This document shows, piece by piece, positions 1 to 64,000 of a stretch of 64,000 nt of DNA. The notes below the pieces were generated by a model. That model was not told the origin of the DNA. It saw nothing but the letters and a program-made list of their open reading frames with translations, and searched no databases. The translations under genes and the position numbers were made by a program. Within the stretch, counting starts at the first letter, position 1. Each line of letters begins with the position of its first letter. This DNA comes from a phage: the sequence record OZ346219.1. One strand, written 5' to 3'.

Positions 1-2
1 CA

Positions 3-863
3 ATGCGTGATTATCTTTCTTTGCTGAAAGGTGATTATATCATTGCGATGGCAACTCATGGAGAATTGTTTGCAGATCCGATAAGTGATGTTGTATTTTC
101 TAAGATGGGATCGGTATCATTCCCGAATCACATTTTGTTACAGCAAATGCCTCGTGTATCATATGCAGCAATTTATTCTACTAAAATGGGTAAAATTGTG
201 TGCGAAGGGATGCAAGCAACTCACGGGGAAGGACAAGATTCATCTATACAAATTGAGAAAGTCTATGATACTATAGATGATCTTGCTATAACAGGAACAC
301 CACAACGATTTTTAGATTATCCGGTTGAGTATGTTAGCGAAGATGCCGAACATTTCGAGCTAATACAATGGCCTCGTGATGAGACCAGCGCCCCACTTGA
401 GGATTTTAACATAAAGACAGGTGACAAACTATCAATATCCTTTGAATTGTTCCGTGATAGTGCCGCAGCCGCAGCCAACGTAACAGCGCGTTTCTATCAC
501 AACTACTTCACCGATGGACAATATCAAACTGGTGTTCGATACAATGCCAGCAAAAAAGACCAATGGGAAAAGTTTGAAGCCGTCTATACCGTACCGGAAG
601 GAGTTGATAGTGTAGTAACTGGTTGTATCAGATATCCAACCAACTCCAATGAAGGTATTGTTAAAATTAGAAACATACTAATAACGCCGATCAGTGGAGT
701 CGTCAAAACTACTGGTCCTACTTCATTTGGTGTTAATGGTGTTAGAACAACTCATATTCAGGATAACGGTGATTTTACTAACCCTGTAATGAGTCTTCTT
801 AAACTACCCAGAGATAATAAACACATCACATCCAACAACTTTAAAGAGTTTGATGTTGATTAA
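3..863 (+). CDS. long tail fibre protein, gp35-like (or C-terminus of gp34); 5' end truncated by window edge
   Basis: Partial ORF running in from the left edge, immediately upstream of gp36/gp37 in T4 order; identity inferred from synteny only. Confidence 0.45.
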   Translation: MRDYLSLLKGDYIIAMATHGELFADPISDVVFSKMGSVSFPNHILLQQMPRVSYAAIYSTKMGKIVCEGMQATHGEGQDSSIQIEKVYDTIDDLAITGTPQRFLDYPVEYVSEDAEHFELIQWPRDETSAPLEDFNIKTGDKLSISFELFRDSAAAAANVTARFYHNYFTDGQYQTGVRYNASKKDQWEKFEAVYTVPEGVDSVVTGCIRYPTNSNEGIVKIRNILITPISGVVKTTGPTSFGVNGVRTTHIQDNGDFTNPVMSLLKLPRDNKHITSNNFKEFDVD

Positions 864-1024
864 CATTTTTAACAAGCCGATCCATGTGGTCGGCTTTATT
901 TTTATACAGTTGGTTAAATTGTAACCAAAACGAAGAAAGATCTTTAGAATAATAGAAAATTTGTTTCGGTTAAAAATTAGTCAGTGCCTACGGCACGTCG
1001 CGAAGCGATATTTTGTTAACATTC

Positions 1025-1032
1025 TATAAATA
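1025..1032 (+). promoter_or_regulatory. T4-type late promoter (TATAAATA) upstream of gp36
   Basis: Exact TATAAATA at 1025-1032, ~35 nt upstream of the gp36 ATG (1067); matches the T4 late promoter consensus recognised by gp55. Confidence 0.6.
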
Positions 1033-1066
1033 CTCGGAACTATAACTAATTTTTTGAGGTTACTTT

Positions 1067-2557
1067 ATGGCAGATTTGAAATATGGATCTACTGTAGGTG
1101 GATCTCCCATTTGGACGCAAGGAAATTTGACGATCCAGCCAGCGGGGGATCAGCTTTTCTACAAAGGTCATAAAATCTATACCGCTTTTGATAGACCTTC
1201 GGCTACCGATTTTGATGCTGTTAGTGCATCCGAAGGTGGCACATTTCAAAAGCAAGTTCATTTCGAGGAAGGTTTAAGCGTAGGTAGCGCATCGGCTGGA
1301 GAAACCAAAAAGAATGGTATCTTTAAAGGTCAGAGTGACGCTGCTAATTTTGACGGCGTAAGCTGGGGTTTGCATTCATGGAAGTCAATCGGCTTTGTTA
1401 ATGCCCGTGATGGCGTTATTATGGCGTATATTGACACCACAACGGGCGAATTTAAGTCTAAAGGGACTATCGAAGGGACAACCATTAAAGACACAGGTCA
1501 ACGCGTCTATAGCCCTGTTAATAAACCAACGAATAATGATTTGGATTTAGTTTCCCGTCGCGGTGATACTCTCACAGGAACATATAATTTAAACACTGTC
1601 ACTGTTAAACTATCGGTTGATTCGAAATTAATTGCAAGGGAACGTGATTTAATTAATTTTGATGCGACTAAGATCTATTATGGTAACGTTCTTGATACGT
1701 TGGTCTTCCGAAGTAAAGATGAGCCTACCATTTTTGTTAATGGCAAAGAAGGTCGTTTTTATCACACCAACAATAAACCAACTAAAGCCGATGTTGGGCT
1801 AGGCAATGTCACCAATGATGCACAGGTTAAACGTGCTGGTGATATTATGGAAGGTAACTTGCAAGCGCCTAGAATGTTGGCGACAAACGATCCTGCTGGT
1901 CCTAATGAATTGGTTCGTTTGAGCTACTTTGAGAGAAAATCAATGGTAGCAAATCCAACCATCATTGGAAACGTTGATTGGAACACTCTTATTAATCGCG
2001 GTATCTATCGTGTGGAAAATGCTGGATCAGGTACTAATAAACCGTCTGATAGCTATTATAACGGCGTTTTGATGGTATATCGCCCAGAAGATGCTGTTGG
2101 TACTCGTCGAATTGTTCAGGTGTATTATCCTGAATCTATTGACCATCCGATGTGCTGGCGTTCGTGTTCTAATGAATCATGGACTGCATGGAACTATGTA
2201 GATCACCGTAAATTAGCCGATATTCGCTATGTTAACGTCACTGGCGATACCATGACAGGACCGTTAACTGTTCCTGCTGCAAATGGCGTTAGAACAGCTA
2301 AAACTAACTATAACGGGGATAACTGTTATGCGGCGTTAAGCGGTGCTGATGGTACTGCTATGATTCACCGCATTAGTGATATTAAAGGGACCGAAAAGCT
2401 GGGGATCACCCACGACTCAAAGGTCGTGTTTTTCCGTTCTAGAAACAATACTCAAACCGTGGACCGCTATCAGCTTTATCATGAAGGTAATAAACCTACT
2501 CCGGCTGATGTTGGAGCGGTTCCACTTAATGCGGTGATTGATTTTGGTACTTTCTAA
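1067..2557 (+). CDS. gp36: long tail fibre subunit gp36 (496 aa, longer than T4 gp36)
   Basis: N-terminus MADLKYGSTVGGSPIWTQGN... matches recalled T4 gp36 N-terminus; sits between gp35-like and gp37. Confidence 0.75.
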   Translation: MADLKYGSTVGGSPIWTQGNLTIQPAGDQLFYKGHKIYTAFDRPSATDFDAVSASEGGTFQKQVHFEEGLSVGSASAGETKKNGIFKGQSDAANFDGVSWGLHSWKSIGFVNARDGVIMAYIDTTTGEFKSKGTIEGTTIKDTGQRVYSPVNKPTNNDLDLVSRRGDTLTGTYNLNTVTVKLSVDSKLIARERDLINFDATKIYYGNVLDTLVFRSKDEPTIFVNGKEGRFYHTNNKPTKADVGLGNVTNDAQVKRAGDIMEGNLQAPRMLATNDPAGPNELVRLSYFERKSMVANPTIIGNVDWNTLINRGIYRVENAGSGTNKPSDSYYNGVLMVYRPEDAVGTRRIVQVYYPESIDHPMCWRSCSNESWTAWNYVDHRKLADIRYVNVTGDTMTGPLTVPAANGVRTAKTNYNGDNCYAALSGADGTAMIHRISDIKGTEKLGITHDSKVVFFRSRNNTQTVDRYQLYHEGNKPTPADVGAVPLNAVIDFGTF

Positions 2558-2562
2558 TTTTA

Positions 2563-2587
2563 GCGGGGATTATCTCCCCGCTTTTCT
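2563..2587 (+). terminator. stem-loop (GCGGGGA-ttatc-TCCCCGC) followed by TTTTCT after gp36
   Basis: Perfect 7-bp GC-rich inverted repeat directly followed by a T-run, seen in sequence. Confidence 0.55.
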
Positions 2588-2627
2588 AAATAATATTATT
2601 CTAACAACCGTTTAAGGATTTTATAAA

Positions 2628-5564
2628 ATGGCAGATTTAAACAGAATCCAATTTAAACGTACTAGCACGAAAGGTCGTAAACCTGATGCTACTACAATGA
2701 CGCAAGGTGAACTTGCTATCAACCTGCATGATTATTATTTGTTTACAAAAAATGACTCTGGTTCTATTATTAACTTAAGCTGTCCTCCGATCTATGACCG
2801 CGATGTTATCATGGCTGGTAAAGTAAAGGGAGATTATTACATTTTAGGTAAAACCGCCAATTATCTTGAAGATCAGACAGCGAGAGACCTTAACCGTTTT
2901 GGGGCATTCCGTACCAACGGTCTAGATGGATTTTTAGATTTGACCTTGCATGTTCCTCATTCTGGTGGCGTTCAACATGGTCGAGGATTTACTTTCAATT
3001 ATGGACACACAGGACCGCGCGTAGAAACTTATGGATATAATGCACAGGGACAAAAAGCATTTAGTTATAAAATGTATCACGAAGGTGATAAACCAACTCC
3101 AGGAGAATTGAACGTCTATAGCAAACAAGAAGTAGATAGAATGTTTGTTAAGAACGTTAAACTTTCTACAGGTTCTGGTGATATCGTTGAAGGTTATTTT
3201 AAATTAGCGACTGCGATGATTCCACAAGACGGTCGTAGTGTATTTTTTCGTATTCATGGTGGTAACGGATATAACGTTACTGCATACGATCAAGTTGATA
3301 TTGTAGAAATTGTTATTCGCAGTGGAAATAATCGTCCTAAAGGTGTTAACGTTATTGCATACCGCCGAAATACAAACAAAGCATTTGATGTTTTGGCTGT
3401 TAATACTTCTGGTGATAACTATGATATCTACGTGAAATATCAGCGTTGCACTGATAACGTTATTGTTGAATTTGGTAAAAGTGTTGATGTTAATCTGGTA
3501 GTTCATGACGTTCCAGACTTTGTTGTTGATCGTCCTGTTGGCGATAATGTTATTGGCGGTCGCGCGGTAACTCTTTTCAACACCGAAAACAAACGAGGTG
3601 TGTTGAGTTTTGACGATAACACACAAAATAGTTATGATATTGTTCACTTGAGTAATGATAAGGGTACTGGACGAAAATATATTCGTAAATTCCGTAGTAA
3701 CTATAATGAAACGATCTGGCATGAGACGGTTCAAGGTAACGTATATCGTTTAGCTACTGGAACTACCGACGCAAACGAAGTTCTCAAAATTACCGACCGC
3801 ACGTTGCAAACTGGCAATGCTGTTTTTGATGGTGGTAATAATAATGTTCGTTTACATCGTAAAACCGGAAAAAGTAACTATCTGGAATATTATGATGCCC
3901 GTAACGGAGCAAATAAACGTCAGGGATATATTGGCTATGGTGATGCCACAACTAACCAGTTGTCAATTATTAACGAACTCTCCGAAGGTAATAACTCGAT
4001 TTTCTTTAACGAGACAGGTCAAATTTCACTTAACGTAGGAAAGACAAAAATTGTTCATAGCAACGGACAATATATTTCTACTAACGCCGATAACTATCGT
4101 ATAATTTATGGTAATTATGGAACATTCTGGCGAAATGATAGCGTTAAACTTTATCTCATGTCCACTGCCGAAAATGATAAATGGGGTACTTGGAATAGCT
4201 ATCGACCATTCATTTACAACCTAACCAACGGCGATGTTCAATTGGGTGGTGATGCCAATACAACCGTATTGACCTTAGAAGCAGCAAGCAAAATCTCAAG
4301 ATTTGGTGGTTCTGTTTATAGCGGTGGCGATTTTTATAATAAAGGCCAGTATATCATAATGGAAGCTGGGCGCGCTGGATCTCGCGATTATATTCGATTT
4401 AATCATTGGGGTGATAGTAATAATGCCCGTGATAACGTTTTGTACATAGAAGATAGTCAAGGCCGACATTTTAGCACAGAACGTGCGATGGGTACTGGTG
4501 CTCTTAAAGCATACTTCTTAGGCGATCTTGAAGTCGGTGGTAAGTTTACTTGGGGTAAAAATACAGCTACATCTAGCTTTAATATTCGTGCATGGGGTAA
4601 TGATTCCCGTAAACAAGTATTAGAATGCGCGGATGAAAGTGGGTGGCATTGGTACACACAACGAACGGGCGGTCCTGATACTTCTGCAATTGATTTTGCC
4701 ATCAATGGTACTGTTAGGCCTCAAGCAATTCACACTGGCGGTAATATCACGCTTAACGGTGCTGATATTGAATTTAAACGAAGCGGTAACAAGCATTTAT
4801 GGTTTAGAGATCCGAACGGCTTAGAGTTGGGTCTGTTGTACTGCGATGATGCTGGTGTTATGCGTATTCGTGGGGAGAAATCGACCGAAGTATGGAAATT
4901 CTCAGCAAAACAGATTCATCTGGAAACTGGTACTGCCGGAAATGGTGTAGGCTTGCTTCGTGGTGCTGTAGGTGGTGGCGCATGGACTCAATGGCGAGAT
5001 CGTGGCACTGGCTTGCAGGTTGATTGTCAGCAATCTGAAAACTCAGCGCATAACGTATGGAGAGCTACGCATCAAGGAAAATACCACATCGCGGCAATGG
5101 GTGTACACGTTCCTGGTGGTACTATCGGAAATGCTATGGTGCGTATTCACGTACACGATGCAACTTTTGACTTTAGCGCAACTGGTGATTTCCAAGCAGG
5201 TCGTAACGGTAATTTTAACGATGTGTACATTCGTTCTGATGCTCGCCTGAAAATCAATAAGGAAGAGTATAAAGAGAATGCTACCGATAAAGTTAATCGC
5301 TTGACGGTATACACCTATGACAAGGTTAAATCTTTAACTGACCGTACTGTCATTGCTCATGAAGTTGGTATTATTGCTCAGGATCTTGAGAAAGAATTGC
5401 CAGAAGCAGTAAAAACCTCGAAGATCGGCGACGGTGATACACCAGAAGAGATCTTAACAATTTCTAACTCTGCTGTCAACGCTCTTTTAATTAAGGCGTT
5501 TCAGGAAATGAGTGAAGAACTTAAAGCCGTTAAAGCTGAACTAGCGGAACTTAAAAAGAATTAA
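2628..5564 (+). CDS. gp37: long tail fibre distal subunit gp37 (978 aa) with C-terminal intramolecular chaperone (peptidase S74-like) domain
   Basis: N-terminus MADLNRIQFKRTSTKGRKPD...GELAINL matches T4 gp37. C-terminus ...SDARLKINKEEY...AHEVGIIAQDLEKELPEAV...LKAVKAELAELKKN fits the S-D-x-R-L-K autocleaving chaperone domain of endosialidase-type fibres and lacks the T4 HxH needle repeats. Confidence 0.85.
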   Translation: MADLNRIQFKRTSTKGRKPDATTMTQGELAINLHDYYLFTKNDSGSIINLSCPPIYDRDVIMAGKVKGDYYILGKTANYLEDQTARDLNRFGAFRTNGLDGFLDLTLHVPHSGGVQHGRGFTFNYGHTGPRVETYGYNAQGQKAFSYKMYHEGDKPTPGELNVYSKQEVDRMFVKNVKLSTGSGDIVEGYFKLATAMIPQDGRSVFFRIHGGNGYNVTAYDQVDIVEIVIRSGNNRPKGVNVIAYRRNTNKAFDVLAVNTSGDNYDIYVKYQRCTDNVIVEFGKSVDVNLVVHDVPDFVVDRPVGDNVIGGRAVTLFNTENKRGVLSFDDNTQNSYDIVHLSNDKGTGRKYIRKFRSNYNETIWHETVQGNVYRLATGTTDANEVLKITDRTLQTGNAVFDGGNNNVRLHRKTGKSNYLEYYDARNGANKRQGYIGYGDATTNQLSIINELSEGNNSIFFNETGQISLNVGKTKIVHSNGQYISTNADNYRIIYGNYGTFWRNDSVKLYLMSTAENDKWGTWNSYRPFIYNLTNGDVQLGGDANTTVLTLEAASKISRFGGSVYSGGDFYNKGQYIIMEAGRAGSRDYIRFNHWGDSNNARDNVLYIEDSQGRHFSTERAMGTGALKAYFLGDLEVGGKFTWGKNTATSSFNIRAWGNDSRKQVLECADESGWHWYTQRTGGPDTSAIDFAINGTVRPQAIHTGGNITLNGADIEFKRSGNKHLWFRDPNGLELGLLYCDDAGVMRIRGEKSTEVWKFSAKQIHLETGTAGNGVGLLRGAVGGGAWTQWRDRGTGLQVDCQQSENSAHNVWRATHQGKYHIAAMGVHVPGGTIGNAMVRIHVHDATFDFSATGDFQAGRNGNFNDVYIRSDARLKINKEEYKENATDKVNRLTVYTYDKVKSLTDRTVIAHEVGIIAQDLEKELPEAVKTSKIGDGDTPEEILTISNSAVNALLIKAFQEMSEELKAVKAELAELKKN

Positions 5565-5598
5565 GGAAACTCCCAGGGAAGGGAACTACTAAGGAGAA

Positions 5599-5844
5599 AT
5601 GGCTATGGTCTATAATATCGTCATTGGTGCTTTATCTAATTTCGGAATGAAATTATTGTCAAAGTTAATTAGTGAAAAGATGCTCACTAAAATTTTCTTC
5701 TATTGCGCTCGTCGTCTTGCGGCTTATACCAATACACCAATTGACGATCGTTTTGTGGAAGAACTTTATAAGGAGTTTAATAAAGACCAGTCAGAAGATA
5801 GTAACGAGCAAGATAAACCTAGTGATAGTCAACTACCTAAATAA
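5599..5844 (+). CDS. hypothetical small protein (81 aa), hydrophobic N-terminus, acidic C-terminus
   Basis: Strong RBS (AAGGAG) 5 nt upstream of the ATG; occupies the slot between gp37 and holin t where T-even phages carry gp38. Confidence 0.45.
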   Translation: MAMVYNIVIGALSNFGMKLLSKLISEKMLTKIFFYCARRLAAYTNTPIDDRFVEELYKEFNKDQSEDSNEQDKPSDSQLPK

Positions 5845-5877
5845 GAGTACACTGTCATAGTTATCTTAGGGCATTAT

Positions 5878-6534
5878 ATGCAAGTTTCTGAAAAAGGGAA
5901 AGACTTTGCTATCTCAAATGTCCTGCGCGCTATTTTCACAACTAAAAGCACGGAGTTGCTCGTACTTCGTGTTTTTGCTGCCGTCGTGTTGTCCATATTG
6001 GCATTTGTCGTTTATAGTAAAAACGAGTTATTTGCGCTTTATAAAGAGACTCGTTATGAGACTTATGCTCACATTCTCCAGGTAGAGAAAGACCGCAATT
6101 TTGATAATGCAGCACAGGAGCAGTTACAGATAGTTCATGTGTCGGCTGATGCCGATTTTTCTGCTGTTTTTAGTTTTCGTCCGAAAAACCTAAACTATTT
6201 TGTTGATTTGGTGGCATATGAAGGAAAGCTACCACACACAATCGATGAAAAAAATTTAGGCGGATTCCCTATCAATAAAACGAGTGAAGAATATCGTAGG
6301 CATCTTTTAGGTAAATCATATTTTACCGATAAAGATTTCCAGTATATTCCATCAAGAGAAAAGAAATTAGAGAATATCGATATAGGTTTCATGTATTCTT
6401 GTCCTATATTCAATCTCGATAATGTCTATTCTGGTAGTATCGCCATTTCATGGAAGAATAAACCGGATATTGACATTGAGAATTTAGATACTCTTTGCAA
6501 TCAATCTGCCAGAATCCTCGGAAGGATTAGATAA
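5878..6534 (+). CDS. t: holin t (218 aa)
   Basis: Same length as T4 holin; conserved stretches LQIVHVSADADFSAVFSFRPKNLNYFVD, YSCPIFNLDNVYSGSI, ARILGR match the recalled T4 T sequence. Confidence 0.9.
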   Translation: MQVSEKGKDFAISNVLRAIFTTKSTELLVLRVFAAVVLSILAFVVYSKNELFALYKETRYETYAHILQVEKDRNFDNAAQEQLQIVHVSADADFSAVFSFRPKNLNYFVDLVAYEGKLPHTIDEKNLGGFPINKTSEEYRRHLLGKSYFTDKDFQYIPSREKKLENIDIGFMYSCPIFNLDNVYSGSIAISWKNKPDIDIENLDTLCNQSARILGRIR

Positions 6535-6540
6535 CTTAAA

Positions 6541-6573
6541 GGGGAAGCCTTTCGGCCTCCCCTTCTTTTTATT
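6541..6573. terminator. bidirectional stem-loop (GGGGAAGCC-tttc-GGCCTCCCC) between holin t (+) and the convergent minus-strand block
   Basis: GC-rich hairpin with one internal mismatch, followed by TTCTTTTTATT on the + strand; lies between convergent genes. Confidence 0.55.
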
Positions 6574-6817
6574 GGCGCATAGACGCGCCTGAATCGCATT
6601 TTGACGCTGTATGATGAAAACAGGTAGCGTACCAGTCATCGGCTTGTTTGTCTTCGTCAGAAAACGCGTAATTGCGTTGTATGCCGTTTTCTACTTTGAC
6701 CAGTGCAATAGCTGTTTCTGGAAGATCAATCAATCGAACAAAATCACCATCTTCCCACTCTACACGAGCAATATCATAGCCCATCTCAAAGTATACAATC
6801 GCTTGTTCTAATTTCAT
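6569..6817 (-). CDS. hypothetical protein (82 aa)
   Basis: Track ORF; its ATG overlaps the stop of the upstream gene (ATGA), consistent with coupled translation. Confidence 0.45.
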   Translation of the reverse strand: MKLEQAIVYFEMGYDIARVEWEDGDFVRLIDLPETAIALVKVENGIQRNYAFSDEDKQADDWYATCFHHTASKCDSGASMRQ

Positions 6818-7143
6818 TCTGGAAACTTCCCGTAAACATTCTCTGCCAGCTTACGTGCATCTTTTACAATATCTTTCATGTAATGACTATAATTTTTAGC
6901 TAGATCAATTATGCAATCAACAAAGAAGTAATAGCGTCGCAGTGCTACCAGCTCAACATCTTCAAGATGACCATTTTCTCCAATCGCTGAAATATGTTTA
7001 AATTCCTTTCGGATCGCGTCCATCGCTACATTAACTTCTTTTATAATATCTTTCGTATTATATGCACCTCGACTAATCAAAATTTTGGTTAGGTCTTCTG
7101 CTTTTTCGTGAAAGTTGTCAATTTCAAACTCGATCATAATCAC
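6814..7143 (-). CDS. hypothetical protein (109 aa), paralog of 7252-7584
   Basis: C-terminal ...LAKNYSHYMKDIVKDARKLAENVYGKF resembles ...LNDHNYTMNMTKIIDEARIMTENIFGKF of the neighbour. Confidence 0.5.
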   Translation of the reverse strand: MIMIEFEIDNFHEKAEDLTKILISRGAYNTKDIIKEVNVAMDAIRKEFKHISAIGENGHLEDVELVALRRYYFFVDCIIDLAKNYSHYMKDIVKDARKLAENVYGKFPE

Positions 7144-7251
7144 CTCTCATAATTTCACGCTGTTGTTTCAACATTTTTTCGTGGTTTGCTAATTCTATAC
7201 CTTGTAATAGCATAACCAGTGCAATTTTCAATGATTCATCATCTTTCATAA

Positions 7252-7584
7252 TCAAAATTTACCGAAAATATTCTCTGTCATAATTCTTGCTTCGTCGATT
7301 ATTTTCGTCATGTTCATGGTGTAGTTATGATCATTTAGTGCCTTAATGACAACGAGCAAGGAATCTAAAAACACTCGATACCGGGTATATTCTACGCTAT
7401 TTGTGAATACCGATGTTTTCTCTACTTTATCGATCAGATAGCCTAAAGCCGATAGCGCCTCGTTTACTTCCCTTGTTACTTTATCGGCGCTAAACAACAC
7501 CGGATAAAGACGCGGTGTGATTAACCGCGCTGCCTCTTTCAATTCGGTCGCTTTCCATGATTCATATTTGTCATAGTTAAACAT
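7252..7584 (-). CDS. hypothetical protein (110 aa), paralog of 6814-7143
   Basis: Shared C-terminal motif with the adjacent ORF (tandem duplication). Confidence 0.5.
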   Translation of the reverse strand: MFNYDKYESWKATELKEAARLITPRLYPVLFSADKVTREVNEALSALGYLIDKVEKTSVFTNSVEYTRYRVFLDSLLVVIKALNDHNYTMNMTKIIDEARIMTENIFGKF

Positions 7585-7596
7585 TGTATAATCTCC

Positions 7597-7929
7597 TTAC
7601 AGATGAAAACCTGTTACGATCACCGCATCGATCATACCGCTAGGAATAAACGGTTCGCCCTCTTTTATTTCAACTTTGAATTGATGCCATTTCGCTAATA
7701 CTTCTTCCGGTACACCCAGCGATTCGGCGTCTGCTTTAGTTTCATCCATAATCCAACTAGGCTGCATGAGAGCATAGTTTACATAGTCCATTTCTGGGGT
7801 CATGTCATCAATGTTAATATATTTGCAGTTGACGCGTTTCAGAATTTCAAATTCTTTATTGTCAACCTGTACCATGTATAATTCAGTAGTTTCTGGAATC
7901 AGTTCCCACACAATCAGTACATTTTTCAT
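7597..7929 (-). CDS. hypothetical protein (110 aa)
   Basis: Track ORF in tightly packed minus-strand array; no motif recognised. Confidence 0.45.
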   Translation of the reverse strand: MKNVLIVWELIPETTELYMVQVDNKEFEILKRVNCKYINIDDMTPEMDYVNYALMQPSWIMDETKADAESLGVPEEVLAKWHQFKVEIKEGEPFIPSGMIDAVIVTGFHL

Positions 7930-7937
7930 AGTTCACC

Positions 7938-8306
7938 TCACTTAACAAAGATTTTCTTTAATGCTTTCAGGATCGTTGCTTCCGGCGCTTCTTCCGGTGG
8001 AGGAAGCAATTCTACCACTTCCTCTTCCAACTCGATATAGTCTACCAGATATTCTACATAGAATGCAAGTGCTTCCATGAAATTAGATGCTACATCCGAT
8101 TCACCACACGCGCCCACATGCATTGTATAAACATCACTGCGATCAAGTTTGTGGATACTGCCTAGATAGTTTCGGTTATACCAGACTTCCCACACTTTCA
8201 ACTTTCCGGTTTTGGTTGCTGTTTTATAATCGGTTTCGTAATGATGCAATTGACGTTGCAAATCATTGATAATAACACATTTTTCGTAATTGCTTTGAAT
8301 TTCCAT
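7938..8306 (-). CDS. hypothetical protein (122 aa), acidic/proline-rich C-terminus
   Basis: Track ORF in the packed array. Confidence 0.45.
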   Translation of the reverse strand: MEIQSNYEKCVIINDLQRQLHHYETDYKTATKTGKLKVWEVWYNRNYLGSIHKLDRSDVYTMHVGACGESDVASNFMEALAFYVEYLVDYIELEEEVVELLPPPEEAPEATILKALKKIFVK

Positions 8307-8316
8307 GATGTAATCC

Positions 8317-8508
8317 TCACTTATCGTTAAGAAGTTCTAAAACTTTCTGTCGTACTTTGTCGATATTAGTTGATTCAAAAACTGTACGGTATCCCCAGCT
8401 TTGACCGTATGAGCGGTTGCAATCTCCATATCCCCATTGTTCAACCTGATAATATTCAAGGAATGGGTGCTGCCGAACTATGATACCATCTCTATTAAAA
8501 ATTACCAT
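8317..8508 (-). CDS. hypothetical protein (63 aa)
   Basis: Track ORF in the packed array. Confidence 0.35.
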   Translation of the reverse strand: MVIFNRDGIIVRQHPFLEYYQVEQWGYGDCNRSYGQSWGYRTVFESTNIDKVRQKVLELLNDK

Positions 8509-8530
8509 AATATGATCCTCAAGTCAAAAC

Positions 8531-8812
8531 TTATCTTCGGTTGTACTTCTGCCACTTTCGGTAATACTGCTTGTAAACCTGTCTTGCGTTTTCACCATCT
8601 TTACTATACATGTTATCTACCATCAAGTCAATAAGACCTTCCGGTGTCTGGTAGTTCCCCGCTCGGATAAGTTCTTTAATTAAAGTGTCCTGATGATCTT
8701 TGTATACCACGTTAATGATGGTCTTTTCTGCTTTCTTCGTCCCGATCATCCGGTGGTTAGCTTTCATCGCATCCCACCAATCTTTTGTGATCTTCATGTT
8801 ATTGAATTGCAT
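8531..8812 (-). CDS. hypothetical protein (93 aa)
   Basis: Track ORF in the packed array. Confidence 0.4.
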   Translation of the reverse strand: MQFNNMKITKDWWDAMKANHRMIGTKKAEKTIINVVYKDHQDTLIKELIRAGNYQTPEGLIDLMVDNMYSKDGENARQVYKQYYRKWQKYNRR

Positions 8813-8823
8813 AATTTAACCTC

Positions 8824-9582
8824 TTACTTGCAAACGTATTGATCTACATCAATTGCGCCACCGAATGTAGGATGACGTTTTTCAAATCGAATAGTTCCGT
8901 CGTTTGGTTCGAAAACGGAGTATTCATATAGATCTTTCTTACCAACATTCTTATAAAACCCGCCTTTAGTCATAACGGTTTCTTGTACGTTTGCTTTGTG
9001 TACGTTGTATTCATCAATGTATACAAAATCAACCATCTTCCCATTTTTAATGGTTACTTTAAGATCTCCTGGTTGATTTCCATATTTGGCATACAGTGGC
9101 GCTTCTTTAATTTTTGTGGAAATTCCATCTTTCATACTCCACTCATAACGAACGGTGCATTGATAGGTAAAAGTTTCGACCTTCGGTTCTTCTACCACTT
9201 TTGCTTCCTGTTTCGGTTGTTCTTCTTCAACCTTCGCAGAAGTCTCTGAATCGCTTTCTGACGCGGTTTCTTCTTTAGGTAATACATTCATCAAGTTTTG
9301 GATTTGAGCGTTGTATACAGCCTCCAGTGGCTGAATCTGCCCGATATTGATCATTGTGTCACGAACAGTTTTATTCCAGTTTCGTTGCTCTTGTTTCAGA
9401 GACGGATCAATCTTAACAGCCTTAACATACACCTCATGAAGTTTAGAGTCCAGTGCGGAGATAGACTCATTAGCACAAATAAACTTCTCTGATTTGGTAG
9501 TAGCTTTAGCGCAATCAAAGGACGCAGCGTTAGCACCGAAAGCAGTAGCAGAAAGAACGATAGCAGCGATAATGTTTTTCAT
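8824..9582 (-). CDS. secreted protein with N-terminal LprI/DUF1311-like (lysozyme-inhibitor-type) domain
   Basis: Signal peptide MKNIIAAIVLSATAFGANA; then SFDCAKATTKSEKFICANESISALDSKLHEVY matching the C-x-x-A-x-T-x-x-E-x-x-I-C...LD..L...Y DUF1311 signature; own promoter and RBS GAGGAA. Confidence 0.6.
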   Translation of the reverse strand: MKNIIAAIVLSATAFGANAASFDCAKATTKSEKFICANESISALDSKLHEVYVKAVKIDPSLKQEQRNWNKTVRDTMINIGQIQPLEAVYNAQIQNLMNVLPKEETASESDSETSAKVEEEQPKQEAKVVEEPKVETFTYQCTVRYEWSMKDGISTKIKEAPLYAKYGNQPGDLKVTIKNGKMVDFVYIDEYNVHKANVQETVMTKGGFYKNVGKKDLYEYSVFEPNDGTIRFEKRHPTFGGAIDVDQYVCK

Positions 9583-9616
9583 AATATATTCCTCAGTGTT
9601 TTGTCTTGATGGGAGT

Positions 9617-9645
9617 ATCTTACTACTCCCTTAATCCGGTGTCAA
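9617..9645 (-). promoter_or_regulatory. sigma70-type early promoter (TTGACA-17-TAAGAT) with -10 inside a GGGAGTA/TACTCCC palindrome
   Basis: Read on the minus strand: TTGACAccggattaagggagtagTAAGATactccc, then RBS and ATG of 8824-9582. Confidence 0.55.
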
Positions 9646-9652
9646 CTACTTT

Positions 9653-9808
9653 TTAAATTTCTTCTACAGTAAAGTCTTCAATGTTGTTGTGCTCGGAGAA
9701 CGTTGCCAGACCAGCATTCCATGCATCATCCTCAGAGAAGAATACACCGTAACGTTCATATCCTTTAGCGCCTTCAAATTTAACCATTAATTTGTGAGTA
9801 TGTTTCAT
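9653..9808 (-). CDS. hypothetical small protein (51 aa; start moved to internal ATG downstream of promoter)
   Basis: The promoter at 9840-9868 lies inside the longer track ORF; RBS AGGAGA precedes the ATG at 9808. Confidence 0.4.
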   Translation of the reverse strand: MKHTHKLMVKFEGAKGYERYGVFFSEDDAWNAGLATFSEHNNIEDFTVEEI

Positions 9809-9839
9809 TTTGATTCTCCTTCGTTGTCTTGATGAGTTT

Positions 9840-9868
9840 AGTATAGGGGATCGCCGATCCCCTGTCAA
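9840..9868 (-). promoter_or_regulatory. early promoter TTGACA-17-TATACT whose spacer is the palindrome GGGGATCGGCGATCCCC (two GATC sites)
   Basis: Seen on the minus strand: TTGACAggggatcggcgatccccTATACT. Confidence 0.55.
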
Positions 9869-9882
9869 CCAGTTTTTAGAAA

Positions 9883-10143
9883 TTATTTTCGCCATTCACC
9901 TGAAACAATGAAGTTTGTAAAGTGATTGTGGTCCGTGATAATGTCATTAAGTACCATATGCGGATATGCTTTAGTGTAATCACGTTTACGATCAGTCATC
10001 CAACCAACGAAAGTCGGTGCAAAGTACGGCACACCGTCAGACGATGCCATATTAAACCCTTTGTCAGCCATAAATGCAGCCGCCCTAAGATTTTTAATTG
10101 AAGTAGTGCGACTAATTTCAAAAACTTTATCGGTAAAATTCAT
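9883..10143 (-). CDS. hypothetical protein (~86 aa; track ORF extends to 10164)
   Basis: ATG at 10143 lies just after the upstream stop with a G-rich RBS; the alternative start at 10164 overlaps the upstream gene. Confidence 0.4.
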   Translation of the reverse strand: MNFTDKVFEISRTTSIKNLRAAAFMADKGFNMASSDGVPYFAPTFVGWMTDRKRDYTKAYPHMVLNDIITDHNHFTNFIVSGEWRK

Positions 10144-10144
10144 T

Positions 10145-10354
10145 TTAAGCCCCCGCTCGTGCATTAATACGCATTTTCTGCATAGCCATGATCTGGCTTA
10201 CTGCTTCTTCTTTACGTTCTTGCGTGATAACGTGACCAGATTCCGCAAACTCTCCCGCAACTTCTTCTACAATCTCGCGAACTTGAGAACGTCCAAAGAT
10301 GCGGTTTCCTTCGTAGCTCATAAATTCAGTCACTACTTGCTCAATAGATTTCAT
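10145..10354 (-). CDS. hypothetical protein (69 aa)
   Basis: Preceded by promoter 10387-10415 and RBS AAGGGGAA. Confidence 0.45.
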   Translation of the reverse strand: MKSIEQVVTEFMSYEGNRIFGRSQVREIVEEVAGEFAESGHVITQERKEEAVSQIMAMQKMRINARAGA

Positions 10355-10386
10355 GTGATTCCCCTTCTTTCGTTTGGTATGGGAGT

Positions 10387-10415
10387 ATATTACTACTCCC
10401 GTTTCTTTACGTCAA
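10387..10415 (-). promoter_or_regulatory. early promoter TTGACG-17-TAATAT with GGGAGTA/TACTCCC palindrome around -10
   Basis: Minus strand: TTGACGtaaagaaacgggagtagTAATATactccc. Confidence 0.5.
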
Positions 10416-10422
10416 CTCGTTT

Positions 10423-10665
10423 TTAGAAATTTTTCGCTTCTTCTTCGGTCATCATAACCGCGCATTCGTGCATAACTTTGAAAACCGGATCAATCATGTC
10501 GAATGCTTCGCGGGACAGTTTACGAGAAGCGATTTTGATTGCTTCTACGTCTTCTACTACAGGAACAAAAACAGTTTTCAGTTCGTCGAGGACGGCAGCT
10601 TCTTTTTCATTCAGGAAGATCCCAGCGTCGTACAGTGCAACTTCGATAACATTAACTTTAACCAT
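10423..10665 (-). CDS. hypothetical protein (80 aa; start at MVKVNV...)
   Basis: RBS GGAGGA 7 nt upstream of the ATG at 10665; promoter 10699-10727 upstream. Confidence 0.45.
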   Translation of the reverse strand: MVKVNVIEVALYDAGIFLNEKEAAVLDELKTVFVPVVEDVEAIKIASRKLSREAFDMIDPVFKVMHECAVMMTEEEAKNF

Positions 10666-10698
10666 TTTTATTTCCTCCAGTTCGTTTCGGTATGGGAG

Positions 10699-10727
10699 TA
10701 TAATACTACCGATGACCTTTGGCGTCA
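10699..10727 (-). promoter_or_regulatory. early promoter TTGACG-17-TATTAT (degenerate palindrome copy)
   Basis: Minus strand: TTGACGccaaaggtcatcggtagTATTATactccc; overlaps the last codons of 10706-10930. Confidence 0.45.
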
Positions 10728-10930
10728 ACTAGTTTTTTGTTATTTTCGTGAAATTTTTTCGTCGCCTCATGTGCTTTTCGCTGGGCTTCTTGTTGTGCTT
10801 GCTGGCGTGCTGCCTCTTGCGATGCCATAACAGACGCATTTGCAGCAGTTACAGCCGCGACCATCGCTGCGGTATTAGCATTTACCGTACATGCACTAGC
10901 CAGCAAAGCAATCGCAATCATTTTCTTCAT
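10706..10930 (-). CDS. small secreted protein (74 aa), signal peptide plus Ala/Gln-rich region
   Basis: N-terminus MKKMIAIALLASACTVNA is signal-peptide-like; low-complexity body, so coding status is uncertain. Confidence 0.35.
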   Translation of the reverse strand: MKKMIAIALLASACTVNANTAAMVAAVTAANASVMASQEAARQQAQQEAQRKAHEATKKFHENNKKLVDAKGHR

Positions 10931-11166
10931 AGTTTCCCCTTTAGGTTATCTTCGACCTTCACCCATTCCGCGTATTCTTGCGCGGCTACTTTCGGATTTA
11001 GGCCATCTTCGTACATTGCATCAAGTAATTCTTTGTCGGTTGGCTTATACCCTAGATAAGCCTCCACCTGATTTTTCCAAATTTTATACCAGTTCATATT
11101 ATCACCAATCAAGAGCGCGTGTCCCTGCGTCTTCCCATGCTTGATCCATAACAGCCTTGAAAACAT
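10927..11166 (-). CDS. hypothetical protein (79 aa; possible internal start at 11097)
   Basis: Track ORF; the alternative ATG at 11097 directly follows the upstream stop. Confidence 0.4.
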   Translation of the reverse strand: MFSRLLWIKHGKTQGHALLIGDNMNWYKIWKNQVEAYLGYKPTDKELLDAMYEDGLNPKVAAQEYAEWVKVEDNLKGKL

Positions 11167-11374
11167 ATTCTAGAGTATCATCTTTAGAGAATCCGAAGAC
11201 TTTAGACGGAATATCTTCGATTGCTACTCCCGCAACTTCTGCATTACGCGCTTGGCAATAATGCAACTCTAAGTTATCGAGATAGCGACCGCCTAATTTC
11301 TCCATATCATCCCAGCATTTCCAGTAACCTACTTTATCTGCAATTGCCAACACTTTGCTGTTTTCGTTGTTCAT
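11102..11374 (-). CDS. hypothetical protein (90 aa; start at MNNENSKV...)
   Basis: Promoter 11396-11424 and RBS AGGAGA precede the ATG at 11374. Confidence 0.45.
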   Translation of the reverse strand: MNNENSKVLAIADKVGYWKCWDDMEKLGGRYLDNLELHYCQARNAEVAGVAIEDIPSKVFGFSKDDTLEYVFKAVMDQAWEDAGTRALDW

Positions 11375-11395
11375 CTTTGATTCTCCTTTTGTTTG

Positions 11396-11424
11396 GTATG
11401 GGTGTATTATGCAATGTTGGATTC
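11396..11424 (-). promoter_or_regulatory. early promoter TTGACT-17-CATAAT
   Basis: Minus strand: TTGACTtacagaatccaacattgCATAAT, followed by RBS and ATG. Confidence 0.45.
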
Positions 11425-11484
11425 TGTAAGTCAACAACTTTTTAAAATAAAAAAGCCGACCACACGGATCGGCTTAATAATCAG

Positions 11485-11880
11485 TTACTTACTAAATTTC
11501 TTTTTGGCTTCGTCTACTGCATGAGATGCCAGCACCGCTGCCGCATGTGCACTTTTATCTGTGTTGCATAGAACACCCAGATAAACATCACGCCAAAGTT
11601 TAATCATCTCGTAGATCATATCAATATCATTTTCTTGTTTGTTGGCGATACTATTCGTCGTTATCTGGTAAGGCAACGGCTTGATCTGTACTGGTTCCGC
11701 CATCGGGCTAATCGGTTTAGGATCAGTCATAATAGGTGCTGTTGTTGGTGGTGTTTTCCATACGCCATTATTCCACGGTTTAATCGTTGTATCGTAAAGT
11801 TTATAAGGATTTTTGTCTGGGTCAACCATCCATGCATGATGAGTACCCAAACCATTTGAAGTAATGCGTCGTTCAGTCAT
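11485..11880 (-). CDS. hypothetical protein (131 aa)
   Basis: Track ORF, packed array. Confidence 0.45.
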   Translation of the reverse strand: MTERRITSNGLGTHHAWMVDPDKNPYKLYDTTIKPWNNGVWKTPPTTAPIMTDPKPISPMAEPVQIKPLPYQITTNSIANKQENDIDMIYEMIKLWRDVYLGVLCNTDKSAHAAAVLASHAVDEAKKKFSK

Positions 11881-12082
11881 ACTTTCCCTCCAAAAATTCT
11901 TTCATCAAATAGTCTATCGTTGCTCTGTGTTCTGGTGTGTTTGTTATCTCTGCTAACTTGTTCAGAGATTCAATAGTGATCCGGTTGGCTTCTTCCATAG
12001 TCTCAACGACCATCGGTACAATCTTTTTATTGTTGTACACGAAAGCCACATAACCGCCTTCTGGATATTCTTTCATAATCAA
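11873..12082 (-). CDS. hypothetical protein (69 aa)
   Basis: Track ORF, start overlaps the gp52 stop. Confidence 0.4.
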   Translation of the reverse strand: MIMKEYPEGGYVAFVYNNKKIVPMVVETMEEANRITIESLNKLAEITNTPEHRATIDYLMKEFLEGKYD

Positions 12083-13440
12083 CCCTTCTTAAGTTCTTTA
12101 AGATCTTTCTTATATTCCTTCATTGCGGTCGTCTTTGTCCAATACTCATATTCACTATGATGTTTATCGGCATCTTTGACCAGTCGATCATACTCTTCTT
12201 GAGTAACGCTATACAATGGCATAGAAACGAGCTTATCGGCATATGGGCGAAGTTTTTCATGTTCATTGATGGATTGCATTACCTCGGCCTTTTTCTTGCC
12301 CTGTAGCTCGATTTCGCCCTTAATTACGCGGTCTATAAATTCAGCTTTAGCCATTGCATAATTGTATGCTTCCAGTGTTTCCGCTTGCATCAATTCAATG
12401 CGTTTATCTACATAGCCTAATCGGATTTCGACGAATCGACGGATCAGATCGCTCGCTTTCTCGAATACTTCTACTAAACCACGTTCGTTAACTACTACGA
12501 TATTCTGGGCTACTAACTGCGTTAGTTTAAAATCCTTCATGATTTGCTCATGTCGAGCGGATTCATCTTCGCTTTTGAAATAATCGCGTTTCAGTGTTAC
12601 TTCAAATCTGAATCCGTCCTTAGAGCAACGGTCATTATACGATACAATCAGATCTTTTTCTTCCAGTGCATCCAGTACCGCTACATATTCTTCACGGTCG
12701 AACTTATAAGGAACTTCTGATATTGTCAGCTTAGTCTTGCCGTTTAGTTCATATGTACCCTCAAGAATCACACCATCGCGGTCATCACGAGGGATAACTT
12801 TACCCGTGAATTTCGGGAATTGAACACTAGGTTCTTTATCCAGTTTTCCGGCAAGTGCTAGCTCTGTGCATTCAATAAGGCTTTCCAGTGAATGCGGTAA
12901 AATGTCAGTTTTATACCCTGTAGCAATACCACTAATACCATTAGCCAATACCATTGGCACAACTGGCAAGTAGAACGCTGGCGGGATGTGTTCCAGATCT
13001 TCGTGCTTAGGTGCGCAATTCATATCTTTATAGATTTTAAAGAAGTTTTCATGCACACGAGCAAAGATATAACGTGCTGCACCTGCTTTCTGGACTAAAC
13101 GAGATCCGAAGTTACCTTGACCGTCAAGCAGTGGAGTATTATTGCTCCATGTATTCGCCATGAGTGATCCGGCTTCTACGGCATTAGTTTCCCCGTGGTG
13201 ATACCCCAACTCAGCAACACCAGATCCAATATCTGCCATCTTACGGAATTTCTTACGGTCGCCTTTACTCTTTTGAAGTGCGCACTCCATAACAAAGCGT
13301 TGTACTGGTTTAAGCCCATCTACCAATTGAGGAATCCCGCGTTCCTCGGCAGAATAGATCGCATATTCCTTAGCTTCATTATGTACAATGCTTTCAAGGC
13401 TGCGGTAAGTAACTGATTTATTCATCTTCACCTCATACAC
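12079..13440 (-). CDS. gp52: DNA topoisomerase II medium subunit gp52 (GyrA-like)
   Basis: 453 aa; ...PQLVDGLKPVQRFV...GYHHGE...LLDGQGNFGS... are GyrA/ParC N-terminal motifs and match recalled T4 gp52. Confidence 0.85.
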   Translation of the reverse strand: MYEVKMNKSVTYRSLESIVHNEAKEYAIYSAEERGIPQLVDGLKPVQRFVMECALQKSKGDRKKFRKMADIGSGVAELGYHHGETNAVEAGSLMANTWSNNTPLLDGQGNFGSRLVQKAGAARYIFARVHENFFKIYKDMNCAPKHEDLEHIPPAFYLPVVPMVLANGISGIATGYKTDILPHSLESLIECTELALAGKLDKEPSVQFPKFTGKVIPRDDRDGVILEGTYELNGKTKLTISEVPYKFDREEYVAVLDALEEKDLIVSYNDRCSKDGFRFEVTLKRDYFKSEDESARHEQIMKDFKLTQLVAQNIVVVNERGLVEVFEKASDLIRRFVEIRLGYVDKRIELMQAETLEAYNYAMAKAEFIDRVIKGEIELQGKKKAEVMQSINEHEKLRPYADKLVSMPLYSVTQEEYDRLVKDADKHHSEYEYWTKTTAMKEYKKDLKELKKG

Positions 13441-13795
13441 GCTTACAAATCACATTCTTTACTTTATCAGATTTATCCGCCCAATCCAATAGCCATTTTA
13501 ACGGAAGGATTGAAACAATAAACGGGGCAGCAATCAAAGCAAACATGATACACCTGATAATCAGGAAAACGCAAGTGACAAAACTAGCGATAGTGATCCC
13601 GACAAAACAAAATACCATAGAAAACAGAGTAATGATATAGAAAGGCCAGAATACCCACTCCCGCATCTTAACGCCTTTGTATTCTCTGAATTGCTTAAAA
13701 TCTACAAACAACTCTCGGATAGACGCGTACAGGACCGAAAAATCATCTTTCATTGCTCTGAATGAGCAATCTTCTATTTTAGAATGACCTAGCAT
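13433..13795 (-). CDS. small integral membrane protein (120 aa, 2-3 predicted TM helices)
   Basis: Long hydrophobic stretches (FYIITLFSMVFCFVGITIASFVTCVFLIIRCIMFALIAAPFIVSIL). Confidence 0.45.
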   Translation of the reverse strand: MLGHSKIEDCSFRAMKDDFSVLYASIRELFVDFKQFREYKGVKMREWVFWPFYIITLFSMVFCFVGITIASFVTCVFLIIRCIMFALIAAPFIVSILPLKWLLDWADKSDKVKNVICKRV

Positions 13796-13797
13796 TA

Positions 13798-14091
13798 TTA
13801 ACCGCCTTTCATCATTGATACTGGAATTGTTTTCTGATTTGTGTATAACTGGCCTACTTCAATTTTTTCTTGAATCACCACGACGTTACAATATCCACTG
13901 TCTTTAAGTTTTCTGATAATGTCTCGCTTTTGTTCGTCGGTGATAGGATTGACGGTTCTCACCAATTCACCGCAAATAATAGCACCATCTTTACAATTAC
14001 CAGTAACTTTCATGCTACGACCGTGAACAACAACCACATCACCGTAAATCACATTTTCGTCGTCGTATTTGGTAATAATCGTGACCGTCAT
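13798..14091 (-). CDS. hypothetical protein (97 aa)
   Basis: Track ORF. Confidence 0.4.
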   Translation of the reverse strand: MTVTIITKYDDENVIYGDVVVVHGRSMKVTGNCKDGAIICGELVRTVNPITDEQKRDIIRKLKDSGYCNVVVIQEKIEVGQLYTNQKTIPVSMMKGG

Positions 14092-14100
14092 AATGTTATT

Positions 14101-14130
14101 CCCTCTAAGAAAGGCCGCGCAAAGCGGCCT
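14101..14130 (-). terminator. stem-loop (AGGCCGC-gcaaa-GCGGCCT) with flanking T-rich tracts
   Basis: 7-bp perfect inverted repeat between two minus-strand genes; T-rich on both sides. Confidence 0.4.
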
Positions 14131-14137
14131 ATGTTTA

Positions 14138-14470
14138 TTATTGTTCTACAGTATAGCCGTTGTTTTCAAGCCATGCAATAACAATCTTTTCGCCAATTTC
14201 ATCGAGCATTTCATCAGCGCCATATTCTTTAATGAAAGTCGATGGATCATTATTGCTTACTACGTGCTGGATCACAACATGTTCAGGAATTGCGTCTAGC
14301 AGTTCGCTATGATCATACTCATTAACGATATCTTCAACACTAACATTATTAACCAAATCAACATCATCCATAGTCACAGTAACGCGACCGGACGGACGCA
14401 ATGAATATTGGCTACTTTCAACTTCAACATGTGCACTTTCGCAAGTAACTTTCATATCAACCATAATCAA
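14138..14470 (-). CDS. highly acidic hypothetical protein (110 aa)
   Basis: By my count ~23 Asp/Glu versus ~5 Lys/Arg. Confidence 0.45.
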   Translation of the reverse strand: MIMVDMKVTCESAHVEVESSQYSLRPSGRVTVTMDDVDLVNNVSVEDIVNEYDHSELLDAIPEHVVIQHVVSNNDPSTFIKEYGADEMLDEIGEKIVIAWLENNGYTVEQ

Positions 14471-14478
14471 TTCCTCTG

Positions 14479-15480
14479 TTAGTAATGGCTAAAACCTTCG
14501 GTCACATCTTCAACCACATAGTAACGATGACAGCGCATTTTGGCATTCGCATAATCTTTCGGGATACTTACAACGTGACGCGGATCAACTTTGCATTTAA
14601 TGATTCGGCCTCGCCCACCGCCATAGTGCGGAATGTAGTGTTTCGCTGCAACGTGGAGGCCATTAGAGCAAGTGCGGTCATCATCTGGGTCCACGTCTTT
14701 ACGCTTCATTTTAACCGTGCGCCCTGGGCTATTATCAAACGTATGCGTAAAGAAATCTTTATAATCAACATCAACACGTTTCCATGCATAGAAACAACCG
14801 TCTTCCACGATCTCAATGTCGTTGTGCTCTAAGAAGTCAAACAGACGATCTACCGCCTTACGGCTAGGGTTTTTCTTGCACTTCTCAAAGAAGTTCAGAT
14901 AGTGCGTATATGGCTTATTCTCTTTAATCGACTCCACAACTCGACGAGTCAGATTATTATCAAGAACAATATTATGATAATACACAATACCATTTTCGAT
15001 ACGGAAAGCGCCGTGATAATATACTTCAACCGCTTTCTTAATGTCAATCAGCGTAATTGCTTTAATAAAATCATTCTTCTTAACTGCTTCCAGTGCTTCC
15101 TTAAAGTTAACATGTGATGGATCAGCAGTATAAACAATGTCACCACATGTAATAGTAATAAACTTAGTTGAGGCTATGGCTACGATTTTTGAGGAAGTAG
15201 TCACGGGCTTTTTTGCGCGTTCACCGCCTTTTCCTTTACTGGTTTTACGGCGTGCTTTACGTTTTTCTAGTGCCTTGCGACCTTCCGCTACTGCGTCTTT
15301 CTGAATCAGTAATACACGGGAGGCAGTGCGACGAGATACACCAAATGCTGCCGCAAGTGCTTCGCGGGTAGTAAACTTACCTTCTCCCCACTGTTTAGCC
15401 AGTTTGATTTGTTTCGCAGAATCCAGACATTGAACGTTACGGTCAGAGACGGTGATTTTTGCTTTAGTCATAGTATTCAT
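14479..15480 (-). CDS. rIIB: rIIB protein (probable true start at ATG 15471, MTKAKITV...)
   Basis: C-terminal half (PSRKAVDRLFDFLEHNDIEIVEDGCFYAWK...FDNSPGRTVKM...DDRTCSNGLHV...VVEDVTEGF) matches recalled T4 rIIB; lies next to rIIA. Confidence 0.85.
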   Translation of the reverse strand: MNTMTKAKITVSDRNVQCLDSAKQIKLAKQWGEGKFTTREALAAAFGVSRRTASRVLLIQKDAVAEGRKALEKRKARRKTSKGKGGERAKKPVTTSSKIVAIASTKFITITCGDIVYTADPSHVNFKEALEAVKKNDFIKAITLIDIKKAVEVYYHGAFRIENGIVYYHNIVLDNNLTRRVVESIKENKPYTHYLNFFEKCKKNPSRKAVDRLFDFLEHNDIEIVEDGCFYAWKRVDVDYKDFFTHTFDNSPGRTVKMKRKDVDPDDDRTCSNGLHVAAKHYIPHYGGGRGRIIKCKVDPRHVVSIPKDYANAKMRCHRYYVVEDVTEGFSHY

Positions 15481-15532
15481 TCCTCTAATAGTGGGCGACT
15501 CTCGCCGCCCGATTCACATCATTATACCAGAA

Positions 15533-15664
15533 TTATTTTGCTTCTACAACCTTGCGGATTGTGCGGTCTGATACATTATAGATTCGTGCCAGTTCGCCTT
15601 TAGTCAAGCCGCGAGCGTATTGTTTACGGATGGTTTCTTTCTGGATAGCGGTCAGTTTAGTCAT
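15533..15664 (-). CDS. small HTH-like ORF (43 aa) between rIIA and rIIB; not in the ORF track (<60 aa)
   Basis: Hand-translated on the minus strand: MTKLTAIQKETIRKQYARGLTKGELARIYNVSDRTIRKVVEAK; resembles the rIIB N-terminus (MTKAKI...TTREALAAAFGVSRRTASRVL). Confidence 0.4.
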   Translation of the reverse strand: MTKLTAIQKETIRKQYARGLTKGELARIYNVSDRTIRKVVEAK

Positions 15665-15675
15665 AATATCACCTC

Positions 15676-17784
15676 TTAAAATTTAACATTCTTAACCAGT
15701 TTCATAAAGTCTTGTGCGCGTTTGTCATTATGCAGAATACGATACCAGTTATCGACAATATCATACAGTAACGGGCTATTCTCTTTAAACTTCGCACAAA
15801 CTGCTTTAATTCGTTCGTTTGCTGCCGTGAATTTTTCATCACAGATCTTTTTAGTTTCTTCGTCCATAATCCAACGAGTACGAAGGAGTAACTTGGAAAC
15901 CTCTTTATTATAATGACGACCGTACAGTCTGTCAATAAATTCTGGAACACAGCGTTCTAGTTCATCGTCATGAAACAACATAGTGATCACACCCAGATAT
16001 TCGCCATACCCCAGATGATTGGTCTTAACCTTCTTAGCCAGACCAGCCAGCTTACCGCGAACAAATTCTAGCGCACATTCCAATTGTTCGTCAACGAGAT
16101 ATTTTTGTGTCTCATTACGGGTAATAATATACTTTGTTACCCCGAAGTAGTCAAGCGCCGTGTGTAATGTATTTTCATTATAGATCGATTGACGGCTACG
16201 GCTTTCGAATGCATCACCCACGCGGAACATGTGCAAGCCTGATAACTCGCGAATCTCTGCCGCTTTCATGTGATGGCTGGTTTTATGCCAACTGTCACCA
16301 ATCTTTTCCATGATATACACGTTAGGCAGCTTGGGAGTAGCTTCACGTTGTGTACGCTCGGTCTTTTCCGGTTTAACTGCTTTGGCACGCAGATCATCTG
16401 CCTCGGATACCTTAATCACGGTCATTTCAGATTCATCATAATACTGTTTGATGTACTCGAAAGTCTCCATATGTTTTTCGTTGCGCTGACGGAACACCAA
16501 TACCTTTTTATTGATTCCGTATTCCTGGACCATGCCGTTAAGAGTCAGTGCACGCAGTTTCGGTTTATCGGTATCATCAATAAGACACGTAATATCTTCT
16601 TTATGCATCCATACAAAATGCGTAATGTTGTATTGACTGCTAACGAAAGCAGGGCGCAATTTACTGATTGTGTGACGAGTACGATACAGAGTATACACCT
16701 GACCTTCTACGTCATTTGGCGAATCTTTACCCGCATTCACAAACTTATTATAGATTGCTACCGGATCATCCCACTGCCCGATCTTACCCATCTTGCTAAT
16801 AATATTGCGTTGAGTCGATGAATACTCGCTCATAAATTGCGCAAGTTTACGCTCTGTTTTAATGTTGGCGATCTTCTCTTTAACCTTTTCCAACATCATT
16901 TCATTGATTTCTGCAATGCGTTTTTCGATGTTCGCTTTAGTCTCAATTGACAAGTGAACTTCTTCACGCGATGGCATCAGGTCCAGATCACCCAACTCAA
17001 AATTAATGTAAATTGTCTGGTGCTGGCGGTTTACAGCTTCTAACCATGTTCCGCGAACATATTCATACGGGATCGGATACTGGATCTTACCCATGATTGC
17101 ATATACTACATAGGAATCGTTATCGCGCCCATTACACACATAATAATTATCAAAGCTAGGAAAATAATTAATTTCGATTGCGTTGATATTCGGTTTGTGT
17201 TCCCCAAAATGACGCAGTACAAATTGTGCTTCTCGATGCCATGTCTGAATGTCTTTTTCTTTCACCGGAATAGTGATTTTCAGACCATTGTCTTCATAGG
17301 TCGGTTCGTCGAAAATCTGCACCATTTTCGGCATAGAGTTTTGCACAAATGCAGTAAAGCCATAAGCGCGACCATTGTAGTAGTTTACGATTGTAAAGGT
17401 GTCAGTATAGCTATAAGCAGACTTCGCACCTAAACCAAAAGATCCGATATAATCATTAGTCTGGTCTTTTGTTGATTCAAAGTAAACCGTAAACAGTTGT
17501 TCTAATTCTTTCTTAGACGGAATACCCGTACCATAATCACGCACAGAAAAATACGGTTCGATTGCAGTCGGTAAATGAATATCAAACGGACGATCTAAGG
17601 TTCCGGCTTCTTTGTGAGTGTCGGTAGCATTGCACGAATACTCACGGACGCAAGCACGCTCACAATATTGATAAGTGTTCTTAGAAAGCACCATAAAAGC
17701 CTTGCTACTTGCTTTCAGTGAAAAATCAACCGCACCGCTCAAGTCACTGCCAAATACTTCTTCATTATCAATATGCATTTTCAT
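15676..17784 (-). CDS. rIIA: rIIA protein (702 aa)
   Basis: YFESTKDQTNDYIGSFGLGAKSAYSYTDTFTIVNYYNG matches recalled T4 rIIA (GHKL ATPase-like region); ATG with RBS GTGAGGA. Confidence 0.85.
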   Translation of the reverse strand: MKMHIDNEEVFGSDLSGAVDFSLKASSKAFMVLSKNTYQYCERACVREYSCNATDTHKEAGTLDRPFDIHLPTAIEPYFSVRDYGTGIPSKKELEQLFTVYFESTKDQTNDYIGSFGLGAKSAYSYTDTFTIVNYYNGRAYGFTAFVQNSMPKMVQIFDEPTYEDNGLKITIPVKEKDIQTWHREAQFVLRHFGEHKPNINAIEINYFPSFDNYYVCNGRDNDSYVVYAIMGKIQYPIPYEYVRGTWLEAVNRQHQTIYINFELGDLDLMPSREEVHLSIETKANIEKRIAEINEMMLEKVKEKIANIKTERKLAQFMSEYSSTQRNIISKMGKIGQWDDPVAIYNKFVNAGKDSPNDVEGQVYTLYRTRHTISKLRPAFVSSQYNITHFVWMHKEDITCLIDDTDKPKLRALTLNGMVQEYGINKKVLVFRQRNEKHMETFEYIKQYYDESEMTVIKVSEADDLRAKAVKPEKTERTQREATPKLPNVYIMEKIGDSWHKTSHHMKAAEIRELSGLHMFRVGDAFESRSRQSIYNENTLHTALDYFGVTKYIITRNETQKYLVDEQLECALEFVRGKLAGLAKKVKTNHLGYGEYLGVITMLFHDDELERCVPEFIDRLYGRHYNKEVSKLLLRTRWIMDEETKKICDEKFTAANERIKAVCAKFKENSPLLYDIVDNWYRILHNDKRAQDFMKLVKNVKF

Positions 17785-17798
17785 AATATAATCCTCAC

Positions 17799-18056
17799 TT
17801 AATTAAAATCTTCTTTGTCCATCTCTGCGTAAATTACATCCCACGCCCATAAATCAATAAACGCATTATATGTCACGGTGCAATCGTTGTCAATCACTTC
17901 TTTCGCATATTTCTTGATGTTTTCGTAGGAAACTTGCGGATCAATTTTGTGTTTACGAAGATGCGCATATTCATACCTCAAACACTCCATAAACAGGTCC
18001 ATCGATTTCTTTTCTCGATGACACTTGGCGATCAGAAAATCAAAACTTCGACTCAT
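17799..18056 (-). CDS. hypothetical protein (85 aa)
   Basis: Track ORF between rIIA and gp39. Confidence 0.4.
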   Translation of the reverse strand: MSRSFDFLIAKCHREKKSMDLFMECLRYEYAHLRKHKIDPQVSYENIKKYAKEVIDNDCTVTYNAFIDLWAWDVIYAEMDKEDFN

Positions 18057-18066
18057 TTTCTACTCC

Positions 18067-18261
18067 TTATACATTTTCAATCACCCATTGCAGATGGGCT
18101 TCTGCGTCAACCAGTTCAGCGCGGCTTTTCTCTAAGCACTTGCTGTATTCTTTACGTTCCCAATCAGCAATTTCGTTTTTCAGGACTTCTTCATAGTAAG
18201 CAATTACGCCTTTCAGGTCTGAAACTTTACGGCTTGCCAGTTCGATGTAATGGTTACGCAT
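18067..18261 (-). CDS. hypothetical protein (64 aa)
   Basis: Track ORF. Confidence 0.35.
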   Translation of the reverse strand: MRNHYIELASRKVSDLKGVIAYYEEVLKNEIADWERKEYSKCLEKSRAELVDAEAHLQWVIENV

Positions 18262-18457
18262 TTTGATTCTCCTTTGTTACTAGATAACGAATTTGGTCTT
18301 GCATTGCAATCAGTTCCCAGCGTGCTACTTTCATCATGGAAACTGCCTCTTTGAACATAATATTAGCCTTTTCCTTCTCTCCTGTCAAGTAGATTTCTGC
18401 AATTTTTTCACAAAATTTTTGAGTTTCTTCATTCTTAAACGGTTTCATATAAGTCAA
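18254..18457 (-). CDS. hypothetical protein (67 aa)
   Basis: Track ORF preceded by promoter 18479-18507. Confidence 0.4.
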   Translation of the reverse strand: MTYMKPFKNEETQKFCEKIAEIYLTGEKEKANIMFKEAVSMMKVARWELIAMQDQIRYLVTKENQNA

Positions 18458-18478
18458 CCTTTTGTTTTCGATGGGGAT

Positions 18479-18507
18479 ATTATTCTATATCCCCTATCTG
18501 GTGTCAA
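18479..18507 (-). promoter_or_regulatory. early promoter TTGACA-17-AATAAT within a GGGGATAT/ATATCCCC palindrome
   Basis: Minus strand: TTGACAccagataggggatatagAATAATatcccc. Confidence 0.4.
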
Positions 18508-18514
18508 CAGATTT

Positions 18515-18814
18515 TTAATCTTTTTTCAGGGCATCCATTACTCGCTCTGCGATCAGTTCTCGTAAGCACTGATAGCCATGATATTTGATGGCAATGTCAC
18601 GCAGATCATTAACCAATTCCCGTACTTCATGGTCTTTCAAATCGTCTCTGTATTTCGATTTAACCGTGTCTTTAGGTGGATTGTGGATAACCTGAAAACC
18701 TTGTTCTGCAATCACTGCGGCTTCGCGCTGGCGTTCATGCTGTACTGTATTTTTGATCAGGTCTGCTTCCATGAACTTTGCCATACTCATCATCATGTTA
18801 TTCTTTTTGCTCAT
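18515..18814 (-). CDS. hypothetical protein (99 aa; start at MSKKNNMMM...)
   Basis: The promoter at 18849-18876 lies inside the longer track ORF, so the start was moved to the ATG at 18814. Confidence 0.4.
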   Translation of the reverse strand: MSKKNNMMMSMAKFMEADLIKNTVQHERQREAAVIAEQGFQVIHNPPKDTVKSKYRDDLKDHEVRELVNDLRDIAIKYHGYQCLRELIAERVMDALKKD

Positions 18815-18848
18815 TATTAAATCCTCATAAAAGAAAAGGGAGACTCCC

Positions 18849-18876
18849 ATTATAGAGAATCTCCCTTGTATGTCAA
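18849..18876 (-). promoter_or_regulatory. early promoter TTGACA-16-TATAAT flanked by AAGGGAGA/TCTCCCTT palindrome
   Basis: Minus strand: TTGACAtacaagggagattctcTATAATgggagtctccctt. Confidence 0.5.
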
Positions 18877-18879
18877 GTG

Positions 18880-20703
18880 TTATGATTGCATCCAAATTTT
18901 GCGCTGATCTGCATCTTCACTATAGAGCAAATCGAATAGCTCTTTATAGTTTTCCGGTAACGTGATGATCTCCATTACAGGATCGTTGATCACGCGATGA
19001 TAGTCTGATTCTGTGAGCGATGCTAAACCTTTGATATATCGAATATTATAACCTTTGATATTATCTCGATCGTTCTCGAAATCTTCTAGGTCATAATACC
19101 ATCGAACATCATCACCTTTCTTTGGTTCAGCAATGATAATAGGTGTTTTGATAAACCGGATTCGTCCATCTTCGAACAATTCAGGCCAACGTGCAAAGAA
19201 AGAGATCAGACTAGGCTTAATAGACCCGATCCCGTCGGTATCAGCGTCTGTCATAATCGCAATATTTTTGTATTGCATAACTTCCAATGCATCAACACCA
19301 AATTGCAAACCAGTGATCGCCATGATGTTAAAAATTTCGGCGTTCTTAACGATCTTTGCCTCTGGTTGCTCCCACGTTGTAAGAGTTTTACCTCGCAACG
19401 GGAAACCGCCATGTAAATCTTGATCACGTACAGAGATCAGATAGTTGATTGCGGAATCACCTTCCGTCAAAAACAGGGTAGTTTCTGCGTCAGTTCCAAT
19501 AAGGTTAGCTTTAACGTGCTTTGCTACCTTAGCCCGTTTTGCTGCCTTTGCTGCCTTAGTCGCTGCCGCTTTATCTGCTGCCTCTTTGCGTGCCAGGACG
19601 ACAGCAATAATAGGCATGATAATGTTTTCTTTCTTCGCAATGACTTTAGCCAGTTTTTTAAAATCCAGATCAATGTGTCGCTTGATATCACCAGTTGGGT
19701 TAGTCAAGCGTTCTTTTGTCTGTGAATCAAAACGAAGGTTAGGCAATTCACGAACAATAAGAATACAGGTCAATCCAGATTTAACCGCAGCTTTAGTAAC
19801 ATCAACCTTATATTCTTTCTTGATTCGTTTTACAATCTCTTCACAAAGATCATCTGTCACATAATCAACGTGTGTTCCCCCGTTTTTGGTAAACAGACCG
19901 TTAGCAAAGGATACTGATTTAAAACCTTCTCCCTCGACCGCCGGAACTAGGGCAAGTGAAAAGTTTTTATCTTCAATGACAAACGGATCATCATTGTATA
20001 GTTTAGCATAATCCTTGAACTTACTAACAATACGTTTACCATTAAACTTAAACGTGATCTTAGGAAATATTACGCTCAATGATTGCAGACGATCATGAAC
20101 AATATCTAAAACAGAGTTGTCCATCATATAACCTTCGAAGTGGTCGAAGTCTGGGCAAAATGTAACCTTTGTTCCCTTCAATTTTGATGGTTTTGATGAC
20201 CATGTGATATTTTCAGCACCGTTTGTGCATTGAACGGTCATTTCTGTTTCGCCGTCACAGGTCACACCAGTAAACCAATCGCTAAAGAAATTTGATAACG
20301 ACGACCCAACACCGTTCATCCCTTGCGTTAATCGATTGGTATCATCAAAGTTAGACCCTGCTTTTGTTCGTGTCCATGCGGCTACAGGTTGCGGAATCTG
20401 CGTGCCCTCTGGGGTAGTAACCATATGTTGAGGAATACCGCGACCATTGTCTGTTACCGTAACAATATTGTTTTGGATATCGACGCTAATCACATTGGCA
20501 AATTCAAAATTAGTGCGGATCGCCTCGTCTACAGAGTTGTCGATGATCTCATCAATGATTTTCACCAGTCCAGGAACATATGAAATTTTTGTCCATTTAC
20601 CGAACAGGAAACGTTGATGTTCTTCGTAAGTTGTTGATCCTATATACATTCCTGCACGCTTAAGGACATGCTCACGATCAGATAAAATGCGAAACTCACT
20701 CAT
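18880..20703 (-). CDS. gp39: DNA topoisomerase II large subunit gp39 (GyrB-like ATPase; 607 aa, consistent with an unsplit gp39+gp60)
   Basis: N-terminal GHKL motifs (EHVLKRAGMYIGS, IDEIIDNSVDEAIR, VTDNGRGIP); length exceeds T4 gp39 (516 aa), so no separate gene 60. Confidence 0.85.
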   Translation of the reverse strand: MSEFRILSDREHVLKRAGMYIGSTTYEEHQRFLFGKWTKISYVPGLVKIIDEIIDNSVDEAIRTNFEFANVISVDIQNNIVTVTDNGRGIPQHMVTTPEGTQIPQPVAAWTRTKAGSNFDDTNRLTQGMNGVGSSLSNFFSDWFTGVTCDGETEMTVQCTNGAENITWSSKPSKLKGTKVTFCPDFDHFEGYMMDNSVLDIVHDRLQSLSVIFPKITFKFNGKRIVSKFKDYAKLYNDDPFVIEDKNFSLALVPAVEGEGFKSVSFANGLFTKNGGTHVDYVTDDLCEEIVKRIKKEYKVDVTKAAVKSGLTCILIVRELPNLRFDSQTKERLTNPTGDIKRHIDLDFKKLAKVIAKKENIIMPIIAVVLARKEAADKAAATKAAKAAKRAKVAKHVKANLIGTDAETTLFLTEGDSAINYLISVRDQDLHGGFPLRGKTLTTWEQPEAKIVKNAEIFNIMAITGLQFGVDALEVMQYKNIAIMTDADTDGIGSIKPSLISFFARWPELFEDGRIRFIKTPIIIAEPKKGDDVRWYYDLEDFENDRDNIKGYNIRYIKGLASLTESDYHRVINDPVMEIITLPENYKELFDLLYSEDADQRKIWMQS

Positions 20704-20802
20704 TATTAAACCTCTTCATAACATAACCATAACTTACTGCAACCGCCACAAAGACGGCTGCAACAATCATATTAAAAATTGAGTGATTGTCAAGTATATG
20801 AC

Positions 20803-20976
20803 TCATGACACGCGCACATTTTTATCATAGTACCCGCCATTAATACCGCGCGGGGCAGTTAATCCCTGTTTGCATTCTTTACCACATTCAGGGCATTCTG
20901 CCTTTTCACGTTCGGAAATTTTGCGGATTTTCTGAAATTGACCGTGTTCTTCACAAGAATAATCATATAATGGCAT
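20803..20976 (-). CDS. small zinc-ribbon protein (57 aa)
   Basis: MPLYDYSCEEHG...CPECG: two C-x-x-C(H) pairs; RBS AAAGGGGA; start abuts the dexA stop. Confidence 0.45.
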   Translation of the reverse strand: MPLYDYSCEEHGQFQKIRKISEREKAECPECGKECKQGLTAPRGINGGYYDKNVRVS

Positions 20977-20977
20977 A

Positions 20978-21646
20978 TTATCCCCTTTGTTTCTTAACTG
21001 AATTTGGATCTGGATTTTCTGGCAAGTCTTCCAGACCCATAGCATAACGTTGTGCATAGATTAGCATAAGAATATCGCGAGCGCAATCATGAATTGCGTC
21101 ATGCGCGATAAATCCGTCTAGCGTACCCATTGGTAACGGGCATTCACACATACCACGATGCATCAATGTACGCTCAATGGCGGTGCGAACATCTCGGATA
21201 TTCCAGAATCGCACAGGTTCAAGGCTGAACGTCTCTCGTGTATTGTGTGCACGGCGGATCATATCAACTAGTAACGGAATATCAAACGCATTACCGCGTG
21301 ACCACATTACGGATTTAACCGGATCTACTCCTACGGCTTCACAGAATGCGTTAAAACGCGCTAAACCTTCTTTAGTTGATACTTCCGTACCATTTGTGAT
21401 TAATTGCTTTCTCATGCCTTCTGAGGTGGTATTCTTCCACCATTCAACCACACCATGATCAAACACCCTTACACCTTTCTGGGAAGGAATATCAAATTTT
21501 ACCAGAAAGGAATTGTCAACCAGTTCTTTAAATGTAGGTGGATTGTGCGGATCTTCTTTAAATCCGATTGCCGCCATATTGATAACCGCCCCATCAGGCG
21601 GATAACCTAAACTTTCAAAGTCAATCATTAAATCCACTGGAAGCAT
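20978..21646 (-). CDS. dexA: exonuclease A (DexA, 3'-5' DEDDh-type)
   Basis: LMIDFESLG, FKLEPVRFWN, GTLDGFIAHDAIHDCARDILM, YAMGLED match recalled T4 DexA; start fixed at the ATG with RBS GGAGGA. Confidence 0.8.
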   Translation of the reverse strand: MLPVDLMIDFESLGYPPDGAVINMAAIGFKEDPHNPPTFKELVDNSFLVKFDIPSQKGVRVFDHGVVEWWKNTTSEGMRKQLITNGTEVSTKEGLARFNAFCEAVGVDPVKSVMWSRGNAFDIPLLVDMIRRAHNTRETFSLEPVRFWNIRDVRTAIERTLMHRGMCECPLPMGTLDGFIAHDAIHDCARDILMLIYAQRYAMGLEDLPENPDPNSVKKQRG

Positions 21647-21647
21647 T

Positions 21648-21890
21648 TTAAATATCCTCCGCGATATGCCGGAACAACTCCAGATCGTTTTTATCCAGAA
21701 TGAAACCGCTACAATCAATAATCCCGTTACCGTAATTATCGGTTAACAGTCGTTCCGTTGCCATGTATGCGCGTACTTTGTTGTTAAAATTCATTACATG
21801 TTGTGCATAGTCACAATGAATCTTTTGACGGTTCCACGCGACAATTGATTGTAGATGTATTACATTAGCCACATTATTAATAACAACCAT
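21648..21890 (-). CDS. hypothetical protein (80 aa)
   Basis: Track ORF between dexA and dda. Confidence 0.4.
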   Translation of the reverse strand: MVVINNVANVIHLQSIVAWNRQKIHCDYAQHVMNFNNKVRAYMATERLLTDNYGNGIIDCSGFILDKNDLELFRHIAEDI

Positions 21891-22069
21891 ATCAAAACCC
21901 TCGCTTAGTGAAATGCTCGATCATTTTATTGATACATGCAGCTTCACTATCGCCGGACACGTTCCAGCCGTATAGACCCCATCTAAAGCACATGGTAACA
22001 GTTCCATTGTGACGGCTTACCGTCACATCATTAAATTCTGGGATACTTCGCATAATCATAATAATTTCC

Positions 22070-23461
22070 TCAAATATAGTCTACTCGATACCGCGCACGG
22101 GTAACACCCACATATAATAACTGCATTGCCAATTCAAAGTCAACATTGTCTGTACACATGCAAGGAGTATACAGGAACACGCGGTCTACGCTGATCCCTT
22201 GTGACTTATGAATAGTGCAAGCTGGTAATGCTTTTACATTTAAAAACATACGTTTCATCGTCCAGAAAGAGTCCCAATCTGGTTTAAATTTTGGATTCTC
22301 TTTCTTCATTTCGCGATAATGTCCGGCGACCGTATTCAGATAGATAGAGAAAATGTTCTTCTGACGTTGTTCTGTCAGAATGTTGATTTCTACCAAATCC
22401 GGTTTATCTGTAGTGATTCCGACTGCATCTAAACCGACTTTCTGATTTAGGATTTCTTTGTCTTCGTCATCATCGACGCTTTCCACTTTCAGAGTATAGC
22501 CTAAAACTGGTTGCGGATCTACCCCCGTGCAACGTAATGTAAATTCACGCGGTATAACCTCTTTAACTCGGATCATCTCGCCATTGTTAAAAATAACATT
22601 GGGAATCTTCTTTCCGCGTTCATCTCGCAGATATTCGATTAACGGTTCCTGAGTAACCAGAATTTCATCTACAATCACTGGTTCATCGGTGTTATAAACG
22701 CGCTTGCGCACAATTTCATTGAGTTTTTCGACGCTCTTGTTAGTGTAAGCCAGAATACGGTTTTCTAGAAGGTCTTCCGGCGTTTTAACTGTTTCGAAAT
22801 AATGCTTCATAAACTCCGGCAGAGTTGAGCTATGGAATACACCCTCGTTGCCGCACTGCTTTTCGAATACCCATTTACCATTACGGACAGCGGTCGCCAC
22901 ATCAATGATCGGTGCATTAGATCGTTTAATTTCTGTCAACTCCACGTTTTGAAAATTTTCGTCCGTGAAGAAAGGAGAAATTGACGTTGCACCGCTCGGA
23001 TCAACTGGTCGTAACTGGTGTGGATCGCCAACTGCAATAACAACAATTCGACCATTGATACTCTTCATGAGAATATCAAATAGTTTCTTATCGACCATAC
23101 TCGCTTCATCAACAATGATGATCTGAACATCATCTAGCTTAGGAGTATCTTTTTGCTCAAATACTTGAGTATCTTCATAGTTGGTCGGGTTAAGACGCAA
23201 TAAAGCATGTAAAGTAAATGCTTGACGACCTACCGCTTTACTCAAAACTTTTTTAGCCTGGTGGGTAGGCGTTGCCAAAACCACACCAGTTACACCACGG
23301 CGGACCATTTCCTGAACAATGAATTTCATCATTGCGGTTTTACCAGTACCCGCCGCACCACGGACAGTTGTATGCTTCTTTTGTTCAATGCGTTTCATTA
23401 GAACATCAAAAGCATGTTTTTGTCCGTCTGTCAACATATCGAAAGTTAATACTCTGCTCAT
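22070..23461 (-). CDS. dda: Dda DNA helicase (SF1)
   Basis: LTDGQKHAFDVLMK...GAAGTGKT...ATPTHQAKKVLSK...IIIVDEASM...GDPHQLRPV matches recalled T4 Dda and SF1 helicase motifs. Confidence 0.85.
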   Translation of the reverse strand: MSRVLTFDMLTDGQKHAFDVLMKRIEQKKHTTVRGAAGTGKTAMMKFIVQEMVRRGVTGVVLATPTHQAKKVLSKAVGRQAFTLHALLRLNPTNYEDTQVFEQKDTPKLDDVQIIIVDEASMVDKKLFDILMKSINGRIVVIAVGDPHQLRPVDPSGATSISPFFTDENFQNVELTEIKRSNAPIIDVATAVRNGKWVFEKQCGNEGVFHSSTLPEFMKHYFETVKTPEDLLENRILAYTNKSVEKLNEIVRKRVYNTDEPVIVDEILVTQEPLIEYLRDERGKKIPNVIFNNGEMIRVKEVIPREFTLRCTGVDPQPVLGYTLKVESVDDDEDKEILNQKVGLDAVGITTDKPDLVEINILTEQRQKNIFSIYLNTVAGHYREMKKENPKFKPDWDSFWTMKRMFLNVKALPACTIHKSQGISVDRVFLYTPCMCTDNVDFELAMQLLYVGVTRARYRVDYI

Positions 23462-23775
23462 TATCCTAAAATCCTCACCTTGCGAACACAGATAGTATTG
23501 AGTTCTCGCCGTACCCGTTCTTTTTCATATTCAGGAATTTTATATTCGATACCATCCCGAACAATTTCAGAAGACCGGATTATACCAAATTTTCGTTTAG
23601 GCACAACCTTGTATTTCGGTTCACCTGCCAATAGACTCTCACAATAATCTATCTGATCACACATTGACGCTAACGCAGCATCATGTGTTTCGCAAGTTAG
23701 GACGCGACCTTTCGCGTCCACTGAGTATTGAAAGAATCCGTCTTTATCACGATAACATACAGCAAATACATGCAT
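23461..23775 (-). CDS. hypothetical protein (104 aa; positional equivalent of T4 dda.1)
   Basis: Track ORF, ATG overlaps the upstream stop. Confidence 0.4.
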   Translation of the reverse strand: MHVFAVCYRDKDGFFQYSVDAKGRVLTCETHDAALASMCDQIDYCESLLAGEPKYKVVPKRKFGIIRSSEIVRDGIEYKIPEYEKERVRRELNTICVRKVRILG

Positions 23776-24530
23776 TATAAACCTACCTTAGCTTTCATCA
23801 ATTCAATCCACGACGCATCAATCGGAAGCCCGTATTTCACGCGTTCTTTTTGTGCTGGCGTTAAGTTCTCATACTTAGAAAGAGATTCAATCAAAACGCT
23901 GGTATATTTTAGCACGATTTCGGTATTGTTTGCAATAGCCTTTAGTTTTTCCTCTTTCTTGTTGATTTCGCTAAGGGCTTGCTTGAGATCTGCAATTTTC
24001 TGATAACGTTCTTCCATACGGAAGAGAGTATTTTTAATCGCTCGCTCTGCTGCCTCTGCTTTCTCCGGTTCGTTGTGCTTTTTGTGGCGCTCGATTGCTA
24101 ATTTCTTTTCTTCGATTGCCATTTCCTGATTTTTGATGCGATTCTCGTTAAGTTCGATCCACTCGATGTACTTCGCACGTAGGGCAATTTCATCATCAGA
24201 AAGTTTACCGTTAGTTCCTAGTTCCTGGATCTCTTTAAGAGATTCGATAGTGTGATTGCCACGGAAAGAATTGTATTTCAGTTTAACCGGAATTACATTG
24301 CCATCAACATATCCCAGATTGCAATCAATGCGCTCTAAGGAGAGTCCGTCATCACCTTCACCGAAAGCCTCACCTGAATAGGCACAATGAGTCTGGCGGT
24401 AAATGTTACGAACAGTGACTAAGCTCATAGAGAAGTCTTTGTTGCGACGTGAAGCACCAGCCATGATAGAGTTCAGCCGGAAAACAACCAGCGCCAATTC
24501 TTCGTTAGATTTAAAAGCAAACAGTTTCAT
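23775..24530 (-). CDS. hypothetical protein (251 aa), coiled-coil rich; possibly Srd-like by position
   Basis: Position after dda matches T4 srd; the long Lys/Glu-rich helical region was not matched to any sequence I can recall. Confidence 0.3.
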   Translation of the reverse strand: MKLFAFKSNEELALVVFRLNSIMAGASRRNKDFSMSLVTVRNIYRQTHCAYSGEAFGEGDDGLSLERIDCNLGYVDGNVIPVKLKYNSFRGNHTIESLKEIQELGTNGKLSDDEIALRAKYIEWIELNENRIKNQEMAIEEKKLAIERHKKHNEPEKAEAAERAIKNTLFRMEERYQKIADLKQALSEINKKEEKLKAIANNTEIVLKYTSVLIESLSKYENLTPAQKERVKYGLPIDASWIELMKAKVGL

Positions 24531-24591
24531 AATTGATTCTCCTTAGTTGGCATGTGTGTATTATTGTCTATCTGGTTTGTGCTGTCAACAC

Positions 24592-25095
24592 TTAAATTAA
24601 AGAAAATTTGTAAATCTCTATCAGATCGCCATTACACGCGTAAACTTCCTCGATCTCATCAAGGATCATGGTCGTCCCTGTCTTGTATATGCACTCGCGC
24701 TCATCTGCCAACATAGCATACAAAGACAGTCGAGTAGTCGGATTGTCATACTCTTTAGACACCACTCGGTCAATAGCATGTTCGTAATAATTCATGCAAG
24801 GCTTGGTAGGTTTTATTGCAATAATCTTTCCTGTTGCATAAACATCGGTTGCAAAGTCCTCTGCTGTTGATTGCAGTGGCGTAAAGCTCATAGGACGCTC
24901 TACAACGAAAGAATCACCCACAATTAAGGTATCCAGCTTACGGCCTTCTCTTTTTCTCACACCGCGATACAAGGCTTCATGATGCACTAACCGCTCAGTC
25001 TTTTCAATCAATCCATTAAGGATCGACATATCGATATTTTCTTTAGAGTTCATCACTTCATCAATGATGTTAAGTTCTTCTGGTGTAAATTGCAT
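24592..25095 (-). CDS. putative ADP-ribosyltransferase (ModA/ModB-like, 167 aa)
   Basis: Position corresponds to T4 modA/modB; candidate R-S-E triad (YRGVRK, MSFT, DERE); motif-level only. Confidence 0.4.
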   Translation of the reverse strand: MQFTPEELNIIDEVMNSKENIDMSILNGLIEKTERLVHHEALYRGVRKREGRKLDTLIVGDSFVVERPMSFTPLQSTAEDFATDVYATGKIIAIKPTKPCMNYYEHAIDRVVSKEYDNPTTRLSLYAMLADERECIYKTGTTMILDEIEEVYACNGDLIEIYKFSLI

Positions 25096-25128
25096 AATAA
25101 AAAAGCCTCCAATCTTTCGACGGGAGGC
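25096..25128 (-). terminator. stem-loop (GCCTCC-12 nt-GGAGGC) plus U-run between gp56 and the downstream gene
   Basis: 6-bp GC stem followed on the minus strand by TTTTTTATT and then the ATG of 24592-25095. Confidence 0.5.
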
Positions 25129-25157
25129 ATAATAAAACCATTATAGAGTAGTGTCAA
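25129..25157 (-). promoter_or_regulatory. early promoter TTGACA-17-TATTAT immediately upstream of the terminator hairpin
   Basis: Minus strand: TTGACActactctataatggtttTATTATgcctccc; predicted start site falls inside the hairpin's left arm. Confidence 0.45.
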
Positions 25158-25164
25158 CTAATTT

Positions 25165-25689
25165 TTAGTAGCCGCGTTCTTGACGGGCGAAGTTTTCAGC
25201 ATTTTTCAGATAGTACAGAATAAAGAGTTCTTGAGCGTCAATACCCAGCGGGATCATCTTTGACAGAATGAAGTGGATCGCGTCCACAAATTCAAATTTC
25301 ACTTCAAGCTGATCTTCCGGTGACAGTTCAGAGAATTTACGCGCTCGCGCTTCTCCGTGGTTCTTTTTCCACATTTTCCAGATTGCACTTGCATCTTTAC
25401 CATTGGACATTCCACCCAGCGATGTGTAAAGCTCTCGTGTTTCGTCTGCGATAGCGTCATCCATCCGTTGCATCCAATCCAGCATTTCACCGCAAGTCTC
25501 TAGCTTAGTTGGATTTGGGACCCAATCAAATTTTTCGGATAATGCAACCTGCAAACCAGTTTGCATTTCGAGCATCACCTGAAACGGATCTTTACCTTCT
25601 GCAATCGCGTGATGATATGCGGCGATAGCCGCGTTAATATCTTTTTCGTTAACCAGACCAGCACAAGAATTAAATTCTGACATATTCAC
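25165..25689 (-). CDS. gp56: dCTP pyrophosphatase gp56 (MazG-like)
   Basis: GKDPFQVMLEMQ, KLETCGE, SPEDQLEVKFEFVDAIHFIL, LYYLKNAENFARQERGY match recalled T4 gp56. Confidence 0.75.
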   Translation of the reverse strand: MNMSEFNSCAGLVNEKDINAAIAAYHHAIAEGKDPFQVMLEMQTGLQVALSEKFDWVPNPTKLETCGEMLDWMQRMDDAIADETRELYTSLGGMSNGKDASAIWKMWKKNHGEARARKFSELSPEDQLEVKFEFVDAIHFILSKMIPLGIDAQELFILYYLKNAENFARQERGY

Positions 25690-25697
25690 CTCATTAA

Positions 25698-26726
25698 TTA
25701 AAATTTACAATATTTCATAAACCGCATTTTAGCCATCAGACCTTGTACGGTGTTCTCTTTGATATATTCCATGATCTGGTCGCGTGTAGCGCCCTCGTCC
25801 TGAATCATGGCGTTAACGTCTTTAGAATGCCACGGGCAACGGTCCCACAAAACAATCTTTTCCCCTGCATTGATAAACTTTTCCAGTCGGTGCATTGTAT
25901 CGGCAGACCGTGGTTCCGCATCAAGTACAAACACTCGCTGATCAGGGAAAGGAATTTCATCTAATCCCAAAGTACCGCCAGTAATTGCACACCCGTTATC
26001 AATAAACAATGAATCGATCGGACCTTCTAAGAAATACACTGGTTTACTCGGATCGGCGCGTTCAAGACCATAGACCTTACTCGCTAACTCATGAGTTTTA
26101 ATCGTCATATATTTGGTCTTTCCGTAGTCCTTTCTCAATGCTCGCCCCTGAATGGATTCTATCTTGTTCTCGCGGTTAAAGATAGGAATCACTAAACGCG
26201 GTTCAGGTTGTGGATTCTTGAAAGTATCAGCCTTAATGTGATTTGCTACCTTTTGCCATTCTCTCGTGAAATACAGAAGATCCCATTTATCGTGGGGAAT
26301 GCAACGATCACTGACATACTTTATTATAGGATGATTAGCCGGAAGAGTATCTAATCTCTCGCAGAAAGGCAATGTTTGCACTTTCTTAATCTCCGGCTTT
26401 TCTACCTTTTTCAGTGGCTTGAACGTGGTGTTCTTGTGGTCTCCTTGTTCCTTCCGTCGTTCCATAAGCCATTCCCTGAATAGGTCTGGCTTATATTGTT
26501 TAAGAAATTCACCTAACGGCTGATTGTAGTTACAGTTGAAACACGATGCGCGTAACGAGTCTTTATAAGTGTAGATTCTGAAACGCGCCATTGTGCTATT
26601 CTTTTTGGAATCTCCGCAGATCGGACATGAGCATACCAATGTAAATGATTGAGTGTGTAGGCGTTTAAAGTTTCTCTCACCATATATCGCCTTCTCTGCA
26701 ATCTCACAATCTGCGTAGTATATCAT
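25698..26726 (-). CDS. gp61: DNA primase gp61
   Basis: 342 aa as in T4; zinc-ribbon CSCPICGDS...CFNCNY, catalytic GPIDSLFIDNGCAITGG, C-terminal MEYIKENTVQGLMAKMR match T4 gp61. Confidence 0.85.
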   Translation of the reverse strand: MIYYADCEIAEKAIYGERNFKRLHTQSFTLVCSCPICGDSKKNSTMARFRIYTYKDSLRASCFNCNYNQPLGEFLKQYKPDLFREWLMERRKEQGDHKNTTFKPLKKVEKPEIKKVQTLPFCERLDTLPANHPIIKYVSDRCIPHDKWDLLYFTREWQKVANHIKADTFKNPQPEPRLVIPIFNRENKIESIQGRALRKDYGKTKYMTIKTHELASKVYGLERADPSKPVYFLEGPIDSLFIDNGCAITGGTLGLDEIPFPDQRVFVLDAEPRSADTMHRLEKFINAGEKIVLWDRCPWHSKDVNAMIQDEGATRDQIMEYIKENTVQGLMAKMRFMKYCKF

Positions 26727-26730
26727 AATA

Positions 26731-27285
26731 TCACCTCTCTTTATATCGTGATGTTCTGGTCTGACTCTTCCATATTCTTCTTATGGTTATCGTGTGCACT
26801 CCGTATATTATAGCAAGTTCTTTTACAGACGCAACACCCTGTTTAGACCTGATCTCTTCTACTTGATGGTCAGTTAACTTTGCGTTTCCGTGTGTTTCTC
26901 CATAGTTTTTGTTCAATCCTTCTTCTTTAGCGTGTATAAGATTTTCTCTTTGTGTTGTCCACTCAAGGCCATACAGATCAAAATCCTTTTTATCACCAAA
27001 TTTGTGATTTACTACAGGGTAGTTGTTTGGATTTGGTATAAATGCTTCTGCTAATGCCCTATGAATATAAACGCCGACGGTCTTTGGCTTGCCCGACTTT
27101 GTTCTGTTGGCGTAATCTCTTATATTACAAGAGACATAACCTTTTGTTATTTTAGTTGATCTGACCTTGCCAGTGGCTTTATTTCTTAGTTTACCATAAG
27201 AACTAATTTCATATTCTGGATACGATACGCCCATATAAACAAGGTCTTTCCATTCTTCTGGATGTTCATCACAATACCGTTTCAT
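26731..27285 (-). CDS. HNH homing endonuclease (NUMOD4-like N-terminus plus HNH_3-like core)
   Basis: W..L..GVSYPEYEISSYGKLRN (NUMOD4-type) and VNHKFGDKKDFDLYGLEWTTQREN (HNH-type) motifs. Confidence 0.7.
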   Translation of the reverse strand: MKRYCDEHPEEWKDLVYMGVSYPEYEISSYGKLRNKATGKVRSTKITKGYVSCNIRDYANRTKSGKPKTVGVYIHRALAEAFIPNPNNYPVVNHKFGDKKDFDLYGLEWTTQRENLIHAKEEGLNKNYGETHGNAKLTDHQVEEIRSKQGVASVKELAIIYGVHTITIRRIWKSQTRTSRYKER

Positions 27286-27300
27286 GATGTTATTAACCTC

Positions 27301-27504
27301 TTATAGCTCAAATTTCATGAAAGTTCCTACACTTTCATTTTCATTCTCTCCGTTTTCATCTAAGCCAAATTTGTAGACACTACCATCTGGCGATGTGTAA
27401 GAGAATACACGAAAACGGCCTACCGAATCAAGTTCTGTAAATTCATATTCTTTTCCGGCTTCAAAAAGTGCATATGTGCTTTTAAGACATTTCATCGTAA
27501 TCAT
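27301..27504 (-). CDS. hypothetical protein (67 aa)
   Basis: Track ORF. Confidence 0.4.
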   Translation of the reverse strand: MITMKCLKSTYALFEAGKEYEFTELDSVGRFRVFSYTSPDGSVYKFGLDENGENENESVGTFMKFEL

Positions 27505-27644
27505 TTAAGCGCCACCGACAACAGAATGAGAACTACACCAACATACATTGTGATCTCGGATAACTTTTCTGTTTTTGTTTTGTGTCCAGATAATCCGAAA
27601 ACAACAACACCGATAATAGCGGACAGCAAGCCAACGATAAACAT
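27501..27644 (-). CDS. possible small two-TM membrane protein (47 aa; alternative GTG start at 27659); not in the ORF track
   Basis: Hand-translated: MFIVGLLSAIIGVVVFGLSGHKTKTEKLSEITMYVGVVLILLSVALK; its stop overlaps the downstream ATG (ATGA). Confidence 0.3.
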   Translation of the reverse strand: MFIVGLLSAIIGVVVFGLSGHKTKTEKLSEITMYVGVVLILLSVALK

Positions 27645-27824
27645 GATGATACTAAGCACCGTCTTTCTCCTTTTTGCGTTTTTCTTTACCCGCTACACTA
27701 GGTCCACGATTGGTAATAGATCCGCTCGTTTCACCTGCTGCGATCTTCTCAGGATTGCCGCCAGCATCGCCAGCGGTCATATCTTCTTTGAGTTTATTTT
27801 CTTCAACAAACTGTTTAAAGCCAA

Positions 27825-28202
27825 TCATAGAATAATCTCTTTCAGTAAGTCAACAATCTGGTCTTTCGTCAGTTTATCCTGATTCTCTACAATCTTGATA
27901 ACACAAGCGTTAACATCTTTTCGAGTAACGCGGGAGATCGTTTTAATACGATGAAACGGTTCGTAGAAATATACTGCTTCATTATAGAGCGCAGCAATTT
28001 TTCGACGCATTTGATCTTTATCTGACAAGAAAACAAGTGCTGTTTTATGACCTTCTACACCCGCCACGTTATATAGTTCAGCAACACCCCAGCGACCTTC
28101 CGGTTCAATCATTCCGGCGTGTTTACCGTCGATAAAAATAAGAATATCTCCGTTGAATGCGGTTTTGAATGCTACATCTTCCGGCGTAATCATATTTTTC
28201 AT
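27825..28202 (-). CDS. hypothetical protein (125 aa)
   Basis: Track ORF between gp61 and gp41. Confidence 0.45.
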   Translation of the reverse strand: MKNMITPEDVAFKTAFNGDILIFIDGKHAGMIEPEGRWGVAELYNVAGVEGHKTALVFLSDKDQMRRKIAALYNEAVYFYEPFHRIKTISRVTRKDVNACVIKIVENQDKLTKDQIVDLLKEIIL

Positions 28203-28232
28203 AATATAGTCTCCTTAGAGTTTCATTATAGA

Positions 28233-28868
28233 TCAAGCGAATGTAGAAAGCAAATGTTTTGTTTCTTTCAGTTGTCGTTCAAGATCTTTGCGTTTCTCTT
28301 TAAGTTGCATTTTAGCATTATTTCGCTGTTTTTCAACATCTTTATCAATGCTCTTATTCCAGTTATCAATATCAGAATAAGTTGGCATACCCAATTCTAG
28401 ACCTAATGCGGTTGGATACAGGGTAACAGTCCATAAACCGCTAATCTTCTTAAATAGGTCTGGGTGTAGTGTACTATCTACATCTTCTGGTGTCAACTCT
28501 TTTTCTTCTTTCAGTGGTGGGATCTCGTCATATGGTTCCAGTGCATTTACTTTAATATCAGATACCTCATCAAAGAATCCGCGTACATCCGCAGGAAATA
28601 CACAAGCAATTTCCCAACCGTGATCACGCAGAGAAGTAATATTTTTCACTCCCCCACCATGTGTGATGATTGATGTGACATTGCCATCAAGGTCCACCGA
28701 ATTTACGAGAAATGGCTTATCGTCTGTCAGATCATTATAAAACTGTGCTTCGGCTGTAGTCATCTCCAGAAACAGATCTCGGATCGTACGACCATCAGGT
28801 GCGTTACCTTCCTTGAGAGTATAAAAGCGACTTACGATCCATTTTGGCGGTAAAGCATTAGCGATCAT
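28233..28868 (-). CDS. hypothetical protein (211 aa)
   Basis: Track ORF. Confidence 0.45.
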   Translation of the reverse strand: MIANALPPKWIVSRFYTLKEGNAPDGRTIRDLFLEMTTAEAQFYNDLTDDKPFLVNSVDLDGNVTSIITHGGGVKNITSLRDHGWEIACVFPADVRGFFDEVSDIKVNALEPYDEIPPLKEEKELTPEDVDSTLHPDLFKKISGLWTVTLYPTALGLELGMPTYSDIDNWNKSIDKDVEKQRNNAKMQLKEKRKDLERQLKETKHLLSTFA

Positions 28869-28918
28869 GTTATATCTCCTATCAAATCATTCACCAGCGC
28901 CCCGCAGGGCGCATTTTA

Positions 28919-30331
28919 TTAGAAAGTCATGTTATTTGCTAGCTCGTCGAGTTTTTCTCGTTTCTCGGCTTGCTGTGCGCTTTGTGGTTTAACTTGTGCA
29001 TTCTCCTGATCTGCGATCTGGTTTGGTACTTCATACCAACGCTGATTGCCTTTTTTCACACCAACGTTAAACCGTGAATAATAGTTCTTATCACCGTAAC
29101 GAGACTTGATCTGCTTCATGAGTTGGACGCCCATTTTAGCCAGGTCTTCGGTTTCGATAACACCCAACATAAAGTCGGCAGTAGCCGGAAGACCTGCTGA
29201 TTCAGCGGTATCACTCATGTTAAGGTCGGAAGCATCCCAACCCGCGCGGGTAGTCTGTGCCGCAGTCCAACCAACAACATCCCACTTAACAAAAAATCCT
29301 CGCAGTTCTTCCGCAATCGCCTTAACTAGTGTGTAACTATTTTCAGAGTATACACGCAAGCGAGACGATGCGCAAATCCCCAGATAGTCAACAATCACAA
29401 CATCAGGTTTAAACTGTTTCTTGAGTCGCAATTCATTCATTAACGCCTCAAAGTGATTGGAGTTCGCGCCACCAGTCGGATACTGCTTGATCATCAATTT
29501 TCCAACCGGACGATCTCCGATCTTCTTATTCTTAACACGCTTCATACGTGCGGAATATTCCGCAAAAGAAACATTACCATTATCCAATTCATCTAATGTA
29601 ATGTCAAGCAAGTTTGCGTCGATACGTTTGGCTACGACATGCTCTGCCATCTCCATTGAGATATACAATACATCATAACCACATTCCATATAATCCGCAG
29701 CAAGAGAACATAATCCAAGCGATTTACCAACATTTACACCAGCAAGCAACACATTTAGCGTTTTTCTTTCCGCACCTCCTTTCGTGATTTTATTCAACAT
29801 CGGCAGCTTAAACGGGATCTTATTCGCCTTAGTCTGATATAGCAAGAATCGTTTTTCAAAGTCATTAAACCAGTCATGACCTACATCAGAATCAAACGTA
29901 ATGGATAGTGCTTCCTGCATGATCTCAGGAATAGCACCCTCACTCGGCAATTTCTTATTCTGTTTCTCTTTTGGTAGTTGTGCGTTCGCCTGAATCTCTA
30001 GCGCCCGTGACATTGCATTATACATGGCACGGTCACGAATAAATTTTTCGGTTTCCTTCATTAACCAATCAAGGTCTTCCGGTGTATTCTCCAGCGAATC
30101 GAGAAGAGTTTTCGCCCCTTCATATGTTGTCTGATTGCCTCTCTCCTTGTCTAAAGCAATCTGTAATGCTGTTGGCGTAGGAATATTGGAATATTCGTCT
30201 ACGTGCTTTTTAATCAGCTTATAAATCAGTTTTTCTTCGTCTTCGGTGAAGTAGTCCGCTTTAAGGTGAGGCCATACATTCGTAAAGAATGCGCCATTGT
30301 AAATCAACTGTGAAAAGATAGTTTTAATCAT
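28919..30331 (-). CDS. gp41: replicative DNA helicase gp41 (DnaB-like)
   Basis: 470 aa; Walker A region GVNVGKSLGL and an N-terminus resembling T4 gp41. Confidence 0.85.
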   Translation of the reverse strand: MIKTIFSQLIYNGAFFTNVWPHLKADYFTEDEEKLIYKLIKKHVDEYSNIPTPTALQIALDKERGNQTTYEGAKTLLDSLENTPEDLDWLMKETEKFIRDRAMYNAMSRALEIQANAQLPKEKQNKKLPSEGAIPEIMQEALSITFDSDVGHDWFNDFEKRFLLYQTKANKIPFKLPMLNKITKGGAERKTLNVLLAGVNVGKSLGLCSLAADYMECGYDVLYISMEMAEHVVAKRIDANLLDITLDELDNGNVSFAEYSARMKRVKNKKIGDRPVGKLMIKQYPTGGANSNHFEALMNELRLKKQFKPDVVIVDYLGICASSRLRVYSENSYTLVKAIAEELRGFFVKWDVVGWTAAQTTRAGWDASDLNMSDTAESAGLPATADFMLGVIETEDLAKMGVQLMKQIKSRYGDKNYYSRFNVGVKKGNQRWYEVPNQIADQENAQVKPQSAQQAEKREKLDELANNMTF

Positions 30332-30645
30332 ACATAGCCCCCAACTACACGCATAACAAAGGTCTTGAGTTTATACCAGAAAGTTTCTTTTTTCAACTTT
30401 TCTTCTGCTTCTTTGATCTGCGCGGTTAACGCCTTAATGACGTGTGGATATACCACATCACGATCTGACGGCGTGGAGTAGTCGACCACAATACCTTTAG
30501 TGTCTGGATCGTATTCAACATTATGAATATAGACAATATGATGTTCTCCCTCTTCATCAACAATTATCAATTCCTGAATAACTGTCTTCATTGCTTCTTG
30601 AATCAAGCCGTGTGCTTCTTCTAAACTTGTTGGCTTCTTATCCAT
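30328..30645 (-). CDS. gp40-like protein (105 aa)
   Basis: Position between gp41 and uvsX as T4 gene 40; C-terminal hydrophobic tail. Confidence 0.4.
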   Translation of the reverse strand: MDKKPTSLEEAHGLIQEAMKTVIQELIIVDEEGEHHIVYIHNVEYDPDTKGIVVDYSTPSDRDVVYPHVIKALTAQIKEAEEKLKKETFWYKLKTFVMRVVGGYV

Positions 30646-30700
30646 AATATAATCCTCTCTAGATATGAAAAAGGGGCACGTAGCCCCTTTACTACCATTG

Positions 30701-31771
30701 TTATGCTAACATATCTTCGATTTCTTTGTCAACTGATTCGTCGCTGATCACTTGCCCCAGCTTATAATGATCGTTGATCGCTTCGTTAAACTTATCGTTT
30801 GTCAGAAGTGGTTTCCAGAACTCAACGCTATTGGTTTCTTTAGCACGGAACTTGCGTTCTTCGGTTTCCATCTCTCCGGTCTCAGTATTCAGGATTGAAC
30901 GAGAATACCAGCCGTTTGACGGTTTCACTACCCAACCTAACTCTACAGCCAATTCCAGCAAGCCAGAATAAGGATCGATGCCACCGCTAAATGTTACGCT
31001 AATCGGGAACTTAGATTTTTCTTTAACGGTTCGTGATTTTTCCGCATTCAGGATAAAATCATAACCAGTAATTTCGGTTCCTTCTTTCTGCTGACGACGA
31101 CCAATAATGAAAACTTCATTGGCTGAATACATCGCGCCCGTACCGCCGGACATAACGGTCTTACTAAACATTTCTTGCGTTTCGTAAGTGTGGTTAATAG
31201 CGATGCACGGGATATCATTCATAGTCAGATACGGCGTAACCATACGGAACAAGCCTTTAAGTGCTTTAGCTCGCGTCATATCCTGTGCGGATTTCTCATT
31301 AATCGCGTCTTCAACTTCTTTTTTACTTGCTAAGTTACCGATTGAGTCAATAAAGATGATCACTTTATCTTCACGGGTAATTTGCTCAAGCTGGTTCATG
31401 ATTTCAAATTTAAGTTCTTCGATGTTCTTGATTGGAACATGCACCACGCGATCAGGATCTACACCCATAGATTCAAGATAAGCGGATGTAATACCGAACT
31501 CAGAATCAAAGAACAAACACGCCGCATCAGGATTCTGTTTCATGTATGCACTAACACAGGTTAATCCCATGTTTGATTTAAAGTGCTTAGACGGACCAGC
31601 AAAGAAAATCAGACCAGATTGAAAGCCTTTTTTAAGATCACCCGAAAACGCAATATTCAGCATCGGGATCTTAGTGCGAGTATTTGTTTTTTCGTTAAAG
31701 AAGCTGGATTTAGACAGTACCGCAGTAGTTTTCAGGGTAGAGTTCTTTTTCAGTTTTTCCAGTACAGACAT
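30701..31771 (-). CDS. uvsX: UvsX recombinase (RecA-like)
   Basis: FFNEKTNTRTKIPMLNIAFSG, GPSKHFKSN, CIAINHTYETQEMFSKTVM, KSRTVKEKSKF match recalled T4 UvsX. Confidence 0.85.
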   Translation of the reverse strand: MSVLEKLKKNSTLKTTAVLSKSSFFNEKTNTRTKIPMLNIAFSGDLKKGFQSGLIFFAGPSKHFKSNMGLTCVSAYMKQNPDAACLFFDSEFGITSAYLESMGVDPDRVVHVPIKNIEELKFEIMNQLEQITREDKVIIFIDSIGNLASKKEVEDAINEKSAQDMTRAKALKGLFRMVTPYLTMNDIPCIAINHTYETQEMFSKTVMSGGTGAMYSANEVFIIGRRQQKEGTEITGYDFILNAEKSRTVKEKSKFPISVTFSGGIDPYSGLLELAVELGWVVKPSNGWYSRSILNTETGEMETEERKFRAKETNSVEFWKPLLTNDKFNEAINDHYKLGQVISDESVDKEIEDMLA

Positions 31772-31782
31772 TATTAATACCT

Positions 31783-32010
31783 CTATTCAGTTAATCCGTA
31801 ATACTTTAATTGCTTCATTGTTATTCGATCTTTGTAGTGCTCTTGAATTAACTTTTTCATCGCATCAACATCGATCGTCACAAATACTTCGTTGCTGTGA
31901 TTTCCGTGAACTTTCTTGAAATGCTCTATGCCTTCCTCACGTTCACGTTTAATCTTTTCAATGTCTCTCATCATATATTTCTCACGTTGGCGGGTATCGT
32001 CACCCAACAC
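31783..32010 (-). CDS. hypothetical protein (75 aa)
   Basis: The only ORF between uvsX and gp43. Confidence 0.4.
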   Translation of the reverse strand: MLGDDTRQREKYMMRDIEKIKREREEGIEHFKKVHGNHSNEVFVTIDVDAMKKLIQEHYKDRITMKQLKYYGLTE

Positions 32011-32032
32011 CCGCCATTATACACACTTTATC

Positions 32033-34711
32033 TTAAATGTCAAACAGGTCTGTAAGAGATGCCACTTTTTCATATTGCAGCTTTGCAGCCGTGGTAATGT
32101 TCTCCAGTGGTTTGACGAAAGTCTTATTAAACAACAAAGGCCAGTCCAACCACTTCAACACCTCTGATTCAATTTCTGGAGGAATACGAGTACCAGACAA
32201 CCAACCAAAACAGATTTCTCCAAACGGATTTCGATCTTTCAGCGGTACAATCATAACCTTCTCGCCTTCACGAATCGGATCTAGTCCGAATTTTCGAGCA
32301 TTACGATTATAACACAATACACTCTTAACCGCATATGGACAACCCTTAATCGGATACCCGTTTGAATCGCTGTATTTCTGTAGGTTGTTTGCAGATGATA
32401 CCGCAGCAACCTCAAGATAATCAAGTTTTCTAAATTCTTGCTCAAAAATACCGTAGTATTCCTGCAATGACTCTTCACCTTCCTGCAACATACGGCGAAT
32501 ACATTCTTTCAGTGATTTCTGACATGCTTTAGGGGTGGAGCTACGTTGCGTTTCCAAGCCCATGATTTTTAGCTTAGGTTCAGCAAAGCGCGTTCCTTCC
32601 ATATCCCAAACATTAAGAGCATAACGCTTTTTACCAGTCCAGAATCCACCGATACCCGCAGATTTCAATGGAGGACCAGCAATTGCCTCACGGTCCATAA
32701 ACATCAAGTGCTCATAGTTGTTCATGTACTCGCATAACTCGCGATATCCCTTGTCGATAATAGGTTCCATTCGATGTTTACCGAAATTATCAAGGAAGTC
32801 AACAAGTTTTTCGGTATCGTCGAAACGGTCTTCCCCGCCAACCTTATCAACAACATTGTTAACCAGCACATAAACGGAGTCAGTATCACAATAACGAACA
32901 TATGCAAAATCGGTTGTTCCACAAAGCTCGTTTAAGTATTCGTTAATCTTACGCTCAATCCACTGAATTGCAAGCTGACCAAACAAGGTGATCGCACTAG
33001 CGTTACGGAGATCATAAAAACGGAATTTAGGATTCCCCAACGCACCATAAAGGGAGTTGATCAAAACTTTACGAGAAAGCTGGTTTGTATTGCACAAGAT
33101 CGACTCGTCTTTACATTCTTCCAGCAATTTCTCTAAGGCATCTTTACTTAATTCAGAAAGCATCGATTTAAACGCTTCATCAAAGTCGTGACGCACTTCA
33201 ACGCTATAGTTAATGGTTCCTCCATAAACATGATTTTCATCGTGTAGAATCGCTTTACAGAGTTCAGCATTGCGATCACATGCCAACATCATGTTTTTGT
33301 ACTGCTTACGCTGATCGAATACCTTTTTAATCTCAATCGGTACGATACCGTGAATATCTTTTCTATACATCCATCCGTTAGGCGAGCAAGAATACTCATC
33401 ACTCGGACGTGGTGCAGTTTTATTGATATACTCGTGCATCGGTGCAGCATCAAAAGATCCAGCGATTGTTTCAGGCGAAATATTAACCTGTCGAATAATA
33501 GATGGGTACAGACTTGTTAAGTCAAAGCTCATCATCCAACGGTAAGCATTCGGCACAGGTTCTTTTACGAATGCGCCTGGATACGTCTGCTTAGGCTGTA
33601 TCTTATTTTCCGGTACTACTTTACCCTCAGCTTTCAGAGATCCGAAGATAATAGCATCCCATACTTTCATCGGGTTATAAACATGGTTAAATTTAATCTT
33701 TGCATAGAAACATAGACTATACACAAGATCGATAAATCCACGCTTTTTATCAATCGCCAGCACACGATCAACGTCGCCGATGTTATAATCGATGTAAAGT
33801 TGATGGTTGTCATCACGCAATTTCTTTAACGGACCATCATAATCAACCTTACCGATTCCTGTCTCATATTCAGCAACATAATCTAATGCATATGTTGGTT
33901 GAGTCGTAAAGCTAAATTTCTTGTACAGGTCAATATAATCAAGGCTTTCGATCCCCATGATCGTAAATGCTTCACGCTCGTTGCCAAAATCATCCTGTGA
34001 GATTCGGGATTTAATCTTACCGCACGGGCTTAGACGGTTAGCGGTTCTACTTCCGAACTTATTACTGATACGTTTAATGATATATGGAATATCGAATGTT
34101 TCTGTGTTCCAGCCAGTGAAACCAACGGGTCGGTTTTCCTCAAAGAATCGGATGTATTCTAACAGCAATTCATCTTCTGTGTCATAGACGTTATAAACAA
34201 CGCGCTCTACAATATCAGGTCGAAGAATAGACTTGCTTGCTTCCCAGATTTCACCGTTTTTTCCTTTCAAATCAAATACAAAGAAACGATCATGTACGGA
34301 ATCATAATGCGTAATTGCATCGATAGGATATTTCGCTTCTTCTGGTTTAGGAAATTCCGGTGCAGTGACCTCGATATCAACCCATGCTACACGGATTTTA
34401 TTTCGGTCATATCGAATCTCGCCTTTATATGTATCGGACAGATAGGAGATGATAAAATCATCCATCCCTAGTGCCTCCTGCCCCATTTCTCCCATCTTTT
34501 TACGCCATTTGTTGGCCTCGTTCATAGAGGGGAATTTTTTAGCAATGCAAGGCTTGCCATAGATATCTTTATAATTCGTAACCATACCAGGCGCGGCATG
34601 ATGAAATAAAGTTGGCGTATATTCAACGTAACGCTCTTGTTCTTGTCCAGCATCATCAATATAACGCTCGTAGATCTTATCACCTACTCGCTCACATGAC
34701 AGAAAATACAT
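32033..34711 (-). CDS. gp43: DNA polymerase gp43 (family B)
   Basis: ERYIDDAGQ, exonuclease region, SFDLTSLYPSIIRQVNISPET, INSLYGALGN, YCDTDSVYV match T4 gp43; start set to the ATG at 34711 with RBS AAGGAG. Confidence 0.9.
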   Translation of the reverse strand: MYFLSCERVGDKIYERYIDDAGQEQERYVEYTPTLFHHAAPGMVTNYKDIYGKPCIAKKFPSMNEANKWRKKMGEMGQEALGMDDFIISYLSDTYKGEIRYDRNKIRVAWVDIEVTAPEFPKPEEAKYPIDAITHYDSVHDRFFVFDLKGKNGEIWEASKSILRPDIVERVVYNVYDTEDELLLEYIRFFEENRPVGFTGWNTETFDIPYIIKRISNKFGSRTANRLSPCGKIKSRISQDDFGNEREAFTIMGIESLDYIDLYKKFSFTTQPTYALDYVAEYETGIGKVDYDGPLKKLRDDNHQLYIDYNIGDVDRVLAIDKKRGFIDLVYSLCFYAKIKFNHVYNPMKVWDAIIFGSLKAEGKVVPENKIQPKQTYPGAFVKEPVPNAYRWMMSFDLTSLYPSIIRQVNISPETIAGSFDAAPMHEYINKTAPRPSDEYSCSPNGWMYRKDIHGIVPIEIKKVFDQRKQYKNMMLACDRNAELCKAILHDENHVYGGTINYSVEVRHDFDEAFKSMLSELSKDALEKLLEECKDESILCNTNQLSRKVLINSLYGALGNPKFRFYDLRNASAITLFGQLAIQWIERKINEYLNELCGTTDFAYVRYCDTDSVYVLVNNVVDKVGGEDRFDDTEKLVDFLDNFGKHRMEPIIDKGYRELCEYMNNYEHLMFMDREAIAGPPLKSAGIGGFWTGKKRYALNVWDMEGTRFAEPKLKIMGLETQRSSTPKACQKSLKECIRRMLQEGEESLQEYYGIFEQEFRKLDYLEVAAVSSANNLQKYSDSNGYPIKGCPYAVKSVLCYNRNARKFGLDPIREGEKVMIVPLKDRNPFGEICFGWLSGTRIPPEIESEVLKWLDWPLLFNKTFVKPLENITTAAKLQYEKVASLTDLFDI

Positions 34712-34793
34712 AATATAAACTCCTTCACTTACGAAAGACACTCATTATAGGGGAATCGACTTAGTTTGTCAATACCCCTATCCCATCAGTATC

Positions 34794-35156
34794 TTATCGC
34801 CCGATCTGATATTTCTCGATCAGCGTCCACTCTTCTTTCTGTTTGAAAGACAGTACACGGAAATTATTAACTTCGGTAGTTTCAAAATCACTATCAATCA
34901 GGGTACACAGATTCCACTGCGCCAGAAGTTTTGCAATGTTATTACGGCGTAATTCATCTTCCCACGTCATTTTAACACTACGACCATCTAATTTCAACAA
35001 CTCCTTGAAATGAACGATGTAATAGCGCCCCTTCTTCTGGAGAATATGACAAGACTGATACAGTGTCTTGTCTCGATTGTTGGCAATGCCGCAGCGGGTT
35101 AAAGTCTCCTTAATTTTAAGGAAGTTTTCAGGACTAATCAAATTAATTTCAATCAT
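34794..35156 (-). CDS. regA: translational repressor RegA
   Basis: KETLTRCGIANNRDKTLYQSCHILQKKGRYYIVHFKE closely matches recalled T4 RegA. Confidence 0.85.
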   Translation of the reverse strand: MIEINLISPENFLKIKETLTRCGIANNRDKTLYQSCHILQKKGRYYIVHFKELLKLDGRSVKMTWEDELRRNNIAKLLAQWNLCTLIDSDFETTEVNNFRVLSFKQKEEWTLIEKYQIGR

Positions 35157-35157
35157 T

Positions 35158-35736
35158 TTACCACCTTTCTATAATCTTTTTAAGTCGTTTCCTTTCTGTC
35201 TGATTCTTAGTAACACCCGCCAAAAGTTCATCGGTCGCATACGGTTTAATGTGCTTCAATAACTTGTCCATATATCCCTTTTCATTAGCCAAATCGAGAT
35301 AAAACCGGGCGTCATCCATATTTACACAATATGCTTTCGCCACTGCCATTAAAACCAATTTTTGGTCCAATTCTTCTGTTAGTTTAGCCCATTTACCGTA
35401 TCGTTTCCCCTTAGAAATACTCTGTAAGAGATAATCAAAATGCATTTGATCTGGGAGGCCATGACCGATTAAATTCATCACATACGCGCTATATAGGCAA
35501 TCTGCGTGCTGGGAAAGAGCGGTGTTAATCCATCTCTGGTTATATGCAGAATTGTTTCCCACATTAACGCGCTGTTTATCTAAGGTGATATGATCCATCA
35601 GAGCAAATAATGCATTGTCGGTTTTCTCGGTGAATGTATCCGCTAATTCAGACACCTTTTCCCAATCACGAGAGCGCCATGCAATTTCATGCTCGTTTAA
35701 TTGTGTATCATCTTCACCGAAAAATTGACCTAACAT
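35158..35736 (-). CDS. gp62: clamp loader subunit gp62
   Basis: QLNEHEIAW, GKRYGKWAKL, C-terminal TKNQTERKRLKKI..W resemble T4 gp62; position between regA and gp44. Confidence 0.75.
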   Translation of the reverse strand: MLGQFFGEDDTQLNEHEIAWRSRDWEKVSELADTFTEKTDNALFALMDHITLDKQRVNVGNNSAYNQRWINTALSQHADCLYSAYVMNLIGHGLPDQMHFDYLLQSISKGKRYGKWAKLTEELDQKLVLMAVAKAYCVNMDDARFYLDLANEKGYMDKLLKHIKPYATDELLAGVTKNQTERKRLKKIIERW

Positions 35737-36710
35737 TATACGAACTCCAATTCAACCATTAATTGCATTAACAAAAAGACAATGTGAATCTCTTTATCAG
35801 CCGCGTGTGCAAACATCTGATTATTTTCACCGATAATCTCGGTCAGACGGATAATCGACGCTGGCTTAACTTGAGTATACAACTCATTATAAAGTTTCTT
35901 GACAAATTGAGCGTATGTATTGGTATATCGCGGTGCAAGTTTACGCACATTAGCAAACTGTTTAGTTTTAAGTGCTTCCACCACATCTGTTACTTCGGTA
36001 TTGCTACTTTCGATAACCATGCTCAATACGCCAGCATCAATTTTGCCATGTTTAGCGTAGCGATCCAAAAGTTTCATTACGCGCCGGAAGTCTGGGAAGT
36101 TCTGCTTAACCAGTTCCGCTAATACGCGCATTTCTTCTACTGGCACACCTTCTTTATCAAGAATTGCTTTACACCGGACGATCATTTCTTTCATCATGCG
36201 AAGCTGATCATCTTTAGTCGGAGATCCAAACGTGATGGGGTCAAATCGAGATCGTAACGCTGGGATAATACCTTCTAGATCGTTTGCTGTGATAATGAAT
36301 GTCACGTTGTTTGAGTATGCCTCAGAGAAACTACGCAAGTGTCTTTGAGCATCAGCTAGCCCCGCTCGGTCATACTCATCGATAATAACAACTTTGCCTT
36401 TTTCTCTTTTTTCTTCATCGAGTGATACACTCTGCGCAAAGCGTGTAATCTCATCGCGGATAAAATCAATCTTACAATCTGCGCCGTTAACAAACAGATA
36501 ATCAACACCCACATCTTCGCAAAGCGCCTTAGCAACGGTTGTTTTACCAGTACCTGGCGATGGGCTATGCAGGATCATAGAAGGGATTCGGCCTTGCTTA
36601 ACAATCTGCGCGAAGATCTTTTTATCTGCTTCCGGCAGAATACATTCAGAAATTGATTTCGGACGGTATTTCTGTTCCCACTGAAACTCATTTTCATTAA
36701 CACTCAGCAT
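35736..36710 (-). CDS. gp44: clamp loader ATPase subunit gp44 (AAA+)
   Basis: EQKYRP...HSPSPGTGKTTVAKALC...IIDEYDR matches T4 gp44; the track start at 36725 is a GTG, so I use the ATG at 36710 with RBS GAGAGGTGA. Confidence 0.85.
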   Translation of the reverse strand: MLSVNENEFQWEQKYRPKSISECILPEADKKIFAQIVKQGRIPSMILHSPSPGTGKTTVAKALCEDVGVDYLFVNGADCKIDFIRDEITRFAQSVSLDEEKREKGKVVIIDEYDRAGLADAQRHLRSFSEAYSNNVTFIITANDLEGIIPALRSRFDPITFGSPTKDDQLRMMKEMIVRCKAILDKEGVPVEEMRVLAELVKQNFPDFRRVMKLLDRYAKHGKIDAGVLSMVIESSNTEVTDVVEALKTKQFANVRKLAPRYTNTYAQFVKKLYNELYTQVKPASIIRLTEIIGENNQMFAHAADKEIHIVFLLMQLMVELEFV

Positions 36711-36776
36711 ATAATCACCTCTCACAAATTACATCATTAAAACGGGGAGTATTTTATACTCCCCACAAACATTATA

Positions 36777-37466
36777 TTAGTCGGTGTAGCTGGAGTCAAG
36801 GTCACACGCGATCATATAAGATACGGTTTCACTTGCCAGCCATACAGCCTTACGGCGAGTGAAGCTCAGTTTGTAATCGCCGAAGTCAGTAGCAACCAGT
36901 TTCATGTTATCTTTACGAATAAAGAAATGGAAGTCTGCGGTTCCGGTATATTCGCCCATGTCAAGACAAAACATCTCATTAGGATTATTTTTGTCAATCT
37001 CTTCCCAACCTTTGATCATCAGACGACCATCAATCGGAAGAAATTCAAGGCGGTCCACTTTAAGCTGATTGCTCATTTTCATAAGCTGTTTCAGATCGTC
37101 GTTGCTCAGTTCGTAATCTACATCGCTTGCAGGTGGAGTAACTCGGCCTTTCGGTGATACGATAGCAGCAGCACTAGCACCAGGATAATTAATTTTCAGA
37201 CGATCATTAGACACACGAATGTTTCCGGTGCGGTCATCAACCGTAATATCTGCTTCATCGCCTACCAGATTCAGAATACCCAAGAAAGAGTTAAGATCAT
37301 AGATCCCAATTTCGTGTTCCAGTTCTTGATTCAGAGTCGCTTCACCATATACAACGTTTGTCATGTTTTTGGTGATCAGGACGTTTCCTTTTTTCAGGAT
37401 GATACCTGGGTTAATAGCGGAAAAGTTTTTCAGGGTAGCAATGGTTTCTTTAGTCAGTTTCATCAA
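36777..37466 (-). CDS. gp45: sliding clamp gp45
   Basis: 229 aa; MMKLTKETIATLKNFSAINPGIILKKG resembles the T4 gp45 N-terminus. Confidence 0.8.
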   Translation of the reverse strand: MMKLTKETIATLKNFSAINPGIILKKGNVLITKNMTNVVYGEATLNQELEHEIGIYDLNSFLGILNLVGDEADITVDDRTGNIRVSNDRLKINYPGASAAAIVSPKGRVTPPASDVDYELSNDDLKQLMKMSNQLKVDRLEFLPIDGRLMIKGWEEIDKNNPNEMFCLDMGEYTGTADFHFFIRKDNMKLVATDFGDYKLSFTRRKAVWLASETVSYMIACDLDSSYTD

Positions 37467-37493
37467 ATCACCTTTATCATGTTAATCAATTAA

Positions 37494-37892
37494 TTACGGG
37501 TTTACTTCGTGCTCATTTTGAATCTTTAGCATTCTTTCGATAAATTTTTTCTCGGCTTCCTTGTCGGATGAGTGAGTATACTTCAATCCAATGTAAGCTG
37601 TCAAGTATTGTTGCAGAGCATAGACAGTAACAGGATTCTTTGCGGTCTTTTTGCCGTCGAGATATACCAGATCACCACGAACATCAAACGCAAGTTTACG
37701 ACGAATCACATCATCAACAAATTTATCTAGGACAAAATACCACTCAATACATTCTATCCCGTGACGGTAGTTCATTACATCATTATCTTTGATATAGTCA
37801 AACGGAATATGACATAATTTACGATTTTGTAGGATGAATAGCATTTGTTCTTTTAAGCTCATACGTTTCATTCCATCACTTCCCATCAGCAA
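37494..37892 (-). CDS. rpbA: RpbA-like RNA-polymerase-binding protein (132 aa)
   Basis: Size and position (downstream of gp45) match T4 rpbA; no sequence check possible. Confidence 0.45.
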   Translation of the reverse strand: MLMGSDGMKRMSLKEQMLFILQNRKLCHIPFDYIKDNDVMNYRHGIECIEWYFVLDKFVDDVIRRKLAFDVRGDLVYLDGKKTAKNPVTVYALQQYLTAYIGLKYTHSSDKEAEKKFIERMLKIQNEHEVNP

Positions 37893-38268
37893 TTGCGATC
37901 AGACGAGTTACTACTACGCTAGCGGCTTCAATCAGCAGTTCATCAGTGTCAATCTGATAACCCTTTTCGAGAATATCTTTACCTCGAATAGTTTTAGCAC
38001 CTTTAGCAATTGAATCATCGTAATACTTGCGCATTGCCGCGATCCATTCTTTTTGCACCATATCATCAATATGCGCGTACAGTTCAAAGCGTGCTTGCTG
38101 CGGGATAACCTTCATTTTAGCTTTCTCGCTTTCTGGCATTTGTAGTACCCACGCTTTACGGATCTTGTTCATTGCTCGGTCAAATTCGAGACTGGTTTTC
38201 TTGTTCTGAATGTCTGCTACAGTAATTTTAGCCAGGTTTGCGGAAGTAGTCATAATATTAATCTCCAA
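37876..38268 (-). CDS. hypothetical protein (130 aa)
   Basis: Track ORF. Confidence 0.4.
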   Translation of the reverse strand: MEINIMTTSANLAKITVADIQNKKTSLEFDRAMNKIRKAWVLQMPESEKAKMKVIPQQARFELYAHIDDMVQKEWIAAMRKYYDDSIAKGAKTIRGKDILEKGYQIDTDELLIEAASVVVTRLIAIADGK

Positions 38269-38283
38269 AATAAAATCAGTATA

Positions 38284-38514
38284 TCACGTTCTAAAGTTTG
38301 TTGCAACCCCAGCATCAGGGTAATCAAGTTTATCAAAGTTGGGGACCAGCATAAACTCATGATGACGGCAAGACAACATTTTTGTTATGTCTTCATCGCT
38401 GTATATGCTGTTTTTCATATCCCCCATACTAACTACATATTCTTCACCGGAATATAGATTGATTAATGTATACAATTCTAACTCCGGCTGCGTTACTCTG
38501 TCAAATGTTAACAT
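38284..38514 (-). CDS. hypothetical protein (76 aa)
   Basis: Track ORF. Confidence 0.35.
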   Translation of the reverse strand: MLTFDRVTQPELELYTLINLYSGEEYVVSMGDMKNSIYSDEDITKMLSCRHHEFMLVPNFDKLDYPDAGVATNFRT

Positions 38515-40183
38515 TCATTTCAGTGAATCGCCCACGTTTAACCATCTTGAGATGACGGCTAAAATCATCAGGGTTATGGTCACGATGGCTGATAATATAC
38601 ACGTTATCATCTAACTTGTCAATGATGGAATCAAGTGCTTTTACGCCCTGAACGTCCGTAGCCCCATCATAAATTTCGTCGAGTACCAACAAAGAAATAT
38701 TAGTACCAGATACTTTACCAGCAACATCACGCCATGTAAAGAGCATCGCAAGGTCAATACGTGCTTTTTCGCCTTGACTGAATGATGTATACGAAAACGA
38801 TTCACGCCCCCGTGATTTGATTGTTTCGTTAAACTCTTCATCTAGCGTAAAGATATAATCCGCTTCCATGATATCTAGATAATACGCAATCCGATCATTG
38901 AAATATGGAATATATTTCTTGACGATAGACGCCTTAACACCGGAATCTTTCAACATTTCTGTTACAAATCCACGGTGATATTTTTCAAGAACTAGCTTTG
39001 ATTTTTCATTAGTGATCTCTACCAGTTCGTGTTCCAGTTTAGCAAGTTCTTCGGAATTGTCAACCCTTTCTTTTTGCAATTCTTGCATTGCTTTCTGGAT
39101 CTGTTTAGCCCGACCTACAGATGCCGTTAAATTCGCTCTCTGTGACTCTATAGCGCGTTTAATTTCCAAGACCTTAGTTTGTGCTGTCTGGAAAGAATTG
39201 GCTTTCTCTGCGTATTCTACGCGTTTCTCGTCAATAAGAGACAGTTTATGTTCGGCTTGTGCTTTTTGTTCGCGTACAGCCTGATCATTACCCTGAATGA
39301 TCGGTTGTGTGCACGTAGGACAGATCCCGCCTTTCTCGTGCATATGGATAACACGGTCAAAGTTCTGGATCTGCGCACCAATCTGTGCGATAGCAGTATT
39401 AATTTTAGCCAATGCTGCGCTAGGATCTTCCGGCATAACAACAGCCAATAGCTCATCGGTCAAGCGCGTTTCTTCGGCTTTAAACGCTTTAGCTGATTCT
39501 ACTTCTTTCTCGTACATATTCTGCAAACGCTGTAGATTCTCGGCACTCGCCTTGCTAGCGTCTTCTATGTACTTTTTATGAGTGTTGATTTGTTGCTGAA
39601 CGTGATTAGCTTTCATTTCCTGCATTTGGATATTCTGGGTAATCTCGCGCACATACGCTTTATTCAGTTTATCCATTTCGCCTAGCGTAGCAATATCAAG
39701 CAAATCCTCGACCAGTTTACGGCGACCCGCTGCCGGAAGACTCATAAACGGAACATAACCAGCAGTGCCTAAAACAACGATCTGTTTAAAGCTGGCTAGG
39801 TTCATTCCTATGATACCTTCAAAATATTCCTGAAAGTCTTTGGTGCTTGCGCTCTCGTCGATCTTTTGACCGTCGCGATGCACTTCGAAGACTTCCGGTT
39901 TTTGACCACGTTTGATATAAAACTCTTTTCCGTCCAGTTCAAACCAGACTTCGACTAACAGTTTCTTTTTGTTGACGCTGTTAATCAATTGGCCTTTCTT
40001 GATACTACGAAACGGTTTACCGAACAACACAAAGCAAAGCGCCTCGATCATTGTTGATTTACCAGCACCGTTAACACCAGTGATTAGTGTCTTTTTGAAT
40101 CCGTCTAGCTGAATCTCAACAGGTTCAGCACCCACGCTCATTATATTTTGATAGCGCAAGGTTTTAAAATTTAACTTTGCCAT
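38501..40183 (-). CDS. gp46: recombination endonuclease subunit gp46 (SbcC/Rad50-like)
   Basis: NIMSVGAEPVEIQLDGFKKTLITGVNGAGKSTMIEAL, long coiled coil, C-terminal FSQGEKARIDLAMLFTWRDVA...LVLDEI match T4 gp46; ATG at 40183 with RBS gives 560 aa. Confidence 0.85.
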   Translation of the reverse strand: MAKLNFKTLRYQNIMSVGAEPVEIQLDGFKKTLITGVNGAGKSTMIEALCFVLFGKPFRSIKKGQLINSVNKKKLLVEVWFELDGKEFYIKRGQKPEVFEVHRDGQKIDESASTKDFQEYFEGIIGMNLASFKQIVVLGTAGYVPFMSLPAAGRRKLVEDLLDIATLGEMDKLNKAYVREITQNIQMQEMKANHVQQQINTHKKYIEDASKASAENLQRLQNMYEKEVESAKAFKAEETRLTDELLAVVMPEDPSAALAKINTAIAQIGAQIQNFDRVIHMHEKGGICPTCTQPIIQGNDQAVREQKAQAEHKLSLIDEKRVEYAEKANSFQTAQTKVLEIKRAIESQRANLTASVGRAKQIQKAMQELQKERVDNSEELAKLEHELVEITNEKSKLVLEKYHRGFVTEMLKDSGVKASIVKKYIPYFNDRIAYYLDIMEADYIFTLDEEFNETIKSRGRESFSYTSFSQGEKARIDLAMLFTWRDVAGKVSGTNISLLVLDEIYDGATDVQGVKALDSIIDKLDDNVYIISHRDHNPDDFSRHLKMVKRGRFTEMNVNI

Positions 40184-40427
40184 TAATCCACTCCGCAATC
40201 ACACATTCCATAATATTAAATGCTAACACATCTTCATCAATATTGTAAACACTTGCCGCCTTCACTTTAACTAGTGTGTCTCTGCGATCTGGCAACATGA
40301 TCACATAATCCAGTGTCGCCGGATCATATGTCATAAAGGGATCAACATAAATCCCTTTATTCAATGCCAGATATTCGCGAAGACCTTCTATAACCCTGTG
40401 TCTAAGGTAGGTCATCGATAGAATCAT
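40164..40427 (-). CDS. hypothetical protein (87 aa)
   Basis: Track ORF between gp46 and gp47. Confidence 0.4.
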   Translation of the reverse strand: MILSMTYLRHRVIEGLREYLALNKGIYVDPFMTYDPATLDYVIMLPDRRDTLVKVKAASVYNIDEDVLAFNIMECVIAEWINGKVKF

Positions 40428-41008
40428 TTTAGTTTATGTTCCTCTAAAAATTCTTCAATTTCACCTTGCAGGTCTTCCGCTTGCTGTTCCAGAATATCGC
40501 GAAATTCACCTACAGTCAAGCGGTAATCGCATTTCACCAGTCGATGCGGGAGAATATACCCTTTATACATTGTCTCTGACGCTTCCAGGAATACCCCACT
40601 ATGCATGACAGAGATCCAACCTGTTAACGTCAATGGAGTATTCGGAAAATAATACTTGCCGGATTGTTTCCACTGTACGAAAGCACCATATACAATCGGA
40701 TTATATTCACCAACCACACTCTTAATAATGGATTCTACTTTGTCTTTTACAAAGTCGCCAATGTCCATAGTTATCATCAACTCTTTTGGATTAATGATTT
40801 TAAGGTAACGACGGTAGCCGTCATCATACCACATCTTAACAACTGACCGATCAATATTCGCTTTCAGATAGCCATAGATCGGATTCTTGTAATATGATTG
40901 TTTTAGTGTGTATGTGTGCACCAATTTAATAAAATGTTCCATTACCAACAAATCAGAATCAGCCGCGACCATAGTCGTATTCATAATATGTTCCTCGTTC
41001 AATCTCAT
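40424..41008 (-). CDS. hypothetical protein (194 aa)
   Basis: Track ORF between gp46 and gp47. Confidence 0.45.
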   Translation of the reverse strand: MRLNEEHIMNTTMVAADSDLLVMEHFIKLVHTYTLKQSYYKNPIYGYLKANIDRSVVKMWYDDGYRRYLKIINPKELMITMDIGDFVKDKVESIIKSVVGEYNPIVYGAFVQWKQSGKYYFPNTPLTLTGWISVMHSGVFLEASETMYKGYILPHRLVKCDYRLTVGEFRDILEQQAEDLQGEIEEFLEEHKLK

Positions 41009-41276
41009 ATTGTTTCAGGTCTTCTAAAAGTTCATCCACTGCTTGTTTCAGCACATGACGCAGCGTAAAGTAATAGCTTTCATCAAATTCTATTTCCGCG
41101 CGAGGAATAGAACGAAACTTACACTTAACCGTAGTATCGGTGAGTCGCTTTTCGACCATCATCCGAACTTCTTCATGCTCTTTGGAATACCATACATCAA
41201 CGGAGATCCCCTTGCGTCGAGCAAACATAGGCAATGCCGCATTAAATTCCATTACCTTTTGTGCAAGTGTTTTCAT
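40959..41276 (-). CDS. hypothetical protein (105 aa)
   Basis: Track ORF. Confidence 0.4.
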   Translation of the reverse strand: MKTLAQKVMEFNAALPMFARRKGISVDVWYSKEHEEVRMMVEKRLTDTTVKCKFRSIPRAEIEFDESYYFTLRHVLKQAVDELLEDLKQYEIERGTYYEYDYGRG

Positions 41277-41536
41277 CGTACAGACTCCATAGATCCACGC
41301 GCAATAACATTCTGGGTAATATCAGCAACCTTACGGGATACGATGTTTGTTAGCCCATCTTTGGTGATATTTTCACGATCAAATGGGATTTCGTCATGAG
41401 TCCACAAACCATAGTTAGATCGAAATGATAGCATATACTGACCATCTCGCACAACCTCAAATACATGGATCTTAGTGAATTTCGATAAACCTTCGTTGAT
41501 TTCTTTCAATGCATTAGTAATCATAACAACCTCCAA
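41273..41536 (-). CDS. hypothetical protein (87 aa)
   Basis: Track ORF. Confidence 0.4.
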   Translation of the reverse strand: MEVVMITNALKEINEGLSKFTKIHVFEVVRDGQYMLSFRSNYGLWTHDEIPFDRENITKDGLTNIVSRKVADITQNVIARGSMESVR

Positions 41537-41578
41537 TCAATTTTTAGAGAGTATAACGGGGATTTCTCCCCGCGTCAA

Positions 41579-42604
41579 CTAACTTTTTGCGCTATTTACC
41601 TCGGCTAAAAGTTCATCAGAAATACGCTTGACCGCCGCAAGTTCTTCCGGTTCTAGGTTTTGTTCTTCCAGATATTCATAGACCATCTGAATAGTGCTTT
41701 TAACTTCAATAACACCTGTTTCCTGTGATGCGCTACTCTCCAGCTTATGGACCACTTTTAGCTTGTGTACAACGGCCTCTAAAGCGCTTTCTAACTTAGT
41801 TAACCCATTATCAGCGACCGTTGCGATAAGACGCACACTAAGCCCCTTAAAGCGTTCTACATCGATTTTATCATCTGACGGGTAAGTGATACGCACATGA
41901 TAAGTTTTGTCATTCTGGATAAACTCCTTTTTGTGTGTATCGGTATCGAATACCCAAAAACCACGCGGATCGTTTTCGTCACCAGCCGTTAGTGTGTATG
42001 GTGTACCAATATACGTTACGTTACCGCCATCACTGATAGTATGAAAGTGACCAGAAAACACTTCACGGTATTTCTTGAGGAAGTCCGCGCTATAACCTTC
42101 TGATTTTAGACCTTTATAGAAATAGTAACCGGACAATTCCCAATGGCCTACACAATATTCGCTGAATGAGTTTTGAATAAACTCTAAAATCTCTGATTTA
42201 TTGTCATCACAAAACCACGGGAACAGATCAAATGATACACCATCAAAGGTGACTGTTTCCGGTTTATCGATAACCTTAATGCAATCATACTGGCTTAACA
42301 CTTCACGCGGTGCGTTAGGCTGGATCTTGTTTCGTTTAAACATATCATGGTTCCCGACCGTGATATAACAAGTAATTCCAGCCTCTTCCAGTAATGGGAT
42401 GACCTTAGTACGGTTAAATTTCATGGTTTCATGGGTAATTGCTTTTCGGCAATCAAACCAATCCCCTGTTTGAATCCATGTCTTAATATTATGCTCTTTG
42501 GAGTATTCAACCGCCTTCTTGATGGTATCAAGAATATACTCATGCACCCACGGATCATCGCCACCGATACCAGTATGCAGATCACCTAAAAGCAAAATTT
42601 TCAT
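41579..42604 (-). CDS. gp47: recombination endonuclease subunit gp47 (SbcD/Mre11-like)
   Basis: MKILLLGDLHTG...TWIQTGDWFD...VGNHD...FSGHFHT are calcineurin-like phosphoesterase motifs matching T4 gp47. Confidence 0.85.
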   Translation of the reverse strand: MKILLLGDLHTGIGGDDPWVHEYILDTIKKAVEYSKEHNIKTWIQTGDWFDCRKAITHETMKFNRTKVIPLLEEAGITCYITVGNHDMFKRNKIQPNAPREVLSQYDCIKVIDKPETVTFDGVSFDLFPWFCDDNKSEILEFIQNSFSEYCVGHWELSGYYFYKGLKSEGYSADFLKKYREVFSGHFHTISDGGNVTYIGTPYTLTAGDENDPRGFWVFDTDTHKKEFIQNDKTYHVRITYPSDDKIDVERFKGLSVRLIATVADNGLTKLESALEAVVHKLKVVHKLESSASQETGVIEVKSTIQMVYEYLEEQNLEPEELAAVKRISDELLAEVNSAKS

Positions 42605-42694
42605 AGTCTCTTCCTCTCTTCGTTTTCGATGCTCTCACTATATCACAGAAAAATAAAAAGGGAAACCCCTTTCAGAGTCTCCCCTATAAAGCCA

Positions 42695-42982
42695 TTACAG
42701 CATACTTAATACCGTTTGCCGTGTACTAATCCACATAGCAGAAAGCAGTTCTGGCGTGTGTGGCTGTTTGTAGATATCACGTAACTTTCCGATAGCGTAG
42801 ATATACGCATCACGGTTATCATCGATGATAGCTTGTTCAGCCCACCGCTTAAGGCGTGCAATCTCTCGCGAGTTCTTACGCAAGATCTTTTCCGCTTTCT
42901 TAGCGGCTTTAGCCTCTAGTTCTGCTTGTACTTTGTCTACTTCATTCACTGCAATCTGGTCATGCTGTTCATCGTAAGTCAT
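42695..42982 (-). CDS. hypothetical protein (95 aa)
   Basis: Track ORF between gp47 and gp55. Confidence 0.4.
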   Translation of the reverse strand: MTYDEQHDQIAVNEVDKVQAELEAKAAKKAEKILRKNSREIARLKRWAEQAIIDDNRDAYIYAIGKLRDIYKQPHTPELLSAMWISTRQTVLSML

Positions 42983-42983
42983 G

Positions 42984-43217
42984 TTATTTTCCTTCTGGGA
43001 TATAGTCGATGATTAAAGAAAATTCATCTTCTGATACATTATAGCTATGTGAGATTGTACCCGTAAAGACCTCAAGATCCGGTGATTTGATATTGCACGG
43101 ATCGATAATCACCGGAACGCCGCAATCTCTCAAAAATAATTTGGCGAAATACGGCACAAGGTCAGTTTCAAACTCTGCTTCTTCCAGCAAACGGGAAATG
43201 TTAATTTTCAATCTCAT
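42984..43217 (-). CDS. hypothetical protein (77 aa)
   Basis: Track ORF. Confidence 0.35.
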
Positions 43218-43734
43218 AAAATTGGTCCAAGCTAGGCAATTCCTCGGTCAATACATCTTCAACCTTTGGCGCTTTCGGTTTATTGACCGATTCCTCGTAG
43301 TTGTTGATTTTATCGTAAATGTCCTGTATGAATGCCTCATCAGCAATCTGGCACATATCAGCGTCGCGTTCGTCATATACATGATGCACAAAATATTTGT
43401 ATTTTGCGGCTGTCGCTGTTCTCTCTTTTTTAATGCGCTGTACAAAAGCATTAAAGCACGCTTGCGTGATGTAAGCATGAGGATTTTTATACTTTGTCTC
43501 GTCAAAATTAATCAAACCCTTGACCGCCGCTTCGATTCCGTCGTCGATCATTTCTTCGCGCCACGTTTGACTATAACCAGAAAAGTTAAAACGACGTGAT
43601 AGATTTTTAGAGATTTGCATAATTGCTAGGCCGATTTGATCGCTCATTGGAACTTGCCGACCTTCTGCTGCAATTTGTTGTTTCCAACGGCAAATTTCTT
43701 CGTAAAGCTCTTTATTGTTTACATAATCAGACAC
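43201..43734 (-). CDS. gp55: late-transcription sigma factor gp55
   Basis: [58 protein letters not shown] is near-identical to recalled T4 gp55. Confidence 0.85.
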
Positions 43735-43774
43735 TTCGCACCCTCGCTATTATTTAGGAAATAACCCTTTCGGG

Positions 43775-45244
43775 CTATTCCCCATTACCATTATACTTTC
43801 TTTGCTTAGTTATCCACACTCTAACCATCTCTACAGATTCGCCGTCAGACGGATCAAGAGTTTTTCCTTTTTTCTTCATGCGGTACTTAAATCCGTTAAA
43901 TCTTGCATTCTCTTGCTCGTTAAAGTCGAACATCTTTTTAAATGATTTTCGCCCTTTACGTTCACCACATTCTAGCGGAATCATTCGATCTGTTATTACA
44001 TTGGCATTAGGCAGAAACGTTTTTAGATAATCCACCAACGCCCAATCAGGAACATATAGATTAACATTCTCCTTGCTCTCGTTGTCTCTCAGGTTACAAC
44101 GCAAACATAATTGAAATGCTGGTTCCAGATAATCAGACACATGACGCGCTTTCAAAAACTCGTTTGTCGGGAGATCACAACTATTAGCAAGACCTTTTAA
44201 AATATCAATCTCCCATCGTTGAGGGTTAAAGCTGAACATCACAGCAACATTTTTATGATGAATGTAAGAGTTAAGACCATAAGACCCGTAAGGTATCCGC
44301 TCACCAATACCATTTGTACACGCTTCACGGTCCCGATTCACGGTATAAATGAAGTCATCGCCACATTCATTTTTAACCATATCAACAAGACGTTCAAAGG
44401 TATTGTTTGTTTCTGACTGGTGACGCGACCATCGTTCAGAGTCCGTCATAAGGATGATATTAACTCTATCTGTATTTTTATACTCTTTGAAATATAGTCT
44501 GGATTCTAGCGCACTCGGAACAAAATCGCAATTTGCATAGTATCGTAGATACTTCCCACTATATGTATCAAAGAGATTTGCACATGCTATCGTAACCTTT
44601 TTAAAGTCTCCCCACGTACCGTGTTTGTTATCGTTCAAGAAAACAATTTTCGACCCATTCTTCCGGTGTCCTTCGTTATGTTTTACCATAACGTTGATTT
44701 TCTTCTCTAATAACGCCTCATAAAGCCCTCTAAGAGAAGAATCGATCATATCAGTACCATCCTTCGCACTTTCTATCTTTTCTTTGATAGCGGCCTTCTC
44801 AGAGTCTTTTAGAACTAAGTTCTGTAGGCATTCCGATTCGTCGGCGATTGGTTCGCAATGCTTAGTGATAAGTTCAAGATTAGACTTAAACGGATACTCA
44901 TTAAATTCAACCAGTTGAGGAACTTCATCAATGTAAAGAGCATAATCACCAAACATTTTTGAACGTTCCATATTAGATAACGCTGTATGTGTAATGAATA
45001 TCACATCAGCACCATCTTTAACTGATTGCATTATCGACGCTTGCACTGTCTTAAGGCTTCTTAGTCTTGTGCTATCAATCAAGACAGCACGACCGCCCAT
45101 TCTTTTAAACTTATTGTAAGATTGTTCACTTAAAACACGAGATGGCGAAGCAATAACCGCTTTTTCTTTTGTCTCTAGGACGTGGGAAAGTATAGCATCA
45201 GTTTTCCCCGCCGCTGGCAATGCGATTAATGTTTCAATCTTCAT
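43775..45244 (-). CDS. uncharacterised P-loop NTPase (489 aa) with helicase-like motifs
   Basis: Walker A LPAAGKTD (res ~9-16), motif Ia-like IASPSRVLSEQ, Walker B-like YIDEV (~res 105); not matched to any T4 protein I can recall. Confidence 0.5.
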   Translation of the reverse strand: MKIETLIALPAAGKTDAILSHVLETKEKAVIASPSRVLSEQSYNKFKRMGGRAVLIDSTRLRSLKTVQASIMQSVKDGADVIFITHTALSNMERSKMFGDYALYIDEVPQLVEFNEYPFKSNLELITKHCEPIADESECLQNLVLKDSEKAAIKEKIESAKDGTDMIDSSLRGLYEALLEKKINVMVKHNEGHRKNGSKIVFLNDNKHGTWGDFKKVTIACANLFDTYSGKYLRYYANCDFVPSALESRLYFKEYKNTDRVNIILMTDSERWSRHQSETNNTFERLVDMVKNECGDDFIYTVNRDREACTNGIGERIPYGSYGLNSYIHHKNVAVMFSFNPQRWEIDILKGLANSCDLPTNEFLKARHVSDYLEPAFQLCLRCNLRDNESKENVNLYVPDWALVDYLKTFLPNANVITDRMIPLECGERKGRKSFKKMFDFNEQENARFNGFKYRMKKKGKTLDPSDGESVEMVRVWITKQRKYNGNGE

Positions 45245-45549
45245 TAGAAACCCTTACGTCGTTCTTTCTGGCATTTCTTGATCATTTTATCAGAAATTTC
45301 GCGCTTAGGTGCAATCTCTTTCACACCGAAAGCACTAATGCCAAATTCAGAGAGAATATATTCAACCAACAATTCACGCACACGCGCTTTACCGATATTC
45401 ACGCCGTTATTTTTCAGATATGTCTGGCCTTCGACTTGCATCAGATCTAAATCTGCGTCGGTAATATTGATTTCTTCCATGCGCCCAAATCGAGAATAAA
45501 CCATGTGTGCGATTGCATTGTGTACTAACATAATATATTCCTCACTCAA
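45244..45549 (-). CDS. hypothetical protein (101 aa), translationally coupled to the NTPase
   Basis: Its stop overlaps the NTPase start codon. Confidence 0.45.
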   Translation of the reverse strand: MSEEYIMLVHNAIAHMVYSRFGRMEEINITDADLDLMQVEGQTYLKNNGVNIGKARVRELLVEYILSEFGISAFGVKEIAPKREISDKMIKKCQKERRKGF

Positions 45550-45552
45550 GAA

Positions 45553-45711
45553 TTACTTAATGATACTTACTTTACCAGATCCATGACAATGAGCGCAACA
45601 CCCATCACCACGCAATCCTGTTCCGTTACAGTGTTTACACTTCTTCAACGGTAAAGCCATTATAGCAAATAAAGCAATAATGAATACCGAAACTAAATTC
45701 TCAATAATCAT
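45553..45711 (-). CDS. possible small membrane-anchored protein with two C-x-x-C-x-G-x-G zinc-finger motifs (52 aa); not in the ORF track
   Basis: Hand-translated: MIIENLVSVFIIALFAIMALPLKKCKHCNGTGLRGDGCCAHCHGSGKVSIIK; hydrophobic N-terminus then CKHCNGTG / CAHCHGSG. Confidence 0.35.
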   Translation of the reverse strand: MIIENLVSVFIIALFAIMALPLKKCKHCNGTGLRGDGCCAHCHGSGKVSIIK

Positions 45712-45970
45712 AAATCGCCCTCAGTTCTTTATAGCCTCCAATGTGCTCGTTGTCAATGAATATCTGGGGGTATACAAACCGGAGGCTCTTTGAGTTCAGC
45801 CTCCCCGCCAGTTCTTCAATCATATCACGGTCGGGAATAATGTCAACCCCGACCTGCTTGAATACTGGTTTAAGTGTATATGGAATACCCAGATCATCCA
45901 GTAGCTTCATTGCACTAATACAACCATAACAATGATAAGCCTCTTTCGGTATACCGTATATCTCGATCAT
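45701..45970 (-). CDS. nrdH: glutaredoxin-like protein (NrdH-like)
   Basis: 89 aa with CYGC redox motif near the N-terminus; position before nrdG as in T4. Confidence 0.55.
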   Translation of the reverse strand: MIEIYGIPKEAYHCYGCISAMKLLDDLGIPYTLKPVFKQVGVDIIPDRDMIEELAGRLNSKSLRFVYPQIFIDNEHIGGYKELRAIYDY

Positions 45971-46467
45971 TTCTCAGCCTTTAATCTTTCTAGTTCTTCT
46001 TCCAGTTCCTTGATCCGTTGGTCACGTTCAAAGTCACGCTGCAACTTAGTGGCGAATACTCGTTTAAACTGATTGTAATCATCGATTTTAAACACTTCTT
46101 CTTCGCCATAGCGACGCACAGAAACTTCGTAGTTATTGAAGAATTGTTGCATCATTGCTTCGGATGATAGTTCTGCTGATACTACTTTAAAATATTGATC
46201 TTCGGTAGGTGAAAACCAATTACAAGCATAAAGATAAACCTTTTCATTGTCTGGACACTGGTAAGCCTTACCATCGATTTCAATCACAGAAACATATTCA
46301 GGTATAGTAGATGAATCAATAGCTAAGACTTTAAACTGACGGTCCCCGATAAACTCGGAGATCACACGATTCGCATCACTGGTTGCAAAGGCTTTACGCG
46401 CTTGTTCGTTTTTCCACTGATAGGTCATGCCAACAACAAACATATTACCAACCTCGCTCTTTACCAA
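45967..46467 (-). CDS. hypothetical protein, divergent member of the W-E-V-G-K-T-Y paralog family
   Basis: N-terminus ...VVGMTYQWKNEQARKAF plus VSVIEIDGKAY and a coiled-coil C-terminus, similar to the three following ORFs. Confidence 0.45.
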   Translation of the reverse strand: MVKSEVGNMFVVGMTYQWKNEQARKAFATSDANRVISEFIGDRQFKVLAIDSSTIPEYVSVIEIDGKAYQCPDNEKVYLYACNWFSPTEDQYFKVVSAELSSEAMMQQFFNNYEVSVRRYGEEEVFKIDDYNQFKRVFATKLQRDFERDQRIKELEEELERLKAEK

Positions 46468-47269
46468 TCAAAAATTCAACTTCACGACGTTTAATGTCTT
46501 CTTGAAGGTCTTTAATCTTCTGGCGATCTTGCATTATTTCGTCCATCTTGTCAAGTGCTGCGATGAAATCATCGAAACGTTCAAAGGTTTTACCTTCATT
46601 TGCTTCGCTAAATTTAACCATTGTCAGGCCATAACGACTACTAAACAGACGTTTCAACTGTCCAACGATCTTAGAATCAGTGGTTATAACTTCCAATTCT
46701 TCTACTTCACGAAAGAATTTTCTATCAGAATCAATAAACCAGCTAGTTCCTTTATGGTCGCTATCTTCGGTTGCACTCATTAGAGTATGGTCTTTACCAT
46801 CAATTTCAATTACATTAACTTGCCCACATAGACTAACATTTTTAACAGTAAAAGGTCTATAATTTATTGCTCGTGCAATAACATAATTAAGGTTAGATAC
46901 GTTTTCAGCATAATGACAGAAGTCGGTCATAGCATTCGCATCTTTCCAAGTATAAGTTTTACCAACTTCCCATTTCTGGGGAACTTCTTCAACTTCACGA
47001 AAGAATTTTCGATCGAATGGACTAAAGAAATATGTTGCAGTCCAAATGTCTTTTCCTGTAGCAGTTTTCGCCGTATGATAAACACCGTCTAGCTCTATTG
47101 CATTAATCCAACCGTTACCCTCGATCTCGATGATGGTAAATGGCTTGTCACCAATAGCTGCACTAATATCGCTGTTAAGTGGAGAAAGAACACCTTCTCC
47201 GTTAGTAATAAACTCAGTTTTAGAGTTTTCATCTTTCCAAGTGTAAGTTTTACCAATTTCCCATTTCAT
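46445..47269 (-). CDS. hypothetical protein with internally duplicated W-E-(I/V)-G-K-T-Y-T-W-K-D domain (274 aa)
   Basis: MKWEIGKTYTWKDENSKTEF... and ...QKWEVGKTYTWKDANAMTDF..., each followed by PFT(I/V), IEIDG and RKFFREVEE. Confidence 0.5.
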   Translation of the reverse strand: MKWEIGKTYTWKDENSKTEFITNGEGVLSPLNSDISAAIGDKPFTIIEIEGNGWINAIELDGVYHTAKTATGKDIWTATYFFSPFDRKFFREVEEVPQKWEVGKTYTWKDANAMTDFCHYAENVSNLNYVIARAINYRPFTVKNVSLCGQVNVIEIDGKDHTLMSATEDSDHKGTSWFIDSDRKFFREVEELEVITTDSKIVGQLKRLFSSRYGLTMVKFSEANEGKTFERFDDFIAALDKMDEIMQDRQKIKDLQEDIKRREVEFLIGKERGW

Positions 47270-47281
47270 AATATATTCCCC

Positions 47282-47761
47282 TTAACCGATTTTATCAAGT
47301 TCGTTTAATGCTTTCTCTGCTTCCGGTATAGCTTGCACCCTTTCCGGCATTTTGTCAAGAAAATCTTTCAACTCTTCAAAACTGGAGATATGACGCAAGG
47401 CATTAGCACCGATAGCCGCATGTGATTTGCATTCAAAGCGAATTTTATAATTATCCATAGCCAATTTGAGAAGATCAATTAGTTTAGATTCTTCTGGAAT
47501 AATAATTTCTTCAAATCTGCTACGGTCGTGACACAGAAACCAACAATATAGACCTACATCGGTTGAACTCATATAAGTTCCATCATGAAGATATACAGAT
47601 CGCACGTATCCTTTTTTCGCATCAACCGACGCAACTTTAAACGGTAATCTCAGATATTTCAAATAATCAACATCATACCATTTAAAAAATTGTTTTGCAT
47701 CTTTTACATCTTTCCACGCATAGGTCTTACCAACTTCCCATTTCATAATATCATCTCTCAT
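47282..47761 (-). CDS. hypothetical protein, W-E-V-G-K-T-Y family paralog (159 aa)
   Basis: MKWEVGKTYAWKDVKDAKQFF at the N-terminus. Confidence 0.5.
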   Translation of the reverse strand: MRDDIMKWEVGKTYAWKDVKDAKQFFKWYDVDYLKYLRLPFKVASVDAKKGYVRSVYLHDGTYMSSTDVGLYCWFLCHDRSRFEEIIIPEESKLIDLLKLAMDNYKIRFECKSHAAIGANALRHISSFEELKDFLDKMPERVQAIPEAEKALNELDKIG

Positions 47762-48287
47762 TTTTGATACGTGATTCTAATTGGATCATACGGTCGCGCG
47801 TTTGCTTATATTCTCGGATAGCACCGATCCGGCTAGGCATACCATCCAGTACGCTCTTAATACCTTCTAGGGTAGTGATTTTAGCAATGCTATTATGTAA
47901 CCCCATCTTATCGATCAACTGAATGTCGTAGGCTTCCATAAGCAGACCCAGGAGTTCTAAAGTTAGGTCTTCTTCTTTTTCTTCCGATTCTGGAATCTTA
48001 GGTTCAATAGTAACTTCGGTAAAGAAACGACGCTCACCAGACCAAAACCACACACCGGAACAGCCAATAGGGGATTCTTTTAACGTCATAGAGTCGTAAC
48101 CACTTCCGATAATAGTAATTTCTCTAACATCACCATCATCGTCAATGTCTTCTACCATAAACGGGCGACCAGCCAACAGGTCCACAATACATCTGTTAAT
48201 AGACGACGAAAATTTAGTCAGTTCGGCTTTCGACGCTTCACATTCAATCTTGTAAGTTTTACCAACTTCCCATTCCATAATAATCAC
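47751..48287 (-). CDS. hypothetical protein, W-E-V-G-K-T-Y family paralog (178 aa)
   Basis: MEWEVGKTYKIECEASKAEL at the N-terminus; RRFFTEV motif. Confidence 0.5.
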   Translation of the reverse strand: MIIMEWEVGKTYKIECEASKAELTKFSSSINRCIVDLLAGRPFMVEDIDDDGDVREITIIGSGYDSMTLKESPIGCSGVWFWSGERRFFTEVTIEPKIPESEEKEEDLTLELLGLLMEAYDIQLIDKMGLHNSIAKITTLEGIKSVLDGMPSRIGAIREYKQTRDRMIQLESRIKNER

Positions 48288-48288
48288 C

Positions 48289-48798
48289 TCAAATAATTTT
48301 CACTGGAATACTATTAACAATCTTGTATTGTACTTGATTGTCAGACCCCCGCCACGGCTTCTTCGTTGGCATATCTTTAATATAACGCCCATCGATGAAC
48401 ATGTCAACAGATTCTACAATTTTTCTTTGCTCATCATTCAATTGGTCAAGGGTATAACCAGACCATAGCCAAATATCTTTATTTGGCATCCATGATTTTA
48501 CTTCATCGATGATCCGCTGTACACCCTTTAAATTGCGTTTATACAATGGATCGCCACCTAAGAATGTTAGTCCCTGAATAAAATCAGGTCTAAGCAGATC
48601 CAGAATCAATCCCATTGTATCATCGGTGAATGGTTCCCCGTTCTTAGGATTGAGTAGGCTAGCATTAAAGCAACCATCACATGCGTGTGAACATCCGGTA
48701 ACGTAAAGGGAGACTCTCACTCCCTCACCGTTAACCATATCACAATCTTTAATATCGGCATAGCGTAGTTTGCCGTATGTATCAGAACTCATATTCAA
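48289..48798 (-). CDS. nrdG: anaerobic ribonucleotide reductase activating protein NrdG (radical SAM)
   Basis: VTGCSHACDGCFN cluster and LTFLGGDPLY...KDIWLWSGY...KPWRGSDNQ match recalled T4 NrdG. Confidence 0.8.
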   Translation of the reverse strand: MNMSSDTYGKLRYADIKDCDMVNGEGVRVSLYVTGCSHACDGCFNASLLNPKNGEPFTDDTMGLILDLLRPDFIQGLTFLGGDPLYKRNLKGVQRIIDEVKSWMPNKDIWLWSGYTLDQLNDEQRKIVESVDMFIDGRYIKDMPTKKPWRGSDNQVQYKIVNSIPVKII

Positions 48799-48934
48799 TT
48801 ACCCCGAACTCGTTTACAATCTGCGCTTTATAGTAACCACCGCGAGATGCTAATAGATAAGCTGGGCTTAGGTATTCGTATTCACGGATTTCTACTTGTG
48901 CGTTTTCAGTTTCCCAAATCAGTAAAGTCCACAT
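48782..48934 (-). CDS. hypothetical small protein (50 aa; start moved to internal ATG after promoter)
   Basis: The promoter at 48977-49005 lies inside the longer track ORF; RBS AGGAGA precedes the ATG at 48934. Confidence 0.35.
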   Translation of the reverse strand: MWTLLIWETENAQVEIREYEYLSPAYLLASRGGYYKAQIVNEFGVIEYEF

Positions 48935-48976
48935 ATTTGATTCTCCTGTAAAGTTGTATCTCGTCTTGATGAATAT

Positions 48977-49005
48977 AGTATAGGGGATCTCGCGATCCCC
49001 GTCAA
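48977..49005 (-). promoter_or_regulatory. early promoter TTGACG-17-TATACT with palindromic spacer GGGATCGCGAGATCCCC (two GATC)
   Basis: Minus strand: TTGACGgggatcgcgagatccccTATACT. Confidence 0.5.
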
Positions 49006-49009
49006 GCAT

Positions 49010-49558
49010 TTATTTTAAATTTTTTCGAATGTAGTCAGACCATTCCTTCCCTGTCAGTTCGGTCCCATTCTGGAAACTGAAATATTCATACGGCATCGAG
49101 TCAAGATAAAACAGGATCATACATCGCGCCATATAATACCAATCACGATTAAAGTAAACTACGTTATCGCCAGTACCATCAGCACCTTTATCATAACCAT
49201 CGCGGGTACGGGCGACCCATTGAATAGTATCATTTTTCTCACGGATCGTAACAGGTTCCCAATATCCAGCACATCCAGCATGACCACACGAACAAGTAAG
49301 GAAATATTGTCCTTTTGCTTTGTTGTCGTCCCATTCACGATGGATTGGTTCGATCTCGTGAAACAGTGCTAAGCAATCATGATTATGCAACACTGGCTTA
49401 CCATCAATCAATGCATGGAATGTATACAAACGACCCGTAGACAAATAGCTATCCTCACGCTCAACCAGTTCAATAGCAATCTTTTTAGCTCGTTCTTTGT
49501 GTCGTTGTGCTTTACGCTTACGGTTTAATGATTTCATATTCACCTCACACATTATCAA
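49010..49558 (-). CDS. hypothetical protein (182 aa)
   Basis: Track ORF between nrdG and nrdD, where T4 has mobC. Confidence 0.45.
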   Translation of the reverse strand: MIMCEVNMKSLNRKRKAQRHKERAKKIAIELVEREDSYLSTGRLYTFHALIDGKPVLHNHDCLALFHEIEPIHREWDDNKAKGQYFLTCSCGHAGCAGYWEPVTIREKNDTIQWVARTRDGYDKGADGTGDNVVYFNRDWYYMARCMILFYLDSMPYEYFSFQNGTELTGKEWSDYIRKNLK

Positions 49559-50094
49559 AGGTCGCGATATAGTACATTATGAAAATGAGAACTTGCATTA
49601 CCAATATTGTAGATAATAAATTCTTCATCCGGCGCTTGCGCTACAAATTGAGTATGAGCAACCGCCACAACCTTAAAAATACGATCCGTGATCTTGTGTT
49701 TAATTTCTGCCCCTACTTCCATAGGAACATATTCATTTGTTTCTGTTTCAGTCGCAAAACAGCCATCTTCTTCATAAGCACGAACAAATCGATCGCAATC
49801 AGTACGCTTAACAAATTCAAGAGTATACAATTCTCGTGAATTGTCGGTATAGACCAATACAGAATTATTATGATAGCGAATCACATACAGGTTATTATCA
49901 TCGTCAATTACGCAAAAGCTACGGATTCCTTCGCCTTTACTCCAGCAGATATTAACCACCGTTCCTCTAATAAAAAAACTTTCCTTTAAATTAAAACTAG
50001 TCAATGTGCTAGCGTGCATTTTAACAACAACACCATCGCCAATTTCCAGTTTACGAAGTTTAACTTCTTTGTTCAGTACACAAAACATCATCAT
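49555..50094 (-). CDS. hypothetical protein (179 aa)
   Basis: Track ORF preceded by promoter 50124-50151 and RBS. Confidence 0.45.
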   Translation of the reverse strand: MMMFCVLNKEVKLRKLEIGDGVVVKMHASTLTSFNLKESFFIRGTVVNICWSKGEGIRSFCVIDDDNNLYVIRYHNNSVLVYTDNSRELYTLEFVKRTDCDRFVRAYEEDGCFATETETNEYVPMEVGAEIKHKITDRIFKVVAVAHTQFVAQAPDEEFIIYNIGNASSHFHNVLYRDL

Positions 50095-50123
50095 GTTGTC
50101 CTCTCGTTGTTTTCGATGTGAGC

Positions 50124-50151
50124 ATTATACATTAGCTAATCATGTTGTCAA
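50124..50151 (-). promoter_or_regulatory. early promoter TTGACA-16-TATAAT
   Basis: Minus strand: TTGACAacatgattagctaatgTATAAT, directly downstream of the nrdD terminator. Confidence 0.55.
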
Positions 50152-50189
50152 CACCCCAAAACGAAAAAGCCGACCCTTTCGGATCGGCT
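50152..50189 (-). terminator. rho-independent terminator after nrdD (AGCCGATCC-gaaa-GGGTCGGCT plus U-run)
   Basis: 9-bp stem with one mismatch followed on the minus strand by TTTTTCGTTTTGG. Confidence 0.6.
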
Positions 50190-50194
50190 GAAAT

Positions 50195-52057
50195 TTACAT
50201 GTGCTTAACGCGGTTTACCATCTCGGAGTGTTTCCCGTGGTTGAATGGACGCAGATCAACAGATCCAAGATATCCACTAACGCGACGGATAACATTCATC
50301 TTTTCCAGATTGTCATTACCGCAATCAGGACAAACAAAACCAGACTCGGTCGCTCTCATTTCCTTAGTAGATCCGCATACATGACATACATCAGAAGGAG
50401 TATTAACACCGAAGTAGTGCAATTTATCCATTGCATAGTCTACTACAGTTTCAAGACCTTTCAGGTTGTTTTTCATGTCTGGGAACTCAACATAAGAGAT
50501 CATGCCACCGGACGCCAGCCAGTGATAATCTTTCTCAAAGTCAATTTTCTCAAATGGAGTGACTTTCCGGTCTACGTCAAGGTGGAATGAGTTGGTGTAC
50601 CAGTCTTTATCGGTAGCACCCTTAACAATACCAAATTGCTCTCGGTCCAGTCGATTAAATCGATAGCAAAGGCTCTCGGCTGGAGTGCCGTAAAGACTAA
50701 ACCCAAGTCCGGTTTCGTCCTTCCATTTTTCAGTATAATGACGCAAGATCTTAAGAATATGTTTACCGTATCGCTGCGCATCTTCCGAATCAAACGGATG
50801 AACACCAAACAGGACGCTCAATACCTCATGTAAACCAATATATCCAAGAGAGATACTAGCGCGACCATCTTTCAACACTTCCAAAATTTCATCGTTTTGA
50901 TGAATACGGAAAAACGCACCTTCGGTATACAGCACCGGAGCAACATTGGCTTTAGCCCCTTTTAAAGCGTCTACGCGACTCATGAGCGCATCAAAGCAAA
51001 TAGGCATACGATTGGCTAGCTCTTGTTCGAATAGCTCAATTCTGCGCATTACAGACGCTTTACCAGCACGACGCGCGGCAATAAGGGCAATACGCGGAAG
51101 ATTCAGGGTCACAACACCCAAGTTATTACGTCCGTCTAATACTTCTTCGCCTTTCTCATTATGCCACACACCCAGGAAGCTACGACAACCCATCGGGCTA
51201 ACCGGAACACTAGATCCGGTGATACTACGGTTATTCTTCGCAGAGATATAATCAGGGTAAAGACGCTTACTAGAACATTCCAATGCAAGTTGCTTAATGT
51301 CGTAGTTCGGATCTTCCGGTTTAAGGTTTAATCCTTCTTCTAAGAACATCACCAGCTTAGGAAACACCGGAGTGATACCATCTTTACCTAAACCTTTAGT
51401 TCGAACGTTCAGGATCGCTTTCTGAATCAGTTTTTCTTCCCAGCTAGTACCCATACCAAAGGTTAAAGTCACAAAAGGCGTTTGACCGTTGGTGGAGAAC
51501 AAAGTGTTGATTTCATATTCCAACGCTTGATACCCGTCTAAAGTTTCTTTTTCTGTCTTCTCTTGTGCATAGAGAGTATCAGCTTTGATTCCGTAGGTTT
51601 CGGCATCAGCAAGGTGTTTATGATATGTTTTCTCAACATACGGTGCTAACACCTGATCGATGTTTGCGATTGTGGTCCCGCCATATTGATGACTTGCCAC
51701 CTGTGCGATAATTTGAGCGGTTACAGCACAAGCAACGCCGATTGATTTCGGACTTTCGATTTGTGCGCTACCCAATTTAAAACCATTCTCTAACATGTCT
51801 TTGAGATTAACAAGACAGCAGTTAGTAAACGGCATAGCGGGTGCATAATCCATATCATGATAATGAATGTCACCGTCTACATGCGCTTTATAGATGTGCT
51901 CAGGTAACACGGTTTTAGCAATCTGTTTAGACACAGCACCAGCAATCAGATCTCGACGTGTCGGGAATGTTCGCGCGTCTTTGTTCGCGTTCTCTTTGCT
52001 TACTTCGTTTTCTTTACCCGTTGCGATCTCTGTAATGTCTTTGATTAGTTTTTCCAT
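50195..52057 (-). CDS. nrdD: anaerobic ribonucleoside-triphosphate reductase NrdD (no intron)
   Basis: 620 aa; ENANKDARTFPT...PFTNCCLVNLKDMLENGFKLG...C-terminal CHVCGSTKEM...CPDCG...RVSGYLG match recalled T4 NrdD; one continuous ORF. Confidence 0.85.
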   Translation of the reverse strand: MEKLIKDITEIATGKENEVSKENANKDARTFPTRRDLIAGAVSKQIAKTVLPEHIYKAHVDGDIHYHDMDYAPAMPFTNCCLVNLKDMLENGFKLGSAQIESPKSIGVACAVTAQIIAQVASHQYGGTTIANIDQVLAPYVEKTYHKHLADAETYGIKADTLYAQEKTEKETLDGYQALEYEINTLFSTNGQTPFVTLTFGMGTSWEEKLIQKAILNVRTKGLGKDGITPVFPKLVMFLEEGLNLKPEDPNYDIKQLALECSSKRLYPDYISAKNNRSITGSSVPVSPMGCRSFLGVWHNEKGEEVLDGRNNLGVVTLNLPRIALIAARRAGKASVMRRIELFEQELANRMPICFDALMSRVDALKGAKANVAPVLYTEGAFFRIHQNDEILEVLKDGRASISLGYIGLHEVLSVLFGVHPFDSEDAQRYGKHILKILRHYTEKWKDETGLGFSLYGTPAESLCYRFNRLDREQFGIVKGATDKDWYTNSFHLDVDRKVTPFEKIDFEKDYHWLASGGMISYVEFPDMKNNLKGLETVVDYAMDKLHYFGVNTPSDVCHVCGSTKEMRATESGFVCPDCGNDNLEKMNVIRRVSGYLGSVDLRPFNHGKHSEMVNRVKHM

Positions 52058-52101
52058 TGTATCACCTATGAAAAAGCGGGATTTCTCCCGCTCGTTGATA
52101 G

Positions 52102-52596
52102 TTATTTTACCAGTTCTGCTAATTCTTTTTCTTTAGCTTCTAGTTCAGCTTTAAGCTGTTTAATCTCTTGTCGCTTCTTATTAGCGGCTTCCTGCTTACT
52201 ATTTCGGATAACCTGATCTAGATACAACTCCCAATCCTGAATATTTTTGATAATGTATCCGTCAACATTAATTGGTCGGAGATTCAGTACAGCTTCCAGT
52301 TTAGTCGCAAAAACTTTAATTGCTGGCGTGAAGTATTCATATTCGTTATCTTCAAACCAATAACCTAGACTTGCATTATCAATACGAAGACGAAGTTCAA
52401 GATCAAGGTCTTTATCTTCGGTGTAAAGATCTTTCACCTGACCCAGCGAACTAACAACAACTTTAAAACGAATTTTATCTACACCACCAAACACATCAGT
52501 AAGTATACCAGCAATTGAGCTATTAGCGCAAGATTGGTCGCTGAATGCGTCAAGGTTTTCTTTAGTTACAGTATACCAAACATCTTGTACCCACAT
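52102..52596 (-). CDS. hypothetical protein (164 aa), coiled-coil C-terminus
   Basis: Track ORF with promoter 52628-52656 upstream. Confidence 0.45.
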   Translation of the reverse strand: MWVQDVWYTVTKENLDAFSDQSCANSSIAGILTDVFGGVDKIRFKVVVSSLGQVKDLYTEDKDLDLELRLRIDNASLGYWFEDNEYEYFTPAIKVFATKLEAVLNLRPINVDGYIIKNIQDWELYLDQVIRNSKQEAANKKRQEIKQLKAELEAKEKELAELVK

Positions 52597-52627
52597 AATA
52601 TAATCCTCTCGTTGTTTAGATGGGAGT

Positions 52628-52656
52628 ATCTTACTACTCCCGTTTCATCATGTCAA
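52628..52656 (-). promoter_or_regulatory. early promoter TTGACA-17-TAAGAT with GGGAGTA/TACTCCC palindrome
   Basis: Minus strand: TTGACAtgatgaaacgggagtagTAAGATactccc; the -35 overlaps the upstream stop codon. Confidence 0.5.
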
Positions 52657-53237
52657 GCGTTAAATGACTTTTGGATCTCTTTCAGTTCAGCTACTTTATC
52701 GGCGCTGAATTTAGCGTAGGTATCATGTCGAATAATTTCACTTTCAAGAAAGGTTTCCAGCCGAGATCTATTTTCAATAAGGAACTCTTTCAGGTCTTCC
52801 GCGTTCTTGATAAAGATTTTATTGTCGGTAATGTCATCTTCAATCGCAAAGGAGATAGAGCGAACTTTACCAAACAAGTTAATCAGATCTTCCAGAGATT
52901 CTTCTTTCTTAACTGGTTTCATTTCTTCAAACTGCTTTTTAGTGATGCGTTTAAAGTATTTGCGCTCGCTTGCATCAATCATGATTGACGCACCCTCATA
53001 ATCATGAGTTTCTACCAAATACACTTTACCCATAACATTAACCGTAAGAACTTTAAAGCCCCTGTGAAGCACACCATACAGGAACTTGTTATGTTGTGGG
53101 TAGCGTTTAACAAATTCCTCTGCGGACTCAGCATTACGGAAAGTGTAATAACGACCTCGTTCAAAAACAGCATCAGTTGAAGACTTAACCGGATACAATT
53201 TATACGTTTTCTGTACCATAATATAATCCTCTATCAT
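52653..53237 (-). CDS. hypothetical protein (194 aa)
   Basis: Track ORF. Confidence 0.45.
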   Translation of the reverse strand: MIEDYIMVQKTYKLYPVKSSTDAVFERGRYYTFRNAESAEEFVKRYPQHNKFLYGVLHRGFKVLTVNVMGKVYLVETHDYEGASIMIDASERKYFKRITKKQFEEMKPVKKEESLEDLINLFGKVRSISFAIEDDITDNKIFIKNAEDLKEFLIENRSRLETFLESEIIRHDTYAKFSADKVAELKEIQKSFNA

Positions 53238-53506
53238 TTCACTAATTGAACAGCACGGAACAGAATGCGCTCACACGGAAGCAGCATAAATTCCCAACGC
53301 GGATCAAAGTCTTTAGCGGTGTATGTTTTCCCATCAACCGAGATTTCACTTACATAACCAACAGGTGACACTTTAAGAACAGTAAACCCATTCTTGATGA
53401 CTTCGTAGGTATCTTTCACCCCTTCGTATTCATCATCTAAGAAGTCTTTATGTGCTTGCTCAGATTTAAAAACATAGGCAACACCGGATTTAAACATCTT
53501 ACGCAT
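53234..53506 (-). CDS. hypothetical protein (90 aa; start moved to MRKMFKSG...)
   Basis: The promoter at 53538-53566 lies inside the longer track ORF; RBS AAGGAGA precedes the ATG at 53506. Confidence 0.4.
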   Translation of the reverse strand: MRKMFKSGVAYVFKSEQAHKDFLDDEYEGVKDTYEVIKNGFTVLKVSPVGYVSEISVDGKTYTAKDFDPRWEFMLLPCERILFRAVQLVK

Positions 53507-53537
53507 TGTTGATTCTCCTTCTTGATTAGATGGGAGT

Positions 53538-53566
53538 ATTTTACTACTCCCATTTCTTATTGTCAA
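53538..53566 (-). promoter_or_regulatory. early promoter TTGACA-17-TAAAAT with GGGAGTA/TACTCCC palindrome
   Basis: Minus strand: TTGACAataagaaatgggagtagTAAAATactccc. Confidence 0.5.
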
Positions 53567-53569
53567 CTA

Positions 53570-54058
53570 CTATCTTAATCTTTGTATGAATTGTTTCTTA
53601 TACTTCTTCGTGATCTCTTCTCTTGTATCAGCGTCACAATAATCGAAACCTTCTGCGTCCATAATAGCAACCATCTCCGCGCGTGTCAAGCGTGAAAATC
53701 GTTTTACTTTATCAACAGCATATTGAGGATGTAAATGATTGTTGGTGTAGTCTCCTTTGATGTAATTAACATAGTTTGTAGCCCAAACAACGAAATCAGC
53801 ACCTAAAGCACCAACACCAAACCGTTTAAAGTCTCCGGTCAACGATCCTTCTAGGCGGTTGCAACACGAATGAAGCAATCCCCTTACGCGGCCTTGCCCT
53901 TTCCCATCTAGATCGTGGTCGTGGTCAAGATGGTTTTTGCTCATATCCTCAAAAAGTGGCAATTGACAAAGGGGGCAAATGCCCCCCTGTTTTTCGAATA
54001 GTTCTTGTTTGTACTCTTTAGCACTCTTAGCAGTCAGTAACATAAATTCACCCTCCAA
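53570..54058 (-). CDS. gp49: endonuclease VII (gp49) Holliday-junction resolvase
   Basis: CPLCQ...HLDHDHDLDGKGQGRVRGLLHSCCN matches the T4 endo VII zinc/H-N-H-like core. Confidence 0.75.
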   Translation of the reverse strand: MEGEFMLLTAKSAKEYKQELFEKQGGICPLCQLPLFEDMSKNHLDHDHDLDGKGQGRVRGLLHSCCNRLEGSLTGDFKRFGVGALGADFVVWATNYVNYIKGDYTNNHLHPQYAVDKVKRFSRLTRAEMVAIMDAEGFDYCDADTREEITKKYKKQFIQRLR

Positions 54059-54067
54059 AGAAGGTAT

Positions 54068-54361
54068 TTAACCATTAATCTTGTTTTTGACTACAAAGGA
54101 TCGGAACTCATCAAAACCACCGATATAATCACCATCATAGAAAATCTGCGGCATGGTGGCAATAACTTCTACCCCTGCGCGATCCTGAATATCGGCAATG
54201 ATAGAATCAATCTTTACCGGACGACCGTTTTCGTCCACACCATCATTAACCGGAATGTAGATGTAAGGGATCTTACGCGATTCACAAAGGCGCTTTGCAT
54301 TCTGGCAATACTTACAGTTGTAACCTTCAAAACCAAAAATTTCTACCATGTTATACCTCAA
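54068..54361 (-). CDS. nrdC: glutaredoxin/thioredoxin NrdC-like
   Basis: CKYC redox motif near the N-terminus, MPQIFYDGDYIGGFDEF resembles T4 NrdC. Confidence 0.65.
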   Translation of the reverse strand: MRYNMVEIFGFEGYNCKYCQNAKRLCESRKIPYIYIPVNDGVDENGRPVKIDSIIADIQDRAGVEVIATMPQIFYDGDYIGGFDEFRSFVVKNKING

Positions 54362-55170
54362 TCTACGTTAGTTACATAAACTTCTTGTGTATCAGAAGAC
54401 TTGCCACCTGAACGATCTAGGCAATAGGTCTTATTCAACAGGACGCAGTTTAAATCATTCCGCTTGATAAAGTCAAGAAGATGATCATTTACCTTTCCCT
54501 TATGATGTGTGACATTACTTATACCAAACTGAAAACCACGCGCCATAATAGATTCTACCCACTGATAGAATTTAATCTCTTCCTCGTCACTCCAGAACTT
54601 ATTATATTCCGCAGAAGTGATAAGGTACGGCGGGTCCAAATAAACGAAATCACCTGGCAAGATCTCGATCTCGTCATAACGACCAGACGTAAAACTGATT
54701 CGACCGTCTTTGTTTTCTTCCTTAAAATTCAGGACACGCTCTACCGCGTTTTCGTTAAAAGTCCGGCGACCAAAATTAGCATTAAATTCGCCCTTCCTGT
54801 TATGACGGTTAATGTTGCTAAAACTGTGCTGAATCAGAACAAACAGAGATAGCGGATCTGGATTCTCATTATACTTCTTACGGAATGCCATGTAAGCATC
54901 TTTATCATCACGAGACAAACCATTTTCGGCAATAATCCTCTTGATCATAAAAACCGGATCAGGACACTCATCAATGACCTTGTAAGCGTCAATTAAGCGG
55001 TGATCATAGTCATTAGCCAGCACATCCCCTTCGACGTACAGAGACACGCTCAAGCCACCACAAAAGGCATCGACAAAGCGGTTATAGTGCTTAGGGAAAT
55101 ACTTACTAACACCAGGCAATAACTTTTCCTTATTGCCCGTATAGGGAATTAAACCTAATGCTTTCTTCAT
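54358..55170 (-). CDS. dam: DNA adenine methyltransferase (Dam-like, N6-A MTase)
   Basis: SAM-binding FVDAFCGGLS and catalytic YLDPPY motifs with Dam-like spacing. Confidence 0.8.
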   Translation of the reverse strand: MKKALGLIPYTGNKEKLLPGVSKYFPKHYNRFVDAFCGGLSVSLYVEGDVLANDYDHRLIDAYKVIDECPDPVFMIKRIIAENGLSRDDKDAYMAFRKKYNENPDPLSLFVLIQHSFSNINRHNRKGEFNANFGRRTFNENAVERVLNFKEENKDGRISFTSGRYDEIEILPGDFVYLDPPYLITSAEYNKFWSDEEEIKFYQWVESIMARGFQFGISNVTHHKGKVNDHLLDFIKRNDLNCVLLNKTYCLDRSGGKSSDTQEVYVTNVD

Positions 55171-55604
55171 TATCCCTTCCTCAAATAAGTTCTTTCAATT
55201 TCTACCAGTTCGAAAAATTCTTCCCAATCACACGGAAAATTGCAGTTTCCAAAATGGTCTTCATTGTAAAGTTCTTTACCGGATGGCAACTTAATATCTG
55301 TTACAGTATACCAACCGCAACAATCGCAATCACCCTCAGCAACAGAAACTTTCGTAGGAATTTGCATCATTGCAAGATACAAAGGCACGTCGGACTGTTC
55401 AAAGATCATGTAACCTTCATGGTCAAACGAAACAAAATTATCATCACCCAAAAAAGGGATATAGTGGTCATAGTCAGTAACAGGTTGACCGTGTAATTCC
55501 CATTCTACAATATTAATCTTACCGCTAAAAGTGATACCCATCATATCAACCATAAAATGGGTATCATCGATGTAAATCTTACTAGGAGTTGGATAAACCA
55601 TCAT
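55170..55604 (-). CDS. hypothetical protein (144 aa)
   Basis: Track ORF, hyperplastic region between dam and tk. Confidence 0.4.
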   Translation of the reverse strand: MMVYPTPSKIYIDDTHFMVDMMGITFSGKINIVEWELHGQPVTDYDHYIPFLGDDNFVSFDHEGYMIFEQSDVPLYLAMMQIPTKVSVAEGDCDCCGWYTVTDIKLPSGKELYNEDHFGNCNFPCDWEEFFELVEIERTYLRKG

Positions 55605-55611
55605 ATAATCC

Positions 55612-55908
55612 TCATATCTCAGAGAATAGAATCTCTGTTAATCGTACTGACTGCTCTCTGAATGTTAGCGTATACTCGAAAGGAAAGTCAACACCTAATT
55701 TCATAAGAGAATAGCCTACCGCCTCTTTATGCTTGTCTGTTAGGGCAATCCTAACCAATTCCCGTTGAATCTCTTTAGGCGGTGAATGGATAGTAACACG
55801 GGTATCATGTAATGTCCAGTCACCATTTCGAATTAAGATTAACGGTTTATCATCATTGAAGATCACCGACCCCTTTCCGGTCGGTGAGTGTTTTATACTA
55901 ATCATCAA
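55612..55908 (-). CDS. hypothetical protein (98 aa)
   Basis: Track ORF. Confidence 0.4.
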   Translation of the reverse strand: MMISIKHSPTGKGSVIFNDDKPLILIRNGDWTLHDTRVTIHSPPKEIQRELVRIALTDKHKEAVGYSLMKLGVDFPFEYTLTFREQSVRLTEILFSEI

Positions 55909-56119
55909 ATTCTAAGAAATATTCTGGAACGATATAACCGTTAAAGTCATTACACTTATAAAAATGTGGTGCATTTAATGCTGGATGAGCATTAGTAAAG
56001 AGTTTACCCTCTAGAAACAGAATGTAATTAATAGGTCTAATACCTACAGAATCAGGGTCTAAACCTTTTTCTTTCAGTTCAGCCAGCGTTAAAACTCGTC
56101 CAGATCGTAACTTAGCCAT
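55898..56119 (-). CDS. hypothetical protein (73 aa)
   Basis: Track ORF. Confidence 0.35.
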   Translation of the reverse strand: MAKLRSGRVLTLAELKEKGLDPDSVGIRPINYILFLEGKLFTNAHPALNAPHFYKCNDFNGYIVPEYFLEFDD

Positions 56120-56405
56120 GATTTACCCCTAATTCATCAAGATTATGTCGCAGCATTTCAGAGTATTTTTCTACTTCCTTGATCTTAGTGTGGATCTCCA
56201 CGATCTCATCTTCACTATCAGATAGTTTAATGGCAATAGCGAGCGTGCTTTTACCAGCTTTCATAGTCTCTTTCCGTTCAACCAATAGATCCGCGTGTTT
56301 CAATAGCAATTCTTCACGTCGAACATAAGCGACGGTCAAAGCCTCATCAGCGATTTCTAAAGCATTTTCAGCGACACCAACAACCATTTTACGAGTAGAC
56401 AGCAT
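56112..56405 (-). CDS. hypothetical protein (97 aa)
   Basis: Track ORF. Confidence 0.4.
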   Translation of the reverse strand: MLSTRKMVVGVAENALEIADEALTVAYVRREELLLKHADLLVERKETMKAGKSTLAIAIKLSDSEDEIVEIHTKIKEVEKYSEMLRHNLDELGVNHG

Positions 56406-56419
56406 AAATTCACCTCACA

Positions 56420-56683
56420 TTATTTCACGTTAACGCCGTTATCAATCCAGCCGACGCTATTTGGTTTAACAGTTTTACCATAGGATGCATACTTAATCAA
56501 GCATGGTTTAACATCATTATCAAATCTTCCTAAACGTACTCCCAAATCAGGAATATCCATGTATGCGGCTTTATATCCCCATGTGCCATATTCAGAATCA
56601 ATCTCAACCGGACGGCCTTTAAAAGCATACACTACACCGTGACGGTCAACGATAACATAGCAATAACCAGCCGGAAGATACAC
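56420..56683 (-). CDS. hypothetical protein (87 aa)
   Basis: Track ORF. Confidence 0.4.
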   Translation of the reverse strand: MYLPAGYCYVIVDRHGVVYAFKGRPVEIDSEYGTWGYKAAYMDIPDLGVRLGRFDNDVKPCLIKYASYGKTVKPNSVGWIDNGVNVK

Positions 56684-56798
56684 AGTTTAGCCGTAAACTT
56701 TAACTGGAGTAGCAGAAGAGATAAACATAATATAATCCTCACATCGTTCATTTGATGCGGTCATTATATGATAACCGCATTTTCATGTCAACAGTTTT

Positions 56799-57173
56799 TT
56801 AAAAATCTTCTTCCGGTTTATATCGACCGTCATCGACTGGTTTTGGACTGAATCCTTTATGCGTGCGCGGCTTCGCTTCCGGTTTACCAGCAATCATCAA
56901 ACCAAAACATTTCAGCCCCTTATAACACATAACAATATCAACCACGGTCCACGTTATAGGCCAGACGATTGCAGCAATACAAAATGCTCCTGTATCGACC
57001 TCTTTGGTGTCCTTGTCGAATCTGGCATACAAGCAGAATACTAGATACGAGATCATTGCACCAGTAATCCAGATATAAAGTACATTAACAATATCTTGTG
57101 TTGTCAAATTGTCCTCCTTACATGTCTTGCAGTGCATAAAAGCATTTTTCTTCGTAGTCATAGAAAATGTCAA
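56799..57173 (-). CDS. hypothetical membrane protein (124 aa; start uncertain)
   Basis: Hydrophobic helices (VLYIWITGAMISYLVFCLY; AFCIAAIVWPITWTVVDIVMCY). Confidence 0.4.
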   Translation of the reverse strand: MTFSMTTKKNAFMHCKTCKEDNLTTQDIVNVLYIWITGAMISYLVFCLYARFDKDTKEVDTGAFCIAAIVWPITWTVVDIVMCYKGLKCFGLMIAGKPEAKPRTHKGFSPKPVDDGRYKPEEDF

Positions 57174-57396
57174 AGTATGCTTTTTCTACATACTCGCCAT
57201 TGATCCAAGCGGCAGTAACAATCAGAGTGGTCCAGGTAGATCCGCTCTCAACGGTAAAGGTTTTAATACCCAGCTTCGCTGCCAAGTCGAACGCAAACCG
57301 GACGCAACCACGACAGGAAGTGATGTTGGAAGTTTTGATTTTAAAGCCACCGCGAGTTTTAGAAATTTCTACTTTAGCGAAAGACAGGTTGCTCAT
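57118..57396 (-). CDS. hypothetical protein (92 aa; start at MSNLSFAKV...)
   Basis: Promoter 57439-57467 and RBS AAGGAGA precede the ATG at 57396. Confidence 0.45.
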   Translation of the reverse strand: MSNLSFAKVEISKTRGGFKIKTSNITSCRGCVRFAFDLAAKLGIKTFTVESGSTWTTLIVTAAWINGEYVEKAYFDIFYDYEEKCFYALQDM

Positions 57397-57438
57397 TTTG
57401 ATTCTCCTTAAGAAAGTGTGTTTCGTTTTGATGTGTGT

Positions 57439-57467
57439 AGTATAGGGGATCACCGATCCCCTGTCAA
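57439..57467 (-). promoter_or_regulatory. early promoter TTGACA-17-TATACT with palindromic spacer GGGGATCGGTGATCCCC (two GATC)
   Basis: Minus strand: TTGACAggggatcggtgatccccTATACT. Confidence 0.55.
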
Positions 57468-57483
57468 CAACTTTTTTATGATT

Positions 57484-57741
57484 TTAGTGAATTAACTCTA
57501 CACCAAAATGAGGCACAGAGAACGCCTTACAAAACACATATTCATCATGTTTAGGAATCGCCCCTAACCGCTCTATTTCGCTCGCTAACACTATAAACTG
57601 TTTATCTGGTGCATATGCCTTGCGTGCTTCAACAACGCACGGAAAACGCGTTTTAGAGAGTTCTGGATAGTTTTCCGAATCCAGCAGGACAATGAATACC
57701 CTGTTACATTGATTGTAGAATCCTGTTTTTGATTTCATCAA
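57484..57741 (-). CDS. hypothetical protein (85 aa)
   Basis: Track ORF. Confidence 0.4.
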   Translation of the reverse strand: MMKSKTGFYNQCNRVFIVLLDSENYPELSKTRFPCVVEARKAYAPDKQFIVLASEIERLGAIPKHDEYVFCKAFSVPHFGVELIH

Positions 57742-58045
57742 GTTTTCCTCTCAGTACAATTCGTGAAATCTTCCCTTCATGATTTCGTTGGTTCTTGTCT
57801 TCACAGTTTACCCATTCAACAAGGTCTTTACCTAACTCGAAAGCCCATTCTCGGTCCTGCTTTACGTTTTGTAGGTATGGACTTTCTGACACTCTACGAA
57901 GTGATGTTGTCGTAACAAGAATGATCTCAGGAATGGTCGGATGTTCTTTTCCATATACAATAGGACGCGAGTCACTATCAATACCTTGTAAGAAGGTGTA
58001 TCCTGAATCACTTAGAATCATATACTTTTTCATTTCACACATCAC
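57704..58045 (-). CDS. hypothetical protein (113 aa)
   Basis: Track ORF. Confidence 0.4.
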   Translation of the reverse strand: MMCEMKKYMILSDSGYTFLQGIDSDSRPIVYGKEHPTIPEIILVTTTSLRRVSESPYLQNVKQDREWAFELGKDLVEWVNCEDKNQRNHEGKISRIVLRGKLDEIKNRILQSM

Positions 58046-58299
58046 AGTTTCCTCAACCAGTTATTAAAGCTAGCAAACCATGATGCTTTTCGTGCTTCTT
58101 TTACTTTATGTGCACGTAAACCACTGAAACACCATTCATAATCATCACTGAAACATGATTCAACAGGAACACCCGCATTTCGTAGTTCTCTGGTCTTTAT
58201 CATGAATCCTTGACATAATGGGCGACCTTCAACAATGATAGGAAGTTTAACTTTTTCCATGAAAGTATACCCAGCACGGTCAATAATTTCAATCTTCAT
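58042..58299 (-). CDS. hypothetical protein (85 aa), MKIEIID family paralog
   Basis: MKIEIIDRAGYTFMEKVKLPIIVEGR... is shared with 58318-58515 and, more distantly, 60632-60853. Confidence 0.45.
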   Translation of the reverse strand: MKIEIIDRAGYTFMEKVKLPIIVEGRPLCQGFMIKTRELRNAGVPVESCFSDDYEWCFSGLRAHKVKEARKASWFASFNNWLRKL

Positions 58300-58317
58300 A
58301 ATATAATCCTCAATTAG

Positions 58318-58515
58318 TTATACCGCCCAGGCTTCATTTGCACGAAAACACCATTCATATTCAGGAAAATAACCTTTAATTGGTACGCCAGCTTTTTGTA
58401 GTTCCTGCGTTTCTACAAGATAATCAAGCCCATAACGACGACCTTCCACGATGATAGGAAGTTTAACGCCATTCATGAAAGAAAATCCACCGTCATCAAT
58501 AATTTCAATTTTCAT
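58318..58515 (-). CDS. hypothetical protein (65 aa), MKIEIID family paralog
   Basis: MKIEIIDDGGFSFMNGVKLPIIVEGR...QELQKAGVP. Confidence 0.45.
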   Translation of the reverse strand: MKIEIIDDGGFSFMNGVKLPIIVEGRRYGLDYLVETQELQKAGVPIKGYFPEYEWCFRANEAWAV

Positions 58516-58759
58516 TTACATTGTCTCCATAGATCTTTCCAGCAATATCAATTTCACCAGCGCGAACATCTAGGATAAGATGCGGTAGGTGTATGCAGTT
58601 TTCCCACCCTACGCGCTTCATTTCTGAAACAGTGACGTAAGCCCATCCGTTCGCTGTAATAAAGTCTACTTCAACCTTGAGAGGAAAGCAAGACTTTTCT
58701 ATGTCTTCGAATCCGATAATGTGTTTTGTCGTTGAATATGGAATATATCCGGTGATCAT
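58505..58759 (-). CDS. hypothetical protein (84 aa)
   Basis: Track ORF. Confidence 0.4.
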   Translation of the reverse strand: MITGYIPYSTTKHIIGFEDIEKSCFPLKVEVDFITANGWAYVTVSEMKRVGWENCIHLPHLILDVRAGEIDIAGKIYGDNVNEN

Positions 58760-59217
58760 TTTGTGATCTCCTTATACTCAACACACCATAAGCGGGTAGC
58801 CCATGATAAACGCTCATAACGCTGGCAGAAATCGGACCATAGATATTGTGCACCGTTCGGCATAGTTGAAATATGCGTTTTCTCTCCAACTTTCACGAAA
58901 GAAGTATTCGATTTTGTGATCTCGACCGGAGTATATCCGAAAGCGGGTTCCAAGCCAACATCTGAACTAAATGCCAATTTAACAGAATTTGTTTTTCTGA
59001 CCGCTGTCCGGTTTCCTTCTGGGTATAGTACAGCAGGTTTAGCGCCTAAGCGGATAAACTCAGTGTTTTTAATAAACAGAATATCATGATAACCGTCATA
59101 TTCCGACACTTCCATAGTAACAGGAAAATCGACATGTGCTAAACCTGGTAGATCTCGCATATCATGAAAGGTCGCCATCAACTTTTTCATTCTATATTCC
59201 TCACTCTTCTGTTTCAT
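58756..59217 (-). CDS. hypothetical protein (153 aa)
   Basis: Track ORF. Confidence 0.4.
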   Translation of the reverse strand: MKQKSEEYRMKKLMATFHDMRDLPGLAHVDFPVTMEVSEYDGYHDILFIKNTEFIRLGAKPAVLYPEGNRTAVRKTNSVKLAFSSDVGLEPAFGYTPVEITKSNTSFVKVGEKTHISTMPNGAQYLWSDFCQRYERLSWATRLWCVEYKEITK

Positions 59218-59437
59218 TTCTTTTATATGGTACTATAACAGGATTAATACAGCAAGCACCAATTACGTTATGAGCACCACAATTTAAGCATTTATAATCA
59301 TGGAACTTATTAAGGAATCGCCCGAACTCATAACCGACTAGCGCCGCATGTACTTGAGTCTCGATCTCATCCATATCAGCCAATGTTTTAACCTTCATAA
59401 TATAATCCTCAAATTGTAGTTTTGCGAAGATGGTCAT
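59201..59437 (-). CDS. hypothetical protein (78 aa) with C-x-x-C pair
   Basis: Track ORF; contains CLNCGAHNVIGACC. Confidence 0.35.
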   Translation of the reverse strand: MTIFAKLQFEDYIMKVKTLADMDEIETQVHAALVGYEFGRFLNKFHDYKCLNCGAHNVIGACCINPVIVPYKRNETEE

Positions 59438-59699
59438 TACATGCTTTTAATGCATCGGTCGCGGTGTCATAGCGAGTATTATCATAGCACCAATAACCAT
59501 CTGTCAACTGATAAATTAATCCATCCTTTTTAGCTTCGATGAAAGATAACTCTTTGAAAGTTTCTACTTTCTTTGCTGATAATCCACGGTCACGGCGCTT
59601 ATAGAGTTTAGCCAAAATGCGTTCAGCTTGTTCCTCTTTATCACCAGACAGATCCCAGATGATGTTTCGGATATGCTTGATTAATTGTTCAGTGGTCAT
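59409..59699 (-). CDS. hypothetical protein (96 aa)
   Basis: Promoter 59729-59756 and RBS AAGGAGA upstream. Confidence 0.45.
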   Translation of the reverse strand: MTTEQLIKHIRNIIWDLSGDKEEQAERILAKLYKRRDRGLSAKKVETFKELSFIEAKKDGLIYQLTDGYWCYDNTRYDTATDALKACNDHLRKTTI

Positions 59700-59728
59700 C
59701 TTTGATTCTCCTTAGTTGGTATGCGTGC

Positions 59729-59756
59729 ATTATAGCATTGTGATTATCTTTGTCAA
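59729..59756 (-). promoter_or_regulatory. early promoter TTGACA-16-TATAAT
   Basis: Minus strand: TTGACAaagataatcacaatgcTATAAT. Confidence 0.55.
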
Positions 59757-59792
59757 CACCCAAAAACAAAAAAGGCTACCCCGAAGGATAGC
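59757..59792 (-). terminator. rho-independent terminator after the gp38-like gene (GGCTATCC-ttcg-GGGTAGCC plus U-run)
   Basis: Hairpin followed on the minus strand by TTTTTTGTTTTTGGG; same architecture as 50152-50189 and 62165-62200. Confidence 0.55.
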
Positions 59793-59800
59793 CCATAAAA

Positions 59801-60577
59801 TTACACGCGAGCACCGTAGATCGTGCCTACTTTATCCCAGCGAGGGGCATTACCAGTAACAGCTTTACCCGCAGCACCACCGTTATATTCTGTACCGTTC
59901 CCCTGAGTATTACATCTTCCTCCAGCAGCACCAACGTTACCGCCCGCACCACCTGTATATGCACTAAGAGACCCCTTACCAACAGATCCTTTACCCGGAG
60001 CGGAAATGGAGCCAGCGGTTGCACCAGAACCCATATTAGAGGAAGACCCGGCAGCACCGAATGGGCGACCACCGCCGCCACCAAATACTAGTCGACCCCT
60101 GTTACCGCCGCCACCGCCACCACCGCCGCCAGCGATAGCACCGTTATTTGTAATTCGTAGACGTGTACCGATAGCGTTATTGATTGCGTTTCCACCAGCA
60201 GCGCCAGCAGCGTTACTACCACCATTACCCCCACGTCCGTAGACAGTCACACCGGAGTTAATGATCAATGTTACATATTCGTTTGTTAACGAGCTAGGGA
60301 AGTCAAGACAAGGAACGCCAGTAGATTGGGAAACAATATTACCTGTGATAGTAATTACTACCGGAGTAGATCCTTGTGCTTTCATCCAGTTAATAAGAGT
60401 GTCTTTATTGTAAGAGTTACTAGCACCAATGCTATAATGAATCTCTTTAGAACGTCCGACCATTGCTGACATATACGCCGGACGACCTAAGCGAACAGCT
60501 TGCATTGCGGCGCTCATCCACCGTTGACCAGTCTCGGACACAGCAGATGATCCTACCCATCCAGAAGATATTGCCAT
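59801..60577 (-). CDS. glycine-rich protein resembling the T2/S16-type gp38 tail-fibre adhesin (258 aa)
   Basis: N-terminus SSGWVGSSAVSETGQRWMSAAMQAVRLG then repeated poly-Gly motifs (GRGGNGGSN, GGGGGGGGGNRG, FGGGGGRPFGAAG) separated by short variable segments; assignment from recalled family features only. Confidence 0.5.
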   Translation of the reverse strand: MAISSGWVGSSAVSETGQRWMSAAMQAVRLGRPAYMSAMVGRSKEIHYSIGASNSYNKDTLINWMKAQGSTPVVITITGNIVSQSTGVPCLDFPSSLTNEYVTLIINSGVTVYGRGGNGGSNAAGAAGGNAINNAIGTRLRITNNGAIAGGGGGGGGGNRGRLVFGGGGGRPFGAAGSSSNMGSGATAGSISAPGKGSVGKGSLSAYTGGAGGNVGAAGGRCNTQGNGTEYNGGAAGKAVTGNAPRWDKVGTIYGARV

Positions 60578-60581
60578 AAAA

Positions 60582-60613
60582 TTTCCTCACAAGAAAAGCC
60601 CCAATTAAGGGGC
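60582..60613 (-). terminator. stem-loop GCCCC-ttaatt-GGGGC plus U-run immediately upstream of the gp38-like ATG
   Basis: 5-bp GC stem followed on the minus strand by TTTTCTTG, RBS GAGGAAA and ATG. Confidence 0.4.
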
Positions 60614-60631
60614 ATTGATTGATAATATTAC

Positions 60632-60853
60632 TTAGATGACCTCTGCTTCACCATCCAGGAAGAAAGACCATGTTTTGTTAGGATAGCGAAGCGCCCATGA
60701 TTCAGCAGTTTTAACACCCGCTTCGAACAATTGACGGCTGGTTACTTTAGCCATACCATCTTCGATGGCAACGTTTTCAATAATCATCGGGTACTTAGCG
60801 CCACGCATGAAACCGAAACCAGCGGAAGATTTGATAATTTTAACAGTTGCCAT
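60632..60853 (-). CDS. hypothetical protein (73 aa), distant MKIEIID-family member
   Basis: MATVKIIKSSAGFGFMRGAKYPMIIENVAI...LFEAGV parallels the 58042/58318 paralogs; promoter and RBS upstream. Confidence 0.45.
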   Translation of the reverse strand: MATVKIIKSSAGFGFMRGAKYPMIIENVAIEDGMAKVTSRQLFEAGVKTAESWALRYPNKTWSFFLDGEAEVI

Positions 60854-60894
60854 TTTTGATTCTCCTAGAAAGTGTATCTCGTTTCGATGGGTGT

Positions 60895-60923
60895 ATTATG
60901 CAATAACACCGGATCGCTGTCAA
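60895..60923 (-). promoter_or_regulatory. early promoter TTGACA-17-CATAAT
   Basis: Minus strand: TTGACAgcgatccggtgttattgCATAAT. Confidence 0.5.
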
Positions 60924-60940
60924 CACTTTCTAAGAAATTT

Positions 60941-61225
60941 TTAAACTAATCGAATATAGCCCAGAATTTCAGCACTTTTAGCCAGATCTAAAACTTCCCA
61001 TTCAAGGTCTCCATAGTCATAATTTGCAACCATCAACTGACCATTTTTCATGCAGCAATCATGAGAGAAAATTTGCCCCGCATAAACTACGATAGTGATA
61101 AACTTTCCTGATTCTGGCGGTGTGGAAGACAAAGCGACCATATGACCATTCAGCTTAGTCACCAGTGATGGAACAATAAAATTCGGGCTTACCTTAATAC
61201 CGTTAAATTCGTTTGTGTCTTTCAT
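60941..61225 (-). CDS. hypothetical protein (94 aa)
   Basis: Track ORF. Confidence 0.4.
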   Translation of the reverse strand: MKDTNEFNGIKVSPNFIVPSLVTKLNGHMVALSSTPPESGKFITIVVYAGQIFSHDCCMKNGQLMVANYDYGDLEWEVLDLAKSAEILGYIRLV

Positions 61226-61572
61226 GCCAGACCTCGCAAAATACTAATAGCATAATCATGCTGGTTATTCATAATATCAATTGCATTGTGATAACGAGCT
61301 AAACCATCAAGGATAAATTCTTGTTTATCCTGTTTCAGTTTGGTATCACGCGCAGCCATAAGAGCATCAAGAACAGGTCCAAAGTGATTATCTAATTCAT
61401 CTTCGGTTGCAATATTTCCTATTGCCTCGTCGATCCGTGATTCTAATGCTTGCTTTTCGTTGATCACTTGCTGGGTATATTCCAACACATCAAGAATATC
61501 GCGGGTAACGTCGCCATGATAAGGTATTCCCGCATGAAGGTGATCAATTAGTCGTTGAATGTCAATGTTCAT
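61222..61572 (-). CDS. hypothetical protein (116 aa)
   Basis: Track ORF. Confidence 0.4.
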   Translation of the reverse strand: MNIDIQRLIDHLHAGIPYHGDVTRDILDVLEYTQQVINEKQALESRIDEAIGNIATEDELDNHFGPVLDALMAARDTKLKQDKQEFILDGLARYHNAIDIMNNQHDYAISILRGLA

Positions 61573-61907
61573 TTGTAACCCTCCTCTGAAAGCACATCCC
61601 AGATCGTTGAGTCAAGGTGCATTAAATTCCACATAATAGAGTCATAACTAACGAAGCCAGAAGTAAAAATTACATCACACTGGCGATAGGTCTTATGAAA
61701 ATCGGTGGCTGTCTCTGCATCAATAGGCATATCGTCACCGGAAAGCACCAGACATTTAAGAATCATAACTCTGTTAGCCGTTGGCGCTTGCTTAGTCTTT
61801 TCAGCATATTTTTCGATGATCCGTTTTGCCTTTTCTTCTTTGATACGTCCAGACCAAATCCGGTTTCGGTATTGATTCATAATAATTTCAATCACATCAT
61901 TTTGCAT
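61569..61907 (-). CDS. hypothetical protein (112 aa)
   Basis: Track ORF. Confidence 0.4.
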   Translation of the reverse strand: MQNDVIEIIMNQYRNRIWSGRIKEEKAKRIIEKYAEKTKQAPTANRVMILKCLVLSGDDMPIDAETATDFHKTYRQCDVIFTSGFVSYDSIMWNLMHLDSTIWDVLSEEGYK

Positions 61908-62106
61908 TCTTCACGGTCTCCATAATGGTTTTGTAAGCCAGTTTAAGATGATCACCGAAAAACTTTGCGGTGTTACCCTTCGGATCGCGGAGCATGGTTT
62001 CTACGATCTCATCGGCAGCAACAATTTCTCCTTTCTTTGCTGCATGTTCTACCATATACTTCAAAGTTTCTTCGGAAGCAAGTGCTGCGGCTACTGGATT
62101 AATCAT
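61897..62106 (-). CDS. hypothetical protein (69 aa)
   Basis: Promoter 62136-62164 and RBS AAGGAGA upstream. Confidence 0.4.
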   Translation of the reverse strand: MINPVAAALASEETLKYMVEHAAKKGEIVAADEIVETMLRDPKGNTAKFFGDHLKLAYKTIMETVKNAK

Positions 62107-62135
62107 TTTGATTCTCCTTTGTTGTCGATGTGTGC

Positions 62136-62164
62136 ATTATGATATACCCTATTCCGGTTGTCAA
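62136..62164 (-). promoter_or_regulatory. early promoter TTGACA-17-CATAAT
   Basis: Minus strand: TTGACAaccggaatagggtatatCATAAT. Confidence 0.5.
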
Positions 62165-62200
62165 CACCTAAAAACGAAAAAGCCACCCTTTCGGATGGCT
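62165..62200 (-). terminator. stem-loop AGCCATCC-gaaa-GGGTGGCT with U-run; near-duplicate of the nrdD terminator
   Basis: Close copy of the 50152-50189 element (aaaacgaaaaagcc...ccctttcgga...ggct). Confidence 0.55.
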
Positions 62201-62433
62201 TTTGATTATATTTTATTCACGTCCATTTGTATAGTAGTGTTTGAATCGACCTTTGCTAAACTAGTTAAACATAGTAACCAATTCACCATCCCTTTCCAAT
62301 GATAACCCTTCCTCGTCTTAGACGGGTCTTCCGATTCGGCAGTAATTGAACACGCGAAAGTATGAGGAAGCCAAATAGTTGTGTTAATGCTAGTATTCTT
62401 TTACTTCTGGTATGCATCCCACGGTGACTAACA

Positions 62434-62832
62434 TTAAGACAGTCGAGTGAGTTTATAAATTGTTTTAAAACATAGAGCTTTGATATCGTCTAAAACGCTC
62501 TGTAACGAGCTATCAACATCATTATAAATCTCACTAGCCATTTGCGTTAACTCTTGCAAATAGGCAATTTCGCTAATCTCCTTGCGGACGACCAACGTTG
62601 GCTGATAACGACCAGTGATCCCAATATTGGTTTCAGTGAAATCATCAACCAATTCTTGCATTTCAAGATAGAACTCTTCTAGAGCCTTATGTTTTGCATA
62701 AGATCCAGGACCAGTTACCCCAAAATGCGCAGAATGCATATAAGTAACACTCATCAGACATTCACCGATAAAGCGGTCAACTTTATTAGCTTTCCCCTCT
62801 TCGGACGTCTTTAGAAAATCAATGAATTTCAT
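62434..62832 (-). CDS. hypothetical protein (132 aa; positional equivalent of T4 rI.-1)
   Basis: Track ORF trimmed to the internal ATG (MKFIDF...) to avoid a long overlap with the rI-like gene. Confidence 0.4.
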   Translation of the reverse strand: MKFIDFLKTSEEGKANKVDRFIGECLMSVTYMHSAHFGVTGPGSYAKHKALEEFYLEMQELVDDFTETNIGITGRYQPTLVVRKEISEIAYLQELTQMASEIYNDVDSSLQSVLDDIKALCFKTIYKLTRLS

Positions 62833-63121
62833 GTTCTCTATTCTCCATATTATGCAACATAACAAACTGTTGTGCGGCATATTCCCCCATAATAAAACAC
62901 TGCTTAGAATCCATACATTTACTACGAGCATACATCTTCATAATATGGGCATGAAATTTCTGGCTGGTTTCAATGGAAGGAGATATTTTGTTTACATATA
63001 CTATCATTGCACCGTCGAAATAATCAGTAAAGTCACCAGTTGGATCATATTGATCAGCACTGACACTTCCGACCGCAGTCAAGCATATTGCCGCTGTTAG
63101 AGTTTTACGAATAAATGACAT
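62819..63121 (-). CDS. rI: RI-like antiholin (lysis-inhibition) candidate (100 aa)
   Basis: N-terminal signal/anchor MSFIRKTLTAAICLTAVGSVSA plus ~75-aa periplasmic domain; immediately next to tk as rI is in T4. Confidence 0.45.
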   Translation of the reverse strand: MSFIRKTLTAAICLTAVGSVSADQYDPTGDFTDYFDGAMIVYVNKISPSIETSQKFHAHIMKMYARSKCMDSKQCFIMGEYAAQQFVMLHNMENREHEIH

Positions 63122-63189
63122 AAGTCATTCCCCCAGATTTAAAATATTCAGTTATATTTATAATCTGGGGCTTTATTTATGATTAACTC

Positions 63190-63786
63190 TTAGTTGGTAG
63201 TGCCATCAATAAAATGTTTACGGCACACAGAAACATATTTATCCTCTGCACCAACTTCGATTTGAGCACCATCGCGAATAACATTACCCTCTTTATCTAC
63301 ACGAAGGACCATTGTTGCTTTCTTGCCACAATGACAAATACCCTTCATTTCGACCAGTTTATCAGCAAATGCCATCAATGCCGCAGATCCTTCAAATAGA
63401 TTGCCCTGAAAGTCAGTGCGAAGGCCATAGCACAGTACAGGGATATTTGCATCATCAACAAGCGCACACAAGCCTAAAACATGCTCTTTAGTCATAAATT
63501 GGGCTTCATCTACAAATACAGCATCAGGACGCCAGAGATCTGGTCTACGCTTACCTAACGATTCACGATAAACCAAGTCGAAAAGATCATCCGATTCCGT
63601 GAAGGTGATTGCGGGAGCACTTAGACCAATTCGTGAAACAACTTCACTTTCTGAATCTCGATTATCAATCGCTGGCTTAAGAATTAATACTCGCATATCA
63701 CGTTCGGTATAGTTATAAGCACTTTGTAACAGAGAAGTTGATTTGCCAGCGTTCATAGATGCATAGTAGAAATATAGTTGCGCCAT
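63190..63786 (-). CDS. tk: thymidine kinase
   Basis: YFYYASMNAGKSTSLLQSAYNY...VLILKPAIDNRDS...VFVDEAQF...CYGLRTDFQGNLFEGS...CHCGKKA matches T4 Tk. Confidence 0.85.
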   Translation of the reverse strand: MAQLYFYYASMNAGKSTSLLQSAYNYTERDMRVLILKPAIDNRDSESEVVSRIGLSAPAITFTESDDLFDLVYRESLGKRRPDLWRPDAVFVDEAQFMTKEHVLGLCALVDDANIPVLCYGLRTDFQGNLFEGSAALMAFADKLVEMKGICHCGKKATMVLRVDKEGNVIRDGAQIEVGAEDKYVSVCRKHFIDGTTN

Positions 63787-63989
63787 TAATTAATCTCCAA
63801 AAATCCAGCAAGACCTAAACCGATATAAGTCCAGATACAAAGGAAAAAGAAGCAAACACCCATAGCAAAGATAAATCCGCGTAGTGTCTTTGGATAACCT
63901 ACCCAATATTCCCGACCATCTTCTAACCGGATCAACTTATTGCCTTGCGAGTCCATATCAACTACAACATGTTTATTTCGAGATTGCAA
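63786..63989 (-). CDS. small membrane protein (67 aa)
   Basis: C-terminal hydrophobic helix FIFAMGVCFFFLCIWTYIGLGLAGFL; stop abuts the tk start. Confidence 0.4.
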   Translation of the reverse strand: MQSRNKHVVVDMDSQGNKLIRLEDGREYWVGYPKTLRGFIFAMGVCFFFLCIWTYIGLGLAGFLEIN

Positions 63990-64000
63990 TAGATATTGTT

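Follow-up and report, generated by a model that had tools for sequence, protein, structure and literature searches.

In T2-type phages, the long tail fibre protein gp37 undergoes processing at its C terminus before gp38 caps it (Trojet 2011). The cleavage site of gp37 of phage S16 is DLNVS^SDRRIKK (^ marks the cut), and pb1 of phage T5 is cleaved between Thr1263 and Ser1264. For RB49, Efimov 2022 (PMC9569957) stated by homology that gp37 has a self-cleaving chaperone, after which gp38 attaches, and described two gp38 mutations (E230K and Y231S) that alter the host range. The type of fibre tip found in RB49-like phages, the predicted self-cleavage of gp37 and the relocation of g38 are already published. 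RB49-like phages also carry T4-type spanins (Kongari 2018). In the tail-less phage PM2, the protein P18 is needed for outer-membrane disruption at lysis (review PMC6356626).

We analysed the region from g37 to the holin gene t in a 64,000-nucleotide stretch of phage DNA, referred to as the window. The original prediction was that gp37 ends in a self-cleaving chaperone, that a small unrelated ORF stands in the place of g38, and that the fibre tip differs from those of T4 and T2. We consider it very probable that the phage combines a T2/T6/S16-type tip, in which an S74-type gp37 is capped by a gp38 encoded far away, with a small protein of the PM2 gp l family, most likely a lysis accessory protein, encoded beside t.

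Phage identity and gene map

By sequence, the window is that of a Krischvirus, a T4-type phage resembling RB49, JSE and Phi1. DNA identity to JSE, RB49 and Phi1 is 84–94% over the g37–t region, and the same range (84–94%) holds for g37 itself. The features are listed in Table 1. The gp57A locus lies outside the window; in RB49, the gp57A gene adjoins gene 1, its usual place. The T4 late promoter TATAAATA has only two perfect matches: one precedes g36 (position 1025) and the other the rI-like gene (position 63155, minus strand). The promoter was not found immediately before g38 or the small ORF.

Table 1. Features of the g37–t region and of g38, with positions in the window
Feature	Product or extent	Position	Strand	Basis
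Gene 37	Long tail fibre distal subunit precursor, 978 aa, 108.9 kDa	2628..5564	+	ORF; PHROG 1699
Predicted mature gp37	Residues 1–869, 96.7 kDa, end ...NFNDVYIR	2628..5234	+	Homologous cleavage sites (S16, T2-like fPS phages)
Gp34_trimer-like domain in gp37	Residues 459–530	4002..4217	+	Pfam PF21446, E=3.5e-22
C-terminal intramolecular chaperone (S74)	Residues 870–978, 109 aa, 12.2 kDa	5235..5561	+	Pfam Peptidase_S74
Small ORF (= RB49ORF251w)	81 aa	5599..5844	+	phrog_402; PM2 gp l (P18) family, PF26925
Gene t	T4-type holin, 218 aa	5878..6534	+	Phage_holin_T; phrog_860
Gene 38	T2/T6/S16-type long tail fibre adhesin, 258 aa, 27 kDa	59801..60577	-	Pfam GP38 + Gp38_N

The C-terminal chaperone of gp37

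gp37 matched PHROG 1699 ('long tail fiber protein distal subunit') with E=2e-178, and its Gp34_trimer-like domain matched the T4 gp34 structures 4UXE and 5NXF. When the C-terminal region was scanned against Pfam, as the original prediction had suggested, Peptidase_S74 (PF13884) was obtained on residues 870–929 of 978 (E=1.2e-11), with a score of 45.1 bits against a curated cut-off of 22 bits, and the full 58-position profile (1–58) was covered. The predicted S74 chaperone with its SDARLK box was thus borne out. The box begins at Ser870 (codon 5235–5237) and has Lys875 (codon 5250–5252) at +5, which is the Ser/Lys spacing of T5 pb1 (Ser1264/Lys1269) and of S16 (S^SDRRIK). The last 114 residues of gp37 could be aligned with the C terminus of S16 gp37 (6F45_A), and a weaker alignment was obtained with the MYRF self-cleaving domain; the alignment with the S16 chaperone reaches residue 976. 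The protein ends in a long helix (residues ~939–977), the sole confident portion of a single-sequence AF2 model of residues 761–978 (pLDDT 40), and this terminal helix is probably a coiled coil.

The sequence around the box, NDVYIR^SDARLKI, is one residue off that of the T2-like fPS phages (DVYIR^SDGRLKI). Going by its homologues, gp37 would be cut between Arg869 and Ser870. The cut had been expected after the serine of SDARLK; homology to S16 and T5 places it before Ser870. The same C-terminal module was found in 1061 phage records, with many T-even-like gp37 among them. Over its last 168 residues, gp37 is 54% identical to the gp37 of Krischvirus FL15, in which gp38 is encoded adjacently.

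A single HxH motif (HVH at 841) is present in gp37, and the Pfam scan of the protein gave no match to gp37_C, gp37_trimer or a needle domain. Hence, gp37 has no T4-type needle, as had been anticipated. In NCBIfam, no match was obtained for gp37, gp38 or the small ORF.

The gp38 adhesin

A complete gp38 adhesin gene is present in the window. It lies ~54 kb from g37, downstream of tk and rI, where the genome is variable, and its product matched both GP38 (PF05268, E=5.3e-72) and Gp38_N (PF21721, E=3.9e-18) in Pfam. It also gave a full-length match to S16 gp38 (6F45_D, residues 1–255, E=4.6e-49), and matched gp38 of PP01 (9V85). Glycine-rich motifs are present in the sequence. When the attachment Trp residues were compared with those of S16, two of the three (W6 and W19) were found to be kept, the third position being Tyr (Y34). 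In relatives, the gene is annotated as 'receptor recognizing protein'. In FL15, the gene order is gp37, gp38, small ORF and holin t; the small ORF does not hold the gp38 slot, contrary to what had been proposed. As to the tip as a whole, the predicted difference from T4 stands with respect to the needle, but the predicted difference from T2 does not, the tip being of the type present in T2, T6 and S16.

The assembly of such a tip may be outlined by homology. gp37 would be made as a precursor of 978 residues, the last 109 of which (the S74 chaperone) would assist the folding of the trimeric beta-helix. The chaperone would then remove itself by means of the Ser870/Lys875 dyad, cutting at Arg869/Ser870. 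The gp37 end exposed in this way, ...NDVYIR, would be capped by one copy of gp38, which would supply the receptor-binding loops.

The small ORF downstream of g37

The predicted coordinates of the ORFs were found to be correct, but the start of the small ORF is probably the ATG at 5605, giving a protein of 79 aa, because the annotation of RB49 uses the 79-aa start and because the Shine-Dalgarno sequence AAGGAG is 8 nt upstream of 5605 and only 2 nt from 5599. The hydrophobic N terminus that had been noticed is moderate: the best 19-residue Kyte-Doolittle mean is 1.33, under the usual transmembrane threshold of 1.6. In the predicted structure (pLDDT 67), three helices were seen. The helices are basic and amphipathic, and are followed by an acidic tail.

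Profile searches with the small protein, which had been proposed as a check, led to phrog_402 (E=5.5e-20), and PF26925 (Phage_PM2_Gpl) was precomputed on its relatives at 61–92% identity. P17 and P18 of PM2 are gp k and gp l, respectively, as reportedly given by Krupovic et al. 2007; the review PMC6356626 does not employ the gp names. When a family profile built without PM2 was compared with PM2 gp l by hhalign, a probability of 93.3% was obtained (E=2.6e-7). Pairwise BLASTP between the small ORF and PM2 gp l was not significant; the membership of the small ORF in PF26925 is based on the precomputed hits of the relatives and on hhalign.

The small ORF gave no match to the gp38 adhesin or chaperone, to gp57A or to fibre-chaperone families in Pfam, PHROGs and NCBIfam, in agreement with the original prediction that it is unrelated to gp38. 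A divergent gp57A, of similar length, was also considered and rejected; the small ORF could not be aligned with T4 gp57A by BLASTP, and RB49 encodes a separate gp57A. The small ORF does not look like a component of the fibre tip and is no stand-in for gp38. When the small ORF was searched exhaustively with HMMER, giant repetitive proteins were also obtained, namely P0020 (3836 aa, 25 stretches), P0021, P0024, P0025 and P0028. From their sequences and Pfam, these contain unrelated tandem repeats, e.g., YKYTDTPADKRSVDDLHKR, and were rejected as false positives inflated by repeats.

The ORF was found in 315 phage records. Its dN/dS against relatives was ~0.12, with synonymous sites saturated in the distant ones, and it is under purifying selection.

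The small ORF and the holin gene

The small ORF ends 34 nt before the start of t, the product of which was assigned as a holin by both Pfam (Phage_holin_T, E=4.5e-61) and PHROGs (phrog_860, 'holin', E=5e-88). In divergent T4-like phages also, the small ORF is directly upstream of Phage_holin_T, be the end of gp37 of the S74 kind (locus L010) or of the Gp10_C kind (locus L012). In Felixounavirus, the homologue of the small ORF is followed by a protein with a TM segment and a coiled coil, for which many depositors have used the label holin in their annotation. The pairing of the small ORF with holin t is conserved. As the ORF is found upstream of t despite the different gp37 ends, and also beside the putative holins of Felixounavirus, its most likely role would be that of a lysis accessory. 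Considering the genetics of PM2 along with the gene neighbourhood, we give about an even chance to the small ORF encoding a holin-linked lysis accessory protein. Such a protein would be helical and membrane-associated, would be made late together with the holin, and would act as an accessory in lysis. More tentatively, the gene resembling PM2 gp l may constitute, with the adjacent holin gene, a conserved two-gene module across unrelated phages (the T4-like Krischvirus and its relatives, Felixounavirus and PM2). The small protein would then represent a new class of lysis accessories that either disrupt the outer membrane or act as partners of the holin, in addition to the canonical spanins of well-studied coliphages. 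In a literature search, we found no papers on PF26925, RB49ORF251w or PM2 P18, and no discussion of a lysis role for the small ORF was found in the searchable literature.

The small protein could also regulate the single-TMD holin or be its partner, as an antiholin-like protein or a modulator of holin rafts, without disrupting the outer membrane. RB49-like phages already have T4-type spanins, so that an additional outer-membrane disruptor would be redundant. The tight pairing with holins having one N-terminal TMD in T4-like phages, Felixounavirus and PM2, and the succession of basic amphipathic helices and acidic tail, also fit this role. However, the sole genetics for the family, that of PM2 P18, indicates an outer-membrane step, and an rI-type antiholin is already encoded by the phage. 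We consider this role unlikely.

It is also improbable that the small protein is no lysis protein and is associated with the fibre or the virion, as an assembly helper, a minor structural protein or a membrane-contact protein. Such a role would agree with the position of the ORF, which comes immediately after the last gene of the tail fibre in two groups of myoviruses that are unrelated to each other (Krischvirus with other T4-like phages, and Felixounavirus). Since the small ORF is always after the last fibre gene in myoviruses, gene order by itself does not distinguish a role in the fibre from one with the holin. Trojet 2011 considered adhesin or chaperone roles for small ORFs after g37 in general, and in SU10-like podophages a family member is flanked by the capsid and adaptor genes, within the head-neck structural module and away from the lysis genes. 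Against this, the family includes gp l, the lysis factor of a phage that has no tail, and the ORF is kept with either kind of gp37 end and with or without an intervening gp38. Moreover, in a Vibrio phage with a siphophage-sized genome, a member comes after an M15 endolysin with only an HNH endonuclease gene between, and no fibre-chaperone family was matched. It may be noted that phrog_3108, encoded near the family member at three loci (L045, L046 and L047), was considered as a transglycosylase-like endolysin and rejected, as no sequence support was found in Pfam or the PDB.

A phage without any gp38-type adhesin, in which the cleaved tip of gp37 or the 81-aa protein itself binds the receptor and the tip is distinct from those of T4 and T2, would explain why an unrelated ORF occupies the place where g38 is usually found. 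This is very improbable, as the window contains the complete adhesin gene, the host-range mutations of RB49 map to gp38, gp38 and the small ORF occur side by side in FL15, and the docking and cleavage box of gp37 is shared with T2-like phages. Although the ORF is short and annotated only as hypothetical, its low dN/dS, its presence in hundreds of records, its good Shine-Dalgarno sequence and its place in a defined Pfam and PHROG family leave hardly any probability that it arose by chance or is the remnant of a decaying gene.

Significance

The tip made of a self-cleaving gp37 and a gp38 adhesin, as in T2 and S16, is the common form among T-even-like phages, T4 being the exception; this textbook point is confirmed here, and g38 was again found to be relocated, as already published for RB49-like phages. 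For annotation and for the prediction of host range, it follows that the lack of g38 beside g37 does not imply the lack of an adhesin. The tie of RB49ORF251w and its Felixounavirus homologues to PM2 gp l suggests a testable function for a gene that is present in hundreds of coliphages that are therapeutic candidates.

Comparison with known systems

The g37–ORF251w–t locus of RB49, JSE and Phi1 has the same gene order as the window, and the small ORF is 97–100% identical. The window differs from it only allelically, in the variable middle of gp37.

The N-terminal and shaft parts of gp37 are homologous to those of T4, and the locus is likewise upstream of t. Unlike T4 gp37, which has gp38 and gp57A as chaperones, gp37 of the window has neither the iron-binding HxH needle nor gp37_C, and its gp38 is an adhesin. 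In the L-shaped fibre of T5 (pb1) and in the K1F endosialidase (MEROPS S74), the tip exposed by cleavage itself binds the receptor or substrate, whereas in the window the tip would be a docking site for a separate adhesin.

Like PM2 gp l, the small ORF product is a small helical protein, and the two align colinearly (conserved Glu, Ala and Asp; T-x-T-x-[IL]-D-[DN]). In both phages, the gene is beside that of a small holin with one N-terminal TMD, which in PM2 is the holin-like gp k (P17). The protein of the window has ~10 more N-terminal residues and an acidic tail of 20 residues, which PM2 gp l does not have. A lysis function is known only for PM2, which lacks spanins, whereas the phage of the window has spanins, an endolysin and the rI antiholin.

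The closest likeness is to the tip of S16 and T2/T6 (PDB 6F45), in which the C-terminal chaperone of gp37 is autocleaved and a monomeric gp38 forms the cap. The S74 chaperone and the Ser-x4-Lys dyad are shared with these phages, gp57A is kept in the genus, and the cleavage box is nearly identical to that of T2-like phages. The N-terminal attachment domain, the glycine-rich motifs and the variable loops of gp38 are shared as well. In contrast to S16, T2 and T6, g38 of the window is far removed from g37, a known feature of RB49, although the two genes are adjacent in some congeners, e.g., FL15. Unlike in S16, the third attachment Trp of gp38 is replaced by Tyr, and the shaft of gp37 before the box has no sequence relationship to that of S16.

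C-terminal domain of gp37

The features identified in the window are listed in the table. As the g37-t stretch shares 84-94% DNA identity with JSE, RB49, Phi1 and other Krischvirus genomes, the window belongs to an RB49-like T4-type phage.

Coordinates and assignments of features in the window
Feature	Coordinates	Strand	Basis
g35, 3' end	3-863	+	ORF
g36	1067-2557	+	ORF
gp37, 978 aa, long tail fibre distal subunit	2628-5564	+	phrog_1699, E=2e-178
Small ORF, 81 aa	5599-5844	+	ORF; phrog_402, E=5.5e-20
Holin T, 218 aa	5878-6534	+	Pfam Phage_holin_T, E=4.5e-61
252-aa protein, N-terminal signal-like sequence (RB49ORF260c)	8824-9582	minus	Pfam LprI (lysozyme inhibitor) domain, E=1.4e-5
gp38, complete T2/T6/S16-type adhesin	59801-60577	minus	Pfam GP38, E=5.3e-72; Gp38_N, E=3.9e-18
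73-aa ORF	60632-60853	minus	
rI-like antiholin	62819-63121	minus	phrog_1246 'lysis inhibition', E=9.5e-26

At 496 aa, gp36 is over twice as long as T4 gp36 (~220 aa; Trojet 2011), and its match to Pfam Phage_T4_gp36 is weak (E=2.6e-4, under the cut-off). The g36-g37 gap contains a hairpin with a T-run (GCGGGGATTATCTCCCCGCTTTT, 2565-2592), overlapped by a late-promoter motif with one mismatch (TCTAAATA) ~35 nt 5' of the g37 start.

Residues 870-929 of gp37 matched the full Pfam Peptidase_S74 profile (E=1.2e-11; 45 bits, the cut-off being 22 bits), confirming the self-cleaving chaperone domain expected at this end. The S-D-x-R-L-K box was likewise found, as SDARLK; it starts at Ser870, and Lys875 follows five residues later, the same spacing as in the catalytic dyad Ser1264/Lys1269 of T5 pb1 (PMC4690869). 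The final 114 residues could be aligned with the S16 gp37 C-terminus (6F45_A); a weaker alignment was obtained with the domain by which MYRF cleaves itself. Since gp37 has a single HxH motif and the Pfam scan gave no match to gp37_C or the needle domain, the T4-type tip is absent, as had been anticipated.

Cleavage had been proposed after the Ser of SDARLK. The sites in T5 (Thr1263^Ser1264), S16 (DLNVS^SDRRIKK) and T2-like fPS phages (DVYIR^SDGRLKI) all lie before it; hence, the predicted cut in gp37 is Arg869^Ser870. Such a cut would free a chaperone of 109 residues (12.2 kDa), leaving a mature fibre subunit of 96.7 kDa. When the final 162 residues were used as a tblastn query, 1061 phage records were retrieved, among which T-even-like gp37 was frequent. 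The module is thus very common in phages.

The gp38 adhesin and its position

The gp38 gene emerged when the remaining mid-sized ORFs in the window were scanned. Its product, which contains long glycine runs, matched S16 gp38 (6F45_D) over the full length (E=4.6e-49), and PP01 gp38 was matched too. The presence of a complete gene of this type implies that this phage builds its fibre tip in the T2 manner: gp37 would be processed and its end then capped by gp38. RB49 host-range mutations were mapped to gp38 by Efimov et al. (PMC9569957), and receptors have been assigned experimentally for Krischvirus Gp38 adhesins (PMC12032242). RB49 retains gp57A, adjoining gene 1.

It had been suggested that the small ORF holds the gp38 slot. 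In Escherichia phage FL15, a Krischvirus (PP400778, 863-5433), however, the order is gp37 (919 aa), gp38 adhesin, a 79-aa ORF and holin t. The 79-aa ORF is 98.8% identical to the small ORF, and the two gp38 proteins are 57% identical; the gp37 proteins have in common only the first 50 and the final ~168 residues, the latter including the docking end and the chaperone. From this order, the small gene is a constant neighbour of t and does not stand in for gp38; g38 either separates it from g37 or lies elsewhere. Members of this one genus thus differ in where g38 is found, beside g37 (FL15) or ~54 kb off (window, RB49, JSE). These two loci, together with the unrelated shaft of FL15 gp37, point to a g37(3')-g38 module that may have moved by cassette exchange.

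The 73-aa ORF lies 5' of g38, in the minus-strand region 60578-60960, and is served by an early promoter of its own, of sigma70-like type (TTGACA-17-CATAAT, near 60900-60925). A GC-rich hairpin with a T-run (GCCCCTTAATTGGGGCTTTTCTT) ends ~20 nt 5' of the start codon of g38, with no late-promoter consensus between the two. This arrangement of promoter and hairpin resembles the PeSL promoter-terminator cassettes of RB49-like phages. The rI-like gene, directly downstream of tk, is preceded by a perfect T4 late-promoter motif (TATAAATA, 63155-63162), one of only two in the window; g38 lies on the same strand, ~2.2 kb further downstream.

Family and possible role of the small ORF

The small ORF is a real gene, with a dN/dS of ~0.12 against close relatives (synonymous sites are saturated against distant ones). 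Its start is likely ATG 5605, giving 79 aa as in the RB49 annotation, with AAGGAG 8 nt upstream. The profile search that had been proposed placed it in phrog_402, of unknown function; on relatives at 61-92% identity, Pfam PF26925 (Phage_PM2_Gpl) is precomputed. Independently of that model, the 51-aa PM2 gp l could be aligned colinearly with the family, and it was recovered by hhalign with a profile of the family made without PM2 (probability 93.3%, E=2.6e-7); pairwise BLASTP of the two proteins gave no significant match. In PM2, P18 acts in outer-membrane disruption at lysis (PMC6356626). The gp k and gp l genes of PM2 adjoin each other; according to Krupovic et al. 2007, their products are P17 and P18.

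An AF2 model (13-sequence alignment; pLDDT 67, modest confidence) has helices at 2-20, 24-41 and 45-65 and a disordered acidic tail. The hydrophobic N-terminus originally noted holds in part: helix 1 is just moderately hydrophobic here but passes a transmembrane threshold in some relatives, and one relative carries two extra TM segments fused at its N-terminus.

Divergent T4-like contigs have the family member immediately 5' of Phage_holin_T, whether gp37 ends in S74 (contig L010) or in Gp10_C without S74 (L012, L013). The gene goes with the holin, not with the type of fibre end. In Felixounavirus, the last fibre gene is followed by the family member and then by a 123-aa phrog_4038 protein that combines a TM segment at its N-terminus with a coiled coil and that by annotation only is a holin for many depositors and hypothetical for some. 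In Vibrio phage 1.177.O, the family member comes after an M15 endolysin gene, with just an HNH endonuclease gene in between. From these neighbourhoods, weighed for and against, we put a lysis-related role at about an even chance. Against it, a member in SU10-like podophages lies between capsid and adaptor genes, and RB49-like phages already have T4-type spanins (PMC6139136) and an rI-type antiholin. A fibre- or virion-associated role, weighed on the same neighbourhoods, seems rather unlikely.

The conserved pair of gp l-like and phrog_4038 genes, which closes the tail-fibre module, occurs in Felixounavirus EC6 (L002, 6001-6566) and 261 related records; in EC6, an embedded +1 ORF of 30 aa (6244-6336) contains the lipobox-like motif LLGC. 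In two metagenomic phage contigs unrelated to each other (L045, 306-857, the same gene in L046; L047, 548-1042), the gp l-like gene has close by it a gene for a phrog_3108 protein of ~165-184 aa, a family of unknown function with no Pfam or PDB sequence match.

Comparison with known systems

Novel here is just that the small ORF can be assigned to the PM2 gp l family and is consistently paired with holins, which provides a testable, modestly interesting hypothesis. The literature on RB49 (Trojet et al.; Efimov et al.) already describes a self-cleaving end of gp37 and a g38 that has moved, its usual place being occupied by a small ORF. The original prediction was correct in its observation and half right in its biological conclusion: with its S74 end and no needle, the tip is unlike that of T4, but with its gp38 adhesin it is the same as that of T2 and S16.

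Follow-up and report, generated by a model that had tools for sequence, protein, structure and literature searches.

The window analysed here (64,000 nucleotides of sequence record OZ346219.1) belongs to a Krischvirus, an RB49-like T4-type coliphage, and the DNA flanking the gene described below is 93–97% identical to that of many such genomes. The gene is encoded by the minus strand (Table 1); its neighbours to either side include topoisomerase gene 52 and holin t, the latter 2.3 kb away in a common accessory region, and it is situated between these two. The open reading frame of 252 amino acids given in the original prediction, with the stop codon counted in its coordinates, was borne out, as was the quoted motif, which is found at residues 21–52 of the translation; the strand had been left unstated. 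The RB49 counterpart is ORF262 (RB49p262, NP_891833), annotated 'hypothetical protein', which UniProt names 'Lysozyme inhibitor LprI-like N-terminal domain-containing protein' (Q7Y3G7); since this label already exists, the DUF1311 domain call is not in itself new. The two genes are separated by 16 synonymous differences and a single nonsynonymous one (pN/pS 0.017), with no amino-acid change in the DUF1311 module or the C-terminal domain; this is a real gene, under strong purifying selection in both domains. It was found in 57 Krischvirus records, and its product is matched over the full length by PHROG 14799 (function unknown; E 2e-156). Scans of the product against NCBIfam gave no match, and against the PADLOC defence models no credible match. 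The neighbouring genes are small ORFs without a Pfam match, except for a Tad2-like gene 2 kb away, a candidate anti-Thoeris factor held in the same hyperplastic early region.

Table 1. Coordinates in the window of the gene, its predicted protein domains and its putative expression signals
Feature	Coordinates	Strand	Basis or remark
Complete ORF, 252 codons plus TAA stop	8824..9582	minus	RB49 ORF262 orthologue (NP_891833, UniProt Q7Y3G7)
Predicted signal peptide, residues 1–19 (MKNIIAAIVLSATAFGANA)	9526..9582	minus	Predicted SPase I site A19/A20
DUF1311/LprI-type helical module (predicted), residues 20–103, with Cys24 and Cys36	9274..9525	minus	Pfam and AlphaFold2
Acidic linker, predicted disordered, residues 104–136	9175..9273	minus	pLDDT, pI; breakpoint at 3' end
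C-terminal domain, residues 137–252, predicted 8-stranded up-and-down beta-barrel, replaceable cassette	8827..9174	minus	
Putative -35 hexamer TTGACA, A/T-rich stretch upstream	9640..9645	minus	Consensus scan; inside 65-nt repeat D1
Putative -10 hexamer TAAGAT, 4/6 consensus matches, 17-nt spacer	9617..9622	minus	Consensus scan
Stem-loop GGGAGTA-N6-TACTCCC, overlapping the -10 hexamer	9611..9630	minus	Read from sequence; PeSL-type part
Shine-Dalgarno GAGGAA, 6 nt before ATG	9589..9594	minus	Read from sequence

The N-terminus of the product reads MKNIIAAIVLSATAFGANA/ASFDC, and a heuristic n/h/c-region analysis predicts from it a signal peptide of the Sec/SPase I type, in line with the original claim: K2 is followed by a hydrophobic core of 13 residues and by A-N-A, then A, at the 19/20 junction (an AXA site). 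The same kind of analysis revealed no lipobox, no further hydrophobic segment and no membrane anchor. The A-A-S-F-D-C junction is invariant among the Krischvirus, Marfavirus and Ceceduovirus homologues. The four invariant cysteines make up two domain-internal pairs (C24/C36 and C142/C251), and this pairing within domains strengthens the case for a periplasmic location, which we infer for the mature protein. A crude scan of the window yielded three plausible minus-strand ORFs with signal-peptide-like N-termini, together with one overlapping plus-strand ORF. The other two on the minus strand encode 74 aa (10706..10930) and 100 aa (starting at 63121, rI-like), and the product described here is probably the sole sizeable exported early protein within the 64-kb window.

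Residues 24–76 match the Pfam LprI profile (PF07007) with 25.8 bits (gathering cut-off 22; E 1.4e-5), a match that spans only model positions 1–71 of 106. The homologues P0009, P0013 and P0019 likewise score above the gathering cut-off, and the DUF1311 assignment of the original prediction is thus upheld at a curated threshold. The hallmarks of DUF1311 are an N-terminal C-x11-C followed, in the next helices, by L-x-x-x-Y and Q-R-x-W-x-x-x-x-R. All are present here as the residues C24, C36, L48, Y52, Q66, R67, W69 and R74, which are invariant among the Krischvirus, Marfavirus and Ceceduovirus homologues. Four conserved cysteines have been reported for the family (PMC7933661), but the module contains only Cys24 and Cys36, residues 142 and 251 being those of the barrel. 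AlphaFold2 predicts four helices over residues 30–98 at a pLDDT of about 70–77. A Foldseek search with the whole model returned matches to the barrel only, and sequence searches of the PDB, one using the protein and one an N-domain profile, brought up no solved structure of a DUF1311 domain. The relatives of the N-module retrieved by a wider profile search are few and all short (93–176 aa), and therefore no informative fusion partners emerged.

The acidic linker of the original prediction is readily recognised, with 12 D/E among the 33 residues from 104 to 136, a pI of 4.2 and a pLDDT below 50; disorder is predicted by AlphaFold2 at residues 104–132. Both folded domains are mildly basic (pI 8.4–8.7). 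When modelled alone the C-terminal domain forms an eight- to nine-strand up-and-down barrel (pLDDT 87.7, pTM 0.80), and Cys142 and Cys251 within it are invariant; the prediction is of a disulfide-closed eight-stranded beta-barrel. Searched with Foldseek, the PDB yielded only weak matches of the whole model, all to barrels and none at E 0.001 or better. At E values up to 10, Pfam offered no family for the C-domain of the window or for two other Krischvirus-type C-domains, and those of Marfavirus and Ceceduovirus gave only sub-threshold matches to unrelated families. No relative was found in the PDB by sequence search, and an HMMER profile of the domain, run against 1.84 billion representative proteins, recovered its own family and two spurious PKD-repeat proteins only. 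By these comparisons the C-terminal domain is a sequence orphan. The original description gave the C-terminal domain an unknown fold; a beta-barrel can be predicted for it, and its nature as a polymorphic, recombining cassette had been missed.

That polymorphism, which is new, sets the locus apart more than any other of its features. A search of 5.8 billion proteins provided 20 homologues, 15 of which were aligned; across these the first 105 or so residues are 89–100% identical, compared with 17–51% for the C-domains, and eight C-domain clusters stand behind one near-constant N-module. At the DNA level, identity to Phi1, JSE and UPWr_E1 is 93–98% up to position 9175–9181 or thereabouts (codon 134–136, the end of the linker), is lost in the C-domain, and returns at about 8816–8842, around the stop codon. 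The RB49-type allele is present at 96% identity or more in 45 sequenced isolates, and Phi1-like alleles, with a C-domain about 36% identical to that of RB49, occur in 12. The C-domain of JSE is not related to the RB49 type: a comparison of the two by hhalign detected no relation past the first strand (probability 4%), and we accordingly take the two to be either unrelated or too diverged for a relation to be recognised. A further allele occupies the same syntenic slot in a 175-kb metagenomic Krischvirus contig. The N-module (ASFDC..K..EK.IC...LD..L..VY...QR.W) also heads proteins of 250 aa and 239 aa in two further groups of T4-like phages, Klebsiella Marfavirus and Aeromonas Ceceduovirus, where it is joined to wholly different, though likewise cysteine-paired, C-domains. 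Since the protein is highly conserved within an allele, the diversity of C-domains points to cassette exchange rather than gradual drift.

The exchange extends to prophages. Among 5426 complete E. coli genomes, 26 carry a copy whose N-module DNA is 96–100% identical, 20 of these with a different C-domain; inspection of two genomes placed the gene at the edge of a lambdoid prophage (the attachment-site end), beside hicB, in both. Such an edge is a typical place for cargo genes that protect the lysogen. Two ideas about the variation were discarded. A C-domain that masks the phage's own receptor should track the gp37 tip, and it does not, as RB49-type alleles are accompanied by tips 48–95% identical to that of the window and Phi1-type alleles by tips 61–77% identical to it. 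In a toxin–immunity pair a neighbouring gene would be expected to vary along with the C-domain; the downstream gene does not, being 92–97% identical across alleles.

The gene appears to be expressed early. Its promoter-like site, TTGACA-17-TAAGAT, spans 9645..9617. Bare consensus matches are no commoner in the window than expected by chance (16 found, 15.4 expected from shuffled sequence). The site belongs to a 65-nt repeat family, D1, with one copy at 9594–9658 and three more, all upstream of minus-strand ORFs; the GGGAGTA..TACTCCC stem-loop is visible in two copies, the second at 10379–10402. The hyperplastic regions of RB49 and phi1 carry early promoters described as 'promoter-early stem-loop' (PeSL) elements, and the D1 cassette upstream of the gene fits their description for RB49 (PMC2839356). 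Because the repeated cassette matches these elements, early expression is a reasonable reading, and the earlier claim that the gene has its own early promoter gains support in the form of a predicted early-type site. The next ORF begins 11 nt downstream, so that the gene is probably the first of several early genes transcribed leftward as a unit.

T4 excludes superinfecting phages by means of Imm and Spackle. No homologue of T4 Sp or Imm was detected by tblastn or phmmer in the window or in 162/164 kb of RB49, the best match (E 0.02–0.05) falling within gp41; neither sp nor imm is annotated in the syntenic slots of RB49, and in the window the 41–61 interval holds no ORF with a cleavable signal peptide. 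The original observation that no imm gene can be recognised upstream of gp43 and no signal-peptide-bearing spackle-like ORF near gp41/uvsX therefore stands. Residues 189–320 of RB49 gp5 match Phage_lysozyme (GH24; 34.4 bits), and the RB49 endolysin is a Peptidase_M15_4 enzyme. With an M15 peptidase as endolysin, the phage's own lysis would escape a general inhibitor of muramidases, and as the tail spike is its only enzyme of the T4-lysozyme type, such an inhibitor would be free of self-interference. T4, on the other hand, needs Spackle to spare T4L (PMC7677548). Even a non-selective muramidase inhibitor could thus be tolerable for Krischvirus.

The gene product is very probably a DUF1311-family accessory factor that is present in the periplasm early in infection. 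We propose a soluble protein that is synthesised early, under a sigma-70-type promoter belonging to the gene itself, and exported through Sec; in it a constant DUF1311 helical module would be joined by a flexible acidic linker to an interchangeable, disulfide-closed barrel. The DUF1311 module may bind and neutralise peptidoglycan-cleaving glycosidases that arrive in the periplasm from outside, candidate targets being the tail lysozyme gp5 (GH24) carried by T4-like phages that superinfect the cell and the muramidases that type VI secretion systems (T6SS) deliver as effectors, and the variable barrel may add a second, allele-specific binding specificity. The phage protein would then resemble T4 Spackle, and the DUF1311 proteins that confer immunity in T6SS, in function but not by homology. 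Protection of the envelope against incoming peptidoglycan-cleaving enzymes is the best supported of the mechanisms we considered and is put forward tentatively; inhibition of gp5 is one possibility within it. The features in its favour are the predicted Sec signal, the paired cysteines, the missing anchor, the DUF1311 match, the early-type cassette and the purifying selection, as well as the absence of sp and imm, the presence of a GH24 domain in gp5 as a target, the M15 endolysin and the copies at prophage edges.

The toxic domain of pesticin is a T4-lysozyme-like muramidase. A T6SS effector with a pesticin domain, Pse15, is paired with the LprI-domain protein Psi15 (bioRxiv 10.64898/2026.08.01.741415), and further pairs argue by analogy for the envelope-protection mechanism. 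Co-expression of the DUF1311 protein Etsi4 rescues the toxicity of periplasmic Etse4 (PMC12981562), the LysM/transglycosylase effector SED_RS06235 of S. Dublin is paired with a 146-aa LprI protein, SED_RS06230 (PMC8867033), and LprI genes follow lysozyme-like or chitinase-like effectors both in Pantoea (PMC9796082) and in WHIX effector loci (PMC12135965). DUF1311 proteins have thereby come to be linked with immunity to weapons that cleave peptidoglycan, and the idea of neutralising such effectors as they come in (PMC12981562, PMC8867033, PMC9796082, bioRxiv 10.64898/2026.08.01.741415) is the one carried over to the phage protein, which shares with these periplasmic proteins a Sec signal peptide and a DUF1311 module (both predicted). 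The T6SS proteins, however, are single-domain and of about 146 aa, or of about 271 aa with DUF1311 at the C-terminus (PMC12135965), and their genes adjoin that of the cognate effector, whereas the phage gene has no adjacent effector, encodes an additional linker and polymorphic barrel, and lies in a virulent phage behind an early-type promoter.

In T4, Spackle (gp61.3) brings about superinfection exclusion and inhibits the lysozyme of the tail protein gp5 (PMC7677548). Like Spackle, the phage protein is predicted to be early, signal-peptide-bearing and periplasmic, with a small, putatively helical and disulfide-bonded module. The Spackle gene lies between 41 and 61, unlike the gene here (between 52 and t), and mature Spackle has 75 residues, in contrast to two domains and 233 mature residues. 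No homology was found: hhalign of the N-module against Spackle gave a probability of 11.6%, confined to the signal peptide. Spackle also engages a strongly positive surface of gp5 (PMC7677548), and the basic folded domains of the phage protein argue against the same mode of action. In Marfavirus a gene resembling spackle lies 2 kb from one for a DUF1311 protein, and therefore the two are not simple alternatives, although the Marfavirus 'spackle' aligns with T4 Sp over 40 residues only.

Other points tell against envelope protection: the coverage of PF07007 (71/106), the presence of two of the four family cysteines, the absence of Spackle homology and of an adjacent effector, the co-occurrence in Marfavirus, and the variability of the C-domain, for which a conserved lysozyme target alone does not account. 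The family name is a further difficulty. 'LprI' derives from Mycobacterium tuberculosis (Mtb) LprI (Rv1541c), whose MliC domain is reported to be sufficient for lysozyme inhibition and resistance, whereas no phenotype towards lysozyme was seen for ScwA, a DUF1311 protein of Salmonella (PMC7933661). A Pfam name does not by itself count as evidence for inhibition; DUF1311 as a muramidase binder is nonetheless a plausible reading by analogy, and one that has been partly tested. Were the phage protein to act in this way, it would bear on whether DUF1311, rather than MliC, is the inhibitor module, and thousands of 'LprI family' annotations would be affected. The lysozyme-inhibitor interpretation of the original prediction is, in sum, plausible and partly supported: predicted export, DUF1311, an early-type promoter and the absence of recognisable sp and imm all stand, and no sequence relation to Spackle or MliC was found.

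It is highly unlikely that the barrel is a very divergent MliC and that the protein, in the manner of Mtb LprI, inhibits c-type lysozyme of animals as MliC/PliC proteins do. Like Mtb LprI, the phage protein is (by prediction) exported and has an N-terminal DUF1311 followed by a small beta-barrel, and the predicted C-domain shares with MliC/PliC the eight-stranded antiparallel barrel. MliC/PliC proteins carry the loop motifs SxSGAxY and YxxxTKG. The C-domain contains neither, its lone TKG (209–211) not being conserved in other alleles, and it has no match to the MliC/PliC profile (PF09864). Mtb LprI is described as a lipoprotein with a recognisable MliC barrel (PMC7933661), as opposed to the orphan, allelic barrel found here without lipobox or MliC signature, and the sequence thus weakly refutes this alternative. 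Resemblance to PliC/MliC, Neisseria ACP and Brucella PhiA is at the level of fold class only; many unrelated barrels score higher, and no motif or HMM match is common to these proteins and the phage barrel. ScwA suggests a different alternative, namely that the protein modulates host peptidoglycan-remodelling enzymes by binding or stabilising a lytic transglycosylase or the like, so that wall turnover is adjusted and the sacculus either kept during lysis inhibition or primed for lysis. ScwA is, like the predicted phage product, a soluble periplasmic DUF1311 protein (its disulfides are DsbA-dependent); it raises MltD levels and causes lysis when overproduced, and has no role in lysozyme resistance (PMC7933661). 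The proximity of holin t in the same accessory region would also suit such a role. However, ScwA is a helical protein of 275 aa in which DUF1311 forms the C-terminal part (PMC7933661), conserved host wall enzymes do not account for allelic C-domains, and copies at prophage edges point to a benefit for the lysogen rather than to lysis timing, so that we regard this alternative as unlikely.

The variability would be accommodated if the barrel were the working part of the protein. It might bind a variable component of the envelope (an outer-membrane protein, the periplasmic face of a receptor, LPS or a lipoprotein), DUF1311 serving as a constant scaffold or localisation module, and so block adsorption or DNA entry of rivals, as Llp and Cor do, or shield progeny from debris. 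The swapping of the cassette exactly at the domain boundary, the eight C-domain clusters in two unrelated superfamilies behind one N-module, the unrelated C-domains of Marfavirus and Ceceduovirus and a predicted fold in a class widely employed for ligand and protein binding are all consistent with this. We nevertheless consider it improbable, as the type of C-domain does not track the gp37 tip and the protein has neither lipid anchor nor membrane segment. Counter-defence against an envelope-located system of the host or of a prophage, such as an exclusion protein encoded by a prophage or an abortive-infection sensor in the periplasm or membrane, with barrel alleles matched to defence alleles, would explain the strong allelic diversity, which is typical of arms-race loci, and the sharing of a hyperplastic early region with the Tad2-like candidate. 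But there was no PADLOC or other defence-related match, the same gene in prophages fits protection of the cell better than an attack on its defences, and DUF1311 has no known periplasmic target of this kind; we judge this role quite improbable.

A broader version of envelope protection, more doubtful than the mechanism itself, would account for the variable barrel as well. A polymorphic system of exclusion or immunity in the periplasm may be common to T4-like phages and some prophages of E. coli. In it a constant DUF1311 inhibitor would be given its specificity by exchangeable domains, recombination taking place at the linker; each allele would protect the infected cell or the lysogen from different muralytic machines (the tail tips of rival phages, T6SS effectors), and the whole would replace Spackle and Imm where these are absent. 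The domain annotation was already public, but the fusion of a DUF1311 module with a barrel that is an orphan and recombines, in virulent phages and in prophages, is to judge from the sequences a new arrangement, and cassette polymorphism together with the missing sp and imm makes for a clear and testable proposal. The exchange of the allelic C-domain between virulent phages and prophages provides an experimental handle on it, through allele swaps.

Among 5426 complete genomes of E. coli, 26 carry a homologue of ORF262, the predicted exported DUF1311 protein. In the two chromosome stretches listed below, the homologue occupies the end of a lambdoid prophage whose insertion site is hicB, a gene that is truncated in O55:H7 DEC5A. 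The C-terminal domains of the E. coli homologues are of at least two types, one of which displays 70–71% identity to the allele of a metagenomic Krischvirus.

Each of the ~65-nt cassettes in the window combines an A/T-rich stretch with a -35/-10 pair and is directly followed by a minus-strand ORF, and two of them include a stem-loop of the GGGAGTA..TACTCCC type. These cassettes correspond to the promoter-early stem-loop (PeSL) elements of phages RB49 and phi1, which have been proposed as drivers of modular shuffling in those genomes (PMC2839356).

Coordinates of the features discussed, in the window unless another sequence is named
Feature	Location	Strand	Remark
ORF262 homologues	E. coli chromosomes L003 8001-8795; L010 9001-9780		lambdoid prophage end
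~65-nt cassette copies	9594-9658, 10364-10428, 10677-10741, 11383-11447		repeat family; upstream of minus-strand ORFs
Further promoter	9868..9840		listed alongside the ~65-nt cassette family
82-aa Tad2-like ORF	6569..6817	-	PF11195 match
74-aa ORF, start MKKMIAIALLASACTVNANTAA...	10706..10930	-	signal-peptide-like N-terminus
52-aa ORF	27501..27659	-	two hydrophobic helices; between genes 41 and 61
100-aa ORF, start MSFIRKTLTAAICLTAVGSVSA...	63121 downward	-	signal-anchor-like N-terminus
gp38-like adhesin RB49p079	RB49 (L013) 45367..46143		RB49 annotation
RB49 endolysin and gp5 entries	RB49 (L014) 4719-5108 and 15150-16952

The leftward early unit that includes ORF262 ends, adjoining holin t, with the 82-aa ORF, which matches the Pfam Tad2-like domain at 27.9 bits (cut-off 25) and is thus a candidate anti-Thoeris sponge; a Tad2-like match is also found in the metagenomic Krischvirus relative. 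The 74-aa ORF, 1.1 kb upstream of the ORF262 gene, has no match in Pfam. Its signal-peptide-like N-terminus is followed by a Q/A/E/K-rich segment, and it may represent a second small early protein destined for export.

The interval between genes 41 and 61, where T4 carries the superinfection-exclusion gene sp, is occupied in the window by the 52-aa ORF. It is a predicted small membrane protein and displays no similarity to T4 Imm or T4 Sp.

In RB49, the endolysin belongs to the M15 peptidases (T5 L-alanyl-D-glutamate peptidase type) and not to the T4L-type lysozymes; the GH24 lysozyme domain is kept in RB49 gp5. RB49 also has an annotated lysis-inhibition gene rI (RB49p086), with which the 100-aa ORF of the window agrees in size. 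The annotated adhesin gene RB49p079 is distant from the tail-fibre locus of gene 37, an unusual position compared to T2/T6-type phages.

Follow-up and report, generated by a model that had tools for sequence, protein, structure and literature searches.

Stem-loop cassettes around the -10 box of early promoters in a Krischvirus phage very probably belong to the PeSL family of RB49

Promoter-early stem-loops (PeSLs) were defined on the coliphages RB49 and phi1, with five possible positions of the stem-loop relative to the promoter; a stem-loop "overlapping the -10 box" is among the two commonest (Arbiol et al., 2010, PMC2839356). PeSLs are intergenic, mostly in hyperplastic regions, and were proposed as linkers by which T4-type phages shuffle their accessory genes as modules. 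Promoter strength, excised mini-circles, and one spacer-type stem-loop that acts as a terminator have been reported for the family, and RB49 PeSL193/192 (GGGAGTGTC..GATACTCCC, -10 TAAGAT), a paralogue of the cassettes described below and a member of the same subclass, was cloned as a promoter (Arbiol et al., 2010, PMC2839356). Before that, promoters and terminators of RB49 had been treated as separate features, and the palindrome at the -10 box was not described; however, the C-rich region at -3 to -1 noted in that study corresponds to the 3' arm of the stem (Nolan et al., 2006, PMC1524935). The PeSLs of T4/PST and KVP40/nt-1 likewise combine a promoter, a stem-loop, and a ribosome-binding site (RBS) before variable small genes with adjacent indels (Comeau et al., 2014, PMC4122927). 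Unlike the units studied here, their promoters deviate from the sigma70 consensus (TTTACW..TAYWAT; TTGYVH..TAWWAT), their stems differ in sequence, and the PST stems lie just upstream of the promoter and not around the -10 box.

Small genes of unknown function also travel as units with their expression signals in integron gene cassettes and lambdoid "morons," and both analogies were drawn by the PeSL authors (PMC2839356). However, PeSLs have no integrase and no attC and are apparently exchanged by short homology between regulatory cassettes, whereas morons are not thought to move via flanking signals. In the promoters of the phage N4 virion RNA polymerase, a hairpin in single-stranded DNA is the recognition element of the phage polymerase. 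There, too, promoter and short hairpin fall together; however, the -35 and -10 boxes of PeSLs are standard sigma70 elements, and many of the sister promoters have no hairpin.

The stretch of DNA analyzed here (the window; 64,000 nucleotides of sequence record OZ346219.1) comes from a Krischvirus, an RB49-like phage, and was collinear with RB49 and 58 further Krischvirus genomes, at 95–98% identity. The preliminary description had reported at least four sigma70-like promoters with a palindrome bracketing the -10 hexamer. This was confirmed, since the palindrome GGGAGTA-N6-TACTCCC occurred in four exact copies (9611–9630, 10381–10400, 52622–52641, and 53532–53551). All copies are oriented 5' to 3' along the minus strand, which is the region's coding strand. 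When up to three mismatches were allowed, five palindromes were found in the window, a count that none of 100 dinucleotide shuffles equaled (shuffle mean 0.92), and the full unit TTGAC-N10-GGGAGTAGTAARATACTCCC at no more than one mismatch gave four matches against 0.00 expected. The exact units, TTGACR-N9-GGGAGTA-G-TAANAT-ACTCCC, of which none is expected by chance, occupied positions 9611–9645, 10381–10415, 52622–52656, and 53532–53566 of the minus strand. The gap between TTGACR and GGGAGTA, initially given as 11 nt, was measured as 9 nt, which results in the canonical 17-nt spacer from the -35 box to the -10 box; pattern searches of the window with the N11 spacing and a 7-nt loop returned no matches, the true loop being 6 nt. 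The -10 hexamers were TAAGAT in two copies, TAATAT, and TAAAAT, so that the consensus is TAANAT and not TAARAT, and the hexamers matched the sigma70 consensus at 9–10 of 12 positions.

Every site was intergenic, with the stop codon of the upstream ORF on one side and the following ORF's ATG on the other. The four sites are orthologous to the predicted early promoters Pe:158760, Pe:159267, Pe:38234, and Pe:39144 of RB49 (Nolan et al., 2006, PMC1524935, supplement), and the 7-bp TransTerm terminator of RB49 at 38186–38205 is identical to the GGGAGTA hairpin (PMC1524935, additional files 3 and 6). The PeSL at 9580..9645 (minus strand, like all those that follow), the orthologue of Pe:158760, lies 5' of the RB49ORF260c homologue (252 aa, 8824–9582). 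It consists of the -35 box TTGACA (9645–9640), the left arm GGGAGTA (9630–9624), the -10 box TAAGAT (9622–9617), the right arm TACTCCC (9617–9611), a predicted +1 A at 9610, the Shine-Dalgarno (SD) sequence GAGGA at 9594, and the ATG at 9582–9580. The PeSL at 10352..10415, the orthologue of Pe:159267, precedes the RB49ORF262c homologue (69 aa, 10145–10354), with the -35 box TTGACG at 10415–10410, the arms at 10400–10394 and 10387–10381, the -10 box TAATAT at 10392–10387, the predicted +1 at 10380, and the ATG at 10354–10352. A chimeric PeSL at 52594..52656 is situated 5' of the RB49ORF057c homologue (164 aa, 52102–52596); its -35 box TTGACA (52656–52651) is followed by the left arm (52641–52635), the -10 box TAAGAT (52633–52628), the right arm (52628–52622), the predicted +1 (52621), and the ATG (52596–52594). 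The PeSL at 53504..53566, the orthologue of Pe:39144, was found between homologues of gene 49 (endonuclease VII) and RB49ORF060c (90 aa, 53234–53506). Here, the -35 box TTGACA (53566–53561), the -10 box TAAAAT (53543–53538), and the arms at 53551–53545 and 53538–53532 are accompanied by a stem that reaches 9 bp (ATGGGAGTA/TACTCCCAT), a predicted +1 at 53531, an SD inside AGGAGAATCAA (53519–53509), and an ATG at 53506–53504. The preliminary description of a single RBS type at a fixed distance held only roughly for the spacing (predicted 5'UTRs of 25–28 nt) and failed for the type, as two modules were present: GAGGAWTATATTATG at sites 9645 and 52656 and a AGGAGAATCAA-like module at 53566 and 10415.

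Comparison with the RB49 and phi1 PeSLs (PMC2839356) demonstrated that the four units share the genus, the orthologous loci, and a near-consensus TTGACA-N17 promoter, here with the -35 boxes TTGACA or TTGACG. The upstream region is AT-rich in both (65–80% A+T in the 20 nt before the -35 box in the window, counted by hand) and includes the previous stop codon, which lies 3–9 nt before the -35 box or, at the chimeric site, within it (TGA, 52653–52655). The G-run/C-run stem is also common to both; in the window it comprised 7–9 bp around the -10 box, and its folding energy was -12 to -14 kcal/mol for RNA within 55 nt of context (z of about -3) and -5.2 to -7.5 kcal/mol for DNA. Further shared features are the 3' SD and ATG, the latter 25–28 nt past the predicted start with stereotyped RBS modules, and the downstream small ORFs of unknown function, which in the window are the homologues of RB49ORF260c, 262c, 057c, and 060c, each with the annotation of a hypothetical protein. 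Indels between close relatives also characterize both, and the presence or absence of the cassettes varied across 59 genomes. Nothing essential distinguished the window from RB49 and phi1, apart from the chimeric PeSL that marks a frd.2/goF deletion and two cassettes additional to those of RB49. In view of the genus, the orthologous loci, and the match to the definition and subclass, the PeSL reading of the preliminary description is supported: we consider it very probable that the four GGGAGTA units are PeSL cassettes of an RB49-like T4-type coliphage, of the subclass overlapping the -10 box. The element, the subclass, and its proposed roles were published for the same phage group between 2006 and 2014; thus, the finding is real, not new, the window opens no new question, and it serves as a clean extra example.

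The arms that bracket the -10 box were not uniform. The pairs GGGAGTA/TACTCCC, GGGGGTA/TACCCCC, GGGTGTA/TACACCC, GGGGATA/TATCCCC, and GCGGTTA/TGACCGC were found, with compensatory changes in three of the seven pairs and a covariation score of 0.46 against 0.20 in shuffles (reached by none of 500), in rows that were picked because they pair and are therefore subject to ascertainment bias. The pairs were counted on arms-only sequences; a whole-hairpin MAFFT alignment placed its gaps upstream of the stem and confused the registers. In RB49, 22 of the 62 candidate early promoters had the -10 box enclosed by a stem of 7 bp or longer, compared with 6.6 expected when promoter halves were swapped. Lone non-Watson-Crick pairs in unique stems included eight G.T on the sense strand and two doubtful A.C, an excess that comprises about eight events and part of which strand-biased mutation could account for. 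Since paralogous cassettes keep the pairing with differing arms and the lone mismatches are mostly G.T, selection seems to act on the structure of the sense strand and not on an operator sequence, which narrows the possible roles of the hairpin. Cleavage of the left-arm GGAG by RegB was considered and dropped; the sister stems GGGGGTA, GGGTGTA, and GGGGATA have no GGAG. The right-arm sequence also occurred without any left arm at promoters 11434 and 60923 of the window and 118308, 118654, and 119157 of RB49; thus, the hairpin is dispensable for the promoter.

These features define the build of a cassette and suggest how it may function. An AT-rich stretch, in which the upstream small gene has its stop codon, is followed by the near-consensus sigma70 promoter (TTGACR, 17 nt, TAANAT), on which unmodified host RNA polymerase would act early in infection; the use, the start site, and the timing of these promoters in the window phage are predicted from the sequence. 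In the hairpin of 7–9 bp with G/C ends, the -10 hexamer forms the loop and the C-rich discriminator (-7 to -1) the 3' arm. Transcription is predicted to begin at the A right after the hairpin, and a leader of 25–28 nt with the stereotyped RBS would lead to the ATG that opens the next small gene. Because this start is downstream of the 3' arm, the hairpin would be absent from the cassette's own mRNA and present solely in read-through RNA from upstream. In this RNA, a GGGAGTA-class hairpin most likely insulates the cassette, either through attenuation of read-through or as a protective 3' end for the message from upstream. The approximately 65–100 bp common to the cassettes also provide short homology patches for the phage recombination system, at which cassettes and their genes are deleted, inserted, and swapped, as three junctions in the window show.

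Like canonical intrinsic terminators, the hairpins are G+C-rich (four of seven pairs are G-C). A U-run directly 3' of the stem was absent at the four sites, where the tails were AUCAAGAC, AUACCAAA, AUCUAAAC, and CUAAUC, and a terminator scan made no minus-strand call at any of them. Since the GGGAGTA class has no U-tract, classical intrinsic termination by these hairpins appears doubtful. The only stem-loop that was tested as a terminator, PeSL211/210, is of the spacer type and is followed by a U-rich -10 box; it does not represent the type overlapping the -10 box (PMC2839356). A search of the whole window against the curated Rfam families gave no matches at the gathering score. A broader proposal can be made only tentatively: the -10 hairpin may be no terminator and have a role of its own, as RNA of the sense strand or as single-strand DNA, e.g., by setting and protecting the upstream message's 3' end right at -1 of the following promoter, and the combination of a promoter-embedded hairpin with a small ORF may be a general gene-shuffling device beyond T4-like phages. 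The same layout with different stems was found as arrays in a GC-rich 350-kb IMG/VR contig and at a second IMG/VR locus, and neither locus had DNA similarity to known phages. The PHROGs of the 350-kb contig were unknown-function families only, and its single weak protein match was to a 484-kb uncultured phage, the matched locus of which had no such promoters. IMG/VR scans anchored on one arm returned mostly chance matches, and the complementary arm was found solely in Krischvirus-like contigs.

The preliminary description had also proposed a recombination hotspot, and the indel junctions within the window support this, as three of the five indels relative to RB49 ended at PeSLs. The clearest case of shuffling was a 1.17-kb frd.2/goF deletion, shared by none of the 59 relatives, with the crossover inside cassette 52594–52658 and within a 23-nt identical RBS block of the two flanking PeSLs. 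The promoter half of 52594..52656 is that of the RB49 PeSL upstream of frd.2, joined to the RBS and ATG of ORF057; thus, this cassette is the deletion junction. In addition, two window-specific cassettes, of 523 bp (starting at 10416, directly upstream of PeSL 10352..10415) and 282 bp (starting at 9869, directly upstream of PeSL 9806..9868), were inserted exactly between the upstream stop codon and the -35 box of a PeSL, and one of the two was present in 32 of the 59 relatives. These junctions, together with the mini-circles reported for the PeSL family, would also be expected if the hairpin acted in DNA, as a cruciform or single-strand form that is cut or stalled (e.g., by endonuclease VII) and triggers cassette exchanges and mini-circle formation. 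The DNA hairpin is stable enough in single strands, and the one-strand G.T bias would also fit a hairpin in one DNA strand. However, the crossovers mapped to the 23-nt block of RBS identity or to AT-rich DNA upstream of the -35 box, away from the stem, and these positions do not implicate the hairpin itself in promoting recombination. Arms of 7 bp around a 6-nt spacer also make a poor cruciform, and short homology suffices for T4-type recombination, as argued by Arbiol et al. (PMC2839356). We therefore regard the DNA-level trigger as unlikely.

The perfect 7+7 palindrome centered on the -10 box in four promoters could also be read as a double-stranded operator, on which a dimeric phage or host protein would turn the early promoters off or on by covering the -10 box; Arbiol et al. 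speculated that a GGGG...CCCC motif might be the target of a DNA-binding protein (PMC2839356). This alternative of the preliminary description is disfavored, since the arms covary between cassettes and no single sequence is retained: A-T, G-C, and T-A all occur at the fourth pair, one cassette has entirely different arms (GCGGTTA), and complementarity persists throughout. Moreover, the inter-arm distance is 6, 8, or 9 nt in Krischvirus and the stem is placed elsewhere in other cassettes, a variation that no single dimeric binding site would tolerate, and lone G.T changes on one strand are meaningless for duplex recognition. An operator is thus very unlikely.

Two further explanations fared worse than the operator. 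A terminator in the antisense direction, which would stop plus-strand RNA polymerase entering the early region from the late genes, is suggested by the plus-strand palindrome at 10379–10402, which precedes TTCTTTACGT and which the scan classed as terminator-like, and by the A-rich sense strand of the spacer upstream of the left arm at three of the four sites; however, only one of the four sites passed the scan, the plus strand continues with TTAATCCGG after the 9611 site, and the wobble pairs, all G.T on the minus (sense) strand, become non-pairing C.A on the plus strand, an orientation on which this extremely improbable reading was rejected. It is barely credible that the palindrome is a functionless passenger copied with the promoter during cassette duplication, as the near identity of the four copies over about 35 nt and the function, or at least the persistence, of some promoters without a left arm might suggest, given that independent arm sequences still pair at the same position, stems around the -10 box are three times commoner than in the swapped-halves control, and an unrelated large phage contig has the same architecture with other arms.

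Two degenerate copies were listed in the preliminary description, both with shifted positions. The first, given as 10699–10727, keeps the right arm, with its true position at 10700–10728. It belongs to a unit at 10663..10728 within the 523-bp cassette, with the -35 box TTGACG (10728–10723), the -10 box TATTAT (10705–10700), the right arm TACTCCC (10700–10694), and the ATG at 10665–10663; the left arm has decayed to ATCGGTA, with three Watson-Crick pairs and one G.T, and the hairpin is essentially lost (z of -1.3). The second, given as 11396–11424, proved to be a promoter with a right-arm-like sequence, TACACCC (11406–11400), and no left arm, with its true position at 11406–11434. It forms part of a PeSL of a different subclass at 11372..11475, the orthologue of RB49 Pe:159769, with the -35 box TTGACT (11434–11429), the -10 box CATAAT (11411–11406), and the ATG at 11374–11372; upstream of the -35 box there is a separate terminator-like hairpin of 9 bp with a U-tract (11475–11453). 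One more PeSL, at 9806..9868, had gone unmentioned within the span first described. This orthologue of RB49 Pe:158983 has its -35 box at 9868–9863, its -10 box at 9845–9840, and its ATG at 9808–9806, and its stem-loop occupies the spacer (TTGACA-GGGGATCGGCGATCCCC-TATACT).

A megablast search with window positions 9000–12000 returned 59 records, all of them RB49-like Krischvirus with 90–99% identity, and the window was collinear with the whole RB49 genome (window 1–15675 corresponds to RB49 149090–164018, and window 15676–63998 to RB49 1–49567). In the regions that were read, 9500–11500 and 52500–53700, the minus strand is both the coding strand and the strand of the motif. The exact palindrome GGGAGTA-N6-TACTCCC was found on this strand at 9611–9630, 10381–10400, 52622–52641, and 53532–53551, followed by genes homologous to RB49ORF260c, 262c, 057c, and 060c. 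When up to three mismatches were allowed, there were five matches in the window, a count reached by none of 100 shuffles (mean 0.92), and the full unit TTGAC-N10-GGGAGTAGTAARATACTCCC gave four matches against 0.00 expected. Thus, the shared promoter–palindrome unit of the preliminary description was recovered in four exact copies; however, the spacing proposed there gave no matches, whereas the true spacing found them all.

In these promoters, the −35 and −10 boxes are separated by 17 nt. Counted from the predicted start, the left arm spans −20 to −14 and the right arm ends at −1; the −10 hexamer forms the hairpin loop and also supplies the right arm's first base. The predicted +1 is an A, and a leader of 25–28 nt leads to the SD and ATG. 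Both degenerate copies reported earlier are real promoters, with coordinates corrected to 10700–10728, where the left arm is partly lost, and to 11406–11434, where it is lost completely and a separate U-tract hairpin sits upstream of the −35. Instead of the single RBS type suggested initially, there are two stereotyped modules, AGGAGAATCAA (10 copies) and GAGGAWTATATTATG (13 copies). Every copy is on the minus strand, and both modules are far commoner in the window than expected by chance. Only the AGGAGAATCAA module contains GGAG, the motif cleaved by RegB in T4-type phages; one may speculate that the two modules might differ in RegB sensitivity.

As defined on RB49 and phi1, a promoter-early stem-loop cassette (PeSL) combines an AT-rich region that holds the stop codon of the preceding gene with a consensus sigma70 promoter, a stem-loop, and the SD and start codon of the next gene; each genome has about 51 such cassettes, most of them in front of ORFans in hyperplastic regions (Arbiol et al., 2010; PMC2839356). 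PeSLs were later extended to T4/PST and KVP40/nt-1 (Comeau et al., 2014; PMC4122927). All sequence-level features of this definition are present at the studied loci, which are orthologous to published PeSLs, and the RB49 orthologs had already been listed as the predicted early promoters Pe:158760, Pe:158983, Pe:159267, Pe:159769, Pe:36999, Pe:38234, and Pe:39144 (Nolan et al., 2006; PMC1524935). The window motif is therefore a known element, correctly re-identified as a PeSL; what this analysis adds is the frd.2 junction, together with the covariation and wobble-orientation evidence. Strong promoter activity, about 13,000 Miller units, was published for PeSL206/205, and clones of PeSL193/192 were mutated in the −35 or −10 (PMC2839356). 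According to our census, PeSL193/192 of RB49 is a close paralog of the motif, with a stem overlapping the −10 (TAAGAT) and the arms GGGAGTGTC/GATACTCCC.

The census was blind to stems: a candidate needed a TTGAC-like −35, a spacer of 16–18 nt, and a −10, followed by an SD and an ATG opening an ORF of 30 aa or more. By these criteria, the window contained 26 candidates and RB49 contained 62. The arms bracketing the −10 varied while their complementarity was kept: GGGAGTA/TACTCCC, GGGGGTA/TACCCCC, GGGTGTA(T)/(A)TACACCC, GGGGATAT/ATATCCCC, ATGCGGTTAT/ATGACCGCAT, and AAGGGAGATTCTC/GGGAGTCTCCCTT. Loops were 6, 8, or 9 nt long, and the right arm was constantly located at −7 to −1. When 14 distinct arm pairs, including three broken ones, were aligned on their arms alone, compensatory changes were seen at three of the seven stem pairs. 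The covariation score was 0.46, compared with 0.20 for shuffles, and none of 500 shuffles reached it; pairing collapsed when the partner arm was slid. Since 11 of the 14 rows had been picked for pairing, which biases this score, a test free of that bias was added, in which the upstream and downstream halves were exchanged between promoters. Stems of 7 bp or more surrounded the −10 in 22 of the 62 RB49 candidates against 6.6 expected from swapped halves, and in 6 of the 26 window candidates against 2.7. IMG/VR sites anchored on one arm had all seven complementary bases in Krischvirus-like contigs and were otherwise chance-like matches.

The strand under selection was assessed from single internal non-Watson–Crick pairs in unique stems, including those of the most divergent relative, phage Whisky. 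There were eight G.T pairs on the sense strand, two A.C pairs (one in an outer extension and one mis-registered), and two others. Neutral transitions should produce G.T and A.C equally often; therefore, the excess points to selection on the single-stranded sense form, either RNA or non-template DNA, with the reservations of a small sample and possible strand bias in mutation. It also argues against an antisense terminator. The operator proposed in the preliminary description, akin to the speculation that a GGGG...CCCC motif is a protein target (Arbiol et al., 2010; PMC2839356), is disfavored both by the variable arms with conserved pairing and by the G.T excess, which argues against a duplex operator.

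Because the predicted start, the A directly 3′ of the right arm, comes after the hairpin, the cassette's own transcript would lack it. Only RNA reading through from upstream would contain the hairpin, at about 30–45 nt beyond the stop codon of the upstream gene, in line with the published "insulator" idea. Terminator-like activity is known for the PeSL211/210 stem-loop (PMC2839356), and the RB49 hairpin 38186–38205 is a listed TransTerm terminator (Nolan et al., 2006; PMC1524935). The GGGAGTA class lacks the U-tract of a canonical intrinsic terminator (tails AUCAAGAC, AUACCAAA, and AUCUAAAC), so that classical intrinsic termination is doubtful; behind spacer-type PeSL stems, by contrast, the U-rich −10 hexamer itself comes next. 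The terminator scan made no sense-strand calls at hairpins of the GGGAGTA class, and the element matched no Rfam family. Attenuation or 3′-end protection is the likeliest role inferred for the subclass. At 18830–18876 (minus strand), a 13-bp stem of the AAGGGAGATTCTC/GGGAGTCTCCCTT arms (−21.3 kcal/mol, z −5.8), whose exact loop is the −10 hexamer TATAAT, is followed by UUUUCUUUU; this is a full terminator-like hairpin looped by the −10 of a promoter.

The right arm doubles as a C-rich discriminator. Nolan et al. (2006; PMC1524935) noted C-rich positions −3 to −1, as well as agreement with the 5′-end mapping of Desplats (2002); early promoters of T4-type phages have this discriminator even without a hairpin. 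In our census, sister promoters also retained the right arm without the left; thus, the stem was apparently added to a promoter feature that was already there. The same arms occur at 36744–36764 (minus strand) as GGGGAGTA-TAAAA-TACTCCCC. This hairpin lies 3′ of a TTGACT-N17-TATAAT promoter and is followed by GUUUUAAUG. Since the orthologous loop region in RB49 is annotated as a hypothetical late-promoter −10 (20510–20516), this palindrome may bracket a late instead of an early promoter.

Recombination between PeSLs, including mini-circles, has been demonstrated (PMC2839356), and the suggested recombination hotspot was borne out insofar as three of the five true indels between the window and RB49 end at PeSLs. 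The frd.2 deletion removed RB49 36988–38157, located between two PeSLs and containing frd.2 (goF mRNA metabolism modulator in the RefSeq annotation). The flanking alignment segments overlap by 65 bp (window 52594–52658), and a three-way alignment showed that the PeSL preceding frd.2 contributed its promoter and hairpin, which in the window are fused to the ORF057 start, with the crossover inside a 23-nt RBS block, AACAACGAGAGGATTATATTATG, common to both RB49 cassettes. None of the 59 Krischvirus records covered the junction in one piece, all matches stopping within 52594–52658; it could in principle be an assembly artifact. The upstream ORF (52653–53237) has its TGA stop inside the −35 of the next cassette (T-TGA-CA, 52651–52656). 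The other two indels ending at PeSLs are extra small-gene cassettes: 9869–10152 (282 bp), adjoining PeSL 9868, and 10416–10940 (523 bp), adjoining PeSL 10415. Both were inserted exactly between the upstream stop codon and the PeSL −35, in an AT-rich stretch; the 523-bp cassette occurs in 32 of the 59 records, four of which have only its first 350–362 bases. The mapped crossovers fall in shared flanks and none at the stem, a pattern more consistent with short-patch homologous recombination than with a mechanism specific to the stem. The two indels unlinked to PeSLs are the missing HNH endonuclease gene RB49ORF040c (approximately 42601–42605) and a 550-bp insert (26738–27291) adjoining the primase gene; phage Whisky has an ORF at the position matching this insert.

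Outside Krischvirus, the IMG/VR pattern scans retrieved by chance two unrelated loci with a G+C content of 53–55%, L045 (1900–7200) and L117 (1200–6300), composed of tandem small ORFs with one GTTGAC-N17-GATACT/TATNAT promoter each. Of their 18 promoters, 13 have the −10 enclosed by a stem of 8 bp or more, versus 20% in the swapped-halves control; the stem sequences differ from promoter to promoter, and some are GGGAGTA/TACTCCC with a 3-nt loop. The 350-kb source contig of L045 (55% G+C) had no DNA match to cultured phages. A further phage promoter-cassette array lies at a third IMG/VR locus, L009 (3400–10000), where about eleven tandem units without a hairpin share TTGACACTTTCTCAATAACTGCTATACTACACCCATAGA as a near-identical promoter upstream of an SD and ATG.
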